64,000 nucleotides of DNA from an uncultured delta proteobacterium (GCA_963850305.1 CAWKKR010000001.1:832001-896000); one strand, 5' to 3'. Counted from the stretch's first letter, positions 1-64,000 are shown. Notes: generated by a model not told the origin, from the letters alone. Translations and numbers: made by a program.

Positions 1-512
1 TCTTGCCGCCCACCGTCCTCGGCTATTACGTGCTCGTCCTTTGCGGCAGAACGAGCCCGCTCGGGAAGGCCTTCGAGTCCCTCACCGGCGTGTCGCTCGT
101 CTTCTCGATGACCGGCATCGTGCTCGCCGCGACGATCGAGGCGCTGCCGCTGGTCATCATGTCGTCGCGGGCCGCGCTCGAGAATGTGGACCGAACGCTC
201 CCGCGCGCCGCACGCACCCTCGGCGCGAGCCCCTTCCGCGCCTTTCTCACGGTCGAGCTCCCCATCGCGGCGCCCGGCATCCTTTCGGGACTCATGCTGG
301 GCTTCGCGCGCGCTCTCGGGGACTTCGGCGTCACGCTCATGGTCGGTGGCAACATCCCCGGCGAAACGCAGACCGCATCGCTCGCCATCTACGACGCCAT
401 CTCGGCGGATCGCGACCGAGACGCGCTCGGCATGATCCTCATCCTGACGTTCGTCACCGTCGTGGTCCTTTACTTCGCGGGACGGCTCGGCCGGGCGACG
501 CGTGCCGTCTGA
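1..512 (+). CDS. modB: Molybdate ABC transporter permease ModB (5'-truncated by window edge)
   Basis: LPPTVLGYY motif, EAA-like loop AARTLGAS, FARALGDFGVTLMVGGNIPGETQT typical of ModB; overlaps modC start. Confidence 0.93.
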   Translation, partial: LPPTVLGYYVLVLCGRTSPLGKAFESLTGVSLVFSMTGIVLAATIEALPLVIMSSRAALENVDRTLPRAARTLGASPFRAFLTVELPIAAPGILSGLMLGFARALGDFGVTLMVGGNIPGETQTASLAIYDAISADRDRDALGMILILTFVTVVVLYFAGRLGRATRAV

Positions 513-1200
513 GACGCTGCGCGCGCGAGTGCGTGTGAAGGTCGGGGCGTTCGTGATCGATGTGGCGCTCGAGGTGCCCCCTGGAATCACGGTCCTGTTC
601 GGCCCCTCCGGGTCCGGCAAGAGCACCACTCTGGCGGCGATCGCCGGCCTCCTGCGCCCCGAGGTCGGCCGTGTCGCGCTCGGAGACACGGCATGGTTCG
701 ACGCGGAGCTCGGCATCGATTCGCCACCCGAGCTCCGGAGCGTGTCGCTCGTCTTTCAGTCGCTCGCGCTCTTCCCGCATCTCACGGCGCTCGAGAACGT
801 CGAGTACGGCATCGACCGTCGAATGCCCCGCGCCGAACGAGTCCGTCGCGCTCGCGAGATGCTGGACCGCATGAAGGTGCCGCACGTCGCGGCGCGGAAG
901 CCGGCCACGTTCTCGGGTGGAGAGGCGCAGCGCGTCGCCCTGGCGCGCGGGTTCGCGAGGAAGCCCCGGCTCGTGCTCCTCGACGAAGCGTTCTCCGCGC
1001 TCGACCGGGAGCTCCGGTACGAGCTCGGCGCCGACGTCCGCTCGATGATCTCGGAGCTCGACGTCCCGGCGATCGTCGTGACCCATCACCGCATGGAGGC
1101 TCGAAGTCTCGGCGACCGCGCCATTCTCTTGCGGAACGGGCTGGTGGAAAAGACGGGCCCCGCGAGACAGGTCATTCCGGCGCCCGAGCGCGAAGAGTGA
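502..1200 (+). CDS. modC: Molybdate ABC transporter ATP-binding subunit (short form, no TOBE domain)
   Basis: Walker A GPSGSGKST, signature FSGGEAQRVALAR, Walker B LLLDEAF, H-loop VTH; follows modB. Confidence 0.9.
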   Translation: MPSETLRARVRVKVGAFVIDVALEVPPGITVLFGPSGSGKSTTLAAIAGLLRPEVGRVALGDTAWFDAELGIDSPPELRSVSLVFQSLALFPHLTALENVEYGIDRRMPRAERVRRAREMLDRMKVPHVAARKPATFSGGEAQRVALARGFARKPRLVLLDEAFSALDRELRYELGADVRSMISELDVPAIVVTHHRMEARSLGDRAILLRNGLVEKTGPARQVIPAPEREE

Positions 1201-1228
1201 CACAGCGCGCCAGGGAGGCGGTCCAGCC

Positions 1229-2203
1229 TCACCGCGACACGGTGACGTCGCGCGCCAGCACGTCGACGCCGCCCCGAGAATCACGGAGCGCGAGCCAGAG
1301 ACGAACGACACCAGGCGCATCGGGAGCCGTCCATCGGTTCGTCATCGACAGAGCCAGGTCGCTCGCGCTCCGGCTCGTCGATTCCGTGTCGAGCTCTCCC
1401 GCGGTCACGTTCCAGGCGAGCTGCATCGACTCCCGCTCCGTTCCCAGTAATCCGGTGCCGGCATCGACGTACGCGAACGTCTCGACGTCCGCCGCGTCCC
1501 AGCTCGCCGTCAGGTCCACCCGGGCTCCCGCCGGCACGTCCGATAGATCGACGGCGCGCCCGTCGATAGCCCCGGCCAGTGACGCGATGTGGGGATTCTG
1601 GTTGGGCAAGTACGCCTGCGCAAAGGCCGACGCGACGTCCGCGGAGGCGTTGGCCACGCCACACGACACGCGGGCCAGATGAAAGACGGGAGCCTCGCGG
1701 TCCAGGTCGACGCGTAGCGGCTGGTAATATCCGCCCGTGACGTCGGGATCGCGCGGACGAAACCCGCCCGGCGCCGCGATCGGGCCGAAGAGCGTACAGG
1801 CGTCGAAGGGCGTCTGCGCGACGACGGAATCGCCCTCTCCAAGCTGGCGCAGCGACGCCGCATCGAGGCACGCCGACGAAACCACGGCGTTCTCCGCGGG
1901 GGACTTGGGCGCCGTGCAAAACGCGAAGGTCGCGACGTCTCGACCGCCGTCTCCCGCGGGGTCGGCGATGAACGCAGTATACGTCGCCGACTCGCCCGGC
2001 TTCGTCTCGGCGGGCTCGCCCTTCACGGCAATGACTCGCGGGGAGGTCACGAGCCAGTCGTTCGACGGCAAGTGCGGCTCGCACGCGACGAACCCGAGAG
2101 CGAGAAGAGTCAGGGCTCCAAGCAAGGGGGCCTTGCCCCCGCGGCTCGCTTCGCGACCGCTCCCCCGCCGCCTTCGGCGGGCTCGCTTCGCTCGCGAAGT
2201 CAT
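1229..2203 (-). CDS. Lipoprotein associated with TonB-dependent receptor; N-terminus encoded by REP-like element
   Basis: ATGA overlap with receptor stop; hydrophobic stretch plus lipobox FVAC; PRVIAVKGEPAE and C-terminal LRDSRGG typical of myxobacterial TBDR-partner lipoproteins. Confidence 0.75.
   Translation of the reverse strand: MTSRAKRARRRRRGSGREASRGGKAPLLGALTLLALGFVACEPHLPSNDWLVTSPRVIAVKGEPAETKPGESATYTAFIADPAGDGGRDVATFAFCTAPKSPAENAVVSSACLDAASLRQLGEGDSVVAQTPFDACTLFGPIAAPGGFRPRDPDVTGGYYQPLRVDLDREAPVFHLARVSCGVANASADVASAFAQAYLPNQNPHIASLAGAIDGRAVDLSDVPAGARVDLTASWDAADVETFAYVDAGTGLLGTERESMQLAWNVTAGELDTESTSRSASDLALSMTNRWTAPDAPGVVRLWLALRDSRGGVDVLARDVTVSR
2123..2195. repeat. REP-like palindromic element copy (78-bp family)
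   Basis: Hairpins GGGGGC-CTT-GCCCCC and CCCGCCG-CCTT-CGGCGGG; near-identical to units at 9842-10075. Confidence 0.9.
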
Positions 2204-4623
2204 AAGTCGAGCCTCGCTCCGAGGACGCCGAGCGCGGGGAGGCCCGTGATGACGCCGCGCTTGGCGTAGGCTGCGGTGTACTCGTACTCGGCCGCGTTCG
2301 GGTGGTTCGTCACGTTCAACGCTTCGAGATAGATGGAGAGCCGTGCGCGCGCGCCGAGGGAAAAACGCCGATCGACGCGCAGATCGAGCTGCCAGAAATC
2401 GGGCAACCGGATCGAGTTCTGAGCGCCGAAGATGGGCTGATACACATCGTCCTTGTCGTCGTAGAGGGCTCCGGTGACGGGCGTACGCGGGAGACCGCTA
2501 GCAAAGCGGAACCGCGCGCCGAAGGTGAAGGGACCGACGGCCTGGTTCCCGGCGAGCGCGAGCACGTCGGGCTCGTCTTCGTCCGCCAGGTGATAACTTG
2601 CGCCGGGCGCGTCGCGGCGCTCGCTCCTCGAGATGGTGCAAGCGACCCATCCAGAGAAGCCGTGCCACCGGCGCTGGCGGAGCATGACCTGCACACCGTA
2701 GCTCCGGCCCACGCCGTCCTGCAGGAGCGCGTGCGCGAGCTTCGGGGTCGGTGACGGATCGCGCACGGCGAGATCGGTCATCCGCTTGTAGAAGCCGAGC
2801 ACCGTCGCCGATAGGGTCGGCGTGATCTCCACGCTCTCGCCGACGCTCGCGTGGTACGCGGACTCCGGGCCGAGCGCCGGAGACCCGAACACGGCGCTCA
2901 GATCGGACGGCGCGGGTGGCTGCGTGTAGATCCCTCCCGCAACGAGCGCGACGACCCGCCGCGACAGTCGGACCCGCGACGAGAACCGCGGCTCGAGCTC
3001 GAAGTCGAGCCGCGACGACCCGATCGCCGGGGTGAGACCGACCTTCGGCGTCGTTCGACTCGCGTCGATCAGATATGCGTCGGCGCGGAGGGACGGCGTG
3101 ACCGTCACCGGACCCCAGTCGAAGTCGAGAATGGCATAGGGCGCGACGTCGACGATGGCGGCGCGCCAGGCGTCACTCGCCGTGTCATCGCCCGGCACTT
3201 CACCGAAGACGGTCACGTCGTTTTCGCGTGCGGGCAAGCTGAACGAACCGCTCCGCGAAAGGCTCGCGTGCGTTCCCGTCCCATCCACGCCGAGCGCAAG
3301 CGTCGTCCGCGAGTCGAGGCGGGACCGATGATCCGCGCGCAGTCCCCATCGCAAGTCGTGTTCCTCGAGCAACGCCGGAGTCGATCCGAACTGGCCGTCG
3401 AAGCGACTCGTGTCGCTGCCGACCCACGGAGTCACGTCGACCCGAGCGCCGTCGCTCTCGGTGCGCTCGTAGCGGAGCGCCAGCCGTTCGAACCCTGTCG
3501 TCGTCGTCGCGCGCTGCGTGTGCGCTGGATCCGCGTCCGCGCCGACCTGAGTCAGTTCGTCGTGGGAGCCCAGAAAAAGCACACTCAGCGACTCTCGCGC
3601 ACGCAGATCGAGCTCGAGCTTCGCCTGGTAGTCGTCGTAGCGCGGGATCGGAAAGACCGCGGCGGAGCCGGGGTTGCCGATCGCGGAAACGACGCCGTCG
3701 AGCCAACCGTAGCGCCCGGCGACGGCGAGCCGCACGCGGTCGCCCACGGTGCCAGTCACGAACGCCGATCCGTCGAGCACGCTCGCGTCCGCGGAGCCAT
3801 GCCAGCCGTCGCGCGGGAGCTCGCGGGTATCGACGCGGACTATGCCGCCGAGCGCGCGGCCGTCGTCGGCCCCATACGCACCGGGCGAGAGCGAGAGGGC
3901 GGCGATCAGATCGCCGTTGACGGTGCTGCGCAGCGCTTCGCCGTGGAAGAGCGACGGGATCTCGACGCCATCGACATAGACGCGCGTGTCCTGCGCGGGT
4001 GAGCCCCAGACGACGAGCGGATCCGCGCCGAGAGACGCGTGGGCCACGCCCGGAAGATCTTCCACGACCTTCGCCGGGTCACCCGCGGTTCCGGCGACGG
4101 ACGCGGCCTCTGCGGCGTCGAGTTTCGTCTCGATCGCGTCGCGCCGGGACCGCATGCCACGCACCACGACGCCGCTCGGTGTCTCCGGCAAGGCCAGCGC
4201 GAGGCTCGGCACGGATCGCGACCCCGGTGCGACGACAGTCGGCGGCGGGGCGTACGCGAACGTGTACCGGTAACGGATCTTCGCGGCGACGATCCGACCC
4301 TCGCGTCGAGCCGGCGCGAACACGAAGCGCCGAGCGGCCGCCGCGGCGGCTGCATCGAAGTCGGCTCCCCCCGAGCGCACGACTCTCGCGCCCGCGACGC
4401 GGCCGTCGATACCCACCGTGAGCACGAGGTCGACCGTCGACGAACGCGTCTCGCGCAGCGGAAACGGCGCGGCGACGAACGTGACGAGCGTCGGCGGCGT
4501 CGTCGTGAGCTCGGGCGCGTGGACCGGCGCGTCCGCGTGGACAGAGGGCGAAGCAAACACTGCCGCCAGGACGGCGGCGCGAACGGCGCGCGCGACCCGA
4601 AGGGCACGGCGCTCAGGGCACAT
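2200..4623 (-). CDS. TonB-dependent receptor with N-terminal TonB C-terminal-like domain
   Basis: Signal peptide; TonB_C-like segment (VGIDGRVAGARVVRSGGADFDAAAAAAARRFVFAPA); plug (DPAKVVEDLPGV, YVDGVEIPSLFH, GAYGADDGRALGGIV); barrel ending RLPDFWQLDLRVDR...NVTN...GARLDL. Confidence 0.9.
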   Translation of the reverse strand: MCPERRALRVARAVRAAVLAAVFASPSVHADAPVHAPELTTTPPTLVTFVAAPFPLRETRSSTVDLVLTVGIDGRVAGARVVRSGGADFDAAAAAAARRFVFAPARREGRIVAAKIRYRYTFAYAPPPTVVAPGSRSVPSLALALPETPSGVVVRGMRSRRDAIETKLDAAEAASVAGTAGDPAKVVEDLPGVAHASLGADPLVVWGSPAQDTRVYVDGVEIPSLFHGEALRSTVNGDLIAALSLSPGAYGADDGRALGGIVRVDTRELPRDGWHGSADASVLDGSAFVTGTVGDRVRLAVAGRYGWLDGVVSAIGNPGSAAVFPIPRYDDYQAKLELDLRARESLSVLFLGSHDELTQVGADADPAHTQRATTTTGFERLALRYERTESDGARVDVTPWVGSDTSRFDGQFGSTPALLEEHDLRWGLRADHRSRLDSRTTLALGVDGTGTHASLSRSGSFSLPARENDVTVFGEVPGDDTASDAWRAAIVDVAPYAILDFDWGPVTVTPSLRADAYLIDASRTTPKVGLTPAIGSSRLDFELEPRFSSRVRLSRRVVALVAGGIYTQPPAPSDLSAVFGSPALGPESAYHASVGESVEITPTLSATVLGFYKRMTDLAVRDPSPTPKLAHALLQDGVGRSYGVQVMLRQRRWHGFSGWVACTISRSERRDAPGASYHLADEDEPDVLALAGNQAVGPFTFGARFRFASGLPRTPVTGALYDDKDDVYQPIFGAQNSIRLPDFWQLDLRVDRRFSLGARARLSIYLEALNVTNHPNAAEYEYTAAYAKRGVITGLPALGVLGARLDL

Positions 4624-5497
4624 CGAACGTCAGCACGAGCGTCCCTGCGCCTCGATCGTGCGCTCCCCATGTGTCCTGATCGAGCGCGATGCCTTCGGCG
4701 GCGCCGACCGACTTACCGTGGAGAAGCGCACGCACTTGATAGTGCGCGATCACCTGCCCGCAGAGCGACGCCGCATCGACACGGACCAGGTATTTTCCCG
4801 ACGGCGGGTCGGTCGCCCAGGTCACGTCCTCTTGGCGGCGCCCGTCGATGACGCAATTGGCGTTCGAGTCGACATCGAGAATGCCGGGGTTCTGGTCGGT
4901 CGAGCCGCCGGGAGCGTAGGCGTTCGCCGACGTTGGATTGCCGTGGAAGATCTCGTTGCCGAGCGGGTCGACGACGTGAAGATCGAGGTCCGACTCCGTG
5001 TCCCACGTCAGCGTCACGACGAGCGCGCCGTTCAGGGCACTTCCCGGCGGTCCATCCAGCGCGGTCAACGGCTGAGTGCTCGCGGAACCGACGAGACCGT
5101 TCACGTCCACCGCTCGGACTTCCAGGGTGTAAGCTCCGGGTAAAAGCGTGGTCGCGAACTGCGCGGTCGCGCGGAACGACGGCAGAGTCGGGGTGGAGAC
5201 GTCCGGAGGACCCGAGAGGACGATCCAGTAACCGTCATCCCCGACGAGATCGACGAGCGCGCTCGTGGCGGTCGGACCGAGCGCACCGGTGAGCAGCTTG
5301 TCGTCGTAGCCGGGCCAGATCGTGTTCGTCAGCAGATCGATCGACTCCACACTCGGTCCGCCCGACGGCGCGGGCGGTTTCCCCGGCACGAACTGGGCGC
5401 CGTCCACGCGCATCATGGACGACAGCGCGGGGTCGTCGGTGGCGCCTTCCGTACACGCCGAGAGGAGCATCGCGAGAACGACGTGGACGGGACGCAT
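4613..5497 (-). CDS. Lipoprotein with YfaP/DUF2135-like C-terminal domain
   Basis: Lipobox LSAC; LVVTLTWDTESDLDLHVVDP...LDVDSN...GKYLVRV motif; TGATG coupling with upstream porin. Confidence 0.75.
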   Translation of the reverse strand: MRPVHVVLAMLLSACTEGATDDPALSSMMRVDGAQFVPGKPPAPSGGPSVESIDLLTNTIWPGYDDKLLTGALGPTATSALVDLVGDDGYWIVLSGPPDVSTPTLPSFRATAQFATTLLPGAYTLEVRAVDVNGLVGSASTQPLTALDGPPGSALNGALVVTLTWDTESDLDLHVVDPLGNEIFHGNPTSANAYAPGGSTDQNPGILDVDSNANCVIDGRRQEDVTWATDPPSGKYLVRVDAASLCGQVIAHYQVRALLHGKSVGAAEGIALDQDTWGAHDRGAGTLVLTFDVP

Positions 5498-7041
5498 CAG
5501 AATGCCGCCTGCGCGCGCACGGTCAGCGCATCGCTCTTCAGTGTGGTCGGCGCTCCGTTCTGGTCACGGCCGAGCGCGTTCCAGTTCTTGTCGTATTCGA
5601 TCGAGAGGCGCTGGAGTCCGCACCGGAACATCGCCAGGAGCGCGAGCGTGCCGTAGCTCCGGTCGACAGGGACGACCTGGATGGCCTGCTGCTCGCGCGC
5701 ATCCTGGTCGGGGTCGTAATGATCGTACCGCACGCCGACGAGCGCCCACTTCGTGATCTCCTGCGTCGCGCCGACGTAATAACCGAGCTCGCGGAGACCG
5801 TAGCCCGCGCCGACGGGATCGGCGGGCTCGATGCCGCGATCCAGGTTCTCCGAGCGGACGATCTCGGCGCGTAGCGACAGCGCCGCGCCCGGCGAGAACT
5901 CCAACCGGAGCCGCACGTCGCCACCGATGGCGAACCGGTGGAACGTCTGGGACGCCGTCGCGGACGATCCCGGGATCACCTGGATCTCCGTCGCCTGCAC
6001 GATGCCGTCTCCGTTTTCGTCGCGCCAGACCACCTGATCCTTGGTCGTCGGGGTACCCTCATGAAAGCCGCTCCCCGTATCCGCGGAGACCCCGGCGTCG
6101 AACCGGACGCCGCGAACGAGCTCGGCGCCGGTGCCGAGCCGGCCGACGATTTCCTTCGCGGCCAGGGGCGCGAGCGCCGGAAAGACGCGGTCGCCGATCG
6201 GGTTGCCGTTCATGACGGCCACGGCCAGCTCGAACCCCCGGTAACGGATCCGGGCACGGGCACCGAGATCGAACTCGCCCGGAAAGAGCGCGCGCATCAC
6301 CGTGGAGCGCTCGAGAAAAGGGCGCACGTTGTCGAGCTCCGGAACCTCGAACCCGAACGGGATCTTCATGAGGCCGGCGGTCAGGAGAAGATCCGGGAGC
6401 CGCGGGTCGCGTTCCGCTGGCCACTTCAGCGATACCTCGGCGTCGATCGGCCGCACCTGGGGGCCGTTCGTCGTGTTCGCGTCGATCTCGAGCGCGCCGC
6501 TCAAGATCCCGCGCTCCGCGTCCACGCGCACGTGTCCGCGCCGGAGCGTGAAGCGGTCCTGGTTCTCCGGGAGGCCCGTCGAGAAATCGATCTGGTTCTG
6601 AGACGCCTGGTCGTGAACGAGCCAGTCGATCTGCACGTACCCGGACAGCCGCGGACGCTGCGCGGCTTCGGCTTCGTCCCTCGCGACGCGCTGCTCGAGC
6701 TTCGCGAGATTTTCCGCGTCTTCACGAACGGCGTCGCGAAGGGCCGCTTCGCCGGATGGAGAGGCGGGCGCGGAGACCACACTCGCGTTCGGAACCAGCG
6801 CGGGCGTCGACGACGCAGGCGCGGACGCTGCGCCCGCGCTCGGCGCCGGGGTCGGGGACGGCGTCGCAGGCGCAGACGCCGCGCTCGGAACCGGAGTCGG
6901 TACCGGCGCGGCAGGCGCGCTCGCACTGGGCGCCGGAGCGACGGTTTCGGCCGCCGGTGGCGCCGCGCCTTCGGCACGTGTGGACGCGGCGAAGGCCACG
7001 ATCCACGACGCGCCGAGGGCCGCGGCCACGCCGGATCTCAC
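5497..7041 (-). CDS. Outer-membrane porin, phosphate-selective porin O/P-like
   Basis: GTG start at 7041 overlapping the corrected upstream stop; signal peptide, Pro/Ala linker, coiled coil, LSGYVQ...FTLRRGHVRV...GLMKIPFGFE...FLERS; terminal Phe (RAQAAF). Confidence 0.75.
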   Translation of the reverse strand: MRSGVAAALGASWIVAFAASTRAEGAAPPAAETVAPAPSASAPAAPVPTPVPSAASAPATPSPTPAPSAGAASAPASSTPALVPNASVVSAPASPSGEAALRDAVREDAENLAKLEQRVARDEAEAAQRPRLSGYVQIDWLVHDQASQNQIDFSTGLPENQDRFTLRRGHVRVDAERGILSGALEIDANTTNGPQVRPIDAEVSLKWPAERDPRLPDLLLTAGLMKIPFGFEVPELDNVRPFLERSTVMRALFPGEFDLGARARIRYRGFELAVAVMNGNPIGDRVFPALAPLAAKEIVGRLGTGAELVRGVRFDAGVSADTGSGFHEGTPTTKDQVVWRDENGDGIVQATEIQVIPGSSATASQTFHRFAIGGDVRLRLEFSPGAALSLRAEIVRSENLDRGIEPADPVGAGYGLRELGYYVGATQEITKWALVGVRYDHYDPDQDAREQQAIQVVPVDRSYGTLALLAMFRCGLQRLSIEYDKNWNALGRDQNGAPTTLKSDALTVRAQAAF

Positions 7042-8562
7042 GGCAAGGGCTCGAGCGTACTGGACGGCAACACCACAGTCTTCGCGACAGGCGTCGCCGT
7101 GGTGCAGGCATTCACGAGGTCGGCGTTCGTCGTCGGCGTGCCGCTCACGCACGAGGAGCTCGGCGTGCCGCTCGTGTCGATCGCGTCGGGCTCGCAGAAG
7201 CCGAAGCTACACGCTCCGCCACTGCAATCCGAGCTCGACGTGCACGGCGTGCAGCCGGTCGGGGTCCCCGTCGCGCCAGGGATCTTGCTCAGGTAGTAGC
7301 AGGTGCAGGACGCGGGAGGCGACGCAGGCGACAGAATCGCCGCCGTCCGTCGTGCGCGTCACTTGCATGGCGCACTGGGGAATGAGACCGACCTTGACGA
7401 CGTCCGCGAGCCCGTCGAAGCCGACCCCGCCGTCTCCTGCGGCGGCCTTGCCGAGCACGGCGTCCATCAACGTGGCCACCTCGGGGTTCGTCGGCGTGTT
7501 CGAGCCGTCGACCTTCGTGATGTACACGGTCGGCGACCACAATGTGTAATGGCCGTCGCGCAGGTTCTGCTTGTCGAACGTCGATGACGAAGAATCCGGG
7601 TAATAGGCCGTGTTCTGGTTGAATGCCTTGAACGCGAGCGTCTTGATGCCCTTCCCGCGATTCGCGTCGTAAACCTCCGCGCCGAGGATGCCGATGGTGG
7701 CCTCCGGACTCGTGGAGTTCGTCACGGCGTTCACGACGTCGGTCGACGCGGCTTCGGGAACGCCCTTCCACTTGTTGGGCGGCACGTCGATGTTCTTCGC
7801 CGTCGCGACGAGCGTGCTCTTCGTCGATGGTCGAATGAACAGGAAGCTCTCGTTGTTCCAGGGGTCGTAGGTCGGAGCGAGCGGGTTCGCGTTGCCGAAG
7901 CCGAACGCGTAGTAAGCCTCCTCGGCCCAGATGGCATTCTGGTCGCTCGCCGTCGGGACGATGAAGGTGTACGCCTGGATCGGACCCTGGATGAGCGCGA
8001 GACCCGACGGCGTCGGCCCGAGCCCGCAGCTGTCCACGAACAGGGCGGAGATCGCGACGTCGATCGCCACGCCGGCAGAGCCCGTCGTGCACGTCAGCTC
8101 CGGATCCGAGGGCGTCCAGGACGGATCTTCGGCCGTCGACGGGATGTACTTGAGGGTTCCGTTCGGGACGATGTTCGCGTTCGTGTAGATGTCGTTCGTC
8201 AGCGTGCAGGAACCCGTCAGGTTGAACGCGATCGTGACATCGTCGTGATCGCGAAGGTGACGGCCGACGTTCTTGAGCAGGTTCTCCTGCGTGTCTCCGG
8301 ACTCGATATAGACGACCTTTCCGGGCAACTTGCCGCAGGTGCCCTGCGCCGAGCCCGCGTCGCTCCGGCCGCCATCGGCGACGGACCCGTCCTTCGTCGG
8401 AGGGGTGACGTGACCGTGACCTGCATCGGCCGGCGACCCGGAGTCGGGAGAGGACCCCGCATCGTTGTCGGCGGTCGTCGTCGGGTGCTTCTTGCTCGAG
8501 GAGCAAGCCGCGACGAGCAACATCAAAGAAGCGAGCTTCAAACCGTGTACTCGTTGGCTCAT
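7038..8562 (-). CDS. PstS/PBP2-like substrate-binding surface lipoprotein with Cys-rich tail; +1 frameshift at ~7335
   Basis: Lipobox VAAC; segments like TIGILG and LRDGHYTLWSPTVY resemble PstS-type binding proteins; deleting one base at 7335-7336 gives a 507-aa ORF ending ...STLEPLP* at 7038, coupled (GTGA) to the porin. Confidence 0.65.
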
Positions 8563-8590
8563 TCACGGACTCCCTTACGCGTATTCGATT

Positions 8591-9751
8591 TCAAGCGGCA
8601 TGAATCTCGGCGACGCGCTCCCCCGAGGACCCGATGTCGTAGCCGAGCGACGCGAACTCGTGGCGCAGCGGCGCGGCCACCATCAAATCCAGCAGACGGA
8701 CCAGGCGAGGATCGTCCAGGCCCTCCGTCGGGACGACGAGATCGTAGCGTTCTTCGGCGACGGAGATGAAGTCGAGCCCGAAAGCGAGCGCCGCATCGCG
8801 CGTCGCGATGCCGAGGTCCGCGGCGCCGATGGAGATGGCGTGCGCGACCTCGAGATGACCCGTCACGTGCACCGCTTGGGCCGGCGCGACGGGGAATGCG
8901 ACCCCGGCGCGAGCGGCTTCCAGATCGAACAGACGCCGGGCACCCGAGCCCGCCTCCCGCAGGGCGACGCGGAGCTCGGGGCGCGCCAGATCACCCGCGC
9001 CGCGAATCCGCCTCGGATTGCCAGGGGCGACGAGCAAGCCCGCTTCCCAGCGCGCGAGCGTGATGAGAACGACGCTGCGTCCGTGGACGTGGCGGCGGAC
9101 GTCGGGCACGTTCGCTTCCCCCGTTCGTCCGTCCACCAGATGGACGCCCGCGACGTGCGCCTGATGACGGCCGAGCGCGTCCAGAGCCCGCGTGCTCCCG
9201 CGCACGAACGACAGGAACCGGCCCGGTCCCGGGCGCGCGTTGAGTCGATCCGCGAGGAGGCCGAGCGCGGGCGCGCACCCCATGATCACGAAGTTCGCGC
9301 GACAGTCGGACAGCGGGCGGAGCAGGTGCACGTCCGAGCCCGGCGCTTCGGAGATCAACGCATCTGCGGACGAGCCGAGCCCGTGATGCTCGAGCACATG
9401 AGAAACCCAGCGCCCGTCGATCTGCGCGAGCGCGACACGCCCCGTGGCCGAGCGCTCGGCGGGTTCGAGCGAGAGACGCACGCGCGCCGGCTCGTCCGCC
9501 TCGAAGAGCGTCTCCACCCGGCACCCGAGCACGCGTCCCAGGCATAACGCCACGTCCACGCCGGGGGTCGCGCGCCCCGCCTCGATCGCGCCGAGACTCT
9601 GGCGCGAGAGCCCGGCGCGGGCGGCGAGGTCAGTCTGAGACAGACCGCGCGCTTCGCGGAGCTCCCTCACGCGACAGACGCCCCTGGCCGGGGTCTGGAC
9701 GGAAGCCGGGGTCGCCCGCCGAGCTCTCTCCCGTCGCGTAGAAGAAGCCAT
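8591..9751 (-). CDS. XRE-type HTH regulator fused to molybdate-binding-type PBP domain (YvgK/MoeA-PBP-like)
   Basis: HTH RELREARGLSQTDLAARAGLSRQSLGAIEAG; PBP motifs GSTRALDAL, AGVHL, GLLVAPGNP, REAGSGAR, FGLDFISVAEERYDLV. Confidence 0.88.
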   Translation of the reverse strand: MASSTRRERARRATPASVQTPARGVCRVRELREARGLSQTDLAARAGLSRQSLGAIEAGRATPGVDVALCLGRVLGCRVETLFEADEPARVRLSLEPAERSATGRVALAQIDGRWVSHVLEHHGLGSSADALISEAPGSDVHLLRPLSDCRANFVIMGCAPALGLLADRLNARPGPGRFLSFVRGSTRALDALGRHQAHVAGVHLVDGRTGEANVPDVRRHVHGRSVVLITLARWEAGLLVAPGNPRRIRGAGDLARPELRVALREAGSGARRLFDLEAARAGVAFPVAPAQAVHVTGHLEVAHAISIGAADLGIATRDAALAFGLDFISVAEERYDLVVPTEGLDDPRLVRLLDLMVAAPLRHEFASLGYDIGSSGERVAEIHAA

Positions 9752-9760
9752 GACAAGCGC

Positions 9761-9790
9761 ACGTTACATTGCGACATGTATACTTGTCAC
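9761..9790 (-). promoter_or_regulatory. Candidate sigma70-type promoter with overlapping palindromic operator
   Basis: Minus strand GTGACA-N18-TAACGT ending 9 nt before the regulator ATG; near-perfect palindrome GACATGTATACTTGTC at 9773-9788; AT-rich patch in GC-rich DNA. Confidence 0.5.
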
Positions 9791-9800
9791 CCAGGAAACG

Positions 9801-10081
9801 CGCTCGCTAATCAAGGGGGTCTTGACCCCCGCGGCTTGCTTCGCTCGCTAATCAAGGGGGTCTTGACCCCCGCGGCTTGCTTCGCAACCGCTCCCCCGCC
9901 GCCTTCGGCGGGCTCGCTCCGCTCGCTAATCAAGGGGGTCTTGACCCCCGCGGCTTGCTTCGCAACCGCTCCCCCGCCGCCTTCGGCGGGCTCGCTCCGC
10001 TCGCTAATCAAGGGGGTCTTGACCCCCGCGGCTTGCTTCGCAACCGCTCCCCCGCCGCCTTCGGCGGGCTCGCTCCGCTCG
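9801..10081. repeat. Tandem array of 78-bp REP-like palindromic element (41-bp partial + 3 identical full copies)
   Basis: Units at 9842-9919, 9920-9997, 9998-10075; each has GGGGGTC-TT-GACCCCC and CCCGCCG-CCTT-CGGCGGG hairpins. Confidence 0.95.
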
Positions 10082-10137
10082 AATCCGGCGAACCCCGTTG
10101 CGCTTGCGGCCCTCTTTCGGATTAGCTGCGTCACCCG

Positions 10138-10932
10138 ATGCTTCAGAGCTTCGACGCTCAGGCGGCTTGGTTCGGCACTCGCGCGGGGCTCCCGGAACCC
10201 GTGAAGGAACGGATCGCAGACGCGATCCTCATCCTCGGACGGCTGACGCCAGCGCGCCACGTCATCGATGTGGGCGCGGGGACCGGCGAGATCGGGCTCG
10301 AGCTCGTCGCGCGGGGCGTCGGCTACCTCGGCATAGACGAATCCGACGCGATGCTCGGAATCTTCCGACGACGCGCCGCCGAACGGCATCTGACACCCTC
10401 CCTGCTCGTGGCGGATGCTCGCGACCGCTGGCCAGTGGCGGACGCCTCCCAGCACGTCGTGTTCGGCTCGCGGAGCCTGCACTGGCTCGCCGCGGAGGAC
10501 GTCGCCGAGGAGGCGCTTCGCGTCGCCGCGCCGGGCGGGGCCGTTCTCCTCGTCGGGCGCGGCGTTCACGATCCTGCGGGGCCGCGTGAGCGCGTCCGTC
10601 GAGCGATGCGTGAGGCTCTGCGCGAGGCGGGCTTCGAGGGAAGAAACGGCGGACGGAGCACCGTCAATCTCCTTTCTGCCTGCACGGCTCGTGGCGCGAC
10701 GCCGATCGAGACGCGGACGGTCGCGCGCTGGACCGTCCGGCGCTCGCCTCGCGCGGCCATCGACGACTGGCGCGGCAAGAGCGGCCTCGCCGGCATCGAG
10801 GTACCCCCGGCAGAAAAGAGCGCCATTCTGGCCCGCGTCACCGAGTTCGCCGAGAGCGCGTTCGCGAACATCGACGAGCCCATCGAATCCGAAGAATGTT
10901 ACACGCTCGAGGGCGCGACCCTGACCCCATGA
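10138..10932 (+). CDS. Class I SAM-dependent methyltransferase
   Basis: Motif I IDVGAGTGEIG, GIDESDAML, SLHWL, ALRVAAPGG. Confidence 0.88.
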   Translation: MLQSFDAQAAWFGTRAGLPEPVKERIADAILILGRLTPARHVIDVGAGTGEIGLELVARGVGYLGIDESDAMLGIFRRRAAERHLTPSLLVADARDRWPVADASQHVVFGSRSLHWLAAEDVAEEALRVAAPGGAVLLVGRGVHDPAGPRERVRRAMREALREAGFEGRNGGRSTVNLLSACTARGATPIETRTVARWTVRRSPRAAIDDWRGKSGLAGIEVPPAEKSAILARVTEFAESAFANIDEPIESEECYTLEGATLTP

Positions 10933-10954
10933 GCAAAACGGCGCCCGAGCCCGG

Positions 10955-11776
10955 ATGAAAGACGATCTGCTCACCGAGCTCGGGCATTCGCTCGTCACGG
11001 GCTCGCTCACGGACGACGAGCTCCTCGCGGAGACGCGCGGCCCGTCCATCATCAACATCTTGCCGGACGCGAATGTCCTCAAGATCGGCGGACAGAGCAT
11101 CATCGATCGCGGTCGCGCGGCCGTGTTCCCGCTGGTCGACGAGATCGCGGCGAACCTGAAATCCCACAAGATGATCATCGGCACGGGAGCGGGAACGCGC
11201 GCTCGCCACGCCTACAGCGTCGGGATCGATCTCGGGATGCCGACGGGCGTGCTCAGCGTCCTCGGGACGTTCGTGAGCATGCAGAATGCGCGGATGCTGC
11301 ACTACCTGCTCGCGAGGTACGGCATCCCGTTCATCGAGCCGGCGCAGTTCCCGCAGCTCCCCCACTACCTCGAGGAGCGACGCGCGGCGGTGTTCTTCGG
11401 CATGCCGCCCTACACGTATTTTCACCGGAACCCCGCGACCGGCCGCATCCCGCCGCATCGGACGGACACCGGCGCGTACCTCGTGAGCGAGGTGTTCGGA
11501 GCTCGGTCCATGATCTACGTCAAGGACGAAGACGGTCTCTTCACGGCCGATCCGAAGAAAGACCCCTCGGCGAAGTTCATCCCGAAGATCAGCGTCGAGG
11601 AGCTCGTCGCGCTGGATCTGGGAGACGTCGTGATCGAGCGCGCCGTGCCGGAGATGATGGCGAACGCGGAGCACATGAGAACCATCCAGATCGTGAACGG
11701 CCTGGTCCCCGGCAACCTGACGCGCGCCCTCGACGGCGAACACGTCGGAACCCTCATTTACGCGGACTCTCCGTAA
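10955..11776 (+). CDS. mosB: Molybdenum storage protein subunit (MosB-like; amino-acid kinase/UMPK fold)
   Basis: ILPDANVLKIGGQSIIDRGRAAVFPLVDEI, GTGAGTRARH, VKDEDGLFTADPK, VNGLVPGNLTRALDGEHVGT closely match recalled Azotobacter MosB. Confidence 0.85.
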   Translation: MKDDLLTELGHSLVTGSLTDDELLAETRGPSIINILPDANVLKIGGQSIIDRGRAAVFPLVDEIAANLKSHKMIIGTGAGTRARHAYSVGIDLGMPTGVLSVLGTFVSMQNARMLHYLLARYGIPFIEPAQFPQLPHYLEERRAAVFFGMPPYTYFHRNPATGRIPPHRTDTGAYLVSEVFGARSMIYVKDEDGLFTADPKKDPSAKFIPKISVEELVALDLGDVVIERAVPEMMANAEHMRTIQIVNGLVPGNLTRALDGEHVGTLIYADSP

Positions 11777-11787
11777 CCGGAGCGACC

Positions 11788-12603
11788 ATGGCCGACGATA
11801 GACATCACCTGCGCTCGCTCCTCATGCGGGAGAGCCTCGTCGACAAGGACGTGATCCGTTCCACGGACGGGCCCATCGTTCGCATGTTGCCCGACGTGCA
11901 CGTCGTGAAGATCGGCGGCGCGTCCGTCATCGACCGCGGCAAGGAGCGTCTGTTTCCCATCGTCGAGGTGCTCGGTCGCCTGCTCGGGCGGGAGCGCTTG
12001 ATCCTGGGAACCGGCGGCGGCGCGCGCAGCCGGCACGTGTTTTCGATCGGCCTCGATCTCGGGTTGCCGGTCGGCGTGCTCGCGGAGCTCAGCGGCGCCG
12101 ATGCACTCGGCAATGCGCACATCCTCGGAACCCTGCTCGCCCCGCTCGGCGTGGTGGCGATTCCGCCGGAAATGTTCGGGCACCTGCTGCCGCTCTTCAT
12201 CACCGCCGCTCCCGGCGTCATCTTCAATGGCGTGCCCCCTTACAAGCTGTGGGAGCACCCGCCGCGCATCGGACGCATCCCGCCGCATCGCACGGACGCC
12301 GGATGCTTCCTCGTCGCGGAATCCTTCGGCTGCAAGACGCTCACGCTCGTGAAGGACGTCGATGGCCTTTACCTGGAAGACCCGAAGAAGAATTCGTCCG
12401 CGCAGTTCATCCCCGAGATCGGGGTCCGCGAGCTGCGTGCAAAAAAACTCAAGACGTTGCCCTTCGACGCCGTGCTCCTCGAGCTACTCGAAACGGCGCG
12501 GCTCCTCGATCGCTTTCAGATCGTGAACGCGTCGAAGCCCGAGCTCATCGAGCGGGCCCTGGCCGGCGAACGAGTCGGAACGATCGTCCACAAGGACGGC
12601 TGA
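11788..12603 (+). CDS. mosA: Molybdenum storage protein subunit (MosA-like)
   Basis: Paralog of preceding gene; N-terminal HLRSLLMRESLVDKD and RHVFSIGLDLGLPVG, RIPPHR match recalled MosA. Confidence 0.78.
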   Translation: MADDRHHLRSLLMRESLVDKDVIRSTDGPIVRMLPDVHVVKIGGASVIDRGKERLFPIVEVLGRLLGRERLILGTGGGARSRHVFSIGLDLGLPVGVLAELSGADALGNAHILGTLLAPLGVVAIPPEMFGHLLPLFITAAPGVIFNGVPPYKLWEHPPRIGRIPPHRTDAGCFLVAESFGCKTLTLVKDVDGLYLEDPKKNSSAQFIPEIGVRELRAKKLKTLPFDAVLLELLETARLLDRFQIVNASKPELIERALAGERVGTIVHKDG

Positions 12604-12687
12604 CGCGCGGACCTGGTTACGTTCCTACTGGACGACCCGATCGGCTCCCGAAATTGCAGCCCCGACAAAAATCGGGACTCGACTTGG

Positions 12688-12960
12688 GCGATCCCGCCTT
12701 GCCGGCAAGGACGGATCGCTCAGCTCAAGCGATCCCGCCTTCCCGGCAAGGCCGATCCGCTCAGTTCAAGCGATCCCGCCTTCCCGGCAAGGCCCCACTC
12801 GCTCAACTCAAGCGATCCGTCCTTCCCGGCAAGGCCCCACTCGCTCAACTCAAGCGATCCGTCCTTCCCGGCAAGGCTCCACTGGCTCGAATCAAGCGAT
12901 CCGTCCTTCCCGGCAAGGACAGATCGCTCAGCTCAAGCGATCCCGCCTTCCCGGCAAGGC
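12688..12960. repeat. Tandem array of seven 41-42-bp degenerate palindromic units
   Basis: Core GCGATCC(CG/GT)CCTT(C/G)CCGGCAAGG repeated 7 times; consensus close to perfect palindrome GCGATCCGTCCTTGCCGGCAAGGACGGATCGC. Confidence 0.9.
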
Positions 12961-12968
12961 CCCCTTGG

Positions 12969-13042
12969 TTAGCGAGCGGAGCGAGCCCGCCGAAGGCGGC
13001 GGGGAGCGGTCGCGAAGCGAGCCGGGGGGCAAGGCCCCCTTG
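12969..13042. repeat. REP-like 78-bp family copy, inverted orientation
   Basis: TTAGCGAGCGGAGCGAGCCCGCCGAAGGCGGCGGGGAGCGGTCGCGAAGCGAGCCGGGGGGCAAGGCCCCCTTG is the reverse complement of the 9842 unit with a few changes. Confidence 0.9.
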
Positions 13043-13172
13043 GCTCAGCCAGGCCGGTTCCAGAGTCGCGAAGATACGGGTAAGATCCGTACCGCACGGT
13101 AACCGGACCGCCGGACGGAGCACACATCGTGCTGCGCCGCGGCGCTGCTGCTCCCTCTTACGTCCTTACGTC

Positions 13173-16100
13173 ATGAAGCGCGTCACCTCCTTACTAGCCT
13201 CGGTCGGATTCCTCGCTTCCTACGCGGCCTCGGCGAGTGCCCAGGTGTCCGTCACCCTGTACCCATCCCAGGACACGACGATCTACAGCGATTCCGTGAA
13301 CGCGGACGACGGCGGGGGGAGCACGATCTACGCGGGCGTCAATGGCTCCGGCGGGTCGCGTCGGATCCTGGTCGAGTTCAACGTGGGTTCGATACCCAGC
13401 GGCTCCTCGATCCAGAGCGCGACGCTGTGGCTCTACTGCACAACCGTTCCAAGCGCGCCAGTCGACGAGACGCTCTACGCCCTCCGGATCACCAATAGCT
13501 GGGGAGAAGGCGGCGATACCAGCGGCGGAAGCGGTGGAACGACCGCCGGTGGCGGCGCCGCGACGTGGAACTACCGGTTCTACGCGTACTCGGCCTGGGG
13601 CAGCGCTGGAGCCGACGTTTATCCTTACGCAACGTCCGCCTGGACCGAGGACGGATCGACGGGGTGGAAGTCCTGGCCAAACATGCAGGGCGATGTGTCG
13701 GCCTGGGTGAACGGTACGGACGGCAACTACGGCTGGATGATCTACGACTACCCCGGGAACGACTACACGGCGCGCGCGTTTTACTCCCGCACGGGGGCCA
13801 CTCCGCCGGAGCTCATCATCTCCTATTACAAGCCGCTCGGCGCGACGTGCAGCGCGAGCTCGCAGTGCGGGAGCGGCGCTTGCACGAACGGATATTGCTG
13901 CAACGTCTCGAGTTGCCCGGCACAGAACGAGTGCCAGTCTTCGGCGCCGACCTGCGGACCGTCCGGAACGTGCAGCAATCCCGCGGTCGCGAACGGGACG
14001 GCGTGCAGCAGCGATGGCAATCCCTGCACGATCGATGAATGCATCGGGGGCGCGTGTAGCCACCCCGCAGCGGGCAGCATCACCTGTCCGGACGATGGGA
14101 ACCCTTGCACGAGCGACGTCTGCAGCGGCACCAGCTGCACGCACCCGGCAGGCAATGACGGAGCAGCGTGCGCGGCCGATAGCGACCCTTGCACGAGCGA
14201 CATCTGCAGTGGGGGGGCATGCACGCATCCCGCCGGAAACGACGGGGCGACCTGCGACGACGGCAACGCCTGCACCCAGGTCGACGAGTGCTCCGGCGGA
14301 ACCTGTCAGGGCTCGAGTCCGGTCTCTTGCTCGGCGCTGGACGAATGCCACACGGCCGGCACCTGCAACCCCTCGACCGGGATTTGCTCGACGCCGACCA
14401 AGTCCGACGGCACGGCGTGCACGGCCGACTCGAACCCCTGCACCCTGGACGAGTGCCTGAGCGGCACGTGCTCGCACCCCGCCGGCAATTCGGGCATGGC
14501 CTGCGCGGACGACGGGAACGAGTGCACGAGCGACACCTGCGACGGAACGCACACCGTCTGCGAGCATCCGCCGAAGAGCTCTGGCACGGCCTGCACGGCC
14601 GACACGAACCCGTGCACCCTCGATCAATGCGATGGCGCAGGGACCTGCGCGCATCCCGCCGGCAACGCGGGCACGCAATGTAGCGGCCCGAGCTGTGCGT
14701 GCCCCGGGGGTCCGTGCACGGCGACCCTGGCCTCCACCTGCAGCGGAACCAGCACGACCTGTCCGACTGCCGGCACCGTGTCCTGCGCCGGCGAACTCTG
14801 CTCCGGAAATGTGTGTGCGGGAGGGTGCAGCAAGGACACGGATTGCAGCGCAGGAAACTTCTGCCTCGGTGGCAAGTGCACGAGCACCCGGGCCAATGGC
14901 GACCCGCTCGGCTGCTCCGCGGACGACTACTGCACGAGCGGCAACTGCGTCGACGGCTATTGCTGCAACACGGCCTGCGCCGGGGGAACGACGGACTGCC
15001 AGGCGTGCAGCGTCCCGGGTAAGCTCGGGACGTGCTCGCCGATCCCGGCCAAGACCCCGTGTCGCGCGGCGAACGGCGTTTGCGACGCGGCGGATAGCTG
15101 CGACGGCACGAACACCGCGTGTGTGGACTCGAAGCTGCCGAGCGGCACGGCTTGCCCCGACGACGGGAACGAGTGCACGAGCGATACGTGCGACGGCACG
15201 GACAACGCTTGCCAGCACCCGAACAAGAGCGCCGGCACCGCGTGCACGGACGACGGCAATCCCTGCACCACGGACACTTGCCAGGGCGGCTCGTGCAGTC
15301 ACCCGGCGGGGAACGCAGGGACCACGTGTCGCGGCCTGAACGGAACCTGTGATGTCATCGAAACGTGCACGGGTTCGAGCACCAGCTGCCCCGCGGACGC
15401 GTTCAAGCCGGCGAGCACGGCGTGCCGGACCGAGTCGTGCGCGGGCGGCGTCCAGACGAACGCCGCCAACTGTTCCGGTACCGGACCCGCCTGTCCCGTC
15501 GCGACGACGGCCACGTGCGATCCTTACGTCTGCGGCCCCAACGCCTGCTTGACCGGCTGCACCACGGACGCCAATTGCATCAGCGGCGACTGGTGCAATC
15601 CGGGCACGAAGACGTGTCAGCCGAAGCTTGCCACGGGGATCGCCTGCACGACCGCGGACTCCTGCACGTCGGGCTTCTGCGTCGACGACGTTTGCTGCGG
15701 CAGCGCGTGCACCGGGCAATGCCAGGCCTGCGACGTCCCGTCGAAGCTCGGGGTGTGCACGCCGACCGTGGGAACGCCGCACGGCACGCGCGCGGCGTGC
15801 ATCAGCGACGGGTCGACGTGCGGCGGCGCGTGCGACGGCACCGTCGTCACGGGATGCCATTATCCCGCGTCGACGACCCAGTGCCGCGCACCGGCGTGCA
15901 TCGACGGCGAGGCCACGCTCGCCGCCAACTGTAGCGGAGCCGGCAAGTGCCCGGCCCTGCAAACTCAGGATTGCGGACAGTACGAGTGCGGCCCGACCGC
16001 TTGCCTCGGCAACTGCGCGAACGACGCGAATTGCGTCCCGGGCGACTTCTGCTCGGCGAACGTCTGCGTGCCGCGGATGACGGCGGGGCAAGCCTGCGGC

Positions 16101-17804
16101 GCCGACAACCAGTGCACGACCGGTCACTGCGTGGACGGCGTGTGCTGCGATCAAGCCTGCGGGGAACAGTGTGAGGCGTGCGACGTCGCGGGTTCGGCGG
16201 GAACATGCTCCCCGGTGTCGGGCCCGCCGCACGGTGCGCGGCGACAGTGCGCCAGCGACGGCAGCACCTGTGCCGGCGCGTGCGACGGCACCGTCGTGAG
16301 CGCCTGCGCATACCCGGGGAACGGCGTCACGTGTCGCGAGGGAGCCTGCGCGTCGGACAAGGCGACCGTGGTCGCGTACTGCACCGGGCAAGGGACCTGT
16401 CCGCCGGAGCAAGATCAGAACTGCGGACCTCAGTTTCACTGCGCGACCGGCGCCACACAGTGCGCCGGCAATTGTCACGTGGATACCGATTGCTCGTTCA
16501 ACCAGTATTGCTCGGCCGGTGTCTGCGTGCCGCTGCACTCGAACGGCGACCCGTGCGCGGGCCCGAACCAGTGCGCGTCGTCGTATTGCGTCGATGGGGT
16601 TTGCTGCGAGAGCGCGTGCGCGGGTCAGTGCGAAGCTTGCGACTCCGACGGCACGTGTTCGCCAGTGACGGGGGCTCCCGTCGGGATCCGACCGGCGTGC
16701 GCCACCGACGGCTCGGCCTGCGCCGGCACCTGCGATGGGACGAACGCCACCGGGTGCACGTACCCGGGTTCGAGCACGGCGTGTCGGAGCGCGAGCTGCG
16801 CCGCTGGCGTCGCGACGCTGCCCGCTTCCTGCAACGCCGCCGGCTCGTGCCCGATCCTGCAGCTCCAATCGTGCAGTCCGAATGCCTGTGCCGGAAGCCG
16901 GTGTGGAGGCGGGTGCACGAAGAACTCCGATTGTACGTCCGCGCAGTTCTGCTCGGGCGGCGTCTGCATCCCGCAGGTCGCGAACGGCAACCTCTGCGGC
17001 AACGACGGACAGTGCACGAGCGGGCATTGCGTCGACGGGTTCTGCTGCGACGGCCAGTGCAGCGGGCAGTGCGAGGCCTGCGACGTCGTCGGGTTCGTGG
17101 GGACCTGCACGACCGTGCCGCGCGGCTTGCCGCACGGCGGGCGTCCGTCCTGCCCCGGCGAAGGCGCCTGCGCCGCGACCTGCGACGGCGAGAGCGCCCA
17201 GACATGCGTGTTCCCCGGCAAGGAAAAGACATGCGGACTCGGGCTCTGCACTGCCGGCGTCGAGACGGATCCCTCGTCGTGCAATGGGCTCGGGACCTGC
17301 CTGTTCGCCGCGAGCAAGCTCTGCGACCCGTACGTCTGTGCACCCTCGACGACGGGTCTGTCTCAGTGCCAGACGTCGTGCACCCTGGACAGCGACTGCA
17401 TCGCGGGATTCACATGCTCGAACGGCGCGTGCCTCCTCGCGACCCCACCGCCGGATGCGGGACGCGACGCTGCGATCACGGACGCATCCGCGGGCGTCGA
17501 CTCGGGGTCCGGCGGCGCGACCTCCACGGACGCAGGCAAGTCCGCTGGCGGCGTCACGTCCGCCGGCGGCGTGACGTCGAGCGGAGGTCATTCGCAGCGG
17601 ACGGACGCGGGCCCACCGGATGCGGGCCGAACCGGCGGGGCAGGCGGGCGCCCGGCAATCTCCAGCTCGAGAGACAGCGGCGCATGCGGGTGCCGTCTGG
17701 GGGCCTCGGGCGAATCGACGCGCGGCGCCTGGTGTATCGTCGGCCTCGGCCTCCTGGTGTTCCGGCGCCGGCGGCGTGGCGGAACGCACGCACGCACGAA
17801 CTAG
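13173..17804 (+). CDS. Giant Cys-rich surface protein (1543 aa): signal peptide, DNRLRE-like N-domain, disintegrin/Dictyostelium-like Cys repeats, MYXO-CTERM anchor
   Basis: True start MKRVTSLL...ASAQ; DTTIYSD...RRILVEFNVGSIPSGSSIQSATLWL; many CxDDGNxCTxDxC and CVDGVCC repeats; tail GACGCRLG...LLVFRRRRR. Confidence 0.88.
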   Translation: MKRVTSLLASVGFLASYAASASAQVSVTLYPSQDTTIYSDSVNADDGGGSTIYAGVNGSGGSRRILVEFNVGSIPSGSSIQSATLWLYCTTVPSAPVDETLYALRITNSWGEGGDTSGGSGGTTAGGGAATWNYRFYAYSAWGSAGADVYPYATSAWTEDGSTGWKSWPNMQGDVSAWVNGTDGNYGWMIYDYPGNDYTARAFYSRTGATPPELIISYYKPLGATCSASSQCGSGACTNGYCCNVSSCPAQNECQSSAPTCGPSGTCSNPAVANGTACSSDGNPCTIDECIGGACSHPAAGSITCPDDGNPCTSDVCSGTSCTHPAGNDGAACAADSDPCTSDICSGGACTHPAGNDGATCDDGNACTQVDECSGGTCQGSSPVSCSALDECHTAGTCNPSTGICSTPTKSDGTACTADSNPCTLDECLSGTCSHPAGNSGMACADDGNECTSDTCDGTHTVCEHPPKSSGTACTADTNPCTLDQCDGAGTCAHPAGNAGTQCSGPSCACPGGPCTATLASTCSGTSTTCPTAGTVSCAGELCSGNVCAGGCSKDTDCSAGNFCLGGKCTSTRANGDPLGCSADDYCTSGNCVDGYCCNTACAGGTTDCQACSVPGKLGTCSPIPAKTPCRAANGVCDAADSCDGTNTACVDSKLPSGTACPDDGNECTSDTCDGTDNACQHPNKSAGTACTDDGNPCTTDTCQGGSCSHPAGNAGTTCRGLNGTCDVIETCTGSSTSCPADAFKPASTACRTESCAGGVQTNAANCSGTGPACPVATTATCDPYVCGPNACLTGCTTDANCISGDWCNPGTKTCQPKLATGIACTTADSCTSGFCVDDVCCGSACTGQCQACDVPSKLGVCTPTVGTPHGTRAACISDGSTCGGACDGTVVTGCHYPASTTQCRAPACIDGEATLAANCSGAGKCPALQTQDCGQYECGPTACLGNCANDANCVPGDFCSANVCVPRMTAGQACGADNQCTTGHCVDGVCCDQACGEQCEACDVAGSAGTCSPVSGPPHGARRQCASDGSTCAGACDGTVVSACAYPGNGVTCREGACASDKATVVAYCTGQGTCPPEQDQNCGPQFHCATGATQCAGNCHVDTDCSFNQYCSAGVCVPLHSNGDPCAGPNQCASSYCVDGVCCESACAGQCEACDSDGTCSPVTGAPVGIRPACATDGSACAGTCDGTNATGCTYPGSSTACRSASCAAGVATLPASCNAAGSCPILQLQSCSPNACAGSRCGGGCTKNSDCTSAQFCSGGVCIPQVANGNLCGNDGQCTSGHCVDGFCCDGQCSGQCEACDVVGFVGTCTTVPRGLPHGGRPSCPGEGACAATCDGESAQTCVFPGKEKTCGLGLCTAGVETDPSSCNGLGTCLFAASKLCDPYVCAPSTTGLSQCQTSCTLDSDCIAGFTCSNGACLLATPPPDAGRDAAITDASAGVDSGSGGATSTDAGKSAGGVTSAGGVTSSGGHSQRTDAGPPDAGRTGGAGGRPAISSSRDSGACGCRLGASGESTRGAWCIVGLGLLVFRRRRRGGTHARTN

Positions 17805-17807
17805 CGA

Positions 17808-19211
17808 ATGGAAGAAGCGCTCGCTTACTCGACGCTCGCCCTGACGGTGACACTCGCCGTATCGCGGCCTCGGGTGGGTCTCCGCGATTTGCGGTTCTCG
17901 CCGGGCACGGCGGCGCTCCTCGGCGTCACGCTGCTGATGATGGCCGGCGCGATCCGCTTCGAGGATCTCGTCGGTTCGGCGCGCATCCAGTGGCGCCCGC
18001 TCCTCGCCCTGACCTGCGTGATGGTGATGACGGGCGTCGTCCGCGAGGTGGGCACCTTCGACCGGCTGGCGCTGTGGATGGAATCGCGAGCGCACGCGAC
18101 GTCGGCCGCGCGCACCTTCGATCTGCTCTTCGTCATCAGCGTGCTCACGCCTTCACTGCTCAACAACGACTCGGCGATCCTGCTCTTGACGCCGCTCGTC
18201 GTCGCCCTCTCGGCGCGGCTCTACCCGAACAACCCGCGAGTTACCGAGGCGTTTGCGTTCGTCGTGTTCCTCGCTCCCGGAGTCGCTCCGCTCGTCGTGT
18301 CGAACCCGATGAACATGATCGTCGCGGAGTTTGCGGGCATCGGCTTCAACGCCTATGCGGCCATCATGGTCCCGATCTCCGTCGCCGGAGCGCTCCTCAC
18401 GTATGCGATGCTGCGCTTCCATTTTCGCGACGTGCTGGCATCCGCGGTTCCGGCATGCGCGCCCGTGACGACGCTTGTTCGCCATCGTGGCGAGCGTCCC
18501 GCGGTCGCGCTGCTCCTCGTCGTCTTCTTCGCGTATCCCGTCATGGCCGCGCTCGGGGGACCCATCTGGTTCGTGTCGCTCGCGGGCGCGCTCGGGGCGC
18601 TCGCGCTGGCGTCGAAGTACCGCGTCGCGACGACGCGGAAGACCCTCGGCCACGTGTCCCCGGATATCCTCGTGTTCCTGTGGGGCGTCTTTCTGGTCGT
18701 CGTGGCGCTCCGTCGCGTCGGCGTCGTCGATCAGCTCGCGGCGGTGTATCACCTCGCGCCCGCGGGCAGCGGCCGGCAGGTCGGCATCGTGGGGGGCGTA
18801 GCCGCGCTCGGCTCTGCGATCGTGGACAACCACCCCATGTCCATCCTCAACATGATGGCGCTCGGGGACCACGGCGCCAGCCGGTCGCTGCTGGCGGCGC
18901 TCGTCGGCGGCGACATTGGCCCGCGGCTCCTCCCGATCGGATCGCTGGCTGGGTTGCTCTGGATGGACATTCTCCGGCGCTCGGGGGTCGAGATCTCGAT
19001 CGGAAAATTCGTGAAACTCGGAACGACCGTCCTCTTGCCGACGCTCGCGCTTTCGCTCGCGATGCTAGTAGTTCCGCATCGACGAGCAGCGTCGTCCCCG
19101 AGAGCTCAAAGAGATGCGGAACTACGCGAGCATCGCGAGCCCGCCGAAGGCGGCGGGGGAGCGGTTGCGAAGCAAGCCGCGGGGGTCAAGACCCCCCTTT
19201 CCTGGAGGTGA
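17808..19211 (+). CDS. ArsB/NhaD-family (ion transporter superfamily) permease, ArsB-like
   Basis: Many TM helices; NNDSAILLLTP, SNPMNMIVA, DNHPM, GGDIGPRLLPIGSLAGLLW; hydrophilic C-tail runs into a REP copy. Confidence 0.85.
   Translation: MEEALAYSTLALTVTLAVSRPRVGLRDLRFSPGTAALLGVTLLMMAGAIRFEDLVGSARIQWRPLLALTCVMVMTGVVREVGTFDRLALWMESRAHATSAARTFDLLFVISVLTPSLLNNDSAILLLTPLVVALSARLYPNNPRVTEAFAFVVFLAPGVAPLVVSNPMNMIVAEFAGIGFNAYAAIMVPISVAGALLTYAMLRFHFRDVLASAVPACAPVTTLVRHRGERPAVALLLVVFFAYPVMAALGGPIWFVSLAGALGALALASKYRVATTRKTLGHVSPDILVFLWGVFLVVVALRRVGVVDQLAAVYHLAPAGSGRQVGIVGGVAALGSAIVDNHPMSILNMMALGDHGASRSLLAALVGGDIGPRLLPIGSLAGLLWMDILRRSGVEISIGKFVKLGTTVLLPTLALSLAMLVVPHRRAASSPRAQRDAELREHREPAEGGGGAVAKQAAGVKTPLSWR
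19134..19199. repeat. REP-like 78-bp family copy, inverted orientation
   Basis: GCGAGCCCGCCGAAGGCGGCGGGGGAGCGGTTGCGAAGCAAGCCGCGGGGGTCAAGACCCCCC matches the reverse complement of the 9842 unit. Confidence 0.9.
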
Positions 19212-19212
19212 C

Positions 19213-19945
19213 ATGAAATTCCACCGCGCTTACGCCGCAACACTTCTGATGCTCTCGGTCGCCGTCGGGTGCGCCAGGAAGACCGACTCGACCCCGGAAG
19301 CGAACCCGGCGGCTCCGAGCGCGACCGTGGCGCCGGCTGCGGCGACTCCGACGGAGGCTCCCGCTGGAGGCGCGCCGTCGGCAGCCCGAGCGCACATGGT
19401 CCTTTGCGCGCACCAGCTCGGAAAGCCCCCCAAGGAAATGCCGAAGACTCACTTCGAGCGCGTCGGCAAAAAAGACGAACTGCCGGAGTCGCTCCCCGTC
19501 GGCGAAGGCCACTGGACGTGGCTCAACTTCTGGTCGACGTCGTGCAGCACGTGCGATGAGGAGATTCTTGCGACTGGAAGGCTGGGAAGCGAAAGCCGCG
19601 AGCGAGCCCGTGTCGCTGAAGGTCGCCTTCATCGCGACGGACGCGGACGAGCAGCACCTCGAGAAGTATCTCGAGGGGCAGCCTTCCGACGGGCTGCACG
19701 CCACCTACTGGCTGCCGGAAGAGGCGCGACGTGCCTGGCTCAAGGAAGCTGGGGTGGCCTCGGAACCGGAGGTGCCCGCGCATTTCCTGGTCGATCCGTC
19801 CGGGCAGATCCGGTGCGCGGAAGAAGGCACGCTCGAGAGCGGCGATCTCGCCGAGGTCCTGAAGATCCTCCGCGGCGAACGTGGAGGGCATAGCGGAGTG
19901 CGCGGAAGCGATCAGCATGGGCACAAAGACGTCGGACGAAAATAA
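19213..19945 (+). CDS. TlpA/thioredoxin-like lipoprotein; +1 frameshift at ~19565
   Basis: GGAGG RBS, lipobox AVGC, WLNFWSTSCSTCDEE (CxxC); the C-terminal half (VAFIATD...PAHFLVDPSGQIR) is in the +1 frame; removing one base at 19565-19566 joins them (243 aa). Confidence 0.78.
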
Positions 19946-21086
19946 GGGAACCACACGGCGGCGCCTCGTCCTTGCCGCCACGACCGTCGCGCTCCTCGGG
20001 GGGTCGTACTGGTGCTTCCGCCCGAGGGCGAAGCCGCCCGCGAAGCCAGTCCCTGCGCCGAGCGCCGTCGCGTCCGCCGTGGCCCCGGCGCCGATCGTGC
20101 GGCGTCACAGGCACCGCGCCATACCGCGAGCCGAAGCGCAGGCGAAGCTCGAAGCGGTCGAGAAGAGCGCGACCTATCCGCCGACGTCGCGACCGATGTC
20201 CGAGATGCCGTTCTACGCGAAGAAGCCGGACACGTTGCCCCCGCCGGTCCGCTCGGAGACGACCGGGAGCGGCCACAAGATCGAGCTCCACGAGAGCCAG
20301 GATCGCCAGTACGTCTGCGACGGAGAGTCCGCGGTCGTTACCGTGCAAGTGCTGGTCGACGGAAAGCCGGCGGATGGACTCGACGTCTCGCACGCGACCC
20401 TCGTGGAGCTCTCCGGCGTTCCGCGGAAAGCGTCGGACCCCGTCGAGACCGCGGAACTGCGAGACGACGGCATTGCACCGGACGAACATGCGAACGACGG
20501 GACGCTCACCGGCGCGGTCCCCTTCAGCGACTCGAAGATGGGGGCCTTCATCGGGGACACGCAGCTCACCGTGCCGATCCAGGTTCCGGGCGACGTCGTC
20601 TCTTCCGTCTTCGGGTTCGTGTACACCGGCAAGCCGCCGGCAGAGTTCACGGGGCGCGTGCGAGATGCGATCGAGGACGGCTCGCTCGTCTTCCGCCTCG
20701 GCATCGACGTCCATCTCGAAGGGCCGTACGTCATCCACGGACGGCTCTACGACGCGCAGGGCAATGCGATCGTGTTCATGGACGGAAGCCGATCCCTGAC
20801 GACCGCGGACCGCGACGTGAAGCTCGTCGCGTTCGGCAAGCTGCTGCGCGATCTCGACGCCGAGGCGCCGTTCACGCTGCGCGACGTGGACGCGTACCGG
20901 CCCGTCGACGGCACCCCCGATCGCCAGGCCGTCCCGACCTTCGACGGCCCCTACCGGACGCGCCGCTATCGTCCGAGCGACTTTTCCGATCGGCCCTGGA
21001 CGAATCCGGAACCCGATCCCGGGCTCGAGCGAGCAAAAGCAGAGCTCGAGCGCGCTTCGGCGGGGGCAACGACACCCGCACCCTGA
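19917..21086 (+). CDS. Membrane-anchored extracytoplasmic protein with choice-of-anchor X-like motif
   Basis: N-terminal TM (LVLAATTVALLGGSYW); LRDDGIAPDEHANDGTLTG motif. Confidence 0.65.
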   Translation: MGTKTSDENKGTTRRRLVLAATTVALLGGSYWCFRPRAKPPAKPVPAPSAVASAVAPAPIVRRHRHRAIPRAEAQAKLEAVEKSATYPPTSRPMSEMPFYAKKPDTLPPPVRSETTGSGHKIELHESQDRQYVCDGESAVVTVQVLVDGKPADGLDVSHATLVELSGVPRKASDPVETAELRDDGIAPDEHANDGTLTGAVPFSDSKMGAFIGDTQLTVPIQVPGDVVSSVFGFVYTGKPPAEFTGRVRDAIEDGSLVFRLGIDVHLEGPYVIHGRLYDAQGNAIVFMDGSRSLTTADRDVKLVAFGKLLRDLDAEAPFTLRDVDAYRPVDGTPDRQAVPTFDGPYRTRRYRPSDFSDRPWTNPEPDPGLERAKAELERASAGATTPAP

Positions 21087-21322
21087 GGGAGGAGCAGGCG
21101 TGAGAGAACTCGTGAGGATAGCCGGGATCTCCGCGGGAAAGGGACAAAGCCGTTGACGCGGGGATGGCCCGAAGCGACCCTGTAACACTCGTGCAAAGTA
21201 TCTTGTCGTCACCGTGTAACCCGACGGCGACCTCCGGGACCGTGTGTAACTAGTCGTCCAGCAGGGCGCCTGATGCCGTGGGTGGGACCTCGGCCTCGGC
21301 CCGAGTCGGTCAGAGCTTCGCC

Positions 21323-24300
21323 ATGCGTAAACTCGTCGTCGCTTTCGCAACGGTCTTGACGGGGTGGCTCTCGGCGTCGGGAGCGCGCGCGGACAAGACG
21401 CTCCAGGTGGTCGCCAACTACGACGCGTCCATGGTGGACGGCTCTTCGACGACGATCACGACCAACACGAACAACACCGCGGATGGAGCCGGGCACAACC
21501 TTTTTTCGGGGGGCGCCACGGCAAACGGCATCGGGCTCGCGCGCGCCCTCGTTCACTTCGACGTGTCGTCGATTCCCACGACCGCAACGATCACCGGAGT
21601 GACGGTGGCGTTGCAGGTCAACAAGCGGTCAACCGGCGCGACGGCGACCACCTACCAGCTGAGAGCACCCGCGCTCACTACCTGGAACGAGGGGACCTCG
21701 GTCGGGGCGACCACCGTGGGCGCGACGACTTACGGGACGCCGGAAGTGGCGTTTGCGGGCGCCACGACGGGTGACGCGACCTGGAACTGTGCGCGTCGAT
21801 GCGAGACCGTTCCCTGCATAGTCGGAGGCGCCACTTGCCCCGGCGGAGCGTGGCTCGGCGGCGGCGCGTCGGGGACCGGCACACTGAATGCAACTCAGCA
21901 ATCCGCGACCGAGGAAGCCGGCGCCACCGGGACGCTGCCGTTCAGCCTGTCATTCTCGTCGAACGCGACGCTCGTCGCGACCGTACAGAGCTGGGTGGAC
22001 GGGTCGGCCAATGGCGGGTGGCTCGTGGAGGGCGATAGCGCCGCGGGCAACAACCGAATGTTCACGTCGCACAACGCGAGCGGCACGGTAAACGTGGCGC
22101 CGACGATCACGGTGACGTACAAGCTTGCCGACAACGCGACGTGTAGCAGTGCGGCGGATTGCGAGGGCGGCTTCTGCGTCAATAGCTTCTGCTGCGACTC
22201 CGCGTGTAACACGCCGGGCACTTGTCAGACGACTCCACCGACGAGTTGCTGCGTCTACGGAAGTGCGAGCAGCTCGACGACGTGCAGTGACGGCAACGCC
22301 TGCACCGTCGGCGACCACTGTAGCGGCAGCGGTAGCTGCACCTCCGGTACGTCGACGACCTGCACCTCGCCCCCCACCTGTTACACGGGCACCGGCACCT
22401 GCAACACGAGCACCGGCGTCTGTTCTTACACGCCCGCCTCGAGCTCCACGAGCTGCAGCGACGGCAACGCCTGCACCGTCGGCGACCACTGCGACGGCAG
22501 CGGTAGCTGCACTTCCGGCACGTCGACGACCTGCACCTCGCCCCCCACCTGTTACACGGGCACCGGCACCTGCAACACGAGCACCGGCGTCTGTTCTTAC
22601 ACGCCCGCCTCGAGCTCCACGAGCTGCAGCGACGGCAACGCCTGCACCGTCGGCGACCACTGCGACGGCAGCGGTAGCTGCACCTCGGGCGCGACGACTT
22701 CCTGCACCTCGCCCCCCACCTGTTACACGGGCACCGGTACCTGCAACACGAGCACCGGCGTCTGTTCTTACACGCCCGCTTCGAGCTCCACGAGCTGCAG
22801 CGACGGCAACGCCTGCACCGTCGGCGACCACTGCGACGGCAGCGGCAGCTGCACGTCGGGCGCGACGACTTCCTGCACCTCGCCCCCCACCTGTTACGAC
22901 AGCCCGGGCACTTGCAACACGAGCACCGGCGCTTGCTCGTACACGCCCTCCTCGAGCTCGACCAGCTGCAGCGACGGCAACGCCTGCACCGTCGGCGACC
23001 ACTGTAGCGGCAGCGGCAGTTGCACCTCCGGCACGTCGACGACCTGCACGTCGCCCCCGAACACCCAGTGTTACAACACCACCGGGGCCTGCAACACGTC
23101 CACCGGGGCCTGCTCCTACACGCCCCTCTCGAGCACCACGAGTTGCTCCGACGGCAACGCCTGCACCTCCGGCGACCACTGCGACGGCGCGGGCAACTGC
23201 TCGTCGGGCACCACGGTGACCACCTGCACGTCGCCGCCGAACACCCAGTGCTACAACACCACCGGGGCCTGCAACACGTCCACCGGGGCCTGCTCCTACA
23301 CGCCCCTCTCGAGCACCACGAGTTGCTCCGACGGCAACGCCTGCACCTCCGGCGACCACTGCGACGGCGCGGGGACCTGCGACTCCGGCACCACGGTGAC
23401 GACCTGCACGAGTCCGCCGAACACCCAGTGCTACAACACGACCGGCACCTGCAACACGTCCACCGGGATCTGCGGCTACACGCCCCTCGCGAGCACCACT
23501 TCCTGCTCCGACGGCAACGCCTGCACCTCCGGCGACCACTGCGACGGCGCGGGGACCTGCGACTCCGGCACCACGGTGACGACCTGCACGAGTCCGCCGA
23601 ACACCCAGTGCTACAACACGACCGGCACCTGCAACACGTCCACCGGGATCTGCGGCTACACGCCCCTCGCGAGCACCACTTCCTGCTCCGACGGCAACGC
23701 CTGCACCTCCGGCGACCACTGCGACGGCGCGGGGACCTGCGACTCCGGCACCACGGTGACGACCTGCACGAGTCCGCCGAACACCCAGTGTTACAACACG
23801 ACCGGCATCTGCAACACGTCCACCGGGATCTGCGGCTACACGCCCCTCGCGAGCACCACTTCCTGCTCCGACGGCAACGCCTGCACCTCCGGCGACCACT
23901 GCGACGGCGCGGGGACCTGCGACTCGGGGACGACGGTCACGACGTGCACGAGTCCGCCGAACACCCAGTGTTACAACACGACCGGCATCTGCAACACGTC
24001 CACCGGGATCTGCGGCTACACGACGAAGACCGACGGGACGCTGTGTAACGACGGCAAGACGTGCACGCTCGGAGAGTTTTGCACGGCCGGAACGTGTGGC
24101 GGCGGGACGGCGCCGGATTGCTCGTCCTTCAACGACCAGTGCAATACCGGGGTTTGCGTGGAGCCGGGTGGGTGCCAGGCGCAGGCCAATACGAACGCGC
24201 CGTGCAGCGACGGGAGTTTCTGCACGAGTGGGGACAAGTGCACGAACTCGGGGACCTGCGTCGGCACGGCGGTCGACTGTGACGACGGAAACCCGTGCAC

Positions 24301-27300
24301 GACGGACACATGCATTGCAGCCTCGGGTTGCAGCAACGTGGGCTTCACCGGGAGCGCGGCGGGATGCACCGCCGACTCGAACCCGTGCACGATCGATTCG
24401 TGCGTGAGCGGCGTGTGCCATTCGCCGGTGGCGGACGGGACGAGCTGTGGCGCCGCCGCGTCGTGCTCGGGAGCCGCGGGGTCGGCGAGCGAGATCCCGG
24501 CGGTGAGCTGCGCGAGCGGCGTGTGCCCCTCGCAGACGCCGATTTCGTGTGGCGCGAGTCCCTGTAACGCCGGGGGGACGGCATGCGAGGGCGCGTGCGC
24601 ATCGGATACGGACTGCAGCTCGCTGGCGACGCCGCCGGGATATTACTGCGCGGCATCGACGTGCACGCCGAAGGGTGCGGCAGGAAACCCATGCACGTTG
24701 GCGGACCAGTGCCAGGCGGGACTGACGTGCGCAGACGGCGTGTGCTGCACGGGGACCGGACCGGCGGGCAGCACGTGCGGCAACGGGGATCCGAACGATT
24801 GCGTGACGTGCAATGGGACCGCGCCGGGGACGTGCACGACGGTGGCGGATGCGACGAAGTGCGACGACGGGATTTACTGTAACGGCACGGACAAGTGCAA
24901 GACGGGTGCGTGCACGGTGCACGCGGGCAATCCGTGTCCGGGACCGGACGGCACCTCGAACTGCGCGAACAGCTGCAGCGAGTCGGGGAAGACCTGTACT
25001 GCGAACGACCCCGACGGGTCAGGGTGCAACGACGGGAAGTTCTGCACGGTGGGCGACAGCTGCGCGAGCGGGGTCTGCGTGGGCGGCGCGCGGGACTGCT
25101 CGGCCTTCACGGACCAGTGCAACACCGGTGTGTGTAACGAGTCGGCGGCGTCGTGCCAGGCGTCGCCGATATCGGGCACCTCGTGCACGGACGGCAACGC
25201 CTGCACGACGGGGGACGAGTGTCTGAGCGGGAGCTGTACGCCGACGGGGACGGTATCGTGCGCGACGCCGCCGAACGCGTGCTACGCGGCGACCGGGACG
25301 TGCAACACGACGAACGGCACGTGCTCGTATACTCCCCTGTCGAGCGCGACGACGTGCTCGGACGGCAACGCCTGTACCGCGGGCGATCACTGTAGCGGCT
25401 CCGGCACTTGCCTCTCGGGTACGACGGTGACGAGCTGCACCACGCCGCCGAACACCCAGTGCTACGACACGGCCGGCACCTGCAACACGACGACCGGGGT
25501 TTGCGCGTACACCCCGAAAGCGAACACGACGAGCTGCAGCGATGGGAACGCCTGCACGGCGGGCGACCACTGCGACGGCGCGGGGACGTGCGTCGCGGGC
25601 TCGACGGTGACCAGCTGTACCACGCCGCCGAACACGGCCTGCTACGCGGCGACCGGCACCTGCAACACGACGACCGGCGCCTGCTCGTACACGGCCCTGT
25701 CGAGCGCGACGACGTGCTCGGACGGCAACGCCTGCACGGCGGGCAATCACTGCAACGGCTCCGGCACGTGCCTCTCGGGCACGACGGTGACGAGCTGCAA
25801 CAGCCCGCCGAACACCCAGTGCTACGACGCGGCGGGCACCTGCGACACGACGACCGGCGTGTGCGCTTACTCGCCTCTCGCGAACACCACGACGTGCACG
25901 GACGGCAATGCCTGCACCGTCGGCGACCACTGTGACGGGAGCGGGAACTGCTCATCGGGAGCAGCGACGGTGTGCAATACGCCACCGAACAGTTGCCAGA
26001 CCACGCCGGGGACGTGCAATCCGGCTTCGGGGAGCTGCTCGTACCCGAGCGTGAGCAACACGACGCCGTGCGGGTCTCCGGCGGCGTGCACGGTGACGGG
26101 GGGCACGGCCTCGACGATCCTGGCGGTGACGTGCAACAACGGCGCTTGCCCGGTGCAGACCCCAATTTCGTGCGGGGCCAACCCGTGCAACGCGATGGGA
26201 ACTGGGTGTCAGGGACCTTGCGCGATCGACACGGATTGTCCGCCGGCCTTCTACTGTAACGCGACGTCGCAGTGCGTGCCGACAATCGGGGCCGGGACAC
26301 AGTGCACACGGAGCACGGAATGCCAGACGGGGCTGACGTGCGTGGATGGGGTGTGCTGCACCGGCAAGGGCGCCGGGGACACCTGCGGCAACGGAGACCC
26401 GAACGACTGCGTGACGTGCAACGGGACGACGCCGGGGACGTGCACGGCGCTGGCGGATGCGGCGTCGTGCGACGACGGGGTTTTCTGCGACGGCAAGGAC
26501 AGCTGCGCGAGCGGTGCGTGCTCGACGCACACGGGCAACCCGTGTCCGGGCCCGGATGGCGACAGCAACTGCGCGGAGAGCTGCAGCGAAGGGGGCAAGA
26601 CGTGCACCGCGAACGATCCCGACAGCTCGCCGTGCGAAGATGGGAGCCTCTGCACGACCGGGGACACCTGTCACGGCGGCCTGTGCGTCAGCGGGCCGCC
26701 ACCGGTGTGCAACGACGGTCTGCCGTGCACGGTCGATAGCTGCGATCCGGCGAAGGGCTGCATTGCGCCCGCGGGCAACAGGGGGACTCCGTGCGGAGTA
26801 CCGGCCTCCTGCGCGACGGGACAGGAGACGATAGCCCCGGTATGCGACGGCACGTCGTCGACCTGCCCGGCCGCGACGACCCAGAGCTGCGGCCTTTACG
26901 CTTGCGGCGGCACCGTGTGCCTCACGTCATGTGCGGCGGACGGCGACTCGGATTGCGCGCAGGGCAACTACTGCGCGGCCAGCAACCAGTGCACGCCGAA
27001 GGGCAAGGCCGGCGACGCTTGCGCGACCGGCGACCAGTGTCTCTCGAGCTCGTGCGCGGACGGCGTGTGCTGCAACAGCGACTGCACGGGCCAGTGCGAG
27101 GCCTGCAATCTCACCGGCACGGTCGGCGTATGCACGGCGGTCATCGGCAAGCCGGTCACGCCGCGCGCGGCGTGCATCGGCGATGGGACGGGCTGTGACG
27201 GCACCTGCGACGGCACGGACCGGCAAGCCTGCACCATGCCCGGCAAGGCAACGCAGTGCCGTGCGCCGTCCTGCGACATGCCGTCGGAAACTGCGACGCT

Positions 27301-29344
27301 CTCGGCGGCGTGCGACGGCTCGGGCTCGTGTCCCGCGAAGACGACTCAAGGCTGCTCGCCCGCGGTGTGCGGGCCGACGCAATGTGAAGGGTGCGAGACC
27401 GACGCGCAGTGCGGCACGGGCAAATTCTGTCGCGCCGGTGTCTGCTCGACCCTCACCGGCTCCGGCGGCACGTGCTCGCGCGACGCCGAGTGCTCGAGTG
27501 CGCACTGCGTGGATGGCGTCTGCTGCAACAGCGACTGCACCGGCCAGTGCGAGGCGTGCAATCTCACCGGCACGATCGGTGTATGCACGCCGGTACCCGC
27601 GGGCACGGCGCCCTCCGGCGCGCGCACGGCGTGCAACGGCACGGGCAATCAGTGCGGCGGCACCTGCGACGGCACCAACCCGCGGACGTGCGCCTACCCG
27701 GGGCCTGGCGTCTCGTGTCGCGCTCCGGATTGCCAGAACGACCGCGCCACCCTCGAGGCCTTCTGCGACGGCGCTGGCACCTGCCCCCCGATCGCCCAGC
27801 AGGACTGCCCCGCTGCCGACACCTGCGTCGGCACGCTCTGCTCGGGTCCAGGCTCTTGCACCGGCGACACCGACTGCAGCAGCACCCAGTACTGTTCCGG
27901 CGGCGTCTGCGTCCCGCAGAAGGACGTCGGCACTTCGTGCAACACCGCCGCCGAGTGCACTTCCAGCGAGTGCGTCGACGGCTATTGCTGCTCGAGCGCC
28001 TGCACCGGCCAGTGTCAGGCCTGCGACGTCAGTGGATTCGAGGGCATCTGCACTCCCGTCGGCGGCGCTCCCCACGGCTCCCGCAAGAGCTGCTCCAGCG
28101 ACGGCACCGTCTGCGCCGGTGCGTGCGACGGCTCCAATCCCACCGCCTGCGCCTACCCCGGAGCCGCCATCGGCTGCCGCGCCCCGAGCTGTGCCAACGG
28201 CGTCGCCACTCTCGGCGCTGCCTGCCAGGGCGACGGCTCGTGCGCGCCTCTCCAGCTCCAGAGCTGTGATCCGGTCGGCTGCGACACGAATAACGTCCAG
28301 TGTGCCGGCACCTGCACCATCGACTCCGATTGCCCTTCGGGCAACTACTGCTCCGCCGGCATCTGCGTCCCTGAGTCCTCCAACGGCGCCACCTGCGGCG
28401 CTGCCGCCCAGTGCGCCAGCGGCAACTGCGTCGACGGTGTCTGCTGCGATACCGCGTGCACGGGCCAGTGCGCTTCGTGCGACCGCGCCGGCGCTCCCGG
28501 CACCTGCGGCCCCGTCTCCGGTGCTCCCCGGGACGGCCGCCCCGCATGCCCCGGCTCCGGCGCTTGCGGCGGCTTCTGCGATGGCACCAACCAAAACTCC
28601 TGCTCGATGCCGAACCTCGACATCTCCTGCGGCGTCGCCTTCTGCGCCGGAGGCTTCTCCACTGCCATCCCCACCTGCAACGGCAACGGCCAGTGTCTCA
28701 TTCCCACCCCAACCAGTTGCGACCCTTACGAGTGTGACTCGTCGGGCCTCGGTTGCCTCTCCAGCTGCGTCGCCGACTCCGACTGCGCTCTCGGCCTCGT
28801 CTGCGTCGATGGCGCCTGCGCCCAGCCCTCCCCCTCTCCCGACGCCGGTAACGCCGACTCCGGCACCGATGCTTCCGTCAGTACCGGTGGTCGCTCCTCG
28901 CCCGACGCTGGACTCGGCGGCACTGGCGGCACCGGCGCCTCTCTCCGCGACGCGAGCGCCGCCGGTGCCGGGGGCCGCGCTGCCGGTGGTCAATCGGGCT
29001 CGGCCGGCAAACCCTCCGACGCCGGCTCGACCGCCGACGCCGGCTCCCCCGCCAAGCCCCGCATCCTCAACGCCCAGGACCGCGGAAGCTGCGGTTGCCG
29101 CGTCCCCGGCAGCGCCTCCACCTCCCGCTCGAACCCGGCCCCGCTCCTCGCTCTTCTCGCTCTCCTCGCTCTCCGTCGCAGGCGGTCGTCGACGACGAGT
29201 CGGGACCGGTCGAATCTTGCGGCTGAGCCCGGGCACTTTCGGGCAGGCGTCGCCTGCCGAGTCCTGACAGCAAACATTGGGCTATTCTTCCCGGCCCCCG
29301 ATGCGGACGGACGAGGAACTCATGTCGGCCTACGTCAAAGGTGA
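21323..29344 (+). CDS. Giant Cys/Thr-rich surface protein (~2670 aa): DNRLRE-like N-domain, tandem Cys repeats, MYXO-CTERM anchor
   Basis: Start MRKLVVAF...ARADK; ARALVHFDVSSIPTTATITGVTV; repeats CSDGNACTxGDHC; tail GSCGCRVPG...LLALLALRRRR; 3' end overlaps the sigma gene and is uncertain. Confidence 0.88.
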   Translation: MRKLVVAFATVLTGWLSASGARADKTLQVVANYDASMVDGSSTTITTNTNNTADGAGHNLFSGGATANGIGLARALVHFDVSSIPTTATITGVTVALQVNKRSTGATATTYQLRAPALTTWNEGTSVGATTVGATTYGTPEVAFAGATTGDATWNCARRCETVPCIVGGATCPGGAWLGGGASGTGTLNATQQSATEEAGATGTLPFSLSFSSNATLVATVQSWVDGSANGGWLVEGDSAAGNNRMFTSHNASGTVNVAPTITVTYKLADNATCSSAADCEGGFCVNSFCCDSACNTPGTCQTTPPTSCCVYGSASSSTTCSDGNACTVGDHCSGSGSCTSGTSTTCTSPPTCYTGTGTCNTSTGVCSYTPASSSTSCSDGNACTVGDHCDGSGSCTSGTSTTCTSPPTCYTGTGTCNTSTGVCSYTPASSSTSCSDGNACTVGDHCDGSGSCTSGATTSCTSPPTCYTGTGTCNTSTGVCSYTPASSSTSCSDGNACTVGDHCDGSGSCTSGATTSCTSPPTCYDSPGTCNTSTGACSYTPSSSSTSCSDGNACTVGDHCSGSGSCTSGTSTTCTSPPNTQCYNTTGACNTSTGACSYTPLSSTTSCSDGNACTSGDHCDGAGNCSSGTTVTTCTSPPNTQCYNTTGACNTSTGACSYTPLSSTTSCSDGNACTSGDHCDGAGTCDSGTTVTTCTSPPNTQCYNTTGTCNTSTGICGYTPLASTTSCSDGNACTSGDHCDGAGTCDSGTTVTTCTSPPNTQCYNTTGTCNTSTGICGYTPLASTTSCSDGNACTSGDHCDGAGTCDSGTTVTTCTSPPNTQCYNTTGICNTSTGICGYTPLASTTSCSDGNACTSGDHCDGAGTCDSGTTVTTCTSPPNTQCYNTTGICNTSTGICGYTTKTDGTLCNDGKTCTLGEFCTAGTCGGGTAPDCSSFNDQCNTGVCVEPGGCQAQANTNAPCSDGSFCTSGDKCTNSGTCVGTAVDCDDGNPCTTDTCIAASGCSNVGFTGSAAGCTADSNPCTIDSCVSGVCHSPVADGTSCGAAASCSGAAGSASEIPAVSCASGVCPSQTPISCGASPCNAGGTACEGACASDTDCSSLATPPGYYCAASTCTPKGAAGNPCTLADQCQAGLTCADGVCCTGTGPAGSTCGNGDPNDCVTCNGTAPGTCTTVADATKCDDGIYCNGTDKCKTGACTVHAGNPCPGPDGTSNCANSCSESGKTCTANDPDGSGCNDGKFCTVGDSCASGVCVGGARDCSAFTDQCNTGVCNESAASCQASPISGTSCTDGNACTTGDECLSGSCTPTGTVSCATPPNACYAATGTCNTTNGTCSYTPLSSATTCSDGNACTAGDHCSGSGTCLSGTTVTSCTTPPNTQCYDTAGTCNTTTGVCAYTPKANTTSCSDGNACTAGDHCDGAGTCVAGSTVTSCTTPPNTACYAATGTCNTTTGACSYTALSSATTCSDGNACTAGNHCNGSGTCLSGTTVTSCNSPPNTQCYDAAGTCDTTTGVCAYSPLANTTTCTDGNACTVGDHCDGSGNCSSGAATVCNTPPNSCQTTPGTCNPASGSCSYPSVSNTTPCGSPAACTVTGGTASTILAVTCNNGACPVQTPISCGANPCNAMGTGCQGPCAIDTDCPPAFYCNATSQCVPTIGAGTQCTRSTECQTGLTCVDGVCCTGKGAGDTCGNGDPNDCVTCNGTTPGTCTALADAASCDDGVFCDGKDSCASGACSTHTGNPCPGPDGDSNCAESCSEGGKTCTANDPDSSPCEDGSLCTTGDTCHGGLCVSGPPPVCNDGLPCTVDSCDPAKGCIAPAGNRGTPCGVPASCATGQETIAPVCDGTSSTCPAATTQSCGLYACGGTVCLTSCAADGDSDCAQGNYCAASNQCTPKGKAGDACATGDQCLSSSCADGVCCNSDCTGQCEACNLTGTVGVCTAVIGKPVTPRAACIGDGTGCDGTCDGTDRQACTMPGKATQCRAPSCDMPSETATLSAACDGSGSCPAKTTQGCSPAVCGPTQCEGCETDAQCGTGKFCRAGVCSTLTGSGGTCSRDAECSSAHCVDGVCCNSDCTGQCEACNLTGTIGVCTPVPAGTAPSGARTACNGTGNQCGGTCDGTNPRTCAYPGPGVSCRAPDCQNDRATLEAFCDGAGTCPPIAQQDCPAADTCVGTLCSGPGSCTGDTDCSSTQYCSGGVCVPQKDVGTSCNTAAECTSSECVDGYCCSSACTGQCQACDVSGFEGICTPVGGAPHGSRKSCSSDGTVCAGACDGSNPTACAYPGAAIGCRAPSCANGVATLGAACQGDGSCAPLQLQSCDPVGCDTNNVQCAGTCTIDSDCPSGNYCSAGICVPESSNGATCGAAAQCASGNCVDGVCCDTACTGQCASCDRAGAPGTCGPVSGAPRDGRPACPGSGACGGFCDGTNQNSCSMPNLDISCGVAFCAGGFSTAIPTCNGNGQCLIPTPTSCDPYECDSSGLGCLSSCVADSDCALGLVCVDGACAQPSPSPDAGNADSGTDASVSTGGRSSPDAGLGGTGGTGASLRDASAAGAGGRAAGGQSGSAGKPSDAGSTADAGSPAKPRILNAQDRGSCGCRVPGSASTSRSNPAPLLALLALLALRRRRSSTTSRDRSNLAAEPGHFRAGVACRVLTANIGLFFPAPDADGRGTHVGLRQR
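22280..24030 (+). repeat. Intragenic tandem array, 10 units of 171-180 bp
   Basis: GACGGCAACGCCTGCACC recurs at ~22289, 22460, 22631, 22802, 22973 (171-bp period) and 23150, 23330, 23510, 23690, 23870 (180-bp period); several units near-identical. Confidence 0.93.
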
Positions 29345-29849
29345 CGCGGCGGCGTTTCGCGTTCTCTTCAATCGTCACTCGCCCGTACTGCTGCGAGTCA
29401 TGCGACATCAGCTCCGTCGACCGGAGGATGCCCGGGATCTGGTGCAGCAAACGTTCTTGCAACTGCACCGGAGCCGCCTCGATTTTCGAGAGGGAGCGCA
29501 GCTCAAGCCCTGGCTCTTCACGATCGCAATGAATCTGAAACGCGAATACTTCCGCCGCGTCGGCCGGCGACCCGAGAGCCAGCTCGAGTTCGACGGTCAC
29601 GACGACCCTGCCGTCGGTCCGCGCGATTACGAAAGACTGGAGGCGAGTAACGCGCTGGAGTTCGCGTTGACCCGGCTCCCGGAGGATCAACGCGCCGTCA
29701 TCAGCTTGCACTGGCTCGCCGGGATCCCGCTACCCGAAGTCGCGGAACTGGTGGGTGCGAGCTTGAGCGCCGTCAAGGTGCGCGCGCACAGGGGCTATGC
29801 TGCAATGCGACATGTGCTCGGGCCTCCTCGTAACCCGGAGGACCGATGA
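29301..29849 (+). CDS. ECF RNA polymerase sigma-70 factor
   Basis: MRTDEELM..GDAAAF; region 2 DARDLVQQTFL..WLFTIAMN; region 4 LPEDQRAVI..EVAELVGASLSAVKVRAHRG. Confidence 0.93.
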   Translation: MRTDEELMSAYVKGDAAAFRVLFNRHSPVLLRVMRHQLRRPEDARDLVQQTFLQLHRSRLDFREGAQLKPWLFTIAMNLKREYFRRVGRRPESQLEFDGHDDPAVGPRDYERLEASNALEFALTRLPEDQRAVISLHWLAGIPLPEVAELVGASLSAVKVRAHRGYAAMRHVLGPPRNPEDR

Positions 29850-30640
29850 CGCATAACCCTCCCGTGGACGACGCTGATTGCGTGGGCGTGAAGGAGGCTC
29901 TCTCGCGCGGCGAGCCCCTCTCCGCTGCCCTTCAGAAGCATTCCGCGAACTGCCCCATTTGCGGGACCGAGAGAGCGCGGGAAATGGAAGGAACAGGCGC
30001 CCTTTTCGCGACAATCCAGGAAGCCATCCAGCGCGAGCGCGGTCCCCGCGCCTGGCTCCGGAGCCTGCCGACCCGGACGCGCATGGCCGGTGTTGCGATG
30101 TGGGCGGCGCTGCTCATCACCGCGGTGGCGATTGTCACGCCGCGCGCGGCTCGCGGCCCCGTGCCGCTTTTCCGCGTCGTTCCGGTGGTCGCGGCCCTCG
30201 CGGCGCTGGCGACCGTCGCGCTCCGGATCGTGCTGCGTCCGCTGCAATCGCCGCCGCCGAGTCGCCGGGAGATCGCGACCTGTTTCGTCGCCGGCTTGCT
30301 CGCGCCTGCCGTCTTTGCGCTCCTGCCTGGCCCGGGTCCCGCCGTTACCTCGATCGCTGGCTTCAGTAGCTGCACGGCGACGACGGGCTGCTTCGTCATC
30401 GGGCTCGTTCCGGGGGCACTCGTGCTCGTCGCGTTGCGCCTTCTCGACCGCGGCGGCTACGGTTCGCGCGACGGCGCGTTCATCGCCGCGATCACCGGCG
30501 GGCTCGTGGGCAACATCGCGCTCGAGCTCCATTGCCCCATCACGACGCCCCAGCACCTGCTGCTCGGGCACGCGACGGTCGGTGTCGCACTGGTGCTCGG
30601 CTACCACGCACTGACGTTCGGCCGAGCGCGCCCGACCTGA
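29846..30640 (+). CDS. Membrane anti-sigma factor, NrsF/DUF1109-like
   Basis: ATGA overlap with sigma; N-terminal HxxxCxxC (HSANCPIC); multiple TMs; LHCP...HLLLGH motif. Confidence 0.75.
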   Translation: MTHNPPVDDADCVGVKEALSRGEPLSAALQKHSANCPICGTERAREMEGTGALFATIQEAIQRERGPRAWLRSLPTRTRMAGVAMWAALLITAVAIVTPRAARGPVPLFRVVPVVAALAALATVALRIVLRPLQSPPPSRREIATCFVAGLLAPAVFALLPGPGPAVTSIAGFSSCTATTGCFVIGLVPGALVLVALRLLDRGGYGSRDGAFIAAITGGLVGNIALELHCPITTPQHLLLGHATVGVALVLGYHALTFGRARPT

Positions 30641-30659
30641 GGCGAATCGGCGCCGCGAG

Positions 30660-31484
30660 TCAGCGCGAGCGGAGCGACGTGAAGACGGTCCTCGTCGCGG
30701 TCTCCGGAGGTACGCTCGCGGCCCCGGGCCACTTCGCTTTCGGCATCGGAAAGCCAGGCCGCGCGAAAATGTACCCCTGTCCATATTCGACACCCGTGTC
30801 GGCGATGGCAGCGAGCTCGCCGACGGTCTCGATACCCTCTGCGACGACCTTCGCCTCCAGCTCGGTGCAGAGCGCGACGACGTGACGCACCAGGATCTGC
30901 TGCCTGCGACTCTTGTCGAGACCGGTAATCAGGGCGCGATCGAGCTTCACGACATGGGGTTCCAGGTCCAGGATGCGCTTCAAATTGGAGTGCCCCGCGC
31001 CGAGGTCGTCGACGGCGAGGAACACATTTCCGCGCGCGCTCACCTCGCGCAGGACGGAGCGGCAGAGATCGTAATGCGTGAACGCGGCCGACTCCGTGAT
31101 CTCCACGAACACATGGTGATCGTGCAGATAGAGCGGGTCGTCCGGACGCACGAGCCATCTCTCGGTCAGCTCGTCGGGGTGGACGTTGACGAAGAGGGGC
31201 ACACCCGCTCCGCGTTCGAACGTGACGTCGCGGATCAATCGACCGAGCCGCCCGCAGGCCTTCTCGCGCGAGGCGGCGACGAAGAGCTCGGTAGGGTTCG
31301 AGTACTCCGGCCATTTGCACCGCGTGAGCGCCTCGTACGCGAAGATCTGATGCGTGCGGAGCTCGACGATCGGCTGGAACACGACGTCGACGTCGGCGAG
31401 CGCGAGAGCTCGAACGTCCCGCGCCCCGGATGATTTCGGGTCATGACCCGACAGGGTCCAGCGCTTGGGACGGGAGCTCGTCAT
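30660..31484 (-). CDS. Stand-alone EAL-domain c-di-GMP phosphodiesterase
   Basis: FQPIV, YEALTR, FVNV, EITE, DDLGAGHS, KLD, AEGIET, GQGY motifs. Confidence 0.9.
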   Translation of the reverse strand: MTSSRPKRWTLSGHDPKSSGARDVRALALADVDVVFQPIVELRTHQIFAYEALTRCKWPEYSNPTELFVAASREKACGRLGRLIRDVTFERGAGVPLFVNVHPDELTERWLVRPDDPLYLHDHHVFVEITESAAFTHYDLCRSVLREVSARGNVFLAVDDLGAGHSNLKRILDLEPHVVKLDRALITGLDKSRRQQILVRHVVALCTELEAKVVAEGIETVGELAAIADTGVEYGQGYIFARPGFPMPKAKWPGAASVPPETATRTVFTSLRSR

Positions 31485-31606
31485 GATCGCAATCGTAGGA
31501 TCCGGGGCCCACGCCCTTCTATCACTCTAGCAATTTCTCCGCCCGAGGCGACGTTTCCTTTTCTCGACCTGAACGGCTCGGGTAGGATTCACGCGAACTT
31601 GGACGA

Positions 31607-33007
31607 ATGACTCCCGCGACAGACGAACACCCCGGGAGCTCTAACCGATCGGTTCGCGTCGCGGTCGTCGGTTCCGGGCCCGCCGGATTCTACACCACCG
31701 ACGCACTCATCAAACAGCGGGACGTTCACTTCGAAGTCGACCTGTTCGAGCGACTCGCAGCCCCGTACGGACTCGTACGTTACGGAGTCGCTCCGGATCA
31801 CCAGAAGATCAAGAGCGTGACGACGGCGTACGACAAGGTCGCACAAGATCCCAGGGTTCGCTTCCTCGGCAACGTCCACGTCGGAAAGGACGTGTCCGTC
31901 GAGGAGCTGCTGACCCACTACGACCAGGTCGTCTTCGCGGTGGGCTGTCAGACGGATCGACGGCTCGGGATCCCGGGCGAAGAGCTGCCGGGAAGCCACG
32001 CGGCTACGAGCTTCGTCGCGTGGTACAATGGGCACCCGGATTTCCGCGAGTACCCGGTGAACCTCGACGTGGAGCGTGCGGCGATCGTCGGTATGGGTGA
32101 CGTCGCGATGGATCTCACCCGCATGCTCCTCCAGCCGGTCGAGGAGCTCGCGAGGACGGACGTCGCGAACCATGCGCTCGACGTATTTCGTGGGAGCCGC
32201 GTGCGCGAGGTGGTCCTCCTCGGACGCCGCGGACCGGCGCAGGCCGCGTTCGCCACCAAGGAACTCGAGGACATCGCGTGCCTGCCCGACGTCACGGTGT
32301 CAATCGATGCGGCCCAGGTGCGGGCCGATCGAGAAGATGAAAACGCGCTCGATGGGCTGACGAAGCGGAAACTCGACTTCCTGTCGAAGCTGGCGGGGCG
32401 ACCCTCGGAGCCGCGATCGAAGCAAGTGCGCTTCCGCTTTCTCGTGTCGCCGGTCGAGATCACCGCGGCGAACGGCCGCGTCTCGGGCATCGTCGTCGAG
32501 CACAACGAGGTCGTTCGGGACGCGAGCGGGCGAGTCTCCGCGCGGGGCACGGGACAGCTCGAGGCGATTCCCGTCGGACTCGTCTTTCGCTCGGTCGGGT
32601 ATCGTGGGGTTCCGATCGTGGGGCTGCCATTCGACGAGACCAAGGGCATCGTGCCGAATCGAGACGGCCGCGTCGTGCGGGACGGAACCCCCGTGCCGCA
32701 CGTCTATGTTTCGGGCTGGATCAAGCGCGGCCCTTCGGGCGTCATCGGGACGAACAAGAGCGACGCGGCCGCGACGGTTCAGCGAATGGTCGAAGACGCG
32801 CGTGGGGATGGGCGGGAATCGCGAAAGACCAGGGACGCTTTCGACGCGCTCCTTCGCGAACGTGGAATTCGCGTCGTCAGCTGGAAAGACTGGCAGACAC
32901 TCGACCGGATCGAACGAGAGCGCGGAAAGTCCGCGGGCAAGGTCCGCGAGAAGCTCACGCTCCCGAGCGACGTCCGGGCGGCACTCGGCGACCACGGCTC
33001 TGGATAG
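31607..33007 (+). CDS. Ferredoxin--NADP+ reductase (adrenodoxin reductase/FprA type)
   Basis: GSGPAGFY, PYGLVRYGVAPDH, FVAWYNGHP, GRRGPAQAAF, GWIKRGPSGVIGTNK. Confidence 0.92.
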   Translation: MTPATDEHPGSSNRSVRVAVVGSGPAGFYTTDALIKQRDVHFEVDLFERLAAPYGLVRYGVAPDHQKIKSVTTAYDKVAQDPRVRFLGNVHVGKDVSVEELLTHYDQVVFAVGCQTDRRLGIPGEELPGSHAATSFVAWYNGHPDFREYPVNLDVERAAIVGMGDVAMDLTRMLLQPVEELARTDVANHALDVFRGSRVREVVLLGRRGPAQAAFATKELEDIACLPDVTVSIDAAQVRADREDENALDGLTKRKLDFLSKLAGRPSEPRSKQVRFRFLVSPVEITAANGRVSGIVVEHNEVVRDASGRVSARGTGQLEAIPVGLVFRSVGYRGVPIVGLPFDETKGIVPNRDGRVVRDGTPVPHVYVSGWIKRGPSGVIGTNKSDAAATVQRMVEDARGDGRESRKTRDAFDALLRERGIRVVSWKDWQTLDRIERERGKSAGKVREKLTLPSDVRAALGDHGSG

Positions 33008-33061
33008 TCCGCGTCGTGGGCTCGCGAAATGCGTCCCGTTGGTGTTACGCTCGGCGAGACC

Positions 33062-34093
33062 ATGCGGAAGAAGACGAACCTCGGCATGATCGCGACGGCA
33101 GTGGCCCTCGCGATTGCCTCCGCGACACCGCGCGCCGAAGCGCAGACGAACGCTGACAAGGCGGCGGCCGAAGCGCTGTTCCAGGCGGGCCGCACCTTGA
33201 TGGACCAGGGGAAGTACGCGGACGCCTGCACGAAACTGGAGGCCAGTCAGCGGCTCGACTCCGGTCTCGGCACGCTCCTTTACCTGGCGGAATGCTACGA
33301 GAAGGCGGGGCGGCTGGCGAGCGCCTGGGCCAATTTCCGCGAGGCCGAGTCGATCGCCATGGGGCGCGGCGATCAAGGGCGAGCGACGATCGCACGACAG
33401 CGTTATTCCGCCATCGAACCGCGCCTCTCGAAGCTCTGGATCAAGGTCGCCGACGGCAACGACCCTGCAACTCAGGTCAAGCGTGACGGCGAGGACATTC
33501 CTCGTGCCTCGTGGGGGCTTGCGCTGCCGATCGACGCTGGCGATCACACTATCAACGCGATGGCGCCTGGGCGGAAACTGTGGTCGACCCAGATCGTCGT
33601 GGCGGGCGAAGGCGCCAACGTTCCGGTGGAGATTCCGGTTCTCGAGGTCGTGCCCGCCGCGGCACCGCCTCCAGCGCCGAGGGCTCCCACGCCAGCACCA
33701 GGTCCGTCTCCGAAGGACCACGCGCCGGGAGGCTCAGACGGCTTGAAACCGGTGGCTCTCGTCTTGGGGGGAGTCGGCGTCGCGGGGCTCGCGCTGGGCT
33801 CCTATTTTGGATTGCGCGCGAAGGCGAAGAACACGGACTCTCTGTCGGATTGCGAGAAGGGCAACACGAACCTTTGCACACAAGCGGGTGTCGATCTGCG
33901 AAACGAGGCGCTATCCTCCGCACGGACGAGCACGGCGTTCCTGATCGGGGGAGGCGCGCTGCTCGCGGGAGGCGTCGTGCTCTATCTGATCGCTCCTTCG
34001 TCGAAATCGTCGACGGGCTCGAGAGATGGTATCCGCATCGCGGCAAGTGGAGCGCCTGGCGGAGGCAACATCAGCGTCTTGGGAGCATTCTGA
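33062..34093 (+). CDS. Secreted TPR/PEGA-like protein (myxobacterial type)
   Basis: Signal peptide; AAAEALFQAGR..ACTKLEASQRLD..GTLLYLAECYE; PIDAGDHTI; C-terminal hydrophobic segments ending GAF. Confidence 0.8.
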   Translation: MRKKTNLGMIATAVALAIASATPRAEAQTNADKAAAEALFQAGRTLMDQGKYADACTKLEASQRLDSGLGTLLYLAECYEKAGRLASAWANFREAESIAMGRGDQGRATIARQRYSAIEPRLSKLWIKVADGNDPATQVKRDGEDIPRASWGLALPIDAGDHTINAMAPGRKLWSTQIVVAGEGANVPVEIPVLEVVPAAAPPPAPRAPTPAPGPSPKDHAPGGSDGLKPVALVLGGVGVAGLALGSYFGLRAKAKNTDSLSDCEKGNTNLCTQAGVDLRNEALSSARTSTAFLIGGGALLAGGVVLYLIAPSSKSSTGSRDGIRIAASGAPGGGNISVLGAF

Positions 34094-34749
34094 TGCAAAG
34101 CGGCAAAATTGTCTCGATCTGCCTGGCGCTCCTCGTCACGGCGTCCTGCGCCGACGTGCTTGGCATCGACGAGGCGACGCTCGAGGCGAGCACTGGCGGC
34201 GGCACGGGCTCGGGAGGTGCCGGCGGCGCGGCAGCGGATGGCGGCACCTTTCCACCCGGGCTCTGCGGAGAGTATTGCGCATCCGTTCTGAAGAACTGCA
34301 CCGAAGCCAACGAGCTCTACACGTCGCCACAGATCTGTCTCGACGTCTGTAAGCTGCTCCCCGCGGGAACCAAGGACGACACGAGCGGTAACACCGTCGG
34401 GTGCCGGCTCCATTACTCCGAAGAAATCCCGGTCGTGGGCGAGCGGGAAACCAACTGTCCGGCGGCCGGGCCTGGCGGCAACGGTGTATGCGGCACGGAC
34501 TGCGAAGGATTTTGCTCGATCGCCATGGGCGCCTGCACGGGCACGAACGTCCAATATTCGAGCGCCGCGGACTGCGCAACCGGATGCGCGACGGTTCCCG
34601 ACCCGGGTGGCTACAACGACTCCGTGCCGAATCAGACTGGTAATTCAGTGCAGTGCCGCCTCTATCACGCGAGCGCGGCGTCCTTCGATCCCAAGTTTCA
34701 CTGCCCGCACACCAACATCAACGTTGCTGGACCCTGTTCCGCCCCGTAG
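34093..34749 (+). CDS. Cys-rich lipoprotein with two internal repeats
   Basis: TGATG coupling; lipobox TASC; duplicated CxxYC..C...Y.S..C...GN(T/S)V.CRL.H unit. Confidence 0.75.
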   Translation: MQSGKIVSICLALLVTASCADVLGIDEATLEASTGGGTGSGGAGGAAADGGTFPPGLCGEYCASVLKNCTEANELYTSPQICLDVCKLLPAGTKDDTSGNTVGCRLHYSEEIPVVGERETNCPAAGPGGNGVCGTDCEGFCSIAMGACTGTNVQYSSAADCATGCATVPDPGGYNDSVPNQTGNSVQCRLYHASAASFDPKFHCPHTNINVAGPCSAP

Positions 34750-34755
34750 AGCGAG

Positions 34756-35751
34756 TTGGCAAAGACACGCATCTTCGCAATCGCGGCGCTGGTGGCGAGC
34801 TCTCTTTTCGAGCTCGATGGACAGGCGGCGCAGACGTTGAGGATCGGGACGATCGCGCCCCGCGGGTCGACGTGGGGCAAGGCGTTGGCGGCGTGGGAGA
34901 GAGTCGTTGCTGAAAAGACCCACGACGAGATTTCGCTGACCGTCTATTACAATGCCGTCCAGGGGGACGAGCAGACGATGGTGTCGAAGATGCGCACGGG
35001 CGAGCTCGACGGCGCCACTCTCAGCGCGATCGGTCTGTCACTCGTGTACCGCGACGTGATGGTATTGCAGCTCCCGGGCGTGACGAACTCCTGGTCCCTC
35101 GTCGATCTGGTGAGAAACGCGGTCAAGGATCCGATCGAAGCCGGCTTTAGAGCCGCGGGCTTCGATCTCGTGGGCTGGGGTGACATCGGCCTCGTTTATC
35201 AGATGAGCAAGGGCGTCGCGATAAGGCGCCCGGCGGACCTCCGCGGCCGTCGCCCCGTCGTCTGGCGCAATGAACCGATGGCCCCGCTGCTCTTTTCGCT
35301 CGTGGGCCAGGTCGTCCCGATCCCCCTCGATCCGATGGAGATTCTGCCGGCCCTTCGAGCGGGCACGATCGACGTCGTGGCCGCCCCGGCGCTAGCCGCG
35401 GAACAGCTCCAGTGGACCCCGTATCTCGATCACATCAACGATCAGATCGTGGTGGGCGCCGTGGGAGGGACCTTGATTCGCAGTTCGCGACTCGAAGCGA
35501 TTCCGGCCGACACGCGAGACATGCTCACCGAGCTCGAGAGACGCGTCGAGAGCGTGGAGAGTCAGAGGATCCGGCAGCTCGACGGAGAAGCTCGTGATCG
35601 ACTCATGCAGCGCATGACGGTCGTCCACTCCAGCGACGACGACAAGGTGGAGTGGTACAGGATCTTCCTGAAGGCGGTGAAGCAGATGCGCCACGGGCTC
35701 TTCTCTTCGAGTCTGATCGACGACGTCCTCGCGATCACCGGAAAAGGCTGA
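34756..35751 (+). CDS. dctP: TRAP transporter substrate-binding protein (DctP family), no DctQ/M nearby
   Basis: LRIGTIAPRGSTW, QGDEQTMVSKMRTGELDG, RPADLRG, EILPALRAGTID. Confidence 0.85.
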   Translation: MAKTRIFAIAALVASSLFELDGQAAQTLRIGTIAPRGSTWGKALAAWERVVAEKTHDEISLTVYYNAVQGDEQTMVSKMRTGELDGATLSAIGLSLVYRDVMVLQLPGVTNSWSLVDLVRNAVKDPIEAGFRAAGFDLVGWGDIGLVYQMSKGVAIRRPADLRGRRPVVWRNEPMAPLLFSLVGQVVPIPLDPMEILPALRAGTIDVVAAPALAAEQLQWTPYLDHINDQIVVGAVGGTLIRSSRLEAIPADTRDMLTELERRVESVESQRIRQLDGEARDRLMQRMTVVHSSDDDKVEWYRIFLKAVKQMRHGLFSSSLIDDVLAITGKG

Positions 35752-36014
35752 CGCGTCGGAGCGTCTGCCTCTCCAACGCGTCGTGCCGGAAGAATGATCC
35801 CGACCTGCTCCGGAACGATTTGCGGCCGGTTGGATTGGTGGAGCAGGCCGGGGTTGATGGTGAGTCGCACCAGGACCTCGACGTGATGAAAGGTGAGACG
35901 AGAAAATCCGAAGTCCGTCCTCAACGTCAGAATCCGCTGCAGGCGAAGTGAACGTGGCGACTCCCGTTCGACCACGGGACGACGCTGCGCGGTCCCGGGA
36001 TATAGTCCGAGGCA

Positions 36015-37943
36015 GTGCCTGAATCTTCGAATCCGCGCTTTCCGCTGGCTTTGAGCTCGGAACTGCTCGACGCCCTGCTCGCGACCGCGGACCTTGGCGG
36101 CGTCGGCATTTCGGTGGTCGCCATCGACGTTGATCCGCCCCAATGCCTGTTCGTGAACAAAGGGATCGCGGAAGTTCTCCACTACAGCATCCCCGAGCTG
36201 CTCGCGAAGCCGATCTGGGAGCTCATCGCGCCCAACGTCCGACCGGACGTCCTGAACCGGTACAAGGACCGGTTCTCCCGCCCACCACGAAGGGATCTCC
36301 TGGAGGTCTGGCTGCTCCGCAAGGATGGTGTGGCCATCCCATTTCAAACGACCACGTGCCGCGTCACGGTCGGCGGGCGCCCAGCGAACGCGACTTTCCT
36401 GGTCGACGTGTCGGAGCGAGTCGAATCCGCGGCGGCGCTCGCCGCTTCGGAGGGCCGGTTTCGCACCGCCGTCGAGTCCGCGCCGGACGGCGTGGTCATC
36501 TTGCGCGGGCCGAACATCCTCTATGCGAACTCCCGAGCTGCAACGCTACTCGCCAACGGAGACGTCAGCGGCATACTCGGTCACTCCGTGCTGGACTATC
36601 TGCAGCCCGAAGACGCGTTGCGAGCTCACGCGCGGATCATGGCGCTATTCAGGTCCGGGCAGCGCCACTCGGAGCCTGCGGAGTATCGCACGCGATCGTC
36701 GAACGGGCCCGTGAACGCCGTCGAGATTTCCTCGGTGCCCATCGAGTTCGAGGGCGCACCCGCTGTGCTCGCGTTCGCGCGCGACGTCACCGAACGGCGC
36801 GCCATGCACGAGAAGATGGTGCAGGCAGATCGACTGGCGGCAGTCGGAACGCTCGCCGCGGGCATCGCCCACGAGATCAACAACCCGCTCGCTTACGTTC
36901 TCCTCGGACTCCAGTATCTGCAGCGCGAGCTGCCGTCCGTCGCACATGATCCGAGCCGGCTTCCGGAGGCGCTGGCGCGACTCGGCGAGGTGCGCAACGG
37001 CGCCGAGCGGGTGGGAACCATCGTACGCGACCTGAAGACGTTCGCCAGAGCCGACGAGGTGGCGCGCGGCCCGGTCGACGTGGAGTCGGTAGTCGAGGCC
37101 GCACTGAAGATAGCCGACCACGAGATCCGGCACCGGGCGAGGTTGCTGCGAGATTACGCGCCGGTCCCACCGGTCGACGCGAACGCCGCCCGCCTCGAGC
37201 AGGTCTTTCTGAACCTGCTCGTCAACGCCGCGCACGCGGTGTCGGATGGCGACCCGGAGTCGAACGCGGTCACCTTGTCAATCCGGCCCGGAAGAGGCGC
37301 CACGGTGACGGTCGAGGTGACGGACAATGGTAGCGGCATCGCCGCCGACGTCCTCCACAGGGTCTTCGATCCGTTCTTCACCACGAAGCCCATCGGGGTG
37401 GGGACGGGGCTCGGGTTACCGATCTGCCGGAGCATCGTCGAGTCCTTCGGCGGCGAGATCGAGCTCGAGAGCGAACCCGGAACGCTGACGACCGCGCGCG
37501 TGACGCTGCCCGCGCATACGAAGGAGTTACCCAGGCTTGCTCCGAAGGCGCCGCCAGCTTCGTCGAGACCGGCGTCCTCGCGCACACGAATCCTGGTGAT
37601 CGATGATGAACCTCTCGTTGCAGAGCTGCTCCGCAGGTTACTCGCCGCCGAGCACGATGTGGTCGTCGCGACGAGCGGCCGCGAAGCCCTGACGACCCTC
37701 GAAACCAGTCCCTTCGACGCGATCGTATGCGACGTGATGATGCCGGGAATGACCGGCATGGAGCTTTATGCTGCCCTCAGTTCCAAGAACGAGGAACTTG
37801 CGAAAAGCATCGTGTTCATGACCGGTGGCGCCTTCGTGCCGCGCGTCGCCGAGTTTTTGTCCGCAATCGACAACCCCAAGATCGAAAAGCCATTCGACTT
37901 GGGCCAGTTGACCGCCGCTTTGAGGCGGGCCCGGGAGAGGTGA
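36015..37943 (+). CDS. Hybrid histidine kinase PAS-PAS-HisKA-HATPase-REC
   Basis: AGIAHEINNPL, QVFLNLLVNA, DNGSG, FFTTKPIGVGTGLGL, receiver ILVIDDE..CDVMMPGMTG..KPF. Confidence 0.93.
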   Translation: MPESSNPRFPLALSSELLDALLATADLGGVGISVVAIDVDPPQCLFVNKGIAEVLHYSIPELLAKPIWELIAPNVRPDVLNRYKDRFSRPPRRDLLEVWLLRKDGVAIPFQTTTCRVTVGGRPANATFLVDVSERVESAAALAASEGRFRTAVESAPDGVVILRGPNILYANSRAATLLANGDVSGILGHSVLDYLQPEDALRAHARIMALFRSGQRHSEPAEYRTRSSNGPVNAVEISSVPIEFEGAPAVLAFARDVTERRAMHEKMVQADRLAAVGTLAAGIAHEINNPLAYVLLGLQYLQRELPSVAHDPSRLPEALARLGEVRNGAERVGTIVRDLKTFARADEVARGPVDVESVVEAALKIADHEIRHRARLLRDYAPVPPVDANAARLEQVFLNLLVNAAHAVSDGDPESNAVTLSIRPGRGATVTVEVTDNGSGIAADVLHRVFDPFFTTKPIGVGTGLGLPICRSIVESFGGEIELESEPGTLTTARVTLPAHTKELPRLAPKAPPASSRPASSRTRILVIDDEPLVAELLRRLLAAEHDVVVATSGREALTTLETSPFDAIVCDVMMPGMTGMELYAALSSKNEELAKSIVFMTGGAFVPRVAEFLSAIDNPKIEKPFDLGQLTAALRRARER

Positions 37944-38165
37944 GCAACCATCGCTTGCCGTCGCCGGGAGTGTCGATGGGAATGGCGCCGCGCGTCGTGA
38001 ATAGCCGGCGCGACGCGGCTACCGAGGCCGGCGAGGAGGCGGAGACCGACGACGAGGCTCGCAAGGCCGGCAACCGAGCGAATAACACTTGTGGCTCGGA
38101 TGCGTCCCGCGACACAATGGAAACTAGCGGCGTCGGAAGCTCCGCTCATCGGCCTGGGAGCTGAG

Positions 38166-40409
38166 GTGAGATTGAAGTTCGTCTGGCTTTGGCTCTGTCC
38201 CCTGCTGCTGCCGCTGGCGTGTACCAGGCCTCAGGCTGGCGCTCATCGGCCGCCCCTTTCGACGGTATACGCCGGCGGAGTGACGGACGGCGGAGCCACG
38301 GCGCGAACGTGTGGCGACGTCGTCTGCGATCCCAACGCCACCTGTAACGGGTCCGAGGATGCGGCGCGATGCACGTGCGCGCCAGGCTTCTCGGGTGACG
38401 GAACGAAATGCACGGATATCGACGAGTGCGCGACCCCTTCGCAGAACGATTGCGACCCAAACGCCAACTGTACCAATGAACCTGGCCGCTATCTCTGCGT
38501 GTGCAAGACCGGCTTCCTCGGCGACGGCAAGACGTGCACTGGAGTCAACGAGTGCCAAGGCACGACCAATACCTGTGATCCCAACGCCATCTGCATCGAC
38601 TCGAACCCCGGATTTTCCTGCCAGTGCAAGCCCGGCTTCACTGGCGATGGATTCGGCTGCGCCGACATCGACGAGTGCGGCACGCCTTCGCTCTACTCGT
38701 GCCCCGCGAACGCCCACTGCGTGAACACTTTCGGGGGCTACACCTGCGCGTGCGATCCCGGATTTTCTGGCGACGGCACGGTCCTCTGCAAGAGCTTGTG
38801 TGACGCAGCGGAGACAGACCGGACGGTCTGCTCCGACGAAGGGCTCTGTCGCATCGAAGGACACAGCGGCGTGTGCGACGCATGCGCTCCCGGGACGACG
38901 GGCGATGGCAAGACGTGCGCGCCGTCGAACTGCGCCGCCCAGTGCGACGGAGTCGGCACGGACGACACGCCGCACACGGTTTGCGCGGCGAACGGGAGCT
39001 GCGCTTGCGCCCCGGGTTACCAGGGCACCCCTGGAAACTGTAGCGACGTGAACGAGTGCGCGACCGACAACGGGGGTTGCGGCATGGAAGGCGCGTGCAC
39101 GAACCTGGACGGGGGTTATGCGTGCGGATGCAAACCGGGGTACGCGCCGGATGCGAATGGCGCCTGCGCCGACATCGACGAGTGCGCGGCGACTCCAGGG
39201 CCGTGTCATCCCGACGCAACGTGCACTAACACGACACCGGATGCGTCCGGCGTCGGGTACACGTGCCAGTGCAAGCCAGGCTTCGAGGGTGACGGCACGG
39301 TCTGCGAAGACATCGACGAGTGCGCAACGAACAGGGGGGGCTGCGCAACCAATGCGACGTGCGTCAACGAGCCCGGCAGCTTCTCCTGCGAGTGCCAGGC
39401 GCCGCTGGTCGGTGATCCACAGAACTGCCACTGCGATCTCGGCGGCTTCTGGGCGATGCGCCAGGATCTCTCGACGTGCTGGAAGGGACGGCCGGTCGTG
39501 GAAGGAACGGACCAGGATCTGATCTCCCCAGGCAGCCTGGAGGCCACGGATTGGGAGCTCTACGACATCACGTACGATGGCTCCCAGATGATGGTGCGTC
39601 GCCAGGGTTGCGGCACGGACAAGACACCGGACCTCATCAGCCCCCTTTTTCGCGAGACGTACTCGTCCTACGTGCCCTTCGCGACGTTCGACGAGATCGG
39701 CCTGCCGAACGTCGGAGACACGTATTCGCTGGGCGGCCTGGTGCCGGGAAGCTCGTTCACGACGCCGAGCGCGGCAGCCGTCGTCGGCATCGATCTCGGC
39801 GCAGACCCCCTGAACGCTCCGTGGCCCGCACCCGGCGAGGTTGCCGACAGCCAGTGGCTGGATCCCGATGGGGATGGAGAGCCAGGTTTGACGTTCTGGC
39901 CGCGGGTGCCGAGCGAAGTCACGCAAACGGGGACTGAACATTACAGCTATCTGCCGACACAGCCCGCGATCGGAGGAAACTCGTTCTACGTGAACAAGCG
40001 GGCCGGATGCGTGAGCGTCGCGCTCCGCGTCGTTACGCATCTCGAGGCGCAGGTTCAGAGTTGCACGGAGATCGTAGGTACGGTCGTCAACGAGAAGAGC
40101 GAGGGGCGCGTCCACAGCTGTTCGGTCGTCGATAAGGGCACGTGTGACCCCAACAATCCCGAAAGCTGTTCCGGCTGGTCGAAGGACATCACGTGCAACG
40201 CGAGTGACTGGAGCGCGGCCACCCGCTGCACGGACGACGACGTCAGCGTCCTGGATGACGATCAGAATCAGGCGGCCAACAGTGTGGCCACTTTCGATCT
40301 CGTTCGGCTCGGCGACCCCGGCTCCGCGAAGACTTGTAATGACGTCCGCACCGCGCTCCCGGCGATCGTGCACGCGACGCCGGAAATTGCCTGCACCACG
40401 CCGCAATGA
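38166..40409 (+). CDS. Lipoprotein with multiple Ca-binding EGF-like repeats and a C-terminal domain
   Basis: GTG start, lipobox PLAC; repeated CxDIDEC...CxNxxGxYxCxCxxGFxGDG. Confidence 0.85.
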   Translation: MRLKFVWLWLCPLLLPLACTRPQAGAHRPPLSTVYAGGVTDGGATARTCGDVVCDPNATCNGSEDAARCTCAPGFSGDGTKCTDIDECATPSQNDCDPNANCTNEPGRYLCVCKTGFLGDGKTCTGVNECQGTTNTCDPNAICIDSNPGFSCQCKPGFTGDGFGCADIDECGTPSLYSCPANAHCVNTFGGYTCACDPGFSGDGTVLCKSLCDAAETDRTVCSDEGLCRIEGHSGVCDACAPGTTGDGKTCAPSNCAAQCDGVGTDDTPHTVCAANGSCACAPGYQGTPGNCSDVNECATDNGGCGMEGACTNLDGGYACGCKPGYAPDANGACADIDECAATPGPCHPDATCTNTTPDASGVGYTCQCKPGFEGDGTVCEDIDECATNRGGCATNATCVNEPGSFSCECQAPLVGDPQNCHCDLGGFWAMRQDLSTCWKGRPVVEGTDQDLISPGSLEATDWELYDITYDGSQMMVRRQGCGTDKTPDLISPLFRETYSSYVPFATFDEIGLPNVGDTYSLGGLVPGSSFTTPSAAAVVGIDLGADPLNAPWPAPGEVADSQWLDPDGDGEPGLTFWPRVPSEVTQTGTEHYSYLPTQPAIGGNSFYVNKRAGCVSVALRVVTHLEAQVQSCTEIVGTVVNEKSEGRVHSCSVVDKGTCDPNNPESCSGWSKDITCNASDWSAATRCTDDDVSVLDDDQNQAANSVATFDLVRLGDPGSAKTCNDVRTALPAIVHATPEIACTTPQ

Positions 40410-42139
40410 AGCGACGAGATCTCATGCGCCCCTCAATCTGGCTCGGTACGCTATTCGTTTGTTCAATCCCCGCCGTAGCTAGGGCAAACGGCCTCGATCT
40501 AATGCCGGGGGGCAACCAATCCGTCGCGCGTGGAGGAGCCGTCGCGGCGCGCGCGGAGGACCCGATGGTTCTCCTCAACGACCCGGCGGGACTTGCTTAC
40601 CTGCACGGCAACCAGATCCTCTTCGACGTGAACGTGGAATATCATTCGATGTGCGTGAAGCCGTATGGATACTATGGCTGGGGCGCCTACGGGAACGCGA
40701 GTTCGGAGTTCGGCGACCCCCTGAAGGTCGATAACCCGACACACCCGACCATCGGCGCAACCTACGCGACCACTCCGCTCCCACAGGTGTGCAACTCCGC
40801 CCCGGAGACGCCGGTTCCGCAGCTTGCCTGGGCGGGGCGTATCACCAAGCGGCTAGCGATCGGCTTCGGTCAGCTGGCACCGGTCGTCGTCGGAGGGCTC
40901 CAGTATGGCGGCGCCGATGGCACCATCCAGACTCCCTACGGCCCGCGCCCGACGCCTACGCGGTATAGCCTCGTGAAGCAGGACGCGACCTTCGCGCTGT
41001 CGCCGGTGATCGGCGCGGCGTATCGGTTTCTCGATCAATTGAGCGCCGGGCTCTCATTGCAAATCCTAATGGTGAAGGCCGAGGCGACAGAAGTGCAAAA
41101 CGAGGTCAGCGGAACCCAGCCATCGACGGACTGGCTCGCACACCTGACGGCCCAGGACTACTTCATTCCGTCGGTTACGTTCTCGGTCCATGCCAAGCCG
41201 ATCCGCGCCCTGGACCTCGTCGCGACGTTTCATTACACGGACAATTTCCGCGGGTCAGGGCAGGTCACCTACGAGACCAACACCTTTCATCGTGGAGCAA
41301 CCTCGGGGCCCGTTCCGTACGTCAACGCGCCGATCGCGCTCGACCAGGTGACCGTCGGCCAGCCGTGGCAACTGACGACCGCGATCAGATACGCCGGAAT
41401 GTTGCCCGGCGATCCTCCGGCGCCCAGCGCCGACCGACCCGCTGCCGGTGACCCCATGGACACGGAGTTATGGGATGCAGAGGTCGATGTTGGCTACACG
41501 TTGAATGGGCTAGCGCGAGACTCCGTCAACGTCGGTCACGACGTGACGGTGAAGACGGAGACCGCGAACGGGACGATCGGCAGCGTGACGACTTCGGGCC
41601 TCCCGGAATTCCAGATCGATCCGCACGGCGAGACGTCGTATTCCATTCGCGTCGGCGGTAGCTACTCCATCGTTCCCAGGACGGCCGCGATTCACGCGGG
41701 ATGTTTCTATGAAAGCCGCGGCGTTCAGCCCGCGTACGCCGACATCGACACTTTCGCTTTTCAACGGATCGGCGTCGGCCTCGGCTTCGTCGTCCGGCTT
41801 GGCAAGGTAGATTTACGGGGCGGCTATTCGCACATTTTTTCCGAAACGTTGGACGTCGCGCCTCCACCGAACCAGCCCGTTGAAGATGCCCAGGCGGGCA
41901 ATCCGCAGAGCGGCTTCGACGAACGCGTGGGGGGCACGTTCGGGCAAGACGGAACGCGACGCGGCGGGGTGGTCCTGACGGATCCATCCGCGCCGTCGCC
42001 TTCCAATGCCGACGCAACGGCGGCGAAGACCCAGGCCTCGGCGATCGCGACGGCGTCGCGCCCCGACCGAGTCATCAATGCCGGCAAATACACCGCGGCC
42101 TTCAACGTGGTCTCCGTTGGCATCGCCTACCACTTTTGA
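40406..42139 (+). CDS. FadL/OmpP1-like outer membrane transport protein
   Basis: ATGA coupling; signal peptide; SVARGGAVAA..D..NDPAGLA hatch motif; terminal YHF. Confidence 0.8.
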   Translation: MKRRDLMRPSIWLGTLFVCSIPAVARANGLDLMPGGNQSVARGGAVAARAEDPMVLLNDPAGLAYLHGNQILFDVNVEYHSMCVKPYGYYGWGAYGNASSEFGDPLKVDNPTHPTIGATYATTPLPQVCNSAPETPVPQLAWAGRITKRLAIGFGQLAPVVVGGLQYGGADGTIQTPYGPRPTPTRYSLVKQDATFALSPVIGAAYRFLDQLSAGLSLQILMVKAEATEVQNEVSGTQPSTDWLAHLTAQDYFIPSVTFSVHAKPIRALDLVATFHYTDNFRGSGQVTYETNTFHRGATSGPVPYVNAPIALDQVTVGQPWQLTTAIRYAGMLPGDPPAPSADRPAAGDPMDTELWDAEVDVGYTLNGLARDSVNVGHDVTVKTETANGTIGSVTTSGLPEFQIDPHGETSYSIRVGGSYSIVPRTAAIHAGCFYESRGVQPAYADIDTFAFQRIGVGLGFVVRLGKVDLRGGYSHIFSETLDVAPPPNQPVEDAQAGNPQSGFDERVGGTFGQDGTRRGGVVLTDPSAPSPSNADATAAKTQASAIATASRPDRVINAGKYTAAFNVVSVGIAYHF

Positions 42140-42182
42140 GTACACGGGGGACGCTCTCGCATCGGATTGACCTAGGTAGACG

Positions 42183-42211
42183 TTGAAACAGACGCAAATT
42201 GAGTCCATTCT
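42183..42211 (+). promoter_or_regulatory. Candidate sigma70-type promoter
   Basis: TTGAAA-N17-CATTCT about 40 nt upstream of ATG 42254. Confidence 0.3.
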
Positions 42212-42253
42212 CACAATGGGCAGGCGCGTCCCGGTCTTCGGAGATGTGATTTC

Positions 42254-44764
42254 ATGAGCTCCATCATTCGCTTCGTCAGAGGCACGTCGTGGTCGTTATC
42301 CTTGCTTCTGGCCGTCGGCTGCGGCGGGCAGAGTGAATCCACCAACTCGCCCGGTGGGGGTGGAGGAGACGCTGGTCCCAGCGGCTCCAGCGGAGGCTCG
42401 AAATTCGTGGACGCCGCCGCGGGCGGCAGCGCGACGAGCGCCGGTGGAGCGGCCGGGTCCAGCACCGGCGGCCTTGGCTCGGGTGCCGGTGGAGCAGGTA
42501 ATGCCAGCGGCGGCTCGAGCGGGAACGTCGGCACCGGTGGCGCGTCCACGGCAGGTGGGAGCGACGGCGGCTCGGTCGACGCCGGACGTACGGCAAACGC
42601 AGGGAGTTGCGAAATCGGAGCCGACTGCTCGAGCGGCCATTGCGTCGGGGGAGTGTGCTGCGCGCTCCCGTGCGATACGCCCGGAACCTGCCAGGCGGAA
42701 GAAGGGACCACGTGCCCCGGAGGTACTGCGTGTCACTACGGTACCGCTCAGGACAACGCGCCCTGCACAACCGCCGATCTGTGCTCCCTGGCGAGTTGCT
42801 ACGCCGGACAATGTTCCGTCACTGGTCCGAAGTGCGCTGGCGACGGCGGCAACGACGCTTGCCACCCGGATGTGTGCGACCCGACAACGGGCGCGTGTAG
42901 CCAGGGGGTGCTGTCCTGCGATGATGGCAATCCATGCACGAAGGATACCTGCGACGCGACGCTCGGGTGCCTGCATACGGACAACAACGCTGGCAGCTGC
43001 ACTGACGGGGATTCCTGCACCAACGACAAGTGTACCGGCGGCGTGTGCGTGAGTACGCCCGTCGACTGCTCGTCGCTCACGAACGATTGCAACGTCGGTG
43101 CGTGCACGAACGGAACCTGTCACGCACAAGCGGCGAACGACAAGGGCGCGTGCACGGACGGCCTGGACGCCTGCAGCACAACCGGCGTTTGCAAGCTACA
43201 AGGCGGCAAGGAAACATGCGTTGGTAACGACGATGCGTGCGGGGCGCTTGCCGCGAGCTGCGCAACCTGTACGTCCGGTGCCGGCTGCACGTCGGGGCGC
43301 GATTGTACGTGCCAGACCGCGACGGGCGGCGCCGAACCCATCATTGTCGTCAACGGCGTCTGTGTCAGCGACTCGGACGAGTGCAACACAAACCCCTGCT
43401 CGCCACTGGCGAAGTGCGTCGATCCGACGCCGGACGGCTCGGTGACGGGCGATTACACGTGCACCTGCCCCTCGGGCTATACCGGAAACGGCAAGGGCGC
43501 GTCCGGTTGCACCGACATCAACGAATGTTCCGGTAAGAATCCGTGCGGGGCAGGGGTGGCCACCAACGGGTGCAACGGACTCTCACCACCGGGCAGCTAT
43601 AGCTGCACTTGCAAAACCGGTTATCGCTCGGTCCAGACATCGACCGGCCCGATCTGCGCGTGCGACATGTCCGGTACCTACGGCCTCGTGACCGAGAACC
43701 AGGTGGCCTGGAGCGAGGTGCAAAACGCCATCGAGGCGTCTCCGACGGGCGGCGTGACGACGTACTCCTGGGCACTTCGCTATCAGACCGTCGCGACGAA
43801 CGGAGCGATGACGGTGACGACGGTACCGTGCGGCGGCACCGCACCGGTGCTCTGCGACACGGCCTTCAAGTTCGCTCACGCGCAGTACCAGCCCGACGAG
43901 TCCTGGGGCATGGCGAAGATGCGGTCCGGCTTTCCCCCGCAAACCGTCGGCACCGCGGCCATGGCCAACGCCGTCCCGGGTTCCACCACCTACGCTGAAC
44001 CGCAGGCGACCGCGCTCATGGGCATCACGCTCGCGAGTCCGTCCGGTGCGTGGCCGCCTTGCCGTGAGTGCGTCGGCGTCGCGGCGGGCGCAACGTGCAC
44101 GTGTCCAGGCTCGGCTACCAAGTACACGGTCACGAACGCCGCGGCTTGGTGGGACAACGCGGAAGGCACGGGCCAGCTGGGCGTCACGACGGTGGACGTG
44201 CCGCGCGGAGGCCGGACAATCAACGGCACGCCCCCGGATCCCCCCATCGGATACACGGAGCCCTCCGAATGTCCTCGCCTCGCGACACCGACGGCAACCT
44301 ACGGCTACTCCGAGTGGCCCGGCCTCGACACCAACGGAGCAGGCTTCAGAGCCTATCAGTGGTCGGTCGCCTCTCGAGTGATAAGTCAGCTCAAAGCGTC
44401 GACGGTGACTTTCAACACCACGACGAACTCTTGCTCCCTGGCCGGCACCATCGGAGGTCCCGATTCGGGAAAGGCGCACACGGACGGGCGCGTCGAGGGT
44501 TGCGAGAAGTGCAAGGACTCGCTCACTACGCTGAACACGTGCGTCGACGGTGGCGCGTGTACCGCCGCCGAAGTGGACTCGTATGACGATGTCGGTCAGA
44601 CGCAGCAGGTCGTGTCCGCCACCTTCACTCTCACGAAGCTCTCCACCGACCTCGGCGCGATCCTCGCCGAAACTGGCGCGGCCCAGCAGACCGATCTCAC
44701 CAACGCTTGCAATGCGCTCCGCAGCGCGAACTGCCCGTCCGGCGACACGTGCACCGTGCCTTGA
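42254..44764 (+). CDS. Cys-rich lipoprotein with Gly/Ser linker, EGF-like repeats and C-terminal domain paralogous to 38166-40409
   Basis: Lipobox AVGC; CDDGNPCTKDTC and CTDINEC repeats; shared C-domain motifs. Confidence 0.82.
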   Translation: MSSIIRFVRGTSWSLSLLLAVGCGGQSESTNSPGGGGGDAGPSGSSGGSKFVDAAAGGSATSAGGAAGSSTGGLGSGAGGAGNASGGSSGNVGTGGASTAGGSDGGSVDAGRTANAGSCEIGADCSSGHCVGGVCCALPCDTPGTCQAEEGTTCPGGTACHYGTAQDNAPCTTADLCSLASCYAGQCSVTGPKCAGDGGNDACHPDVCDPTTGACSQGVLSCDDGNPCTKDTCDATLGCLHTDNNAGSCTDGDSCTNDKCTGGVCVSTPVDCSSLTNDCNVGACTNGTCHAQAANDKGACTDGLDACSTTGVCKLQGGKETCVGNDDACGALAASCATCTSGAGCTSGRDCTCQTATGGAEPIIVVNGVCVSDSDECNTNPCSPLAKCVDPTPDGSVTGDYTCTCPSGYTGNGKGASGCTDINECSGKNPCGAGVATNGCNGLSPPGSYSCTCKTGYRSVQTSTGPICACDMSGTYGLVTENQVAWSEVQNAIEASPTGGVTTYSWALRYQTVATNGAMTVTTVPCGGTAPVLCDTAFKFAHAQYQPDESWGMAKMRSGFPPQTVGTAAMANAVPGSTTYAEPQATALMGITLASPSGAWPPCRECVGVAAGATCTCPGSATKYTVTNAAAWWDNAEGTGQLGVTTVDVPRGGRTINGTPPDPPIGYTEPSECPRLATPTATYGYSEWPGLDTNGAGFRAYQWSVASRVISQLKASTVTFNTTTNSCSLAGTIGGPDSGKAHTDGRVEGCEKCKDSLTTLNTCVDGGACTAAEVDSYDDVGQTQQVVSATFTLTKLSTDLGAILAETGAAQQTDLTNACNALRSANCPSGDTCTVP

Positions 44765-45115
44765 CGGACCCGATCACGACCGTTACCCCTGCTCGAGGGG
44801 ACGCGAGCCGTGAGCTTCGCGCGGCGAACGACCGCCGCACGCTTCGTCGATGAAGCTTCTGAGGCGTCGAACGGTTTCGGCGATTCCAGTCCCCGATCCC
44901 GTCTGACCGGACGTGCTGTTGGCTGGCCGGCTCGGGCGGTCCGCCTCGGGCGCGAATGGGGCAGCGAAGGCCATGCAGGCCTTTCCAGCAAGGCTCATGC
45001 CGCTGCGCGTCGATGGAAAGTTCAGCCAAATTCAATGCCTACGGGCCCGGACTGCGCAAGATTACCACGGTCCCAATGTACGTTCATTGCACACATCGCC
45101 ATCATCAAACGGCGG

Positions 45116-45985
45116 TCAGCCGAGCGGGAGGTCCGAATCCGGGATGGTCTTGTAGTCCTTTCGGTCCTTCAGGGCGCGAGTGGCGGCAAAGACCTCCGCG
45201 GCCGTCGTGAGCAGTCGCTCGGGCATCGCGCGAGCAACGTGTTCTCGGATGGTTGCAGAGCCGTGACGTAAGAACGGGTTCGTCCGGCGTTCGATCCCGA
45301 TCGTCGACGGGACGGAGCTGCGGCCGTCGGCGCGAAGCTTCCACGTCTCTGCGATACGGAGCGCGAGATCGGGATTGTCGGGCTCGACGCTCCACGCGAA
45401 CCTGAGATTGTCCTCGGTGTACTCGTGTGCGCAGCAAACACGCGTCCCCTCGTCGAGAGCCGAGAGCCTGGTGAGACTGTCGTGCATCTTCGCCGGAGGG
45501 CCGTCGAACAGATACCCGCAGCCCGCTCCGAACATCGTGTCGCCACAAAACAACAGTCCGTCCATGACGAACGAGACATGACCGTCGATATGCCCTTCGG
45601 TGAGAAGAACGTGCGCAATCTCACCCCCGAATTCCACGCGATCGCCGTCGTCGACTGGCTCGGTGATCCCGGGCACGCCATTTGCGGCGCGCTTCGGCCC
45701 GACCACTCTCATGGTCGCGAGTAAGCCACGGCGTTCCAGATCGCGATTGATGCCCACGTGATCCCCGTGGGTATGCGTGTTTAGGATGGTGCTCAGGCGC
45801 AAGCCGTGGACGTCCACGTAATCGAGGACCTCCGACGCCGACGGTCCATCGACGACGGCGGCCTCACCCCCTTCTGCCACGATCAACCAGATCAAGTTAT
45901 CCCTGGCCGCCGGGATCTGGTGCACGACCAGCCGCCCGCTCGCGGAGCGAAAGGGAGCGGTCGCCTTCGTGACGACGTGGGTCAT
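45116..45985 (-). CDS. gloB: Hydroxyacylglutathione hydrolase (glyoxalase II)
   Basis: DNLIWL, NTHTHGDHVG, GH, FCGDTMFGAGCG, CCAHEYT, PSTIGIERRTNPFLR. Confidence 0.9.
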   Translation of the reverse strand: MTHVVTKATAPFRSASGRLVVHQIPAARDNLIWLIVAEGGEAAVVDGPSASEVLDYVDVHGLRLSTILNTHTHGDHVGINRDLERRGLLATMRVVGPKRAANGVPGITEPVDDGDRVEFGGEIAHVLLTEGHIDGHVSFVMDGLLFCGDTMFGAGCGYLFDGPPAKMHDSLTRLSALDEGTRVCCAHEYTEDNLRFAWSVEPDNPDLALRIAETWKLRADGRSSVPSTIGIERRTNPFLRHGSATIREHVARAMPERLLTTAAEVFAATRALKDRKDYKTIPDSDLPLG

Positions 45986-45992
45986 GAAAGGG

Positions 45993-47165
45993 TCAACTTT
46001 TCTGGGAGCTCTCGGCGACGTGTTTCTGGATGGTGGCCATGACGGCATTGGTCGCCGCGCCCATGAACTCCGCGGCGTGTTCGGTCGCCCAATCGAGAGA
46101 AGCAACCCGCCCGGTGTTCGCCTCGTTGAACTTCGGTAGCACGTGACGAGCAAAGAGCTCGTACGATTTCTTGGTTCGTTCGAACGGAGCCCAGTTGTGC
46201 GCGAGAAGCAGGAACGCGCCAAACGCACCCTGCTTGCGTTCCAGGCGCTCGATCTGATCGATCGCATCTTCCGGAGTACCGATGATCGCGCGGCCGGACG
46301 CAACCAGCCGATCGGCAAGCTCCCCCTCCCCGCGAACGTCGAGATCGCGATTCTGAGCGAGGGGGCTGATACGAGAGAAATAGTCGGCCCACTTCTCGAG
46401 CCCGTACCGCACGTCGGCGCGAGCTTGCTCGCGCGTTTCGGCGATGTGCATCGGACCGACGAGCCTGAGACGGCTCGGGTCCATCCGGTCGCCCCGCTTG
46501 GCAGCGGTCTCGTTCGCGACGCGCCAGTTCACTTCGAGGGCGTCGTAGCCACCGGCAACCGTCGCTGCGACGCACAGCATCCCGAGACCGTACTTGCCCG
46601 CGGCGCGTCCACCCGACGGGGTAACGGAACTCGCCACGGCTACCTCCGGCATCGGCTGCGTGTACGGGCGAAGCTGACACCGAGCGTTTCTCAACTCGTA
46701 CCACTCAGTCTTCTCGGTGACGACTTCCCCGCGCATGAGACGCAAGATGACGTCCAGCGCTTGCATCATCCGATCGCGCTGCTGGGCGACGTCGATACCG
46801 AGCATGAACGCGTCGGATGGCAAGAGCCCCGGCCCCACGCCGAACATCACGCGACCCCGCGTCATGTGGTCGAGTTGAATGATGCGGTCCGCCACCGTGA
46901 GCGGATTGTGATAAGGGAGGCTGACGACTCCCGTACCGAGCCGGATGCGACGCGTGCGCACGGCGGCGGCGGCGATGAAGAGCTCCGGGGACGCGATGAG
47001 CTCGTATCCACCGGAATGATGCTCGCCGATCCACGCTTCGTCGTAGCCGAGCTGATCCAGGAACTCGACGAGGTCCAGATCGCGATGGATCGCTTCCGTG
47101 GGATCCTCGTCGAGGGGATGAAACGGCGCGAGAAAGATACCGGCTCGCAACTTGAACGGGCGCAT
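45993..47165 (-). CDS. Luciferase-like (LLM class) flavin-dependent monooxygenase, limonene monooxygenase-like
   Basis: GIFLAPFHP, GYDEAWIGEHHSGG, LGTGVVSLPYHNP, LDHMTRGRVMFGVGPG. Confidence 0.88.
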   Translation of the reverse strand: MRPFKLRAGIFLAPFHPLDEDPTEAIHRDLDLVEFLDQLGYDEAWIGEHHSGGYELIASPELFIAAAAVRTRRIRLGTGVVSLPYHNPLTVADRIIQLDHMTRGRVMFGVGPGLLPSDAFMLGIDVAQQRDRMMQALDVILRLMRGEVVTEKTEWYELRNARCQLRPYTQPMPEVAVASSVTPSGGRAAGKYGLGMLCVAATVAGGYDALEVNWRVANETAAKRGDRMDPSRLRLVGPMHIAETREQARADVRYGLEKWADYFSRISPLAQNRDLDVRGEGELADRLVASGRAIIGTPEDAIDQIERLERKQGAFGAFLLLAHNWAPFERTKKSYELFARHVLPKFNEANTGRVASLDWATEHAAEFMGAATNAVMATIQKHVAESSQKS

Positions 47166-47557
47166 CCTCGAATGATCCTCGAATCCCCGGGAAAACACTA
47201 CCCACTGGCTTCCCGGCTCGAAGGCATCATCAAAGCGCTCGGCTTCCCCTTCTCGTTGGCGACGACACAAGCGAACTGGGGAAGGGCCGCTTCGAAACAG
47301 GCCCCGTCCGGGAGATCACCGTGAAGGCGCCGGCCCGGCCCCTGTTGGCCGACAGGGGATGATTCTATCGAGGCGGGAATTTGCCTGAGGATGCCTTCGT
47401 CTAGGGAGGTTCGGCCGACCGAAAACGATCGCGCGCCCCCACGAACCATCGTACGAAAGCCACGGGCCCAGTGCTTCTGGTCTTTTCTGCCTGCGAATGA
47501 CCGACCGTGGAGACTATGTCGGAGTCCCCGAGTATCGATGACCGGAGATCCTATCGC

Positions 47558-48310
47558 ATGACCTATTCGTCCCTGATTCGCGCATCTTGCCTCGGGCTGC
47601 TCACGGCATCGTTCTTCCTAGGATGCGGCGGCCGCATCGAATCCGAGTACTCGACGGATGCGGGCACGAAGGTGGATGGCGGCGCAAAATGCGGGGACGG
47701 GGTGATCGAGGGCGCCGAGGAGTGTGAAGGTACGAACTTCCAAGGGGCGAATTGTGCGAGCGAGACGCTCATCACCACGTCGCAAGGCACGCTTCGCTGC
47801 GTCGCCTGCAAGATCGACTTCAGTGGTTGCAGTGACGTGGGCGGCGGCGCGGGAGCCGGCGGCGCCTTCGGAACCGGCGGCGCCTTCGGAACCGGCGGCG
47901 CCTTCGGAACCGGCGGCGCCTTCGGAACCGGCGGCGCCTTCGGAACCGGCGGCGCGAGTGGTGGTGGCGGCGCGACTGGCGTTCAGTGCACGGCCGACGC
48001 CGCGTGCCTCGATGGAGAGCACTGCTGCGGCAAGATCAGCGGTGGTACTTACACGGGGTTCGCCTGCAGTGGCACGTGCGCTCAAGGCGACACGCCCGTG
48101 GAGTGCAGCCGCCAGGCTGACTGTACCGGCAGTCAGGTGTGTTGCGGCACAACCAACGCGCTGGGAACGCAATATACCTCCCTCACCTGCGCGACGACCT
48201 GCACTGGCGCGGGCCAGCGACTCCTCTGCACGGCGAATGGCGAATGCAGCGGCGGCACGAGCTGCCTCGCGAGCCAGCTGCTGCCCGCAGGCTTCAAGGT
48301 CTGTCGCTGA
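47558..48310 (+). CDS. Cys-rich lipoprotein with (GGAFGT)5 linker
   Basis: Lipobox FLGC; CGDGVIEGAEECEG myxococcal cysteine-rich motif. Confidence 0.75.
   Translation: MTYSSLIRASCLGLLTASFFLGCGGRIESEYSTDAGTKVDGGAKCGDGVIEGAEECEGTNFQGANCASETLITTSQGTLRCVACKIDFSGCSDVGGGAGAGGAFGTGGAFGTGGAFGTGGAFGTGGAFGTGGASGGGGATGVQCTADAACLDGEHCCGKISGGTYTGFACSGTCAQGDTPVECSRQADCTGSQVCCGTTNALGTQYTSLTCATTCTGAGQRLLCTANGECSGGTSCLASQLLPAGFKVCR
47858..47955 (+). repeat. 18-bp perfect tandem repeat x5 (coding VNTR)
   Basis: GGCGGCGCCTTCGGAACC five times. Confidence 0.95.
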
Positions 48311-48445
48311 CGTCACGGGAACCCGCGACGAACCGACATTCGCTTCGTATCGCACAGGAGCGCCCATCCGCGGACGAGGGCGCACCTAACGGCGTCGCGA
48401 GCGCTCGTCGCGCGAAGATTTTACGTGGTATGATTCGAACTGGAT

Positions 48446-48892
48446 GTGTCGATGACGATAGAGTGGTGGATCCTGGGCGGGGACCGGAAACCGATTGGTC
48501 CAGTGAAACACGATTTGGTCGTGCAAGGTATTTCGGCCGGGCGAATCCCTGTGGACTCGCTCGTGTGCCAGGTCGGCGGCGCGGAGTGGGTCCCGATTCG
48601 CGGCGTGGAAGGCTTCAGCAAGGCATTCGCGAAACTGCGGATCGACGGCCCAACCATGGTCGACCCGTTGCCGCTGATGCCGGAGCCAGGGATCGTCGAT
48701 ATGGATGAGGCGATCACCATGAACGGAGTCCAGCTTCGTGACTTCGACGATGCGCCCGAGCACACGATCGCCGAGGTCGTGCATCCACTCCGACCCGAGA
48801 CGATAGCTCCGTCGAGTTTGCAAAAATTCGAAGACTCCTCCGAGGCAACCGTCGTCGAAGAGCCGCTTCACCTCACGGAGCGGCCCCGCTAG
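48446..48892 (+). CDS. Hypothetical protein with GYF_2-like N-terminal domain
   Basis: WWI..G...IGPV...L..GI.AGRIP.DSLV.QVG..EWVPI pattern. Confidence 0.6.
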   Translation: MSMTIEWWILGGDRKPIGPVKHDLVVQGISAGRIPVDSLVCQVGGAEWVPIRGVEGFSKAFAKLRIDGPTMVDPLPLMPEPGIVDMDEAITMNGVQLRDFDDAPEHTIAEVVHPLRPETIAPSSLQKFEDSSEATVVEEPLHLTERPR

Positions 48893-48983
48893 AAGTCCGT
48901 CCGCGACGCGGGCGATTCGCGGGGCTGTCGCTCCACGTCACCCAGTCGAACGGGTGTATGCTTTGCAATCGAGACCAGCGCCA

Positions 48984-49208
48984 ATGACCCACCCCGAATT
49001 CGACCCCGAGTACGTCTTCAGTCAACACAAGGCGACGCCGGAGAACATCGCCCACTACGAGGCGATCCACGAAGGCGCAAAAGCCTTCGCGAAGGTGCTA
49101 CTCGCCCATACGCCAGCGTGCCAGGATCAGCTTGCTGCCCTTCAACTCTTGCGAGAAGCAGCGATGACCGCCAACGCCGCCATCGCCCTCGGCGGTCGGT
49201 GGAAGTAA
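48984..49208 (+). CDS. 74-aa helical-hairpin protein, Acb2/Tad1-hairpin-like
   Basis: F-x-x-H-x-x-T..YEAI..AK.FA..L..TP...D..AAL..LREA.MTANAAIA pattern. Confidence 0.65.
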   Translation: MTHPEFDPEYVFSQHKATPENIAHYEAIHEGAKAFAKVLLAHTPACQDQLAALQLLREAAMTANAAIALGGRWK

Positions 49209-49215
49209 CTCTCGG

Positions 49216-49287
49216 AGCCCTCTTTCGGACTTGAACCGAAGACCTGCGCTTTACGAAAGCGCTGCTCTACCACTGAGCTAAGAGGGC
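49216..49287 (-). tRNA. tRNA-Thr (anticodon CGT), CCA not encoded
   Basis: GCCCTCT TAGCTCAGTGGTAGAGC A GCGCT TTCGTAA AGCGC AGGTC TTCGG TTCAAGT CCGAA AGAGGGC T: full cloverleaf. Confidence 0.97.
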
Positions 49288-49399
49288 GATGATTGAGTAC
49301 GCGCGAAATCGATCGAGGCCCGAGGCGCCTGCGGAAGCCCGCGGGGCGCCGCGACGGAAGGCGGGGAGCATACGCAGCCTCGGATTCGAGTCAAGCCGC

Positions 49400-49771
49400 G
49401 TGACGACGTGCGGCGCCCTTCGAAGCGCGGGCTTCTCGGTAGTGTTGACCGTCCTGGTCGCTCTACTGGGATGCGCTCCGACGGTCGGAACGATTGGCGC
49501 CGTGCTGGCCCAAGCCCCGGACGGGCGCCTGTTCGTCCACGAGACACCCCAGGGTCTAGCCGCCGAGCGCGAGGGTCTGCGCCCGGGAGACGAGATCCTG
49601 CTCATCGATGGGATGGACGTCAGGCGCATGAACGAACCCGAACTTCACCACGCCCTGTCAGGCGACGCAGGGACAACCGTTAGACTCACGATCGTACGCG
49701 GCCCAGAGGTGATCCACGCAGCCGTGAAACGCACGCCGGCTCCGGCACGGGAGCGCACGGGTTCCGGCTGA
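49400..49771 (+). CDS. PDZ-domain lipoprotein
   Basis: Lipobox [39 protein letters not shown]; start codon uncertain. Confidence 0.78.
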
Positions 49772-49818
49772 CTTTCGTTTCTTCATCGCCGATGGCCGTG
49801 GTAGTGTCCGCGGCCGCC

Positions 49819-51216
49819 ATGAGCCGACACCTTTTCACGTCCGAATCCGTCACGGAAGGCCACCCCGACAAGCTGTGCGACGCGATCAGCGACTCCGTGC
49901 TGGATGCCGTTCTTGCTCAAGATCCGCGCGCGCGGGTCGCCTGTGAGACCTTTTGCAAGACCGGGTTCGTCATCGTCGGTGGGGAGATCACGACCACGGC
50001 GAGGGTCGACTTCGGGCGCCTGGCGCGGCAAGCGATCAAGGAGATCGGGTACACGAGCTCCGCGATGGGCTTCGATTGGGAGACGTGTGCGGTGATGACG
50101 GCGATCGAGCCCCAGTCTCCGGATATTTCCCAGGGCGTGACCGAGGGAGAAGGACTCCATAAAGAGCAAGGTGCAGGCGATCAAGGCCTCATGTTCGGCT
50201 TTGCATGCGACGAAACGCCGGAGCTGATGCCGGCGCCGATCATGTACGCCCATCGTTTGACCGAACGGCTTTCACTCGTGCGAAAGAAGGGCGAGGTGAA
50301 CTTCCTGCGCCCGGACGGGAAGAGCCAGGTCACGGTGGAGTATGCCGGTGACGTCCCCAAGCGAATCGAGACCGTCGTCCTCTCGACTCAGCATTCCCCG
50401 GAAGTGAGCCATGATGAATTGCACGCCGTCGTGATGGACATCATCGTCAAGAAGGCGCTCCCGGCGAAGCTCCTCGACAAGGAAACGAAGTTCTTCATCA
50501 ATCCAACGGGACGTTTTGTCATCGGGGGTCCGTTCGGAGATGCAGGGCTCACCGGGCGGAAGATCATCGTCGACACTTACGGTGGGATGGGCCGACACGG
50601 CGGCGGAGCGTTCAGCGGCAAGGATCCGTCGAAGGTCGACCGATCCGCAGCCTATTTCGCCCGCTATGTGGCAAAGAACGTGGTCGCTTCTGGGGTCGCC
50701 CGGCGCTGTGAACTTCAAGTCGCGTATGCCATCGGCGTCGCGAGGCCCGTCGGCGTGCACGTCAACACCTTCGGCACCGGCAAGGTCGACGATGACACGC
50801 TGGGGGACTATATCGCCGCGAACTTCGACATGCGACCGCGGGCCATCATCGAGCAACTCGATCTCCTGCGGCCAATCTATCGGGCCACGGCTGCTTATGG
50901 CCATTTCGGTCGCAAGGGCTTCCCCTGGGAGAGGCTCGATCGCGCCAAGCAGATCGCGAAGGATCTCGTGGGTCGCGGGAGCAGGAAAGCTGCAGCCTCC
51001 GTACCGGAGAAGGCGGCGGCGCCGGCGGCCGGGACGACGCGCCGTCGCGGACGAGTGGCGCCGGCAGCCACAGTTGACAAGGCGCGCGCGGCTAAGGCCA
51101 AAGACGCCCGCGAGGAGCGGTCACCCAAGTCGACGCGACGGGTGAAGGCGGGGCGCCCCTCCGCCGGGACGCAGCCTGCGTCCAAGCGTCGAGCGGGCCG
51201 TCGCGCCCAACGCTGA
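49819..51216 (+). CDS. metK: S-adenosylmethionine synthetase with basic C-terminal extension
   Basis: [58 protein letters not shown]. Confidence 0.97.
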
Positions 51217-51217
51217 A

Positions 51218-52411
51218 TCAAGACTGTCGGCGGCGCCGACCAGCCAGCAACCCGAGCGCCGCGATTGCCGCCAGGGCGCCGCCGTGCGGAGCGTGGCCAC
51301 CCAAGCTGCATCCGCAGCCGGAACTGTTCGCCTTCTTCTGCACCGGCGAGGCGCCCTTGGTCGCTGGCCCCGCAGCGTCGGGTTCCCCGGCGTCCGGTCC
51401 GGAGTCTCCCCCCAGCTTTTCGCAGGAGATACCCTCGACGGCGGCGTTCGACGCGTCGAGCTTCGGCGCGCAACCACCCGCCATGCCATATCCCAACGAC
51501 GCCGGCAGGGGATGACAGACGAAGTCCGGATTCTGACAATCCGCGTCGCAGTTGCAGAGCTCCGCACACGCGCCGACGTCGCCCATCCCCTCATTCTGAT
51601 CGATGAGCGGAATACATGTGGCCGTGGGCTGCATTGATGTCGCCGGCCCGCAGGCGGTGGTCGCGCCGAGGCTACAGACCCTGGTGCATGCGGAGTTCGC
51701 GCTGGACGGCGTGCCGGCGCCGACGGTCAGACACGCCCCGTCGCAAGTATTGGTCGTACCGGTCGGATCGCAAGCGGCTCCGATCGACCCGGTGCCGAGG
51801 CTGACGCTGTCGGAGCACAGACCGCTCAGAGGATCGCACTTTCGAGTCCCGCAGGCGGCGTCGTTCGCGCACGTGGGTGCGCAGTACCCGACGTCTTGCG
51901 GGTTCGGCGCGCACGCCATGTCGGACCGGTCGTGACACTTCGGCGTATCGGTGGTCTGCGTGCCCTCCTGGCAGCGCTCGTAGCAATACGCGACCGCCTT
52001 CGCCGCATCGCCGACGATGCACACGGATCCCGTGTCGATTGCATCGCAATCGGCCTCGCCGTTGACGGCGCAACTGACGGTGCAAAGCCCGTTCGCGGGC
52101 CCGTCACCATCCAGCGCTTTGCTGGAAGACGGCAGGCAATCGAGCCCGGGCGCACAGTCCGATGCCGTCTTGCATGCGGCGCCGATTATGAACTTCGGCG
52201 CGCCCGCATCGTGACGAGCCGGCGCACTGGCGTCGGATCCCCGGGATCCCCCCGAGTCCGGGATTGGTCCCGCCGTTCCGTCCGGCTTGCTCGCGTCCAT
52301 TCGACTTGCGTCCGCCTGACCAGCATCTTTCGAGCCGGCATCGGCCGCGAGCGCAGTGCCGGACCAGAGCAAGAAGGCGACGCTCACCCCACAAGCAGAC
52401 TGCAGTTTCAC
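51218..52411 (-). CDS. Secreted Cys-rich protein with MYXO-CTERM-like anchor
   Basis: Signal peptide, DAG linkers, Cys-rich core, SSGCGCSLG...LLAGRRRRQS. Confidence 0.82.
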   Translation of the reverse strand: MKLQSACGVSVAFLLWSGTALAADAGSKDAGQADASRMDASKPDGTAGPIPDSGGSRGSDASAPARHDAGAPKFIIGAACKTASDCAPGLDCLPSSSKALDGDGPANGLCTVSCAVNGEADCDAIDTGSVCIVGDAAKAVAYCYERCQEGTQTTDTPKCHDRSDMACAPNPQDVGYCAPTCANDAACGTRKCDPLSGLCSDSVSLGTGSIGAACDPTGTTNTCDGACLTVGAGTPSSANSACTRVCSLGATTACGPATSMQPTATCIPLIDQNEGMGDVGACAELCNCDADCQNPDFVCHPLPASLGYGMAGGCAPKLDASNAAVEGISCEKLGGDSGPDAGEPDAAGPATKGASPVQKKANSSGCGCSLGGHAPHGGALAAIAALGLLAGRRRRQS

Positions 52412-52606
52412 CGGCTGGTTCCTATCCGGCTCGAATCGCTTCGGGCCGTTCGATTGGAGGACACTCGATGGTGTCGCGCCCTCGATCGCGGTTCAAGCAG
52501 TATCGACTCCGAGAATCCCGGCGGCGCGCCGTCGACCATTCGGCTCGACTCCACGACGAGGAGCGTCGCTGGATTCCATGATACGAAAAGCCTGGAAGCA
52601 CGCCCA

Positions 52607-53416
52607 ATGGACGACGACCGGATCATCGCCGTTTCGCCACGGCACGCTGTCCGACTCGCGCGAGAATACGTCACGCTCGTCGAACGCGCGCCCGCCGCTG
52701 ATTATGTCGTTCGCACGATCGCTCGCCGTGAGGCCAACGGGCTATTTCTGATGACTGCCGAGATCGTGATCGCCGGACGCGACGCACGAGATCGCTATCC
52801 ACTCGCGGCAACCTATCCGCTGCACTTTCGGAAAACGTATTCGCTTGCCCGGCTGCACGGCGACACCGCGGTGGAATTCGAGAATCAGACCTCCGCGAGC
52901 CGGCTCATCTGGGTTCCACCGCCCATCGGGTTCGCGGGTGACGCGTTCCGGAGCTGCCTGGTCCCGGGGCGTCCCTATCAACGCCTGACGCCCTTCGGAG
53001 TGGAACCGGAAGAGAGCAACATCCGCGTCGCACAGAACCTACCGCTCGCGACGGCGGCAGGACTGTGGCGACTTGCCGAAGAGGGTCTCCAGCGTCTCAC
53101 GAGTCTCCATGCCGGGGGTCTCTCGCACGGCGATGCCGAGCTCCAGAACTTCGTCGTGTGTCCCGCCCCGCTCGAGCTGGTCGTGATCGACTTCGAAGCC
53201 GCAGTCCACCAAAGCGCGCTGGACACGGCCGCATGGGAGCGCGCCCGCGCCAAGGATCTCGAGCCGCTGCTCCGCGAGGCCATATTCTTGCAGTGTGCCC
53301 TAGGACGTCAGGAGGGACAGCTCGCGGACCTTTCCTGGGACGGAATGGATCGCTTGTTCCGCTCTCCCGATCTCTTTCGTCGCGCCATCGAATCACACGG
53401 CGATCCAACGGAGTGA
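52607..53416 (+). CDS. Atypical protein-kinase-like (RIO/Kdo/APH-like) protein
   Basis: Catalytic loop LHAGGLSHGDAELQNF and VVIDFE; FRKTY may carry the ATP-binding Lys. Confidence 0.6.
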   Translation: MDDDRIIAVSPRHAVRLAREYVTLVERAPAADYVVRTIARREANGLFLMTAEIVIAGRDARDRYPLAATYPLHFRKTYSLARLHGDTAVEFENQTSASRLIWVPPPIGFAGDAFRSCLVPGRPYQRLTPFGVEPEESNIRVAQNLPLATAAGLWRLAEEGLQRLTSLHAGGLSHGDAELQNFVVCPAPLELVVIDFEAAVHQSALDTAAWERARAKDLEPLLREAIFLQCALGRQEGQLADLSWDGMDRLFRSPDLFRRAIESHGDPTE

Positions 53417-53690
53417 TGCGCACCGTCGCCCACCCCGCCGGCGCACCGCGCATACGTTCCTCGACAGCGACATCGTCGTTTCGCCGGTGCACGTCGCTCA
53501 GCTGCACCGCGGGTCGGAGACCAGCAGCCCGTCGCAAAGCCTGGTCGCGACAAGCTGGAGCGCGCGCGCTGCCCCCCGCGTCGCCCACCGGGCGGGGGCG
53601 AAAACGCGGGGTCGGCCCAGGTCCCGGCCTGGTCGCGCCACCGGAGCGCGGCGAAACAGAAGCTCCAACCGGAATTTGCGGGCGCTGGCC

Positions 53691-55856
<2,166 letters not shown>

Positions 55857-55905
55857 GATCTTGTTCCTTTGCCGCTTTCACCCGGGCGTTGGCTCCCGGA
55901 AAAAA

Positions 55906-57318
55906 TTAGATGTCGAAGTAGAGGTGAAACTCGTACGGATGAGGGCGAAGCCGGATCTGGTTGATCTCCTGCTCGTACTTGTACTCGACGTGCATGTCGA
56001 GCACGTCCCTGGTGAAGACGTCGCCTTTGAGGAGGTACTGATGATCTCGCTCGAGTTCCGCGAGGGCCTCTTCCAGCGAGGCAGGCATGCGCGGAACGTC
56101 CTTCAACTCCTCCGGCGACAGAGAATAGATGTCCTTGTCGAGGGGATCCCGCGGATCGAGCTTGTTCTGGATGCCGTCGAGACCGGCGAGCACCAAAGCA
56201 GCGAACGCGAGATAAGGATTGCACGTCGGGTCCGGGAACCGCGACTCGATTCTCTTCGACTTCGGCGAGGACGAGTACGTCGAGATGCGGATCGCCGCGG
56301 ACCGATTGCGGCTCGAATAGGCGAGGTTGACCGGCGCTTCGAATCCGGGCACGAGCCGCTTGTAGCTATTCAGCGTCGGGTTCGTGATCGCCGCGAGCGA
56401 TCGCGCGTGCTTCAAGATGCCGCCGATGTAATGAAGGGCGAGCTCGCTCATGCCCGCATAGCCGTCCCCGGCAAACAGCGGCTTCCCTTCCTTCCACAGC
56501 GACTGGTGCACGTGCATGCCATTACCGTTGTCTCCGAAGAGCGGCTTTGGCATGAACGTGGCTGTCTTCCCGTATTTCCACGCAGTATTCTTCACCACGT
56601 ATTTGAACCAGAGCAGCTTGTCGGCCATCCGAAGGAGGCTGTCGTATTGCATGTCGATCTCGCCCTGACCGGCGGTCGCGACCTCGTGATGCGACACCTC
56701 GATGGGGATCCCCAGCGCCTCCATTGTCTGGACGATGTCCGTGCGCAGGTCCTGCTGGGTGTCGTTCGGGGGAAGCGGAAAGTAACCTTCCTTCGTGCGA
56801 ATCTTGTTGCCTAGGTTCGGTCCCTCGTCGCGCCCCGTGTTCCATGCTGCCTCGCCGGAGTCGACTCGGTGCATGCTCGAGTTACCCTGGTAGTCGTAGC
56901 GGACGTCATCGAAGATGAAAAACTCCGCCTCCGGCCCGATGTACGCGGTGTCGGCAATCCCGGTGCTCTTCAGGTAGACCTCGAGTTTCTTGGCGATGTG
57001 CCGCGGATCGCGCGTGTAATTCTGCCGGGTGATCGTGTCCTGGATCGTGCAGAGCAGCACCATCGTCGGGTGCTTCATGAACGGATCCATCTTCGCAGTG
57101 GCCGGATCCGGGATCAGCAGCATGTCGCTCGCGTTGATTGGCTGAAAGCCTCGAATCGACGACCCGTCGAACCCCACACCTTCCGTGAAGGTGGACTCTT
57201 CGAGCCGATAGAACGGTGTGCTCGTGTGCTGCTGCTTGCCGGGGAGATCGATGAACCGATAGTCCACCATCACGGCCCCATTCTTCTTCCCGAACTCGAT
57301 TGCTTCCTTAGGCGTCAT
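55906..57318 (-). CDS. glnA: Glutamine synthetase type I (beta, adenylylation Tyr present)
   Basis: [54 protein letters not shown]. Confidence 0.97.
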
Positions 57319-57428
57319 CTGGCTTTTCTAGTCCGTGATGAAACGCGTTGCGACCACGGACGTGCGGCGGCGCCTCCGCGATTGAATGCGCCGCGCCGTG
57401 GGGAGTCGGCGTGAGAACGCGCGAGGAC

Positions 57429-57818
<390 letters not shown>

Positions 57819-57883
57819 TTAGGCATTTTTTCGGAGCGTTTGCTCCACGGGTGGACCGTCATTAGCCGACTACCGGCTCCGTC

Positions 57884-57909
57884 GTTTCCAAAATGTTTCG
57901 GTGAAACAT
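57884..57909. promoter_or_regulatory. Candidate transcription-factor site upstream of glnB
   Basis: Palindrome ATGTTTC-GGT-GAAACAT (57893-57909) overlapping direct repeat GTTTC-N6-GTTTC (57884-57899). Confidence 0.4.
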
Positions 57910-58718
57910 CAATACCGCGCGTCGCGCCTTTCGATGTCTCGAAGCAGCGGATGGTGTCGACCCAGCCAATCAGGAACGCATAGGCATTGGGAATCATGAA
58001 TGAATTTAGCCATAATCCGAAGATCGAAATTCGCGGGTGGGGACAACGAGCGAATTCAGGACCCTGCCGGCTGGCTCGTCGCCGAAGCAGATGCGCAGAC
58101 CGCGCCCCGTTCGCAGCATTACCGGATCCAGGGGCACGGTCCAGATGCCGCGGCCGCCTCGGCGAAAGGGAACCAATCGAACCGTCTGCCCGCTCAGCGC
58201 TACCGTGCCGCTCGCGGCATCGTCCGTCTCCGCGAGAATCCGGGCGGGGTCGCGGCCGAGTCGCAGAGCGGGTAGTCGATCCGCGGTCATGGGCGCGTCG
58301 CGGCACTGAATGTGCCCAAGCACGAGGAACTTACTACCCAGAACTCCGCCTCACATGGGGAGCCCGCGAAACTGCATCGCGATCGCGCCTCAAGATCAGA
58401 CCGGGATCGTCTTCGATGAGCGAGCGATATTCCACCCGTGCCAGGTGGCGCTCAGCGTCACCGCCCGGATCCATGGCGTTCGGGCCCACCGTCGCCCCTC
58501 GTGTTGACTGCGATTTTGCGGACCATTCTGGCTCGAACCTTCCAGCGACGCATCCCACGCAAAAATCAGCCTGCAACCATCCCGCCTAGCCCCATCTTGG
58601 CATACTCTCTCGTTCCGCGTCGCCGATTCGGACAGCTGGCCGGCAGCGGCGCCGAGCCCTCCGTGATACCGGGGTTCTCGCACCAGCTTTCCCCGAACGA
58701 ATTTTCGCCCGCGCGTCG

Positions 58719-61295
58719 ATGTCCGCCGAAAAGACTCACCCGCTTCCAGTCGGCGCGATCCTCGACGGAAAGTTTCGCGTCACGAAGGAAATAGGCCGCG
58801 GCGGTATGGCGGCGGTTTACGAAGCAGAGAACATCGACATCGGGAAGAGGGTGGCGGTGAAGGTACTGGCCGCAGAGCTGGTCTCTTCGAAGACTGTGAC
58901 GGAGCGGTTCTTGCGTGAGGCGAGGGCAGCCGCCGCCATTCGAAGCCCGTACATCTGCGATGTCTACGACGTCGGCATGTTCGACAACCGACCCTTCCTG
59001 GTGATGGAGCTGCTCGAGGGCGAAAGCCTCTACGATCGCCTCTCGCGGGTCCGGCGTCTCGACAATCAACCGACGATTCGCATCGCCACGCAGGTCGCCA
59101 AGGGCCTGGTGAAAGCGCACGACGCGAATATCGTCCATCGCGATCTAAAGCCGGAGAACATCTTCCTGACCAAGAACGAGGACGGCGAGGTCGTCGCCAA
59201 GATCGTCGATTTCGGGCTCGCAAAGTTCTACGAACCCGCGCTCGAGGGGGGACCGGCCGCGCGCCTCACGAAAGAGGGCGCTCTCTTCGGAACGCCTGCC
59301 TACATGAGCCCCGAGCAAGCGAAAGCCCAGGGCGAGGTGGACCAGCGCGCCGATCTCTGGGCCCTCGCCTGCATCGTTTACGAGTGCCTCACGGGCCGCA
59401 CGGTGTGGAATGTCGATCAGGGCGTCGCCATGATCCTCGCGCAAATCGCCGGCGCGCCAATTCCGCGCCCGACTCGGGTTCGGGAGGATCTACCCAAGAC
59501 CTTCGACGATTGGTTCCTCCGCGCGCTCGATCGCAATCCGGACAAGCGATTTCAGACCGCCAAGGAATTCGCGGACTCGCTGCTCTTTGCCCTCGATCCG
59601 CCGGAAGGCTCGATCAAGCTCGCTCCCATCCACACGGAGGAAGAAGCGGGGGCCGTCGACGAGCTCGTGAGCCGCGACGCCGCGACCGCTGCCCCTTCGG
59701 TTCCTTCCTCGCAAAAGGCGGCTACCCTCGCCGTCACACCCGAGCCCGTCGCGAGCGACGACACGGCTGCGCTCGCGCCCTCGATACCGCCCGCGAGCGC
59801 CCGGGGGTCCGGACTCGCGATCGGGATGCTGGTCACGACTAGCGTGCTTGCGCTTGGCGGGTACGCCGGATGGTTCTACGTGCTGCACCCTCCCGAGCGA
59901 GGACACCCGAGACACCCTCATCAGATCGCGCCCACTCCGGTGGCGAGCGTCGAGCGACGACGGACGGATCTCGCGGAAACGGACCCCTATGCGCTGCAGA
60001 TATCGACGGCTCAGGAGCATCTGGCTCGTGGAGAAACGGACGTCGCAGTGCAGCTTTTCAAGGGTGCCTTCGACGCGAGCCCGCAGAGCAACGCTGCCCG
60101 GTCCTTTTACAACCACGCGGAGGTCATCGGCGAAAACCAGGCAACGGCGCCGTGCCGCGTGACGGGCCTCGGCCGCCCGCGACCGTTCGCCGGAAGCCCG
60201 GACGCAAGCTCCCTGCCAACCGTCGCGCTGGCGCCAAACGGGGTCGTCGTGAGCTGGGCAGAGACGGATCCTGCGACGCGGCGCCGATTCGCTTACACGA
60301 CCACACTCGATACATCGTTCCGGCGAGTGACGCAGATCATCGTGGCGACCCCCGAGGGCAAGCTGGTTCAGCAGCCTACGCTCGACCCCATCGACGACGG
60401 ACTCGTACTTCTCTACTGGGACAGCGCTTCCGACGGCGATGGTGTCTTCGCCCGCAAGCTCGACGCAACAGGCAGCATCTCGGGCCCTCCCGTGGTCGTC
60501 TCGCCGAGCAGCGACAAGCAGTCGTACCCCGCCGTGACTCGAGAACCCTCGGGACGCATCTGGGTGGCCTGGAGCGAGAAAGATGGCGCGCGTGTCGCCG
60601 ACATCCTCGCGCGCCCGCTAGGGCCGGATCTGAAACCAACGAGCATCTCTGCGCGCCTCACGCGCTACGTTGCACCGCAGCGGAGCACGTCCACGGCCTC
60701 ACATCCGGCGATCGCCGTCGCGCATGGCTACCTGAACGTCGCTTACTCGCTCGAGCGCGGCGTCGAGCATCACGTCTATGCGCTTCGAGTGCCGCTCACG
60801 GATCCTCAGCTGTTCCACGGCGGGCTCCCCGCCCCGCCCGACAACCCCGCGCCGCGCGAGCCTGATCGCTTCCTCGGCCAGATCGTGCCGGTCAGCTCCG
60901 GGCCCGGGCAGCACACGGAGCCCAGAATCGCCTGCGTGGAGGCCGGATGCTTCGTCGCGTGGGACGACCAGAAGGCGGGAGCCCACGTTGCGTTTCTGGC
61001 GGGGACGAACGGCGAGGTGATCTGGCGGCGAGACCTGGGGCAGAGAGCGCAGGGGCCCTCTCTCGCAATGGCATCGAACAACGTCGCCATCGCCTGGTAC
61101 GAAGCGAGCCGTGTGCGACTCGCGAAACTCGGACGCGACGGAGTCGGCGAACCGACGCTCCTGGGTCACGTGAGCGGCTATCAGCCTCCACCGAGCCTCA
61201 CGCCCGGCGCTCGACCCGGCGAGTGGATCGTGGGCTGGCGGGATTTCGAATCCGGCCAGTACGAAGGATTCGTCGCGCGTGCGGACTGCAAGTAG
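58719..61295 (+). CDS. Membrane-spanning Hanks-type Ser/Thr protein kinase with large extracytoplasmic domain
   Basis: GRGGMAAVY, VAVK, HRDLKPEN, DFG, GTPAYMSPEQ; TM LAIGMLVTTSVLALGGYAGWFYV. Confidence 0.95.
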   Translation: MSAEKTHPLPVGAILDGKFRVTKEIGRGGMAAVYEAENIDIGKRVAVKVLAAELVSSKTVTERFLREARAAAAIRSPYICDVYDVGMFDNRPFLVMELLEGESLYDRLSRVRRLDNQPTIRIATQVAKGLVKAHDANIVHRDLKPENIFLTKNEDGEVVAKIVDFGLAKFYEPALEGGPAARLTKEGALFGTPAYMSPEQAKAQGEVDQRADLWALACIVYECLTGRTVWNVDQGVAMILAQIAGAPIPRPTRVREDLPKTFDDWFLRALDRNPDKRFQTAKEFADSLLFALDPPEGSIKLAPIHTEEEAGAVDELVSRDAATAAPSVPSSQKAATLAVTPEPVASDDTAALAPSIPPASARGSGLAIGMLVTTSVLALGGYAGWFYVLHPPERGHPRHPHQIAPTPVASVERRRTDLAETDPYALQISTAQEHLARGETDVAVQLFKGAFDASPQSNAARSFYNHAEVIGENQATAPCRVTGLGRPRPFAGSPDASSLPTVALAPNGVVVSWAETDPATRRRFAYTTTLDTSFRRVTQIIVATPEGKLVQQPTLDPIDDGLVLLYWDSASDGDGVFARKLDATGSISGPPVVVSPSSDKQSYPAVTREPSGRIWVAWSEKDGARVADILARPLGPDLKPTSISARLTRYVAPQRSTSTASHPAIAVAHGYLNVAYSLERGVEHHVYALRVPLTDPQLFHGGLPAPPDNPAPREPDRFLGQIVPVSSGPGQHTEPRIACVEAGCFVAWDDQKAGAHVAFLAGTNGEVIWRRDLGQRAQGPSLAMASNNVAIAWYEASRVRLAKLGRDGVGEPTLLGHVSGYQPPPSLTPGARPGEWIVGWRDFESGQYEGFVARADCK

Positions 61296-61311
61296 GCCGA
61301 TACACTAGTCC

Positions 61312-61911
61312 ATGGCGAGCCGCGCACCTGCTGCAGGAAATTACCTGACGATCCCGTCCCGGAGCGCGGTACGGGCCCATCCCGTCGAAACCGAGCGTCT
61401 ATTTCTCACTCCGATCGATCCTGCGGACGGACCTGAGCTCTGGGCCGTCGTGGATCAGTCGCGCTGGCATCTCGAACGATGGCTGCCCTGGGTTCCCTTC
61501 AACAACACGAAAGAGGCCAGCCAGCGCTACGCAGAGGCGTGCGCCGCAGACTGGGACGCAGGCCGCGCGGTGCGATTCGGAATCCGGGAGCGAGCGACGC
61601 AGGCACTCATGGGCGTGGTCGGGCTGGATTCGTGCGTCCACCTTCATCGGTCATGCGAGCTCGGATACTGGCTCCGCCTCGATGCGACGGGGCGCGGCCT
61701 GATGACGGAAGCAGCACGCGCTGCCGTCGGATTCGCGCTCGAACGCCTCGGCGTCCACCGCGTACGCTGCGCCGCTGCCACGGACAACTACGCGAGTCTC
61801 CGCGTCATCGCGCGGCTCGGCTTGCGCTTCGAAGGCATTGCACGACAGGCAGAGTTCGTCGGCGGCCGCTGGGTGGACCACGCCGTTTTTTCCCGGCTAT
61901 CGACGGACTGA
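61312..61911 (+). CDS. GNAT acetyltransferase, RimJ/RimL family
   Basis: ETERLFL, WLPW, ELGYWL..ATGRGLMTEAA, N.AS.RV..RLG..FEG. Confidence 0.88.
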   Translation: MASRAPAAGNYLTIPSRSAVRAHPVETERLFLTPIDPADGPELWAVVDQSRWHLERWLPWVPFNNTKEASQRYAEACAADWDAGRAVRFGIRERATQALMGVVGLDSCVHLHRSCELGYWLRLDATGRGLMTEAARAAVGFALERLGVHRVRCAAATDNYASLRVIARLGLRFEGIARQAEFVGGRWVDHAVFSRLSTD

Positions 61912-61961
61912 CGCCCGGACCCGGGGGCGGCGCGCGGGCGTGTGCTAGCCTCGCTTTCGGC

Positions 61962-63440
61962 ATGCTGCGGCGGAGCCTGCTCTCGCTCGCGCCGAGGCTC
62001 GTCGTCGTCCTCGGCATCACGGTAGCGACCGTCGTTGGCTTGCTGGGATTTTTCCGGCTGAGATCGCACGGGGACGAGGCGATCGCACTTCGTAGCGAGC
62101 TCCTCGGGCTCACGCTGGCAGCACGGCTTCGCGCCACCGCGGCCCCGGACCGTCCCGCCGTCGTCGAGAAGGCGGCGCGCCGCGCCGGCGCGGAGTTGTT
62201 GCTCGTCGACCAGCGCGGCCGCGTGGTGGTCGACGGCTCTCTGGGTCCGCCGCCGAAGCGGGCGCTGCTGGACCTGTTGATCGCCGGCGCCGGGGAGGCC
62301 ACGACGCGCATCGGCCGCACGCGATTCTTCGCGGCGCCGCTCGGCCCTCCAGTCGACGACCTGGTGCTCCTGACGTTCGTGCCGGCGCCGGAGGTGCCGT
62401 TCGCGACGCGGTCACTTCTCGGTTCGGTGGCAGCGCTCACGGCGTTCCTCGTCGGCGCGGCGGCGTTCGTGACGTTCGCGTTCGCCCGGGACGTCCATTC
62501 CGACGTCGCGTATGTGCGAGAACGCATCGTGGAGATGGCGCGCGAAGGAGCCGGCCCGAGCGGCAAATCGATCGCCGTTCGGGACTCGGACCAGGTGGGT
62601 ATGCTGACCAGCGCGTTCAATCTACTCGTCGAACGATTCACGGCGGCCGAGCACGCTTATCAACACGATCTCGCTGGCGCCCTCGCATTCGACCGCGACC
62701 GGAGCGCGTTTCTCGCCGCGCTGTCGCACGAACTCCGCACACCACTCAATGCAATCCTCGGCTTTTCCGACGTCCTGCTCGCGGAAGTGGATGGCCCGCT
62801 CAGCGCCGACGCTCATGAGAATCTCACCGTATTGCGAAAGAGCGCCGACCACCTGCGCGCGCTCATCGACGACATCCTGGACCTCTCGGCGCTCGAGTCC
62901 GGCGAGCTGCGGCTCGAGACCGGTCCGATCGACGTCTTCGTGCTCGCGGCGGACGTCGTTCGCGAAGCCCGCGTCACAGCCGTCGCAAAGGCGCTGTCGG
63001 TGACTCTCTCCGGCGAGCCTGCTACGGCCTGGGTCGACGGGCGGCGAGTGCGGCAGATCCTCGGCAATCTCGTCGGCAACGCGGTCAAGTTCACGCACAG
63101 TGGCAGCGTCGGGGTCGCTGTTCATCTCCGGCAGGATCAGGTCGTCCTTAGTGTGTCCGACACCGGTCCTGGCATTCCCCCCGAGCAGCGCGCCGCCATC
63201 TTCGAGGAATACTGGCAAGCGCCGGCCTCGCGTCAGATGCGCGTCGGTGCTGGGTTGGGACTGGCGATCACTCGCCGTCTCGTGCGGATGCACGGCGGCA
63301 CCATCGAGCTGGAGAGCGAGCTCTCACGCGGCTCGAGGTTCACGGTGAACTTGCCGATCAACCCTCCAGTGACGAGGCCATCCCGATTCATCAGCAGCGC
63401 GCCACCACCCGGCGAAAGTGCGACACTGGAGGCGACTTGA
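61962..63440 (+). CDS. Membrane sensor histidine kinase (HAMP-HisKA-HATPase)
   Basis: Two TMs; LSHELRTPLNAILGF, QILGNLVGNAVKFT, DTGPGI, GAGLGLAI. Confidence 0.92.
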   Translation: MLRRSLLSLAPRLVVVLGITVATVVGLLGFFRLRSHGDEAIALRSELLGLTLAARLRATAAPDRPAVVEKAARRAGAELLLVDQRGRVVVDGSLGPPPKRALLDLLIAGAGEATTRIGRTRFFAAPLGPPVDDLVLLTFVPAPEVPFATRSLLGSVAALTAFLVGAAAFVTFAFARDVHSDVAYVRERIVEMAREGAGPSGKSIAVRDSDQVGMLTSAFNLLVERFTAAEHAYQHDLAGALAFDRDRSAFLAALSHELRTPLNAILGFSDVLLAEVDGPLSADAHENLTVLRKSADHLRALIDDILDLSALESGELRLETGPIDVFVLAADVVREARVTAVAKALSVTLSGEPATAWVDGRRVRQILGNLVGNAVKFTHSGSVGVAVHLRQDQVVLSVSDTGPGIPPEQRAAIFEEYWQAPASRQMRVGAGLGLAITRRLVRMHGGTIELESELSRGSRFTVNLPINPPVTRPSRFISSAPPPGESATLEAT

Positions 63441-64000
63441 ACGAAGCCGCCGCCAAGCTCTCGTCGCGAGTGGTCAGATGGGTGGTCGGGGCCTCTCTGG
63501 TCACGACACTACTCCTTGTCGCCCTGCTCCCGGATCTGCTCCTCTTGGACCCTGCCGTCGCGCTTGCGGCCGCCGAGCGGGAGTTCGTCATCCTGAGCGC
63601 TGCGGGCATCGCCGCGGTCGGTCTCGTCGCCACGCGCGTCGGAAGGTATAGGTACCTGCTCCGGGCGCTCGCGCTCGGCTCCCGGTCGATCGAACCGATC
63701 GAGATGGAGGAGCTCGGAAAGGAACCCGGACGTCTCTCGCGGCGCTGGCTCATTCCTCATCTCGTCGGGCTCGTCGTGCTCGTCACGCCCGGGCGTCCGG
63801 ACGAGGTCGACCTTCCGACGGGGACGAGTCTCGCGATGCTCGGCGCGATCATCGCCGCAGCGATCTCTCTGCTGCTCTACGTCGTCATTCGCTCCCTCTT
63901 TCTGGCCGCCGCGGAGCTCGCCCCGGCGGAGGTCATGCGCGAGTTGATCGAGGGCGCGGAGCGACGCGGAAGCGCCCAGTGGCGCATACAGAGGCGCTTG
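63437..64000 (+). CDS. Multi-TM membrane protein, 3'-truncated (possibly a second sensor)
   Basis: GGAGG RBS plus TTG overlapping the kinase stop; open frame MNEAAAKLSSRVVRWVVGASLV... with about 4 hydrophobic segments to the window end. Confidence 0.7.
   Translation, partial: MNEAAAKLSSRVVRWVVGASLVTTLLLVALLPDLLLLDPAVALAAAEREFVILSAAGIAAVGLVATRVGRYRYLLRALALGSRSIEPIEMEELGKEPGRLSRRWLIPHLVGLVVLVTPGRPDEVDLPTGTSLAMLGAIIAAAISLLLYVVIRSLFLAAAELAPAEVMRELIEGAERRGSAQWRIQRRL

Follow-up and report, generated by a model that had tools for sequence, protein, structure and literature searches.

A conserved Myxococcota gene cassette with an apparent role in outer-membrane oxyanion acquisition, and its molybdenum-linked copy in an uncultured delta proteobacterium

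The window analyzed here is a 64,000-nucleotide stretch of DNA from an uncultured delta proteobacterium (GCA_963850305.1, CAWKKR010000001.1:832001-896000). Near its start lie six co-oriented minus-strand genes (Table 1), all of them present at the span given in a preliminary description (1229-9751). The coupled stop/start codons noted there are also real: GTGA at 7038-7041, TGATG at 5497, and ATGA at 2200-2203. Moreover, the receptor gene starts 11 nt inside the YfaP-like gene, and a gap of 28 nt separates the regulator gene from that of the binding protein. The run had been placed between modBC and mosBA; modBC indeed converge on it and MosB is confirmed, but a methyltransferase gene and REP-like repeats separate the regulator from mosBA. 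The best NCBIfam match of modC is TIGR02142 (199 bits, under the cut-off of 285), and modA lies just outside the window (C1:831121-831771 of this genome; TIGR01256, 192 bits, cut-off 62.5). The methyltransferase was considered as a member of the system and rejected, with 0 matches in the 200 related loci mapped, and it probably stands outside it. Eight relatives have a short N-terminus in the last lipoprotein, in contrast to the REP-like insertion found here. The Mo demand of this genome (95% complete) is modest, with two Molybdopterin matches; neither nitrogenase nor MoCoBD_1 was found in it, and no RNA holder was listed for the window locus.

Table 1. Genes and other features at the locus, numbered from the first nucleotide of the window.
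Feature	Position	Strand	Evidence or remark
modB permease, partial in window (5′ end outside)	1..512	+	TIGR02141, 173.8 bits, partial protein
modC ATPase, short, without TOBE, convergent with cassette	502..1200	+	TIGR02142
Cassette-specific lipoprotein, Cys-rich, last cassette gene	1229..2203	-	alignment of 52 sequences
REP-like repeat, in frame within signal region of last lipoprotein	2120..2194		92% match to 9846-9925 repeat
TonB-dependent receptor, N-terminal TonB_C domain	2200..4623	-	PF03544, Plug, OMP_b-brl_4
Lipoprotein, possible YfaP/DUF2135-like C-terminal domain	4613..5497	-	lead only
OprP-fold porin (predicted)	5497..7041	-	AF2 model and structure match
PstS-fold binding lipoprotein (predicted) with fused small-lipoprotein tail	7038..8562	-	AF2 fold; frame break near 7335
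Regulator, XRE (HTH_3) and PBP_like (PF12727)	8591..9751	-	PF12727 E 5.9e-54; HTH_3 E 4e-13
Tandem palindromic operator candidate, conserved	9751..9789		overlaps regulator start codon
REP-like repeat, three and a half tandem copies	9805..10081		genome-wide repeat, 249 blastn hits
Class I SAM methyltransferase	10138..10932	+	PF13649
MoSto beta (MosB)	10955..11776	+	E 1.6e-91 to 2ogx_B
Second MoSto subunit, taken as MosA	11788..12603	+	43% identity to MosB

The binding-protein gene had been described as one gene at 7038-8562. It is present, but in more than one frame: the ORF that starts at 8562 ends after 451 aa at 7207, and a Cys-rich tail in another frame runs to 7038. The break point is read through by 11 of 12 close homologues, the 12th being cut by its own contig end, and a public soil-metagenome contig with 0 substitutions over 7312-7463 has base 7335 absent, at a site only 23 nt from the contig end. 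The one-base frame break near 7335 is probably an assembly error; a recent pseudogene is conceivable. Many relatives carry a seventh gene, for a small lipoprotein, after that of the binding protein, and in the window and its close kin the C-terminal domain of this small lipoprotein is fused to the binding protein. The AF2 model (pLDDT 90.3) predicts a PstS-like fold, nearer to PstS (4gd5, Z 24.9, rmsd 2.2, 234 aligned, with the Foldseek top 1000 re-compared) than to the ModA structures (Z 15.7-16.9); TupA and WtpA were not among the 50 matches listed. The profile of the binding protein matches PstS1 (4exl) at E 0.005. No Pfam family was found for it, and no SBP_bac_11, TIGR01256, TupA, or WtpA model matched at E 0.1. 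Its profile search gave 551 clusters at 50% identity, with E up to 1e-30, and among the best 120 of 807 homologues none has a Pfam domain and every named one is "hypothetical."

The AF2 model of the porin (pLDDT 94.8) best matches OprP (2o4v; Z 28.5, rmsd 2.9, 302 aligned) among 48,161 representatives, with DcaP next (Z 25.5); Foldseek ranked DcaP first and OprP fourth, and the best TM-score was that of OprP (0.63). The protein has an Ala/Pro-rich N-terminal linker, an EF-hand-like loop, and 14 conserved R/K positions. Porin_O_P (PF07396) is matched weakly in 17 of 86 porin members (best E 1.4e-5), the window porin being without a match, and neither the porin nor the YfaP-like alignment, run as a profile, found a significant match among PDB sequences. 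The receptor, with PF03544 (E 6.5e-9), Plug (E 6.4e-4), and OMP_b-brl_4 (E 3.3e-7), appears to be of the TonB-dependent type with plug and barrel; its paralogue on C7 of this genome (42% identity) matches PF00593 at E 1.2e-18. Reading the receptor as an MxcH/siderophore receptor was rejected (NF038079, 65.7 bits versus a cut-off of 925). A complex prediction for its plug and barrel with the binding protein (score 0.00, mark 0.32) speaks neither way. The lipoprotein encoded at 4613-5497 reaches a DUF2135 cluster in the ESM Atlas (0.83), and PPC is found in 4 of its 59 members, while the last lipoprotein has no Pfam family and its ESM Atlas matches are unnamed Myxococcota clusters only. No SusD Pfam domain was found in any cassette gene. 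The fold labels assigned earlier as PstS-like, OprP-like, and TonB_C-plug-barrel stand, and "YfaP-like" is a weak lead only.

The genes for the binding protein, porin, lipoprotein, TonB-dependent receptor, and last lipoprotein are a conserved Myxococcota cassette. Among 137 dereplicated loci that extend 9 kb or more downstream, 96 keep the full five-gene order, and the arrangement is therefore not due to chance. Binding-protein homologues occur in 35/401 phylum genomes (single query) and in 158/401 order genomes (profile), the latter tally including two unpublished genomes that were left out of all other analyses; Polyangium jinanense and Minicystis rosea DSM 24000 are cultured carriers. Three hundred loci were collected from 40 of 41 single-query matches, the best 80 of 429 genome and 80 of 239 metagenome matches (both found with the window-clade alignment), and 100 of 150 listed profile matches. 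Drawn partly with that alignment, the sample is enriched for the window clade. A length filter kept 298 of 301 sequences, which reduced to 231 representatives at 90% identity. An IQ-TREE tree of 85 sequences, midpoint-rooted, has three clades: the window clade (SH-aLRT 97.8), to which the present protein belongs, the S clade (97.1), and the P clade (97.1). Loci were typed by motif first, and 18 were then reassigned by the tree. The order is complete in 56/64 window-clade, 21/22 S, 14/42 P, 2/2 nested, and 3/7 basal loci. Of 35 cassettes complete in the P and S clades, 34 include an exbB gene, against 0/56 in the window clade; other exbBD copies are present in this genome. The other four proteins (porin, receptor, and both lipoproteins) follow the clades of the binding protein, with 4-5 label changes versus 22-33 when shuffled; since kin share clade labels, this shows inheritance as a unit and not co-evolution.

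The clades differ in their genomic company, as judged by markers that were picked after the neighbours were seen and in related loci that are not independent. A Mo marker, meaning Mo genes or PF12727 regulators within the fetched loci, is found in 44/126 window-clade representatives (39/99 of those with at least 1.5 kb upstream) and in 0/35 S, 0/56 P, 0/4 nested, and 0/9 basal loci. The background in this genome is 2 of 318 20-kb windows, both being this locus. The link is the regulator alone in 35 of the 44 and mod, mos, or nif genes in nine. It takes several forms: the regulators are of the HTH_3-PBP or the HTH_17-PBP type and may be co-oriented or divergent, modABC (with ModA and ModB verified) can lie on either flank, and mosAB and nif also occur; HTH_17-PBP homologues flank 12 window-clade loci. 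Mo-marked loci are spread over several deep branches of the window clade in the midpoint-rooted tree. Sulfur markers occur in 17/35 S loci, one P locus, one basal locus, and 0 window-clade loci; the S-clade neighbours are cysPTW (verified), cysK, a family 2A encapsulin with desulfurase, and YeeE-like, TauD-family, and Rrf2 genes, the TauD-family neighbour scoring best with a phosphonate dioxygenase model, under its cut-off. Phosphate markers (pst/phoX/phnW-type) are present in 8/56 P loci, one S locus, and 0/126 window-clade loci. In addition, this genome has a second cassette on C7, of the P type, between pstSCAB-phoU/phosphoesterase genes and a PhoB-like regulator. The first 40 loci had suggested little Mo linkage, a picture that changed after the clades were separated.

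The cassette family as a whole is not Mo-specific. The proposed Mo link holds for this copy and for much of the window clade, where two types of PF12727 regulator, modABC, mosAB, and nif are neighbours, but not for the whole family. That homologous operons might be generally unlinked to Mo, the outcome named earlier as contrary to the proposal, is partly what was found: the P- and S-linked clades, with the second copy in this genome, have no Mo marker, and Mo neighbours are few in two branches of the window clade.

The binding-protein pockets vary along with the clades. Positions 9, 10, and 56 and the R..SGT motif are cited in what we take to be E. coli PstS numbering, anchored by profile alignments. 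Pockets were mapped by motif alignment rather than from model coordinates, since hhalign, given the clade alignment and a PstS sequence, reached a probability of only 0.1. In the window protein the pocket comprises G89-D90-T91, A173, R244, and K248-S249-T250; the PstS phosphate signature is absent, with A173 at the D56 position and KST in place of SGT. D9 and T10 are found in 122/122 window-clade sequences, D56 in none, and KST in 109/122. The P clade has D56 in 54/54 and mostly SGT, the S clade G at position 9 in 33/34 and at position 56 in 28/34, and the nested sequences S9 with D56 in 4/4. As judged from these motifs, the S- and P-clade pockets would fit the ligands indicated by their neighbours. 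The single carboxylate of the window pocket appears to fit a protonated anion or WtpA-like metal ligation better than a ModA-like all-donor site. WtpA ligates tungstate via carboxylates (PMC4139814, excerpt). S-type binding proteins without the D56 aspartate still bind phosphate (PMC13614923, excerpt), and phosphate thus stays a possible ligand of the window type.

A regulator with HTH and PBP domains had been said to head the gene run, which the matches to HTH_3 and PF12727 at 8591-9751 bear out. This architecture, HTH with PBP_like, is that of TaoR (PMC11980592, excerpt); the DNA-binding domain is, however, HTH_3 (XRE) and not the HTH_17 of TaoR. No PDB sequence was matched significantly by a profile of the PBP domain. 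The two PF12727 structures surveyed in PMC10443332 (excerpt) bind phosphate, and the effector of the window regulator is therefore only putatively Mo/W. Because most Mo links rest on the regulator, its own neighbours were examined in reverse, with 33 matches in 151 family genomes and four loci taken from genomes without a binding-protein match. The regulator heads modABC, with ModA and ModB over cut-off, in one locus (L373), and a ModA just over cut-off plus a ModB-like permease under cut-off in another (L376). In L375 it heads genes for an alginate-export-family barrel and a partial SBP_bac_11 (ModA-like) protein; in L374 it is followed by a ScyE-like lipoprotein of a type found beside 20 cassette loci too. 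Hence a ModA-like gene lies downstream of the regulator homologue in three of the four genomes checked, all without a cassette match. By gene context, the window regulator would be a TaoR-like PF12727 regulator controlling Mo/W genes.

Since the operator candidate overlaps the regulator start codon, the operon may be autorepressed. With a matrix built on 17 relatives this site reaches 33.7 bits and the next unrelated site in the genome 14.4, and the tandem palindrome lies upstream of the regulator in 20 of 27 representatives (at most seven mismatches) and in three of the four reverse-test loci. In this genome no such operator was found ahead of modA or mosB.

The two window-clade branches with few Mo neighbours are a Kofleriaceae-rich branch, with a strong Mo marker in 1/35 loci (9/35 counting TupA-like or Fe-S neighbours), and a second branch with 0/14; the ModA of L126 and the modBC of L200 fell below the marker thresholds. 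Tandem GT(A/C/T)A(C/T)-N6 boxes, which resemble Pho boxes, precede 38/46 Kofleriaceae-branch, 8/18 P-cassette, 3/14 second-branch, 1/43 Mo-marked, and 0/34 S loci, against at most 0.3 per group in shuffled sequence. Like boxes lie before pstS in this genome and in 3/5 Kofleriaceae-branch genomes. In 9/30 modA loci (Kofleriaceae) they are also found in the gap that separates a lone modA from a phoB-like gene, and a Pho-like box therefore does not exclude Mo. The strict pattern GTWAC-N5-TGTAAC occurs once each in two Kofleriaceae-branch genomes, at the cassette only, but is no commoner than a reversed control, so that the pattern itself defines no regulon. Since the Kofleriaceae branch combines Pho-like boxes with the window pocket, this pocket seems to serve under a PhoB-type regulator as well. 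Two explanations offer themselves: a ligand range that goes beyond molybdate, or Mo uptake that has been placed under that regulator in those lineages.

Collectively, the cassette appears to serve soil myxobacteria in acquiring scarce oxyanions at the outer membrane, in phosphate-, sulfate-, and Mo-linked versions, this copy being Mo-linked. We consider it reasonably probable that the locus is a Mo-controlled outer-membrane system for capturing molybdate/tungstate that feeds ModABC and MoSto. In this model, the XRE-PBP regulator would leave its operator when Mo is scarce and the operon would be read. At the outer membrane, the lipid-anchored PstS-fold protein would bind molybdate/tungstate; its pocket would derive from the phosphate type through a shift of Asp from position 56 to 9 and the gain of a Lys. 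The anion might then cross the outer membrane via the Arg-rich OprP-fold porin, the TonB-energised receptor, or both, and the two accessory lipoproteins might act as lids or adaptors; ModA would hand the anion to ModBC, and MoSto would store it. The folds, gene order, pocket types, genomic company, and operator conservation are computational results; the ligand, Mo sensing, surface exposure, complex formation, and energised transport are what we infer from the genes and their setting. The model is favoured by Mo markers confined to the window clade and varied in arrangement, by the reverse test of the regulator, by the sister clades as internal controls, and by the co-sorting of the partner proteins. 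Against it count the many regulator-only links, the two branches with few Mo neighbours, the Pho-like boxes, the pocket carboxylate, phosphate binding by proteins without D56 and in the PF12727 structures, the modest Mo demand of the genome, and the lack of an operator match before modA and mosB. The earlier reading was right on this locus, but missed the P/S/Mo family, the frame break, and the Pho-boxed branch.

Three other explanations bear on the same data. The G-D-T/K-S-T pocket might bind a protonated phosphorus oxyanion (phosphate, phosphonate, or phosphoester), or oxyanions broadly, with the relocated Asp as proton acceptor and Mo control as a local recruitment. D9 and D56 are mutually exclusive (D9 without D56 in all 122 window-clade sequences, S9 with D56 in all four nested ones), as if one acceptor were kept, and the Pho-like boxes of the Kofleriaceae (38/46) and second (3/14) branches point the same way. 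Their GTCAC/GTAAC half-sites also precede pstS and phoB-like genes in those genomes, and PhoB-like genes lie within 3 kb in six window-clade loci. Nevertheless, pst, phoU, phoX, plc, or phnW neighbours are found in 0/126 window-clade loci, the box is found in only one of the 43 Mo-marked loci, the Kofleriaceae boxes also adjoin lone modA, and a D56-type copy is already present here next to pst and phoB; we regard a phosphorus or broad oxyanion ligand as unlikely.

It is less likely still that Mo is taken up in bound form, as a metallophore or humic chelate, polyoxomolybdate, or cofactor from lysed prey, via the TonB receptor, with the Asp of the binding protein ligating the metal directly as in WtpA. 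The receptor is kept in 56/64 window-clade loci with room, more than a small anion should need, and one locus (L085) retains receptor, binding protein, and lipoprotein without the porin; carboxylate ligation by WtpA would agree with this explanation. The receptor, however, is also found with the P and S clades, for which a chelate would not be expected, another locus (L036) retains regulator, binding protein, and porin without it, and no chelator synthesis genes were among the recurrent neighbour clusters scanned. Slightly less likely again is that the binding protein senses at the surface instead of delivering its ligand, the genes being co-regulated independent parts. The cassette is absent in 28/42 P-clade loci with room, and many P-clade orphans lie beside Ser/Thr kinase and TPR/PEGA genes, as such a sensor might, but all five genes are in order with coupled stop/start codons in the 56 window-clade loci, and the partner proteins co-sort by clade.

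How molybdate and sulfate pass the outer membrane is usually explained by general porins. The cassette discussed here is real and conserved and, with its apparent role in outer-membrane oxyanion acquisition, seems to be undescribed. No described system with this composition was known to the authors of the preliminary description, and none was found in searches of open-access full texts. The cassette is a variation on nutrient-capture systems built from TonB receptors and lipoproteins, and may well prove to be of a separate kind. A more far-reaching idea, that of a phylum-specific outer-membrane machine of PstS-fold lipoprotein, OprP-fold porin, and TonB-dependent receptor with one pocket retuned for phosphate, sulfate, and molybdate/tungstate, is tentative and somewhat doubtful. 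If true, it would imply TonB-energised uptake of small inorganic oxyanions, a dedicated outer-membrane molybdate route, and an undescribed XRE-PBP molybdate sensor. With pocket variants linked to phosphate, sulfur, and Mo occurring in nature on a single fold, the cassette would allow energised oxyanion capture to be tested directly, as well as the way in which a PstS scaffold changes selectivity. It is built of unannotated proteins and widespread in the order, and its locus yields a candidate Mo-sensing regulator with a predicted operator.

Among known systems, phosphate uptake by PstS and OprP/OprO in Pseudomonas shares the PstS fold, the OprP fold with basic residues, and, in one clade, the Pho link. 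The cassette differs in its 12-18% identity, its co-encoded TonB receptor and two or three lipoproteins, its disulfide-rich binder, and its S- and Mo-linked versions; pstCAB/PhoB company is found for the C7 paralogue, unlike the window clade with its lack of P markers. ModABC, TupABC, and WtpABC are genomic neighbours, the probable downstream step, and likewise built on a type II binding-protein fold, but they are inner-membrane transporters, and the cassette binder is nearer PstS, with no ModA or TupA model match. The window regulator shares PF12727 with TaoR-like regulators (PMC11980592, excerpt) and differs in its HTH_3 domain and its operator candidate. Mo control by ModE-type regulators is described without an outer-membrane Mo step in the excerpts of PMC545781 and PMC11672702. 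The PusCD/SusCD-like phosphate utilisation system of Flavobacterium (PMC8115612, excerpt) resembles the cassette in combining a TonB-dependent transporter with surface lipoproteins for a non-iron nutrient, but no SusD domain was found in the cassette, which has a PstS-fold binder and a porin. Pus is thought to take organic P, and no Mo or S counterpart of it is known. The one dedicated outer-membrane Mo route met in the literature examined is that of Pseudomonas aeruginosa, in which T6SS-secreted ModA delivers molybdate to the outer-membrane protein IcmP (PMC8602904, excerpt). An extracellular binder serving an outer-membrane partner is common to both; ModA itself, the T6SS, and a metalloprotease belong to that route and not to the cassette.

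The genome carries a second cassette, of the P-type (the binding-protein clade with phosphate-linked neighbours), within which exbB-exbD-tonB is inserted. Upstream of this cassette (L031) are pstSCAB-phoU, glycosyltransferase genes and a gene for a phosphoesterase lipoprotein; a PhoB-like regulator comes after it. P-type binding proteins also occur as orphans adjoining Ser/Thr kinase and TPR/PEGA genes (L038, L051, L055, L058, L270-L280), with which they possibly form a signalling module for phosphate sensing. Some binding proteins of the Mo-linked window-clade lack the cassette (L084, L176-L178, L182, L183); upstream of these stand genes for a di-heme MauG-like protein and a ScyE-like lipoprotein.

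A lone modA, with modBC absent within 1.5 kb, stands divergent from a phoBR-like pair in genomes of the Kofleriaceae branch of the window-clade (L349, L352, L357, L358, L361-L366, L370), and in most of these loci a tandem box lies between the two. A divergent TupA-like binding protein is a recurrent cassette neighbour (L032, L037, L119, L123, L125, L137, L192, L225, L227); the L192 protein matched NF041772 with an E of 1.6e-13 and a score far under the cut-off. Genes of the nif cluster (nifW, fixA-like, iscA-like) stand immediately upstream of the cassette and its regulator in some Polyangiaceae-like genomes (L074, L083, L155, L179). The in-frame fusion of a binding protein to a MoSto piece in L106, after which come mos-modABC, is a deletion or misassembly. 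The alginate-export-family barrel of L375 is a second candidate outer-membrane Mo channel.

S-type cassettes adjoin sulfur genes in eight loci (L047, L247, L256, L261, L271, L303, L317, L318), namely cysPTWA, cysK, YeeE-like, TauD-family and family 2A encapsulin plus cysteine desulfurase genes, and are a candidate outer-membrane sulfate/thiosulfate system.

Coordinates of cassette-related loci, repeats and large proteins
Feature	Location	Strand	Remark
P-type cassette (L031)	C7 (contig of the same genome):275376-286551
Binding protein fused to MoSto C-terminal piece	L106:9911-11239		in frame
Alginate-export-family barrel and ModA-like gene	L375:1763-3121		headed by the same regulator type as the window's cassette
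REP-like repeat	window 2120-2194		in frame inside signal region of cassette's last lipoprotein
REP-like repeat copies, tandem	window 9805-10081		upstream of regulator
Large secreted protein, 1543 aa, Cys-rich	window 13173-17804	+	downstream of mosBA
Large secreted protein, 2673 aa	window 21323-29344	+	downstream of mosBA

The C-terminal end of the 1543-aa protein is presumably MYXO-CTERM-like. Genome-wide, the REP-like repeat gave 249 blastn matches.
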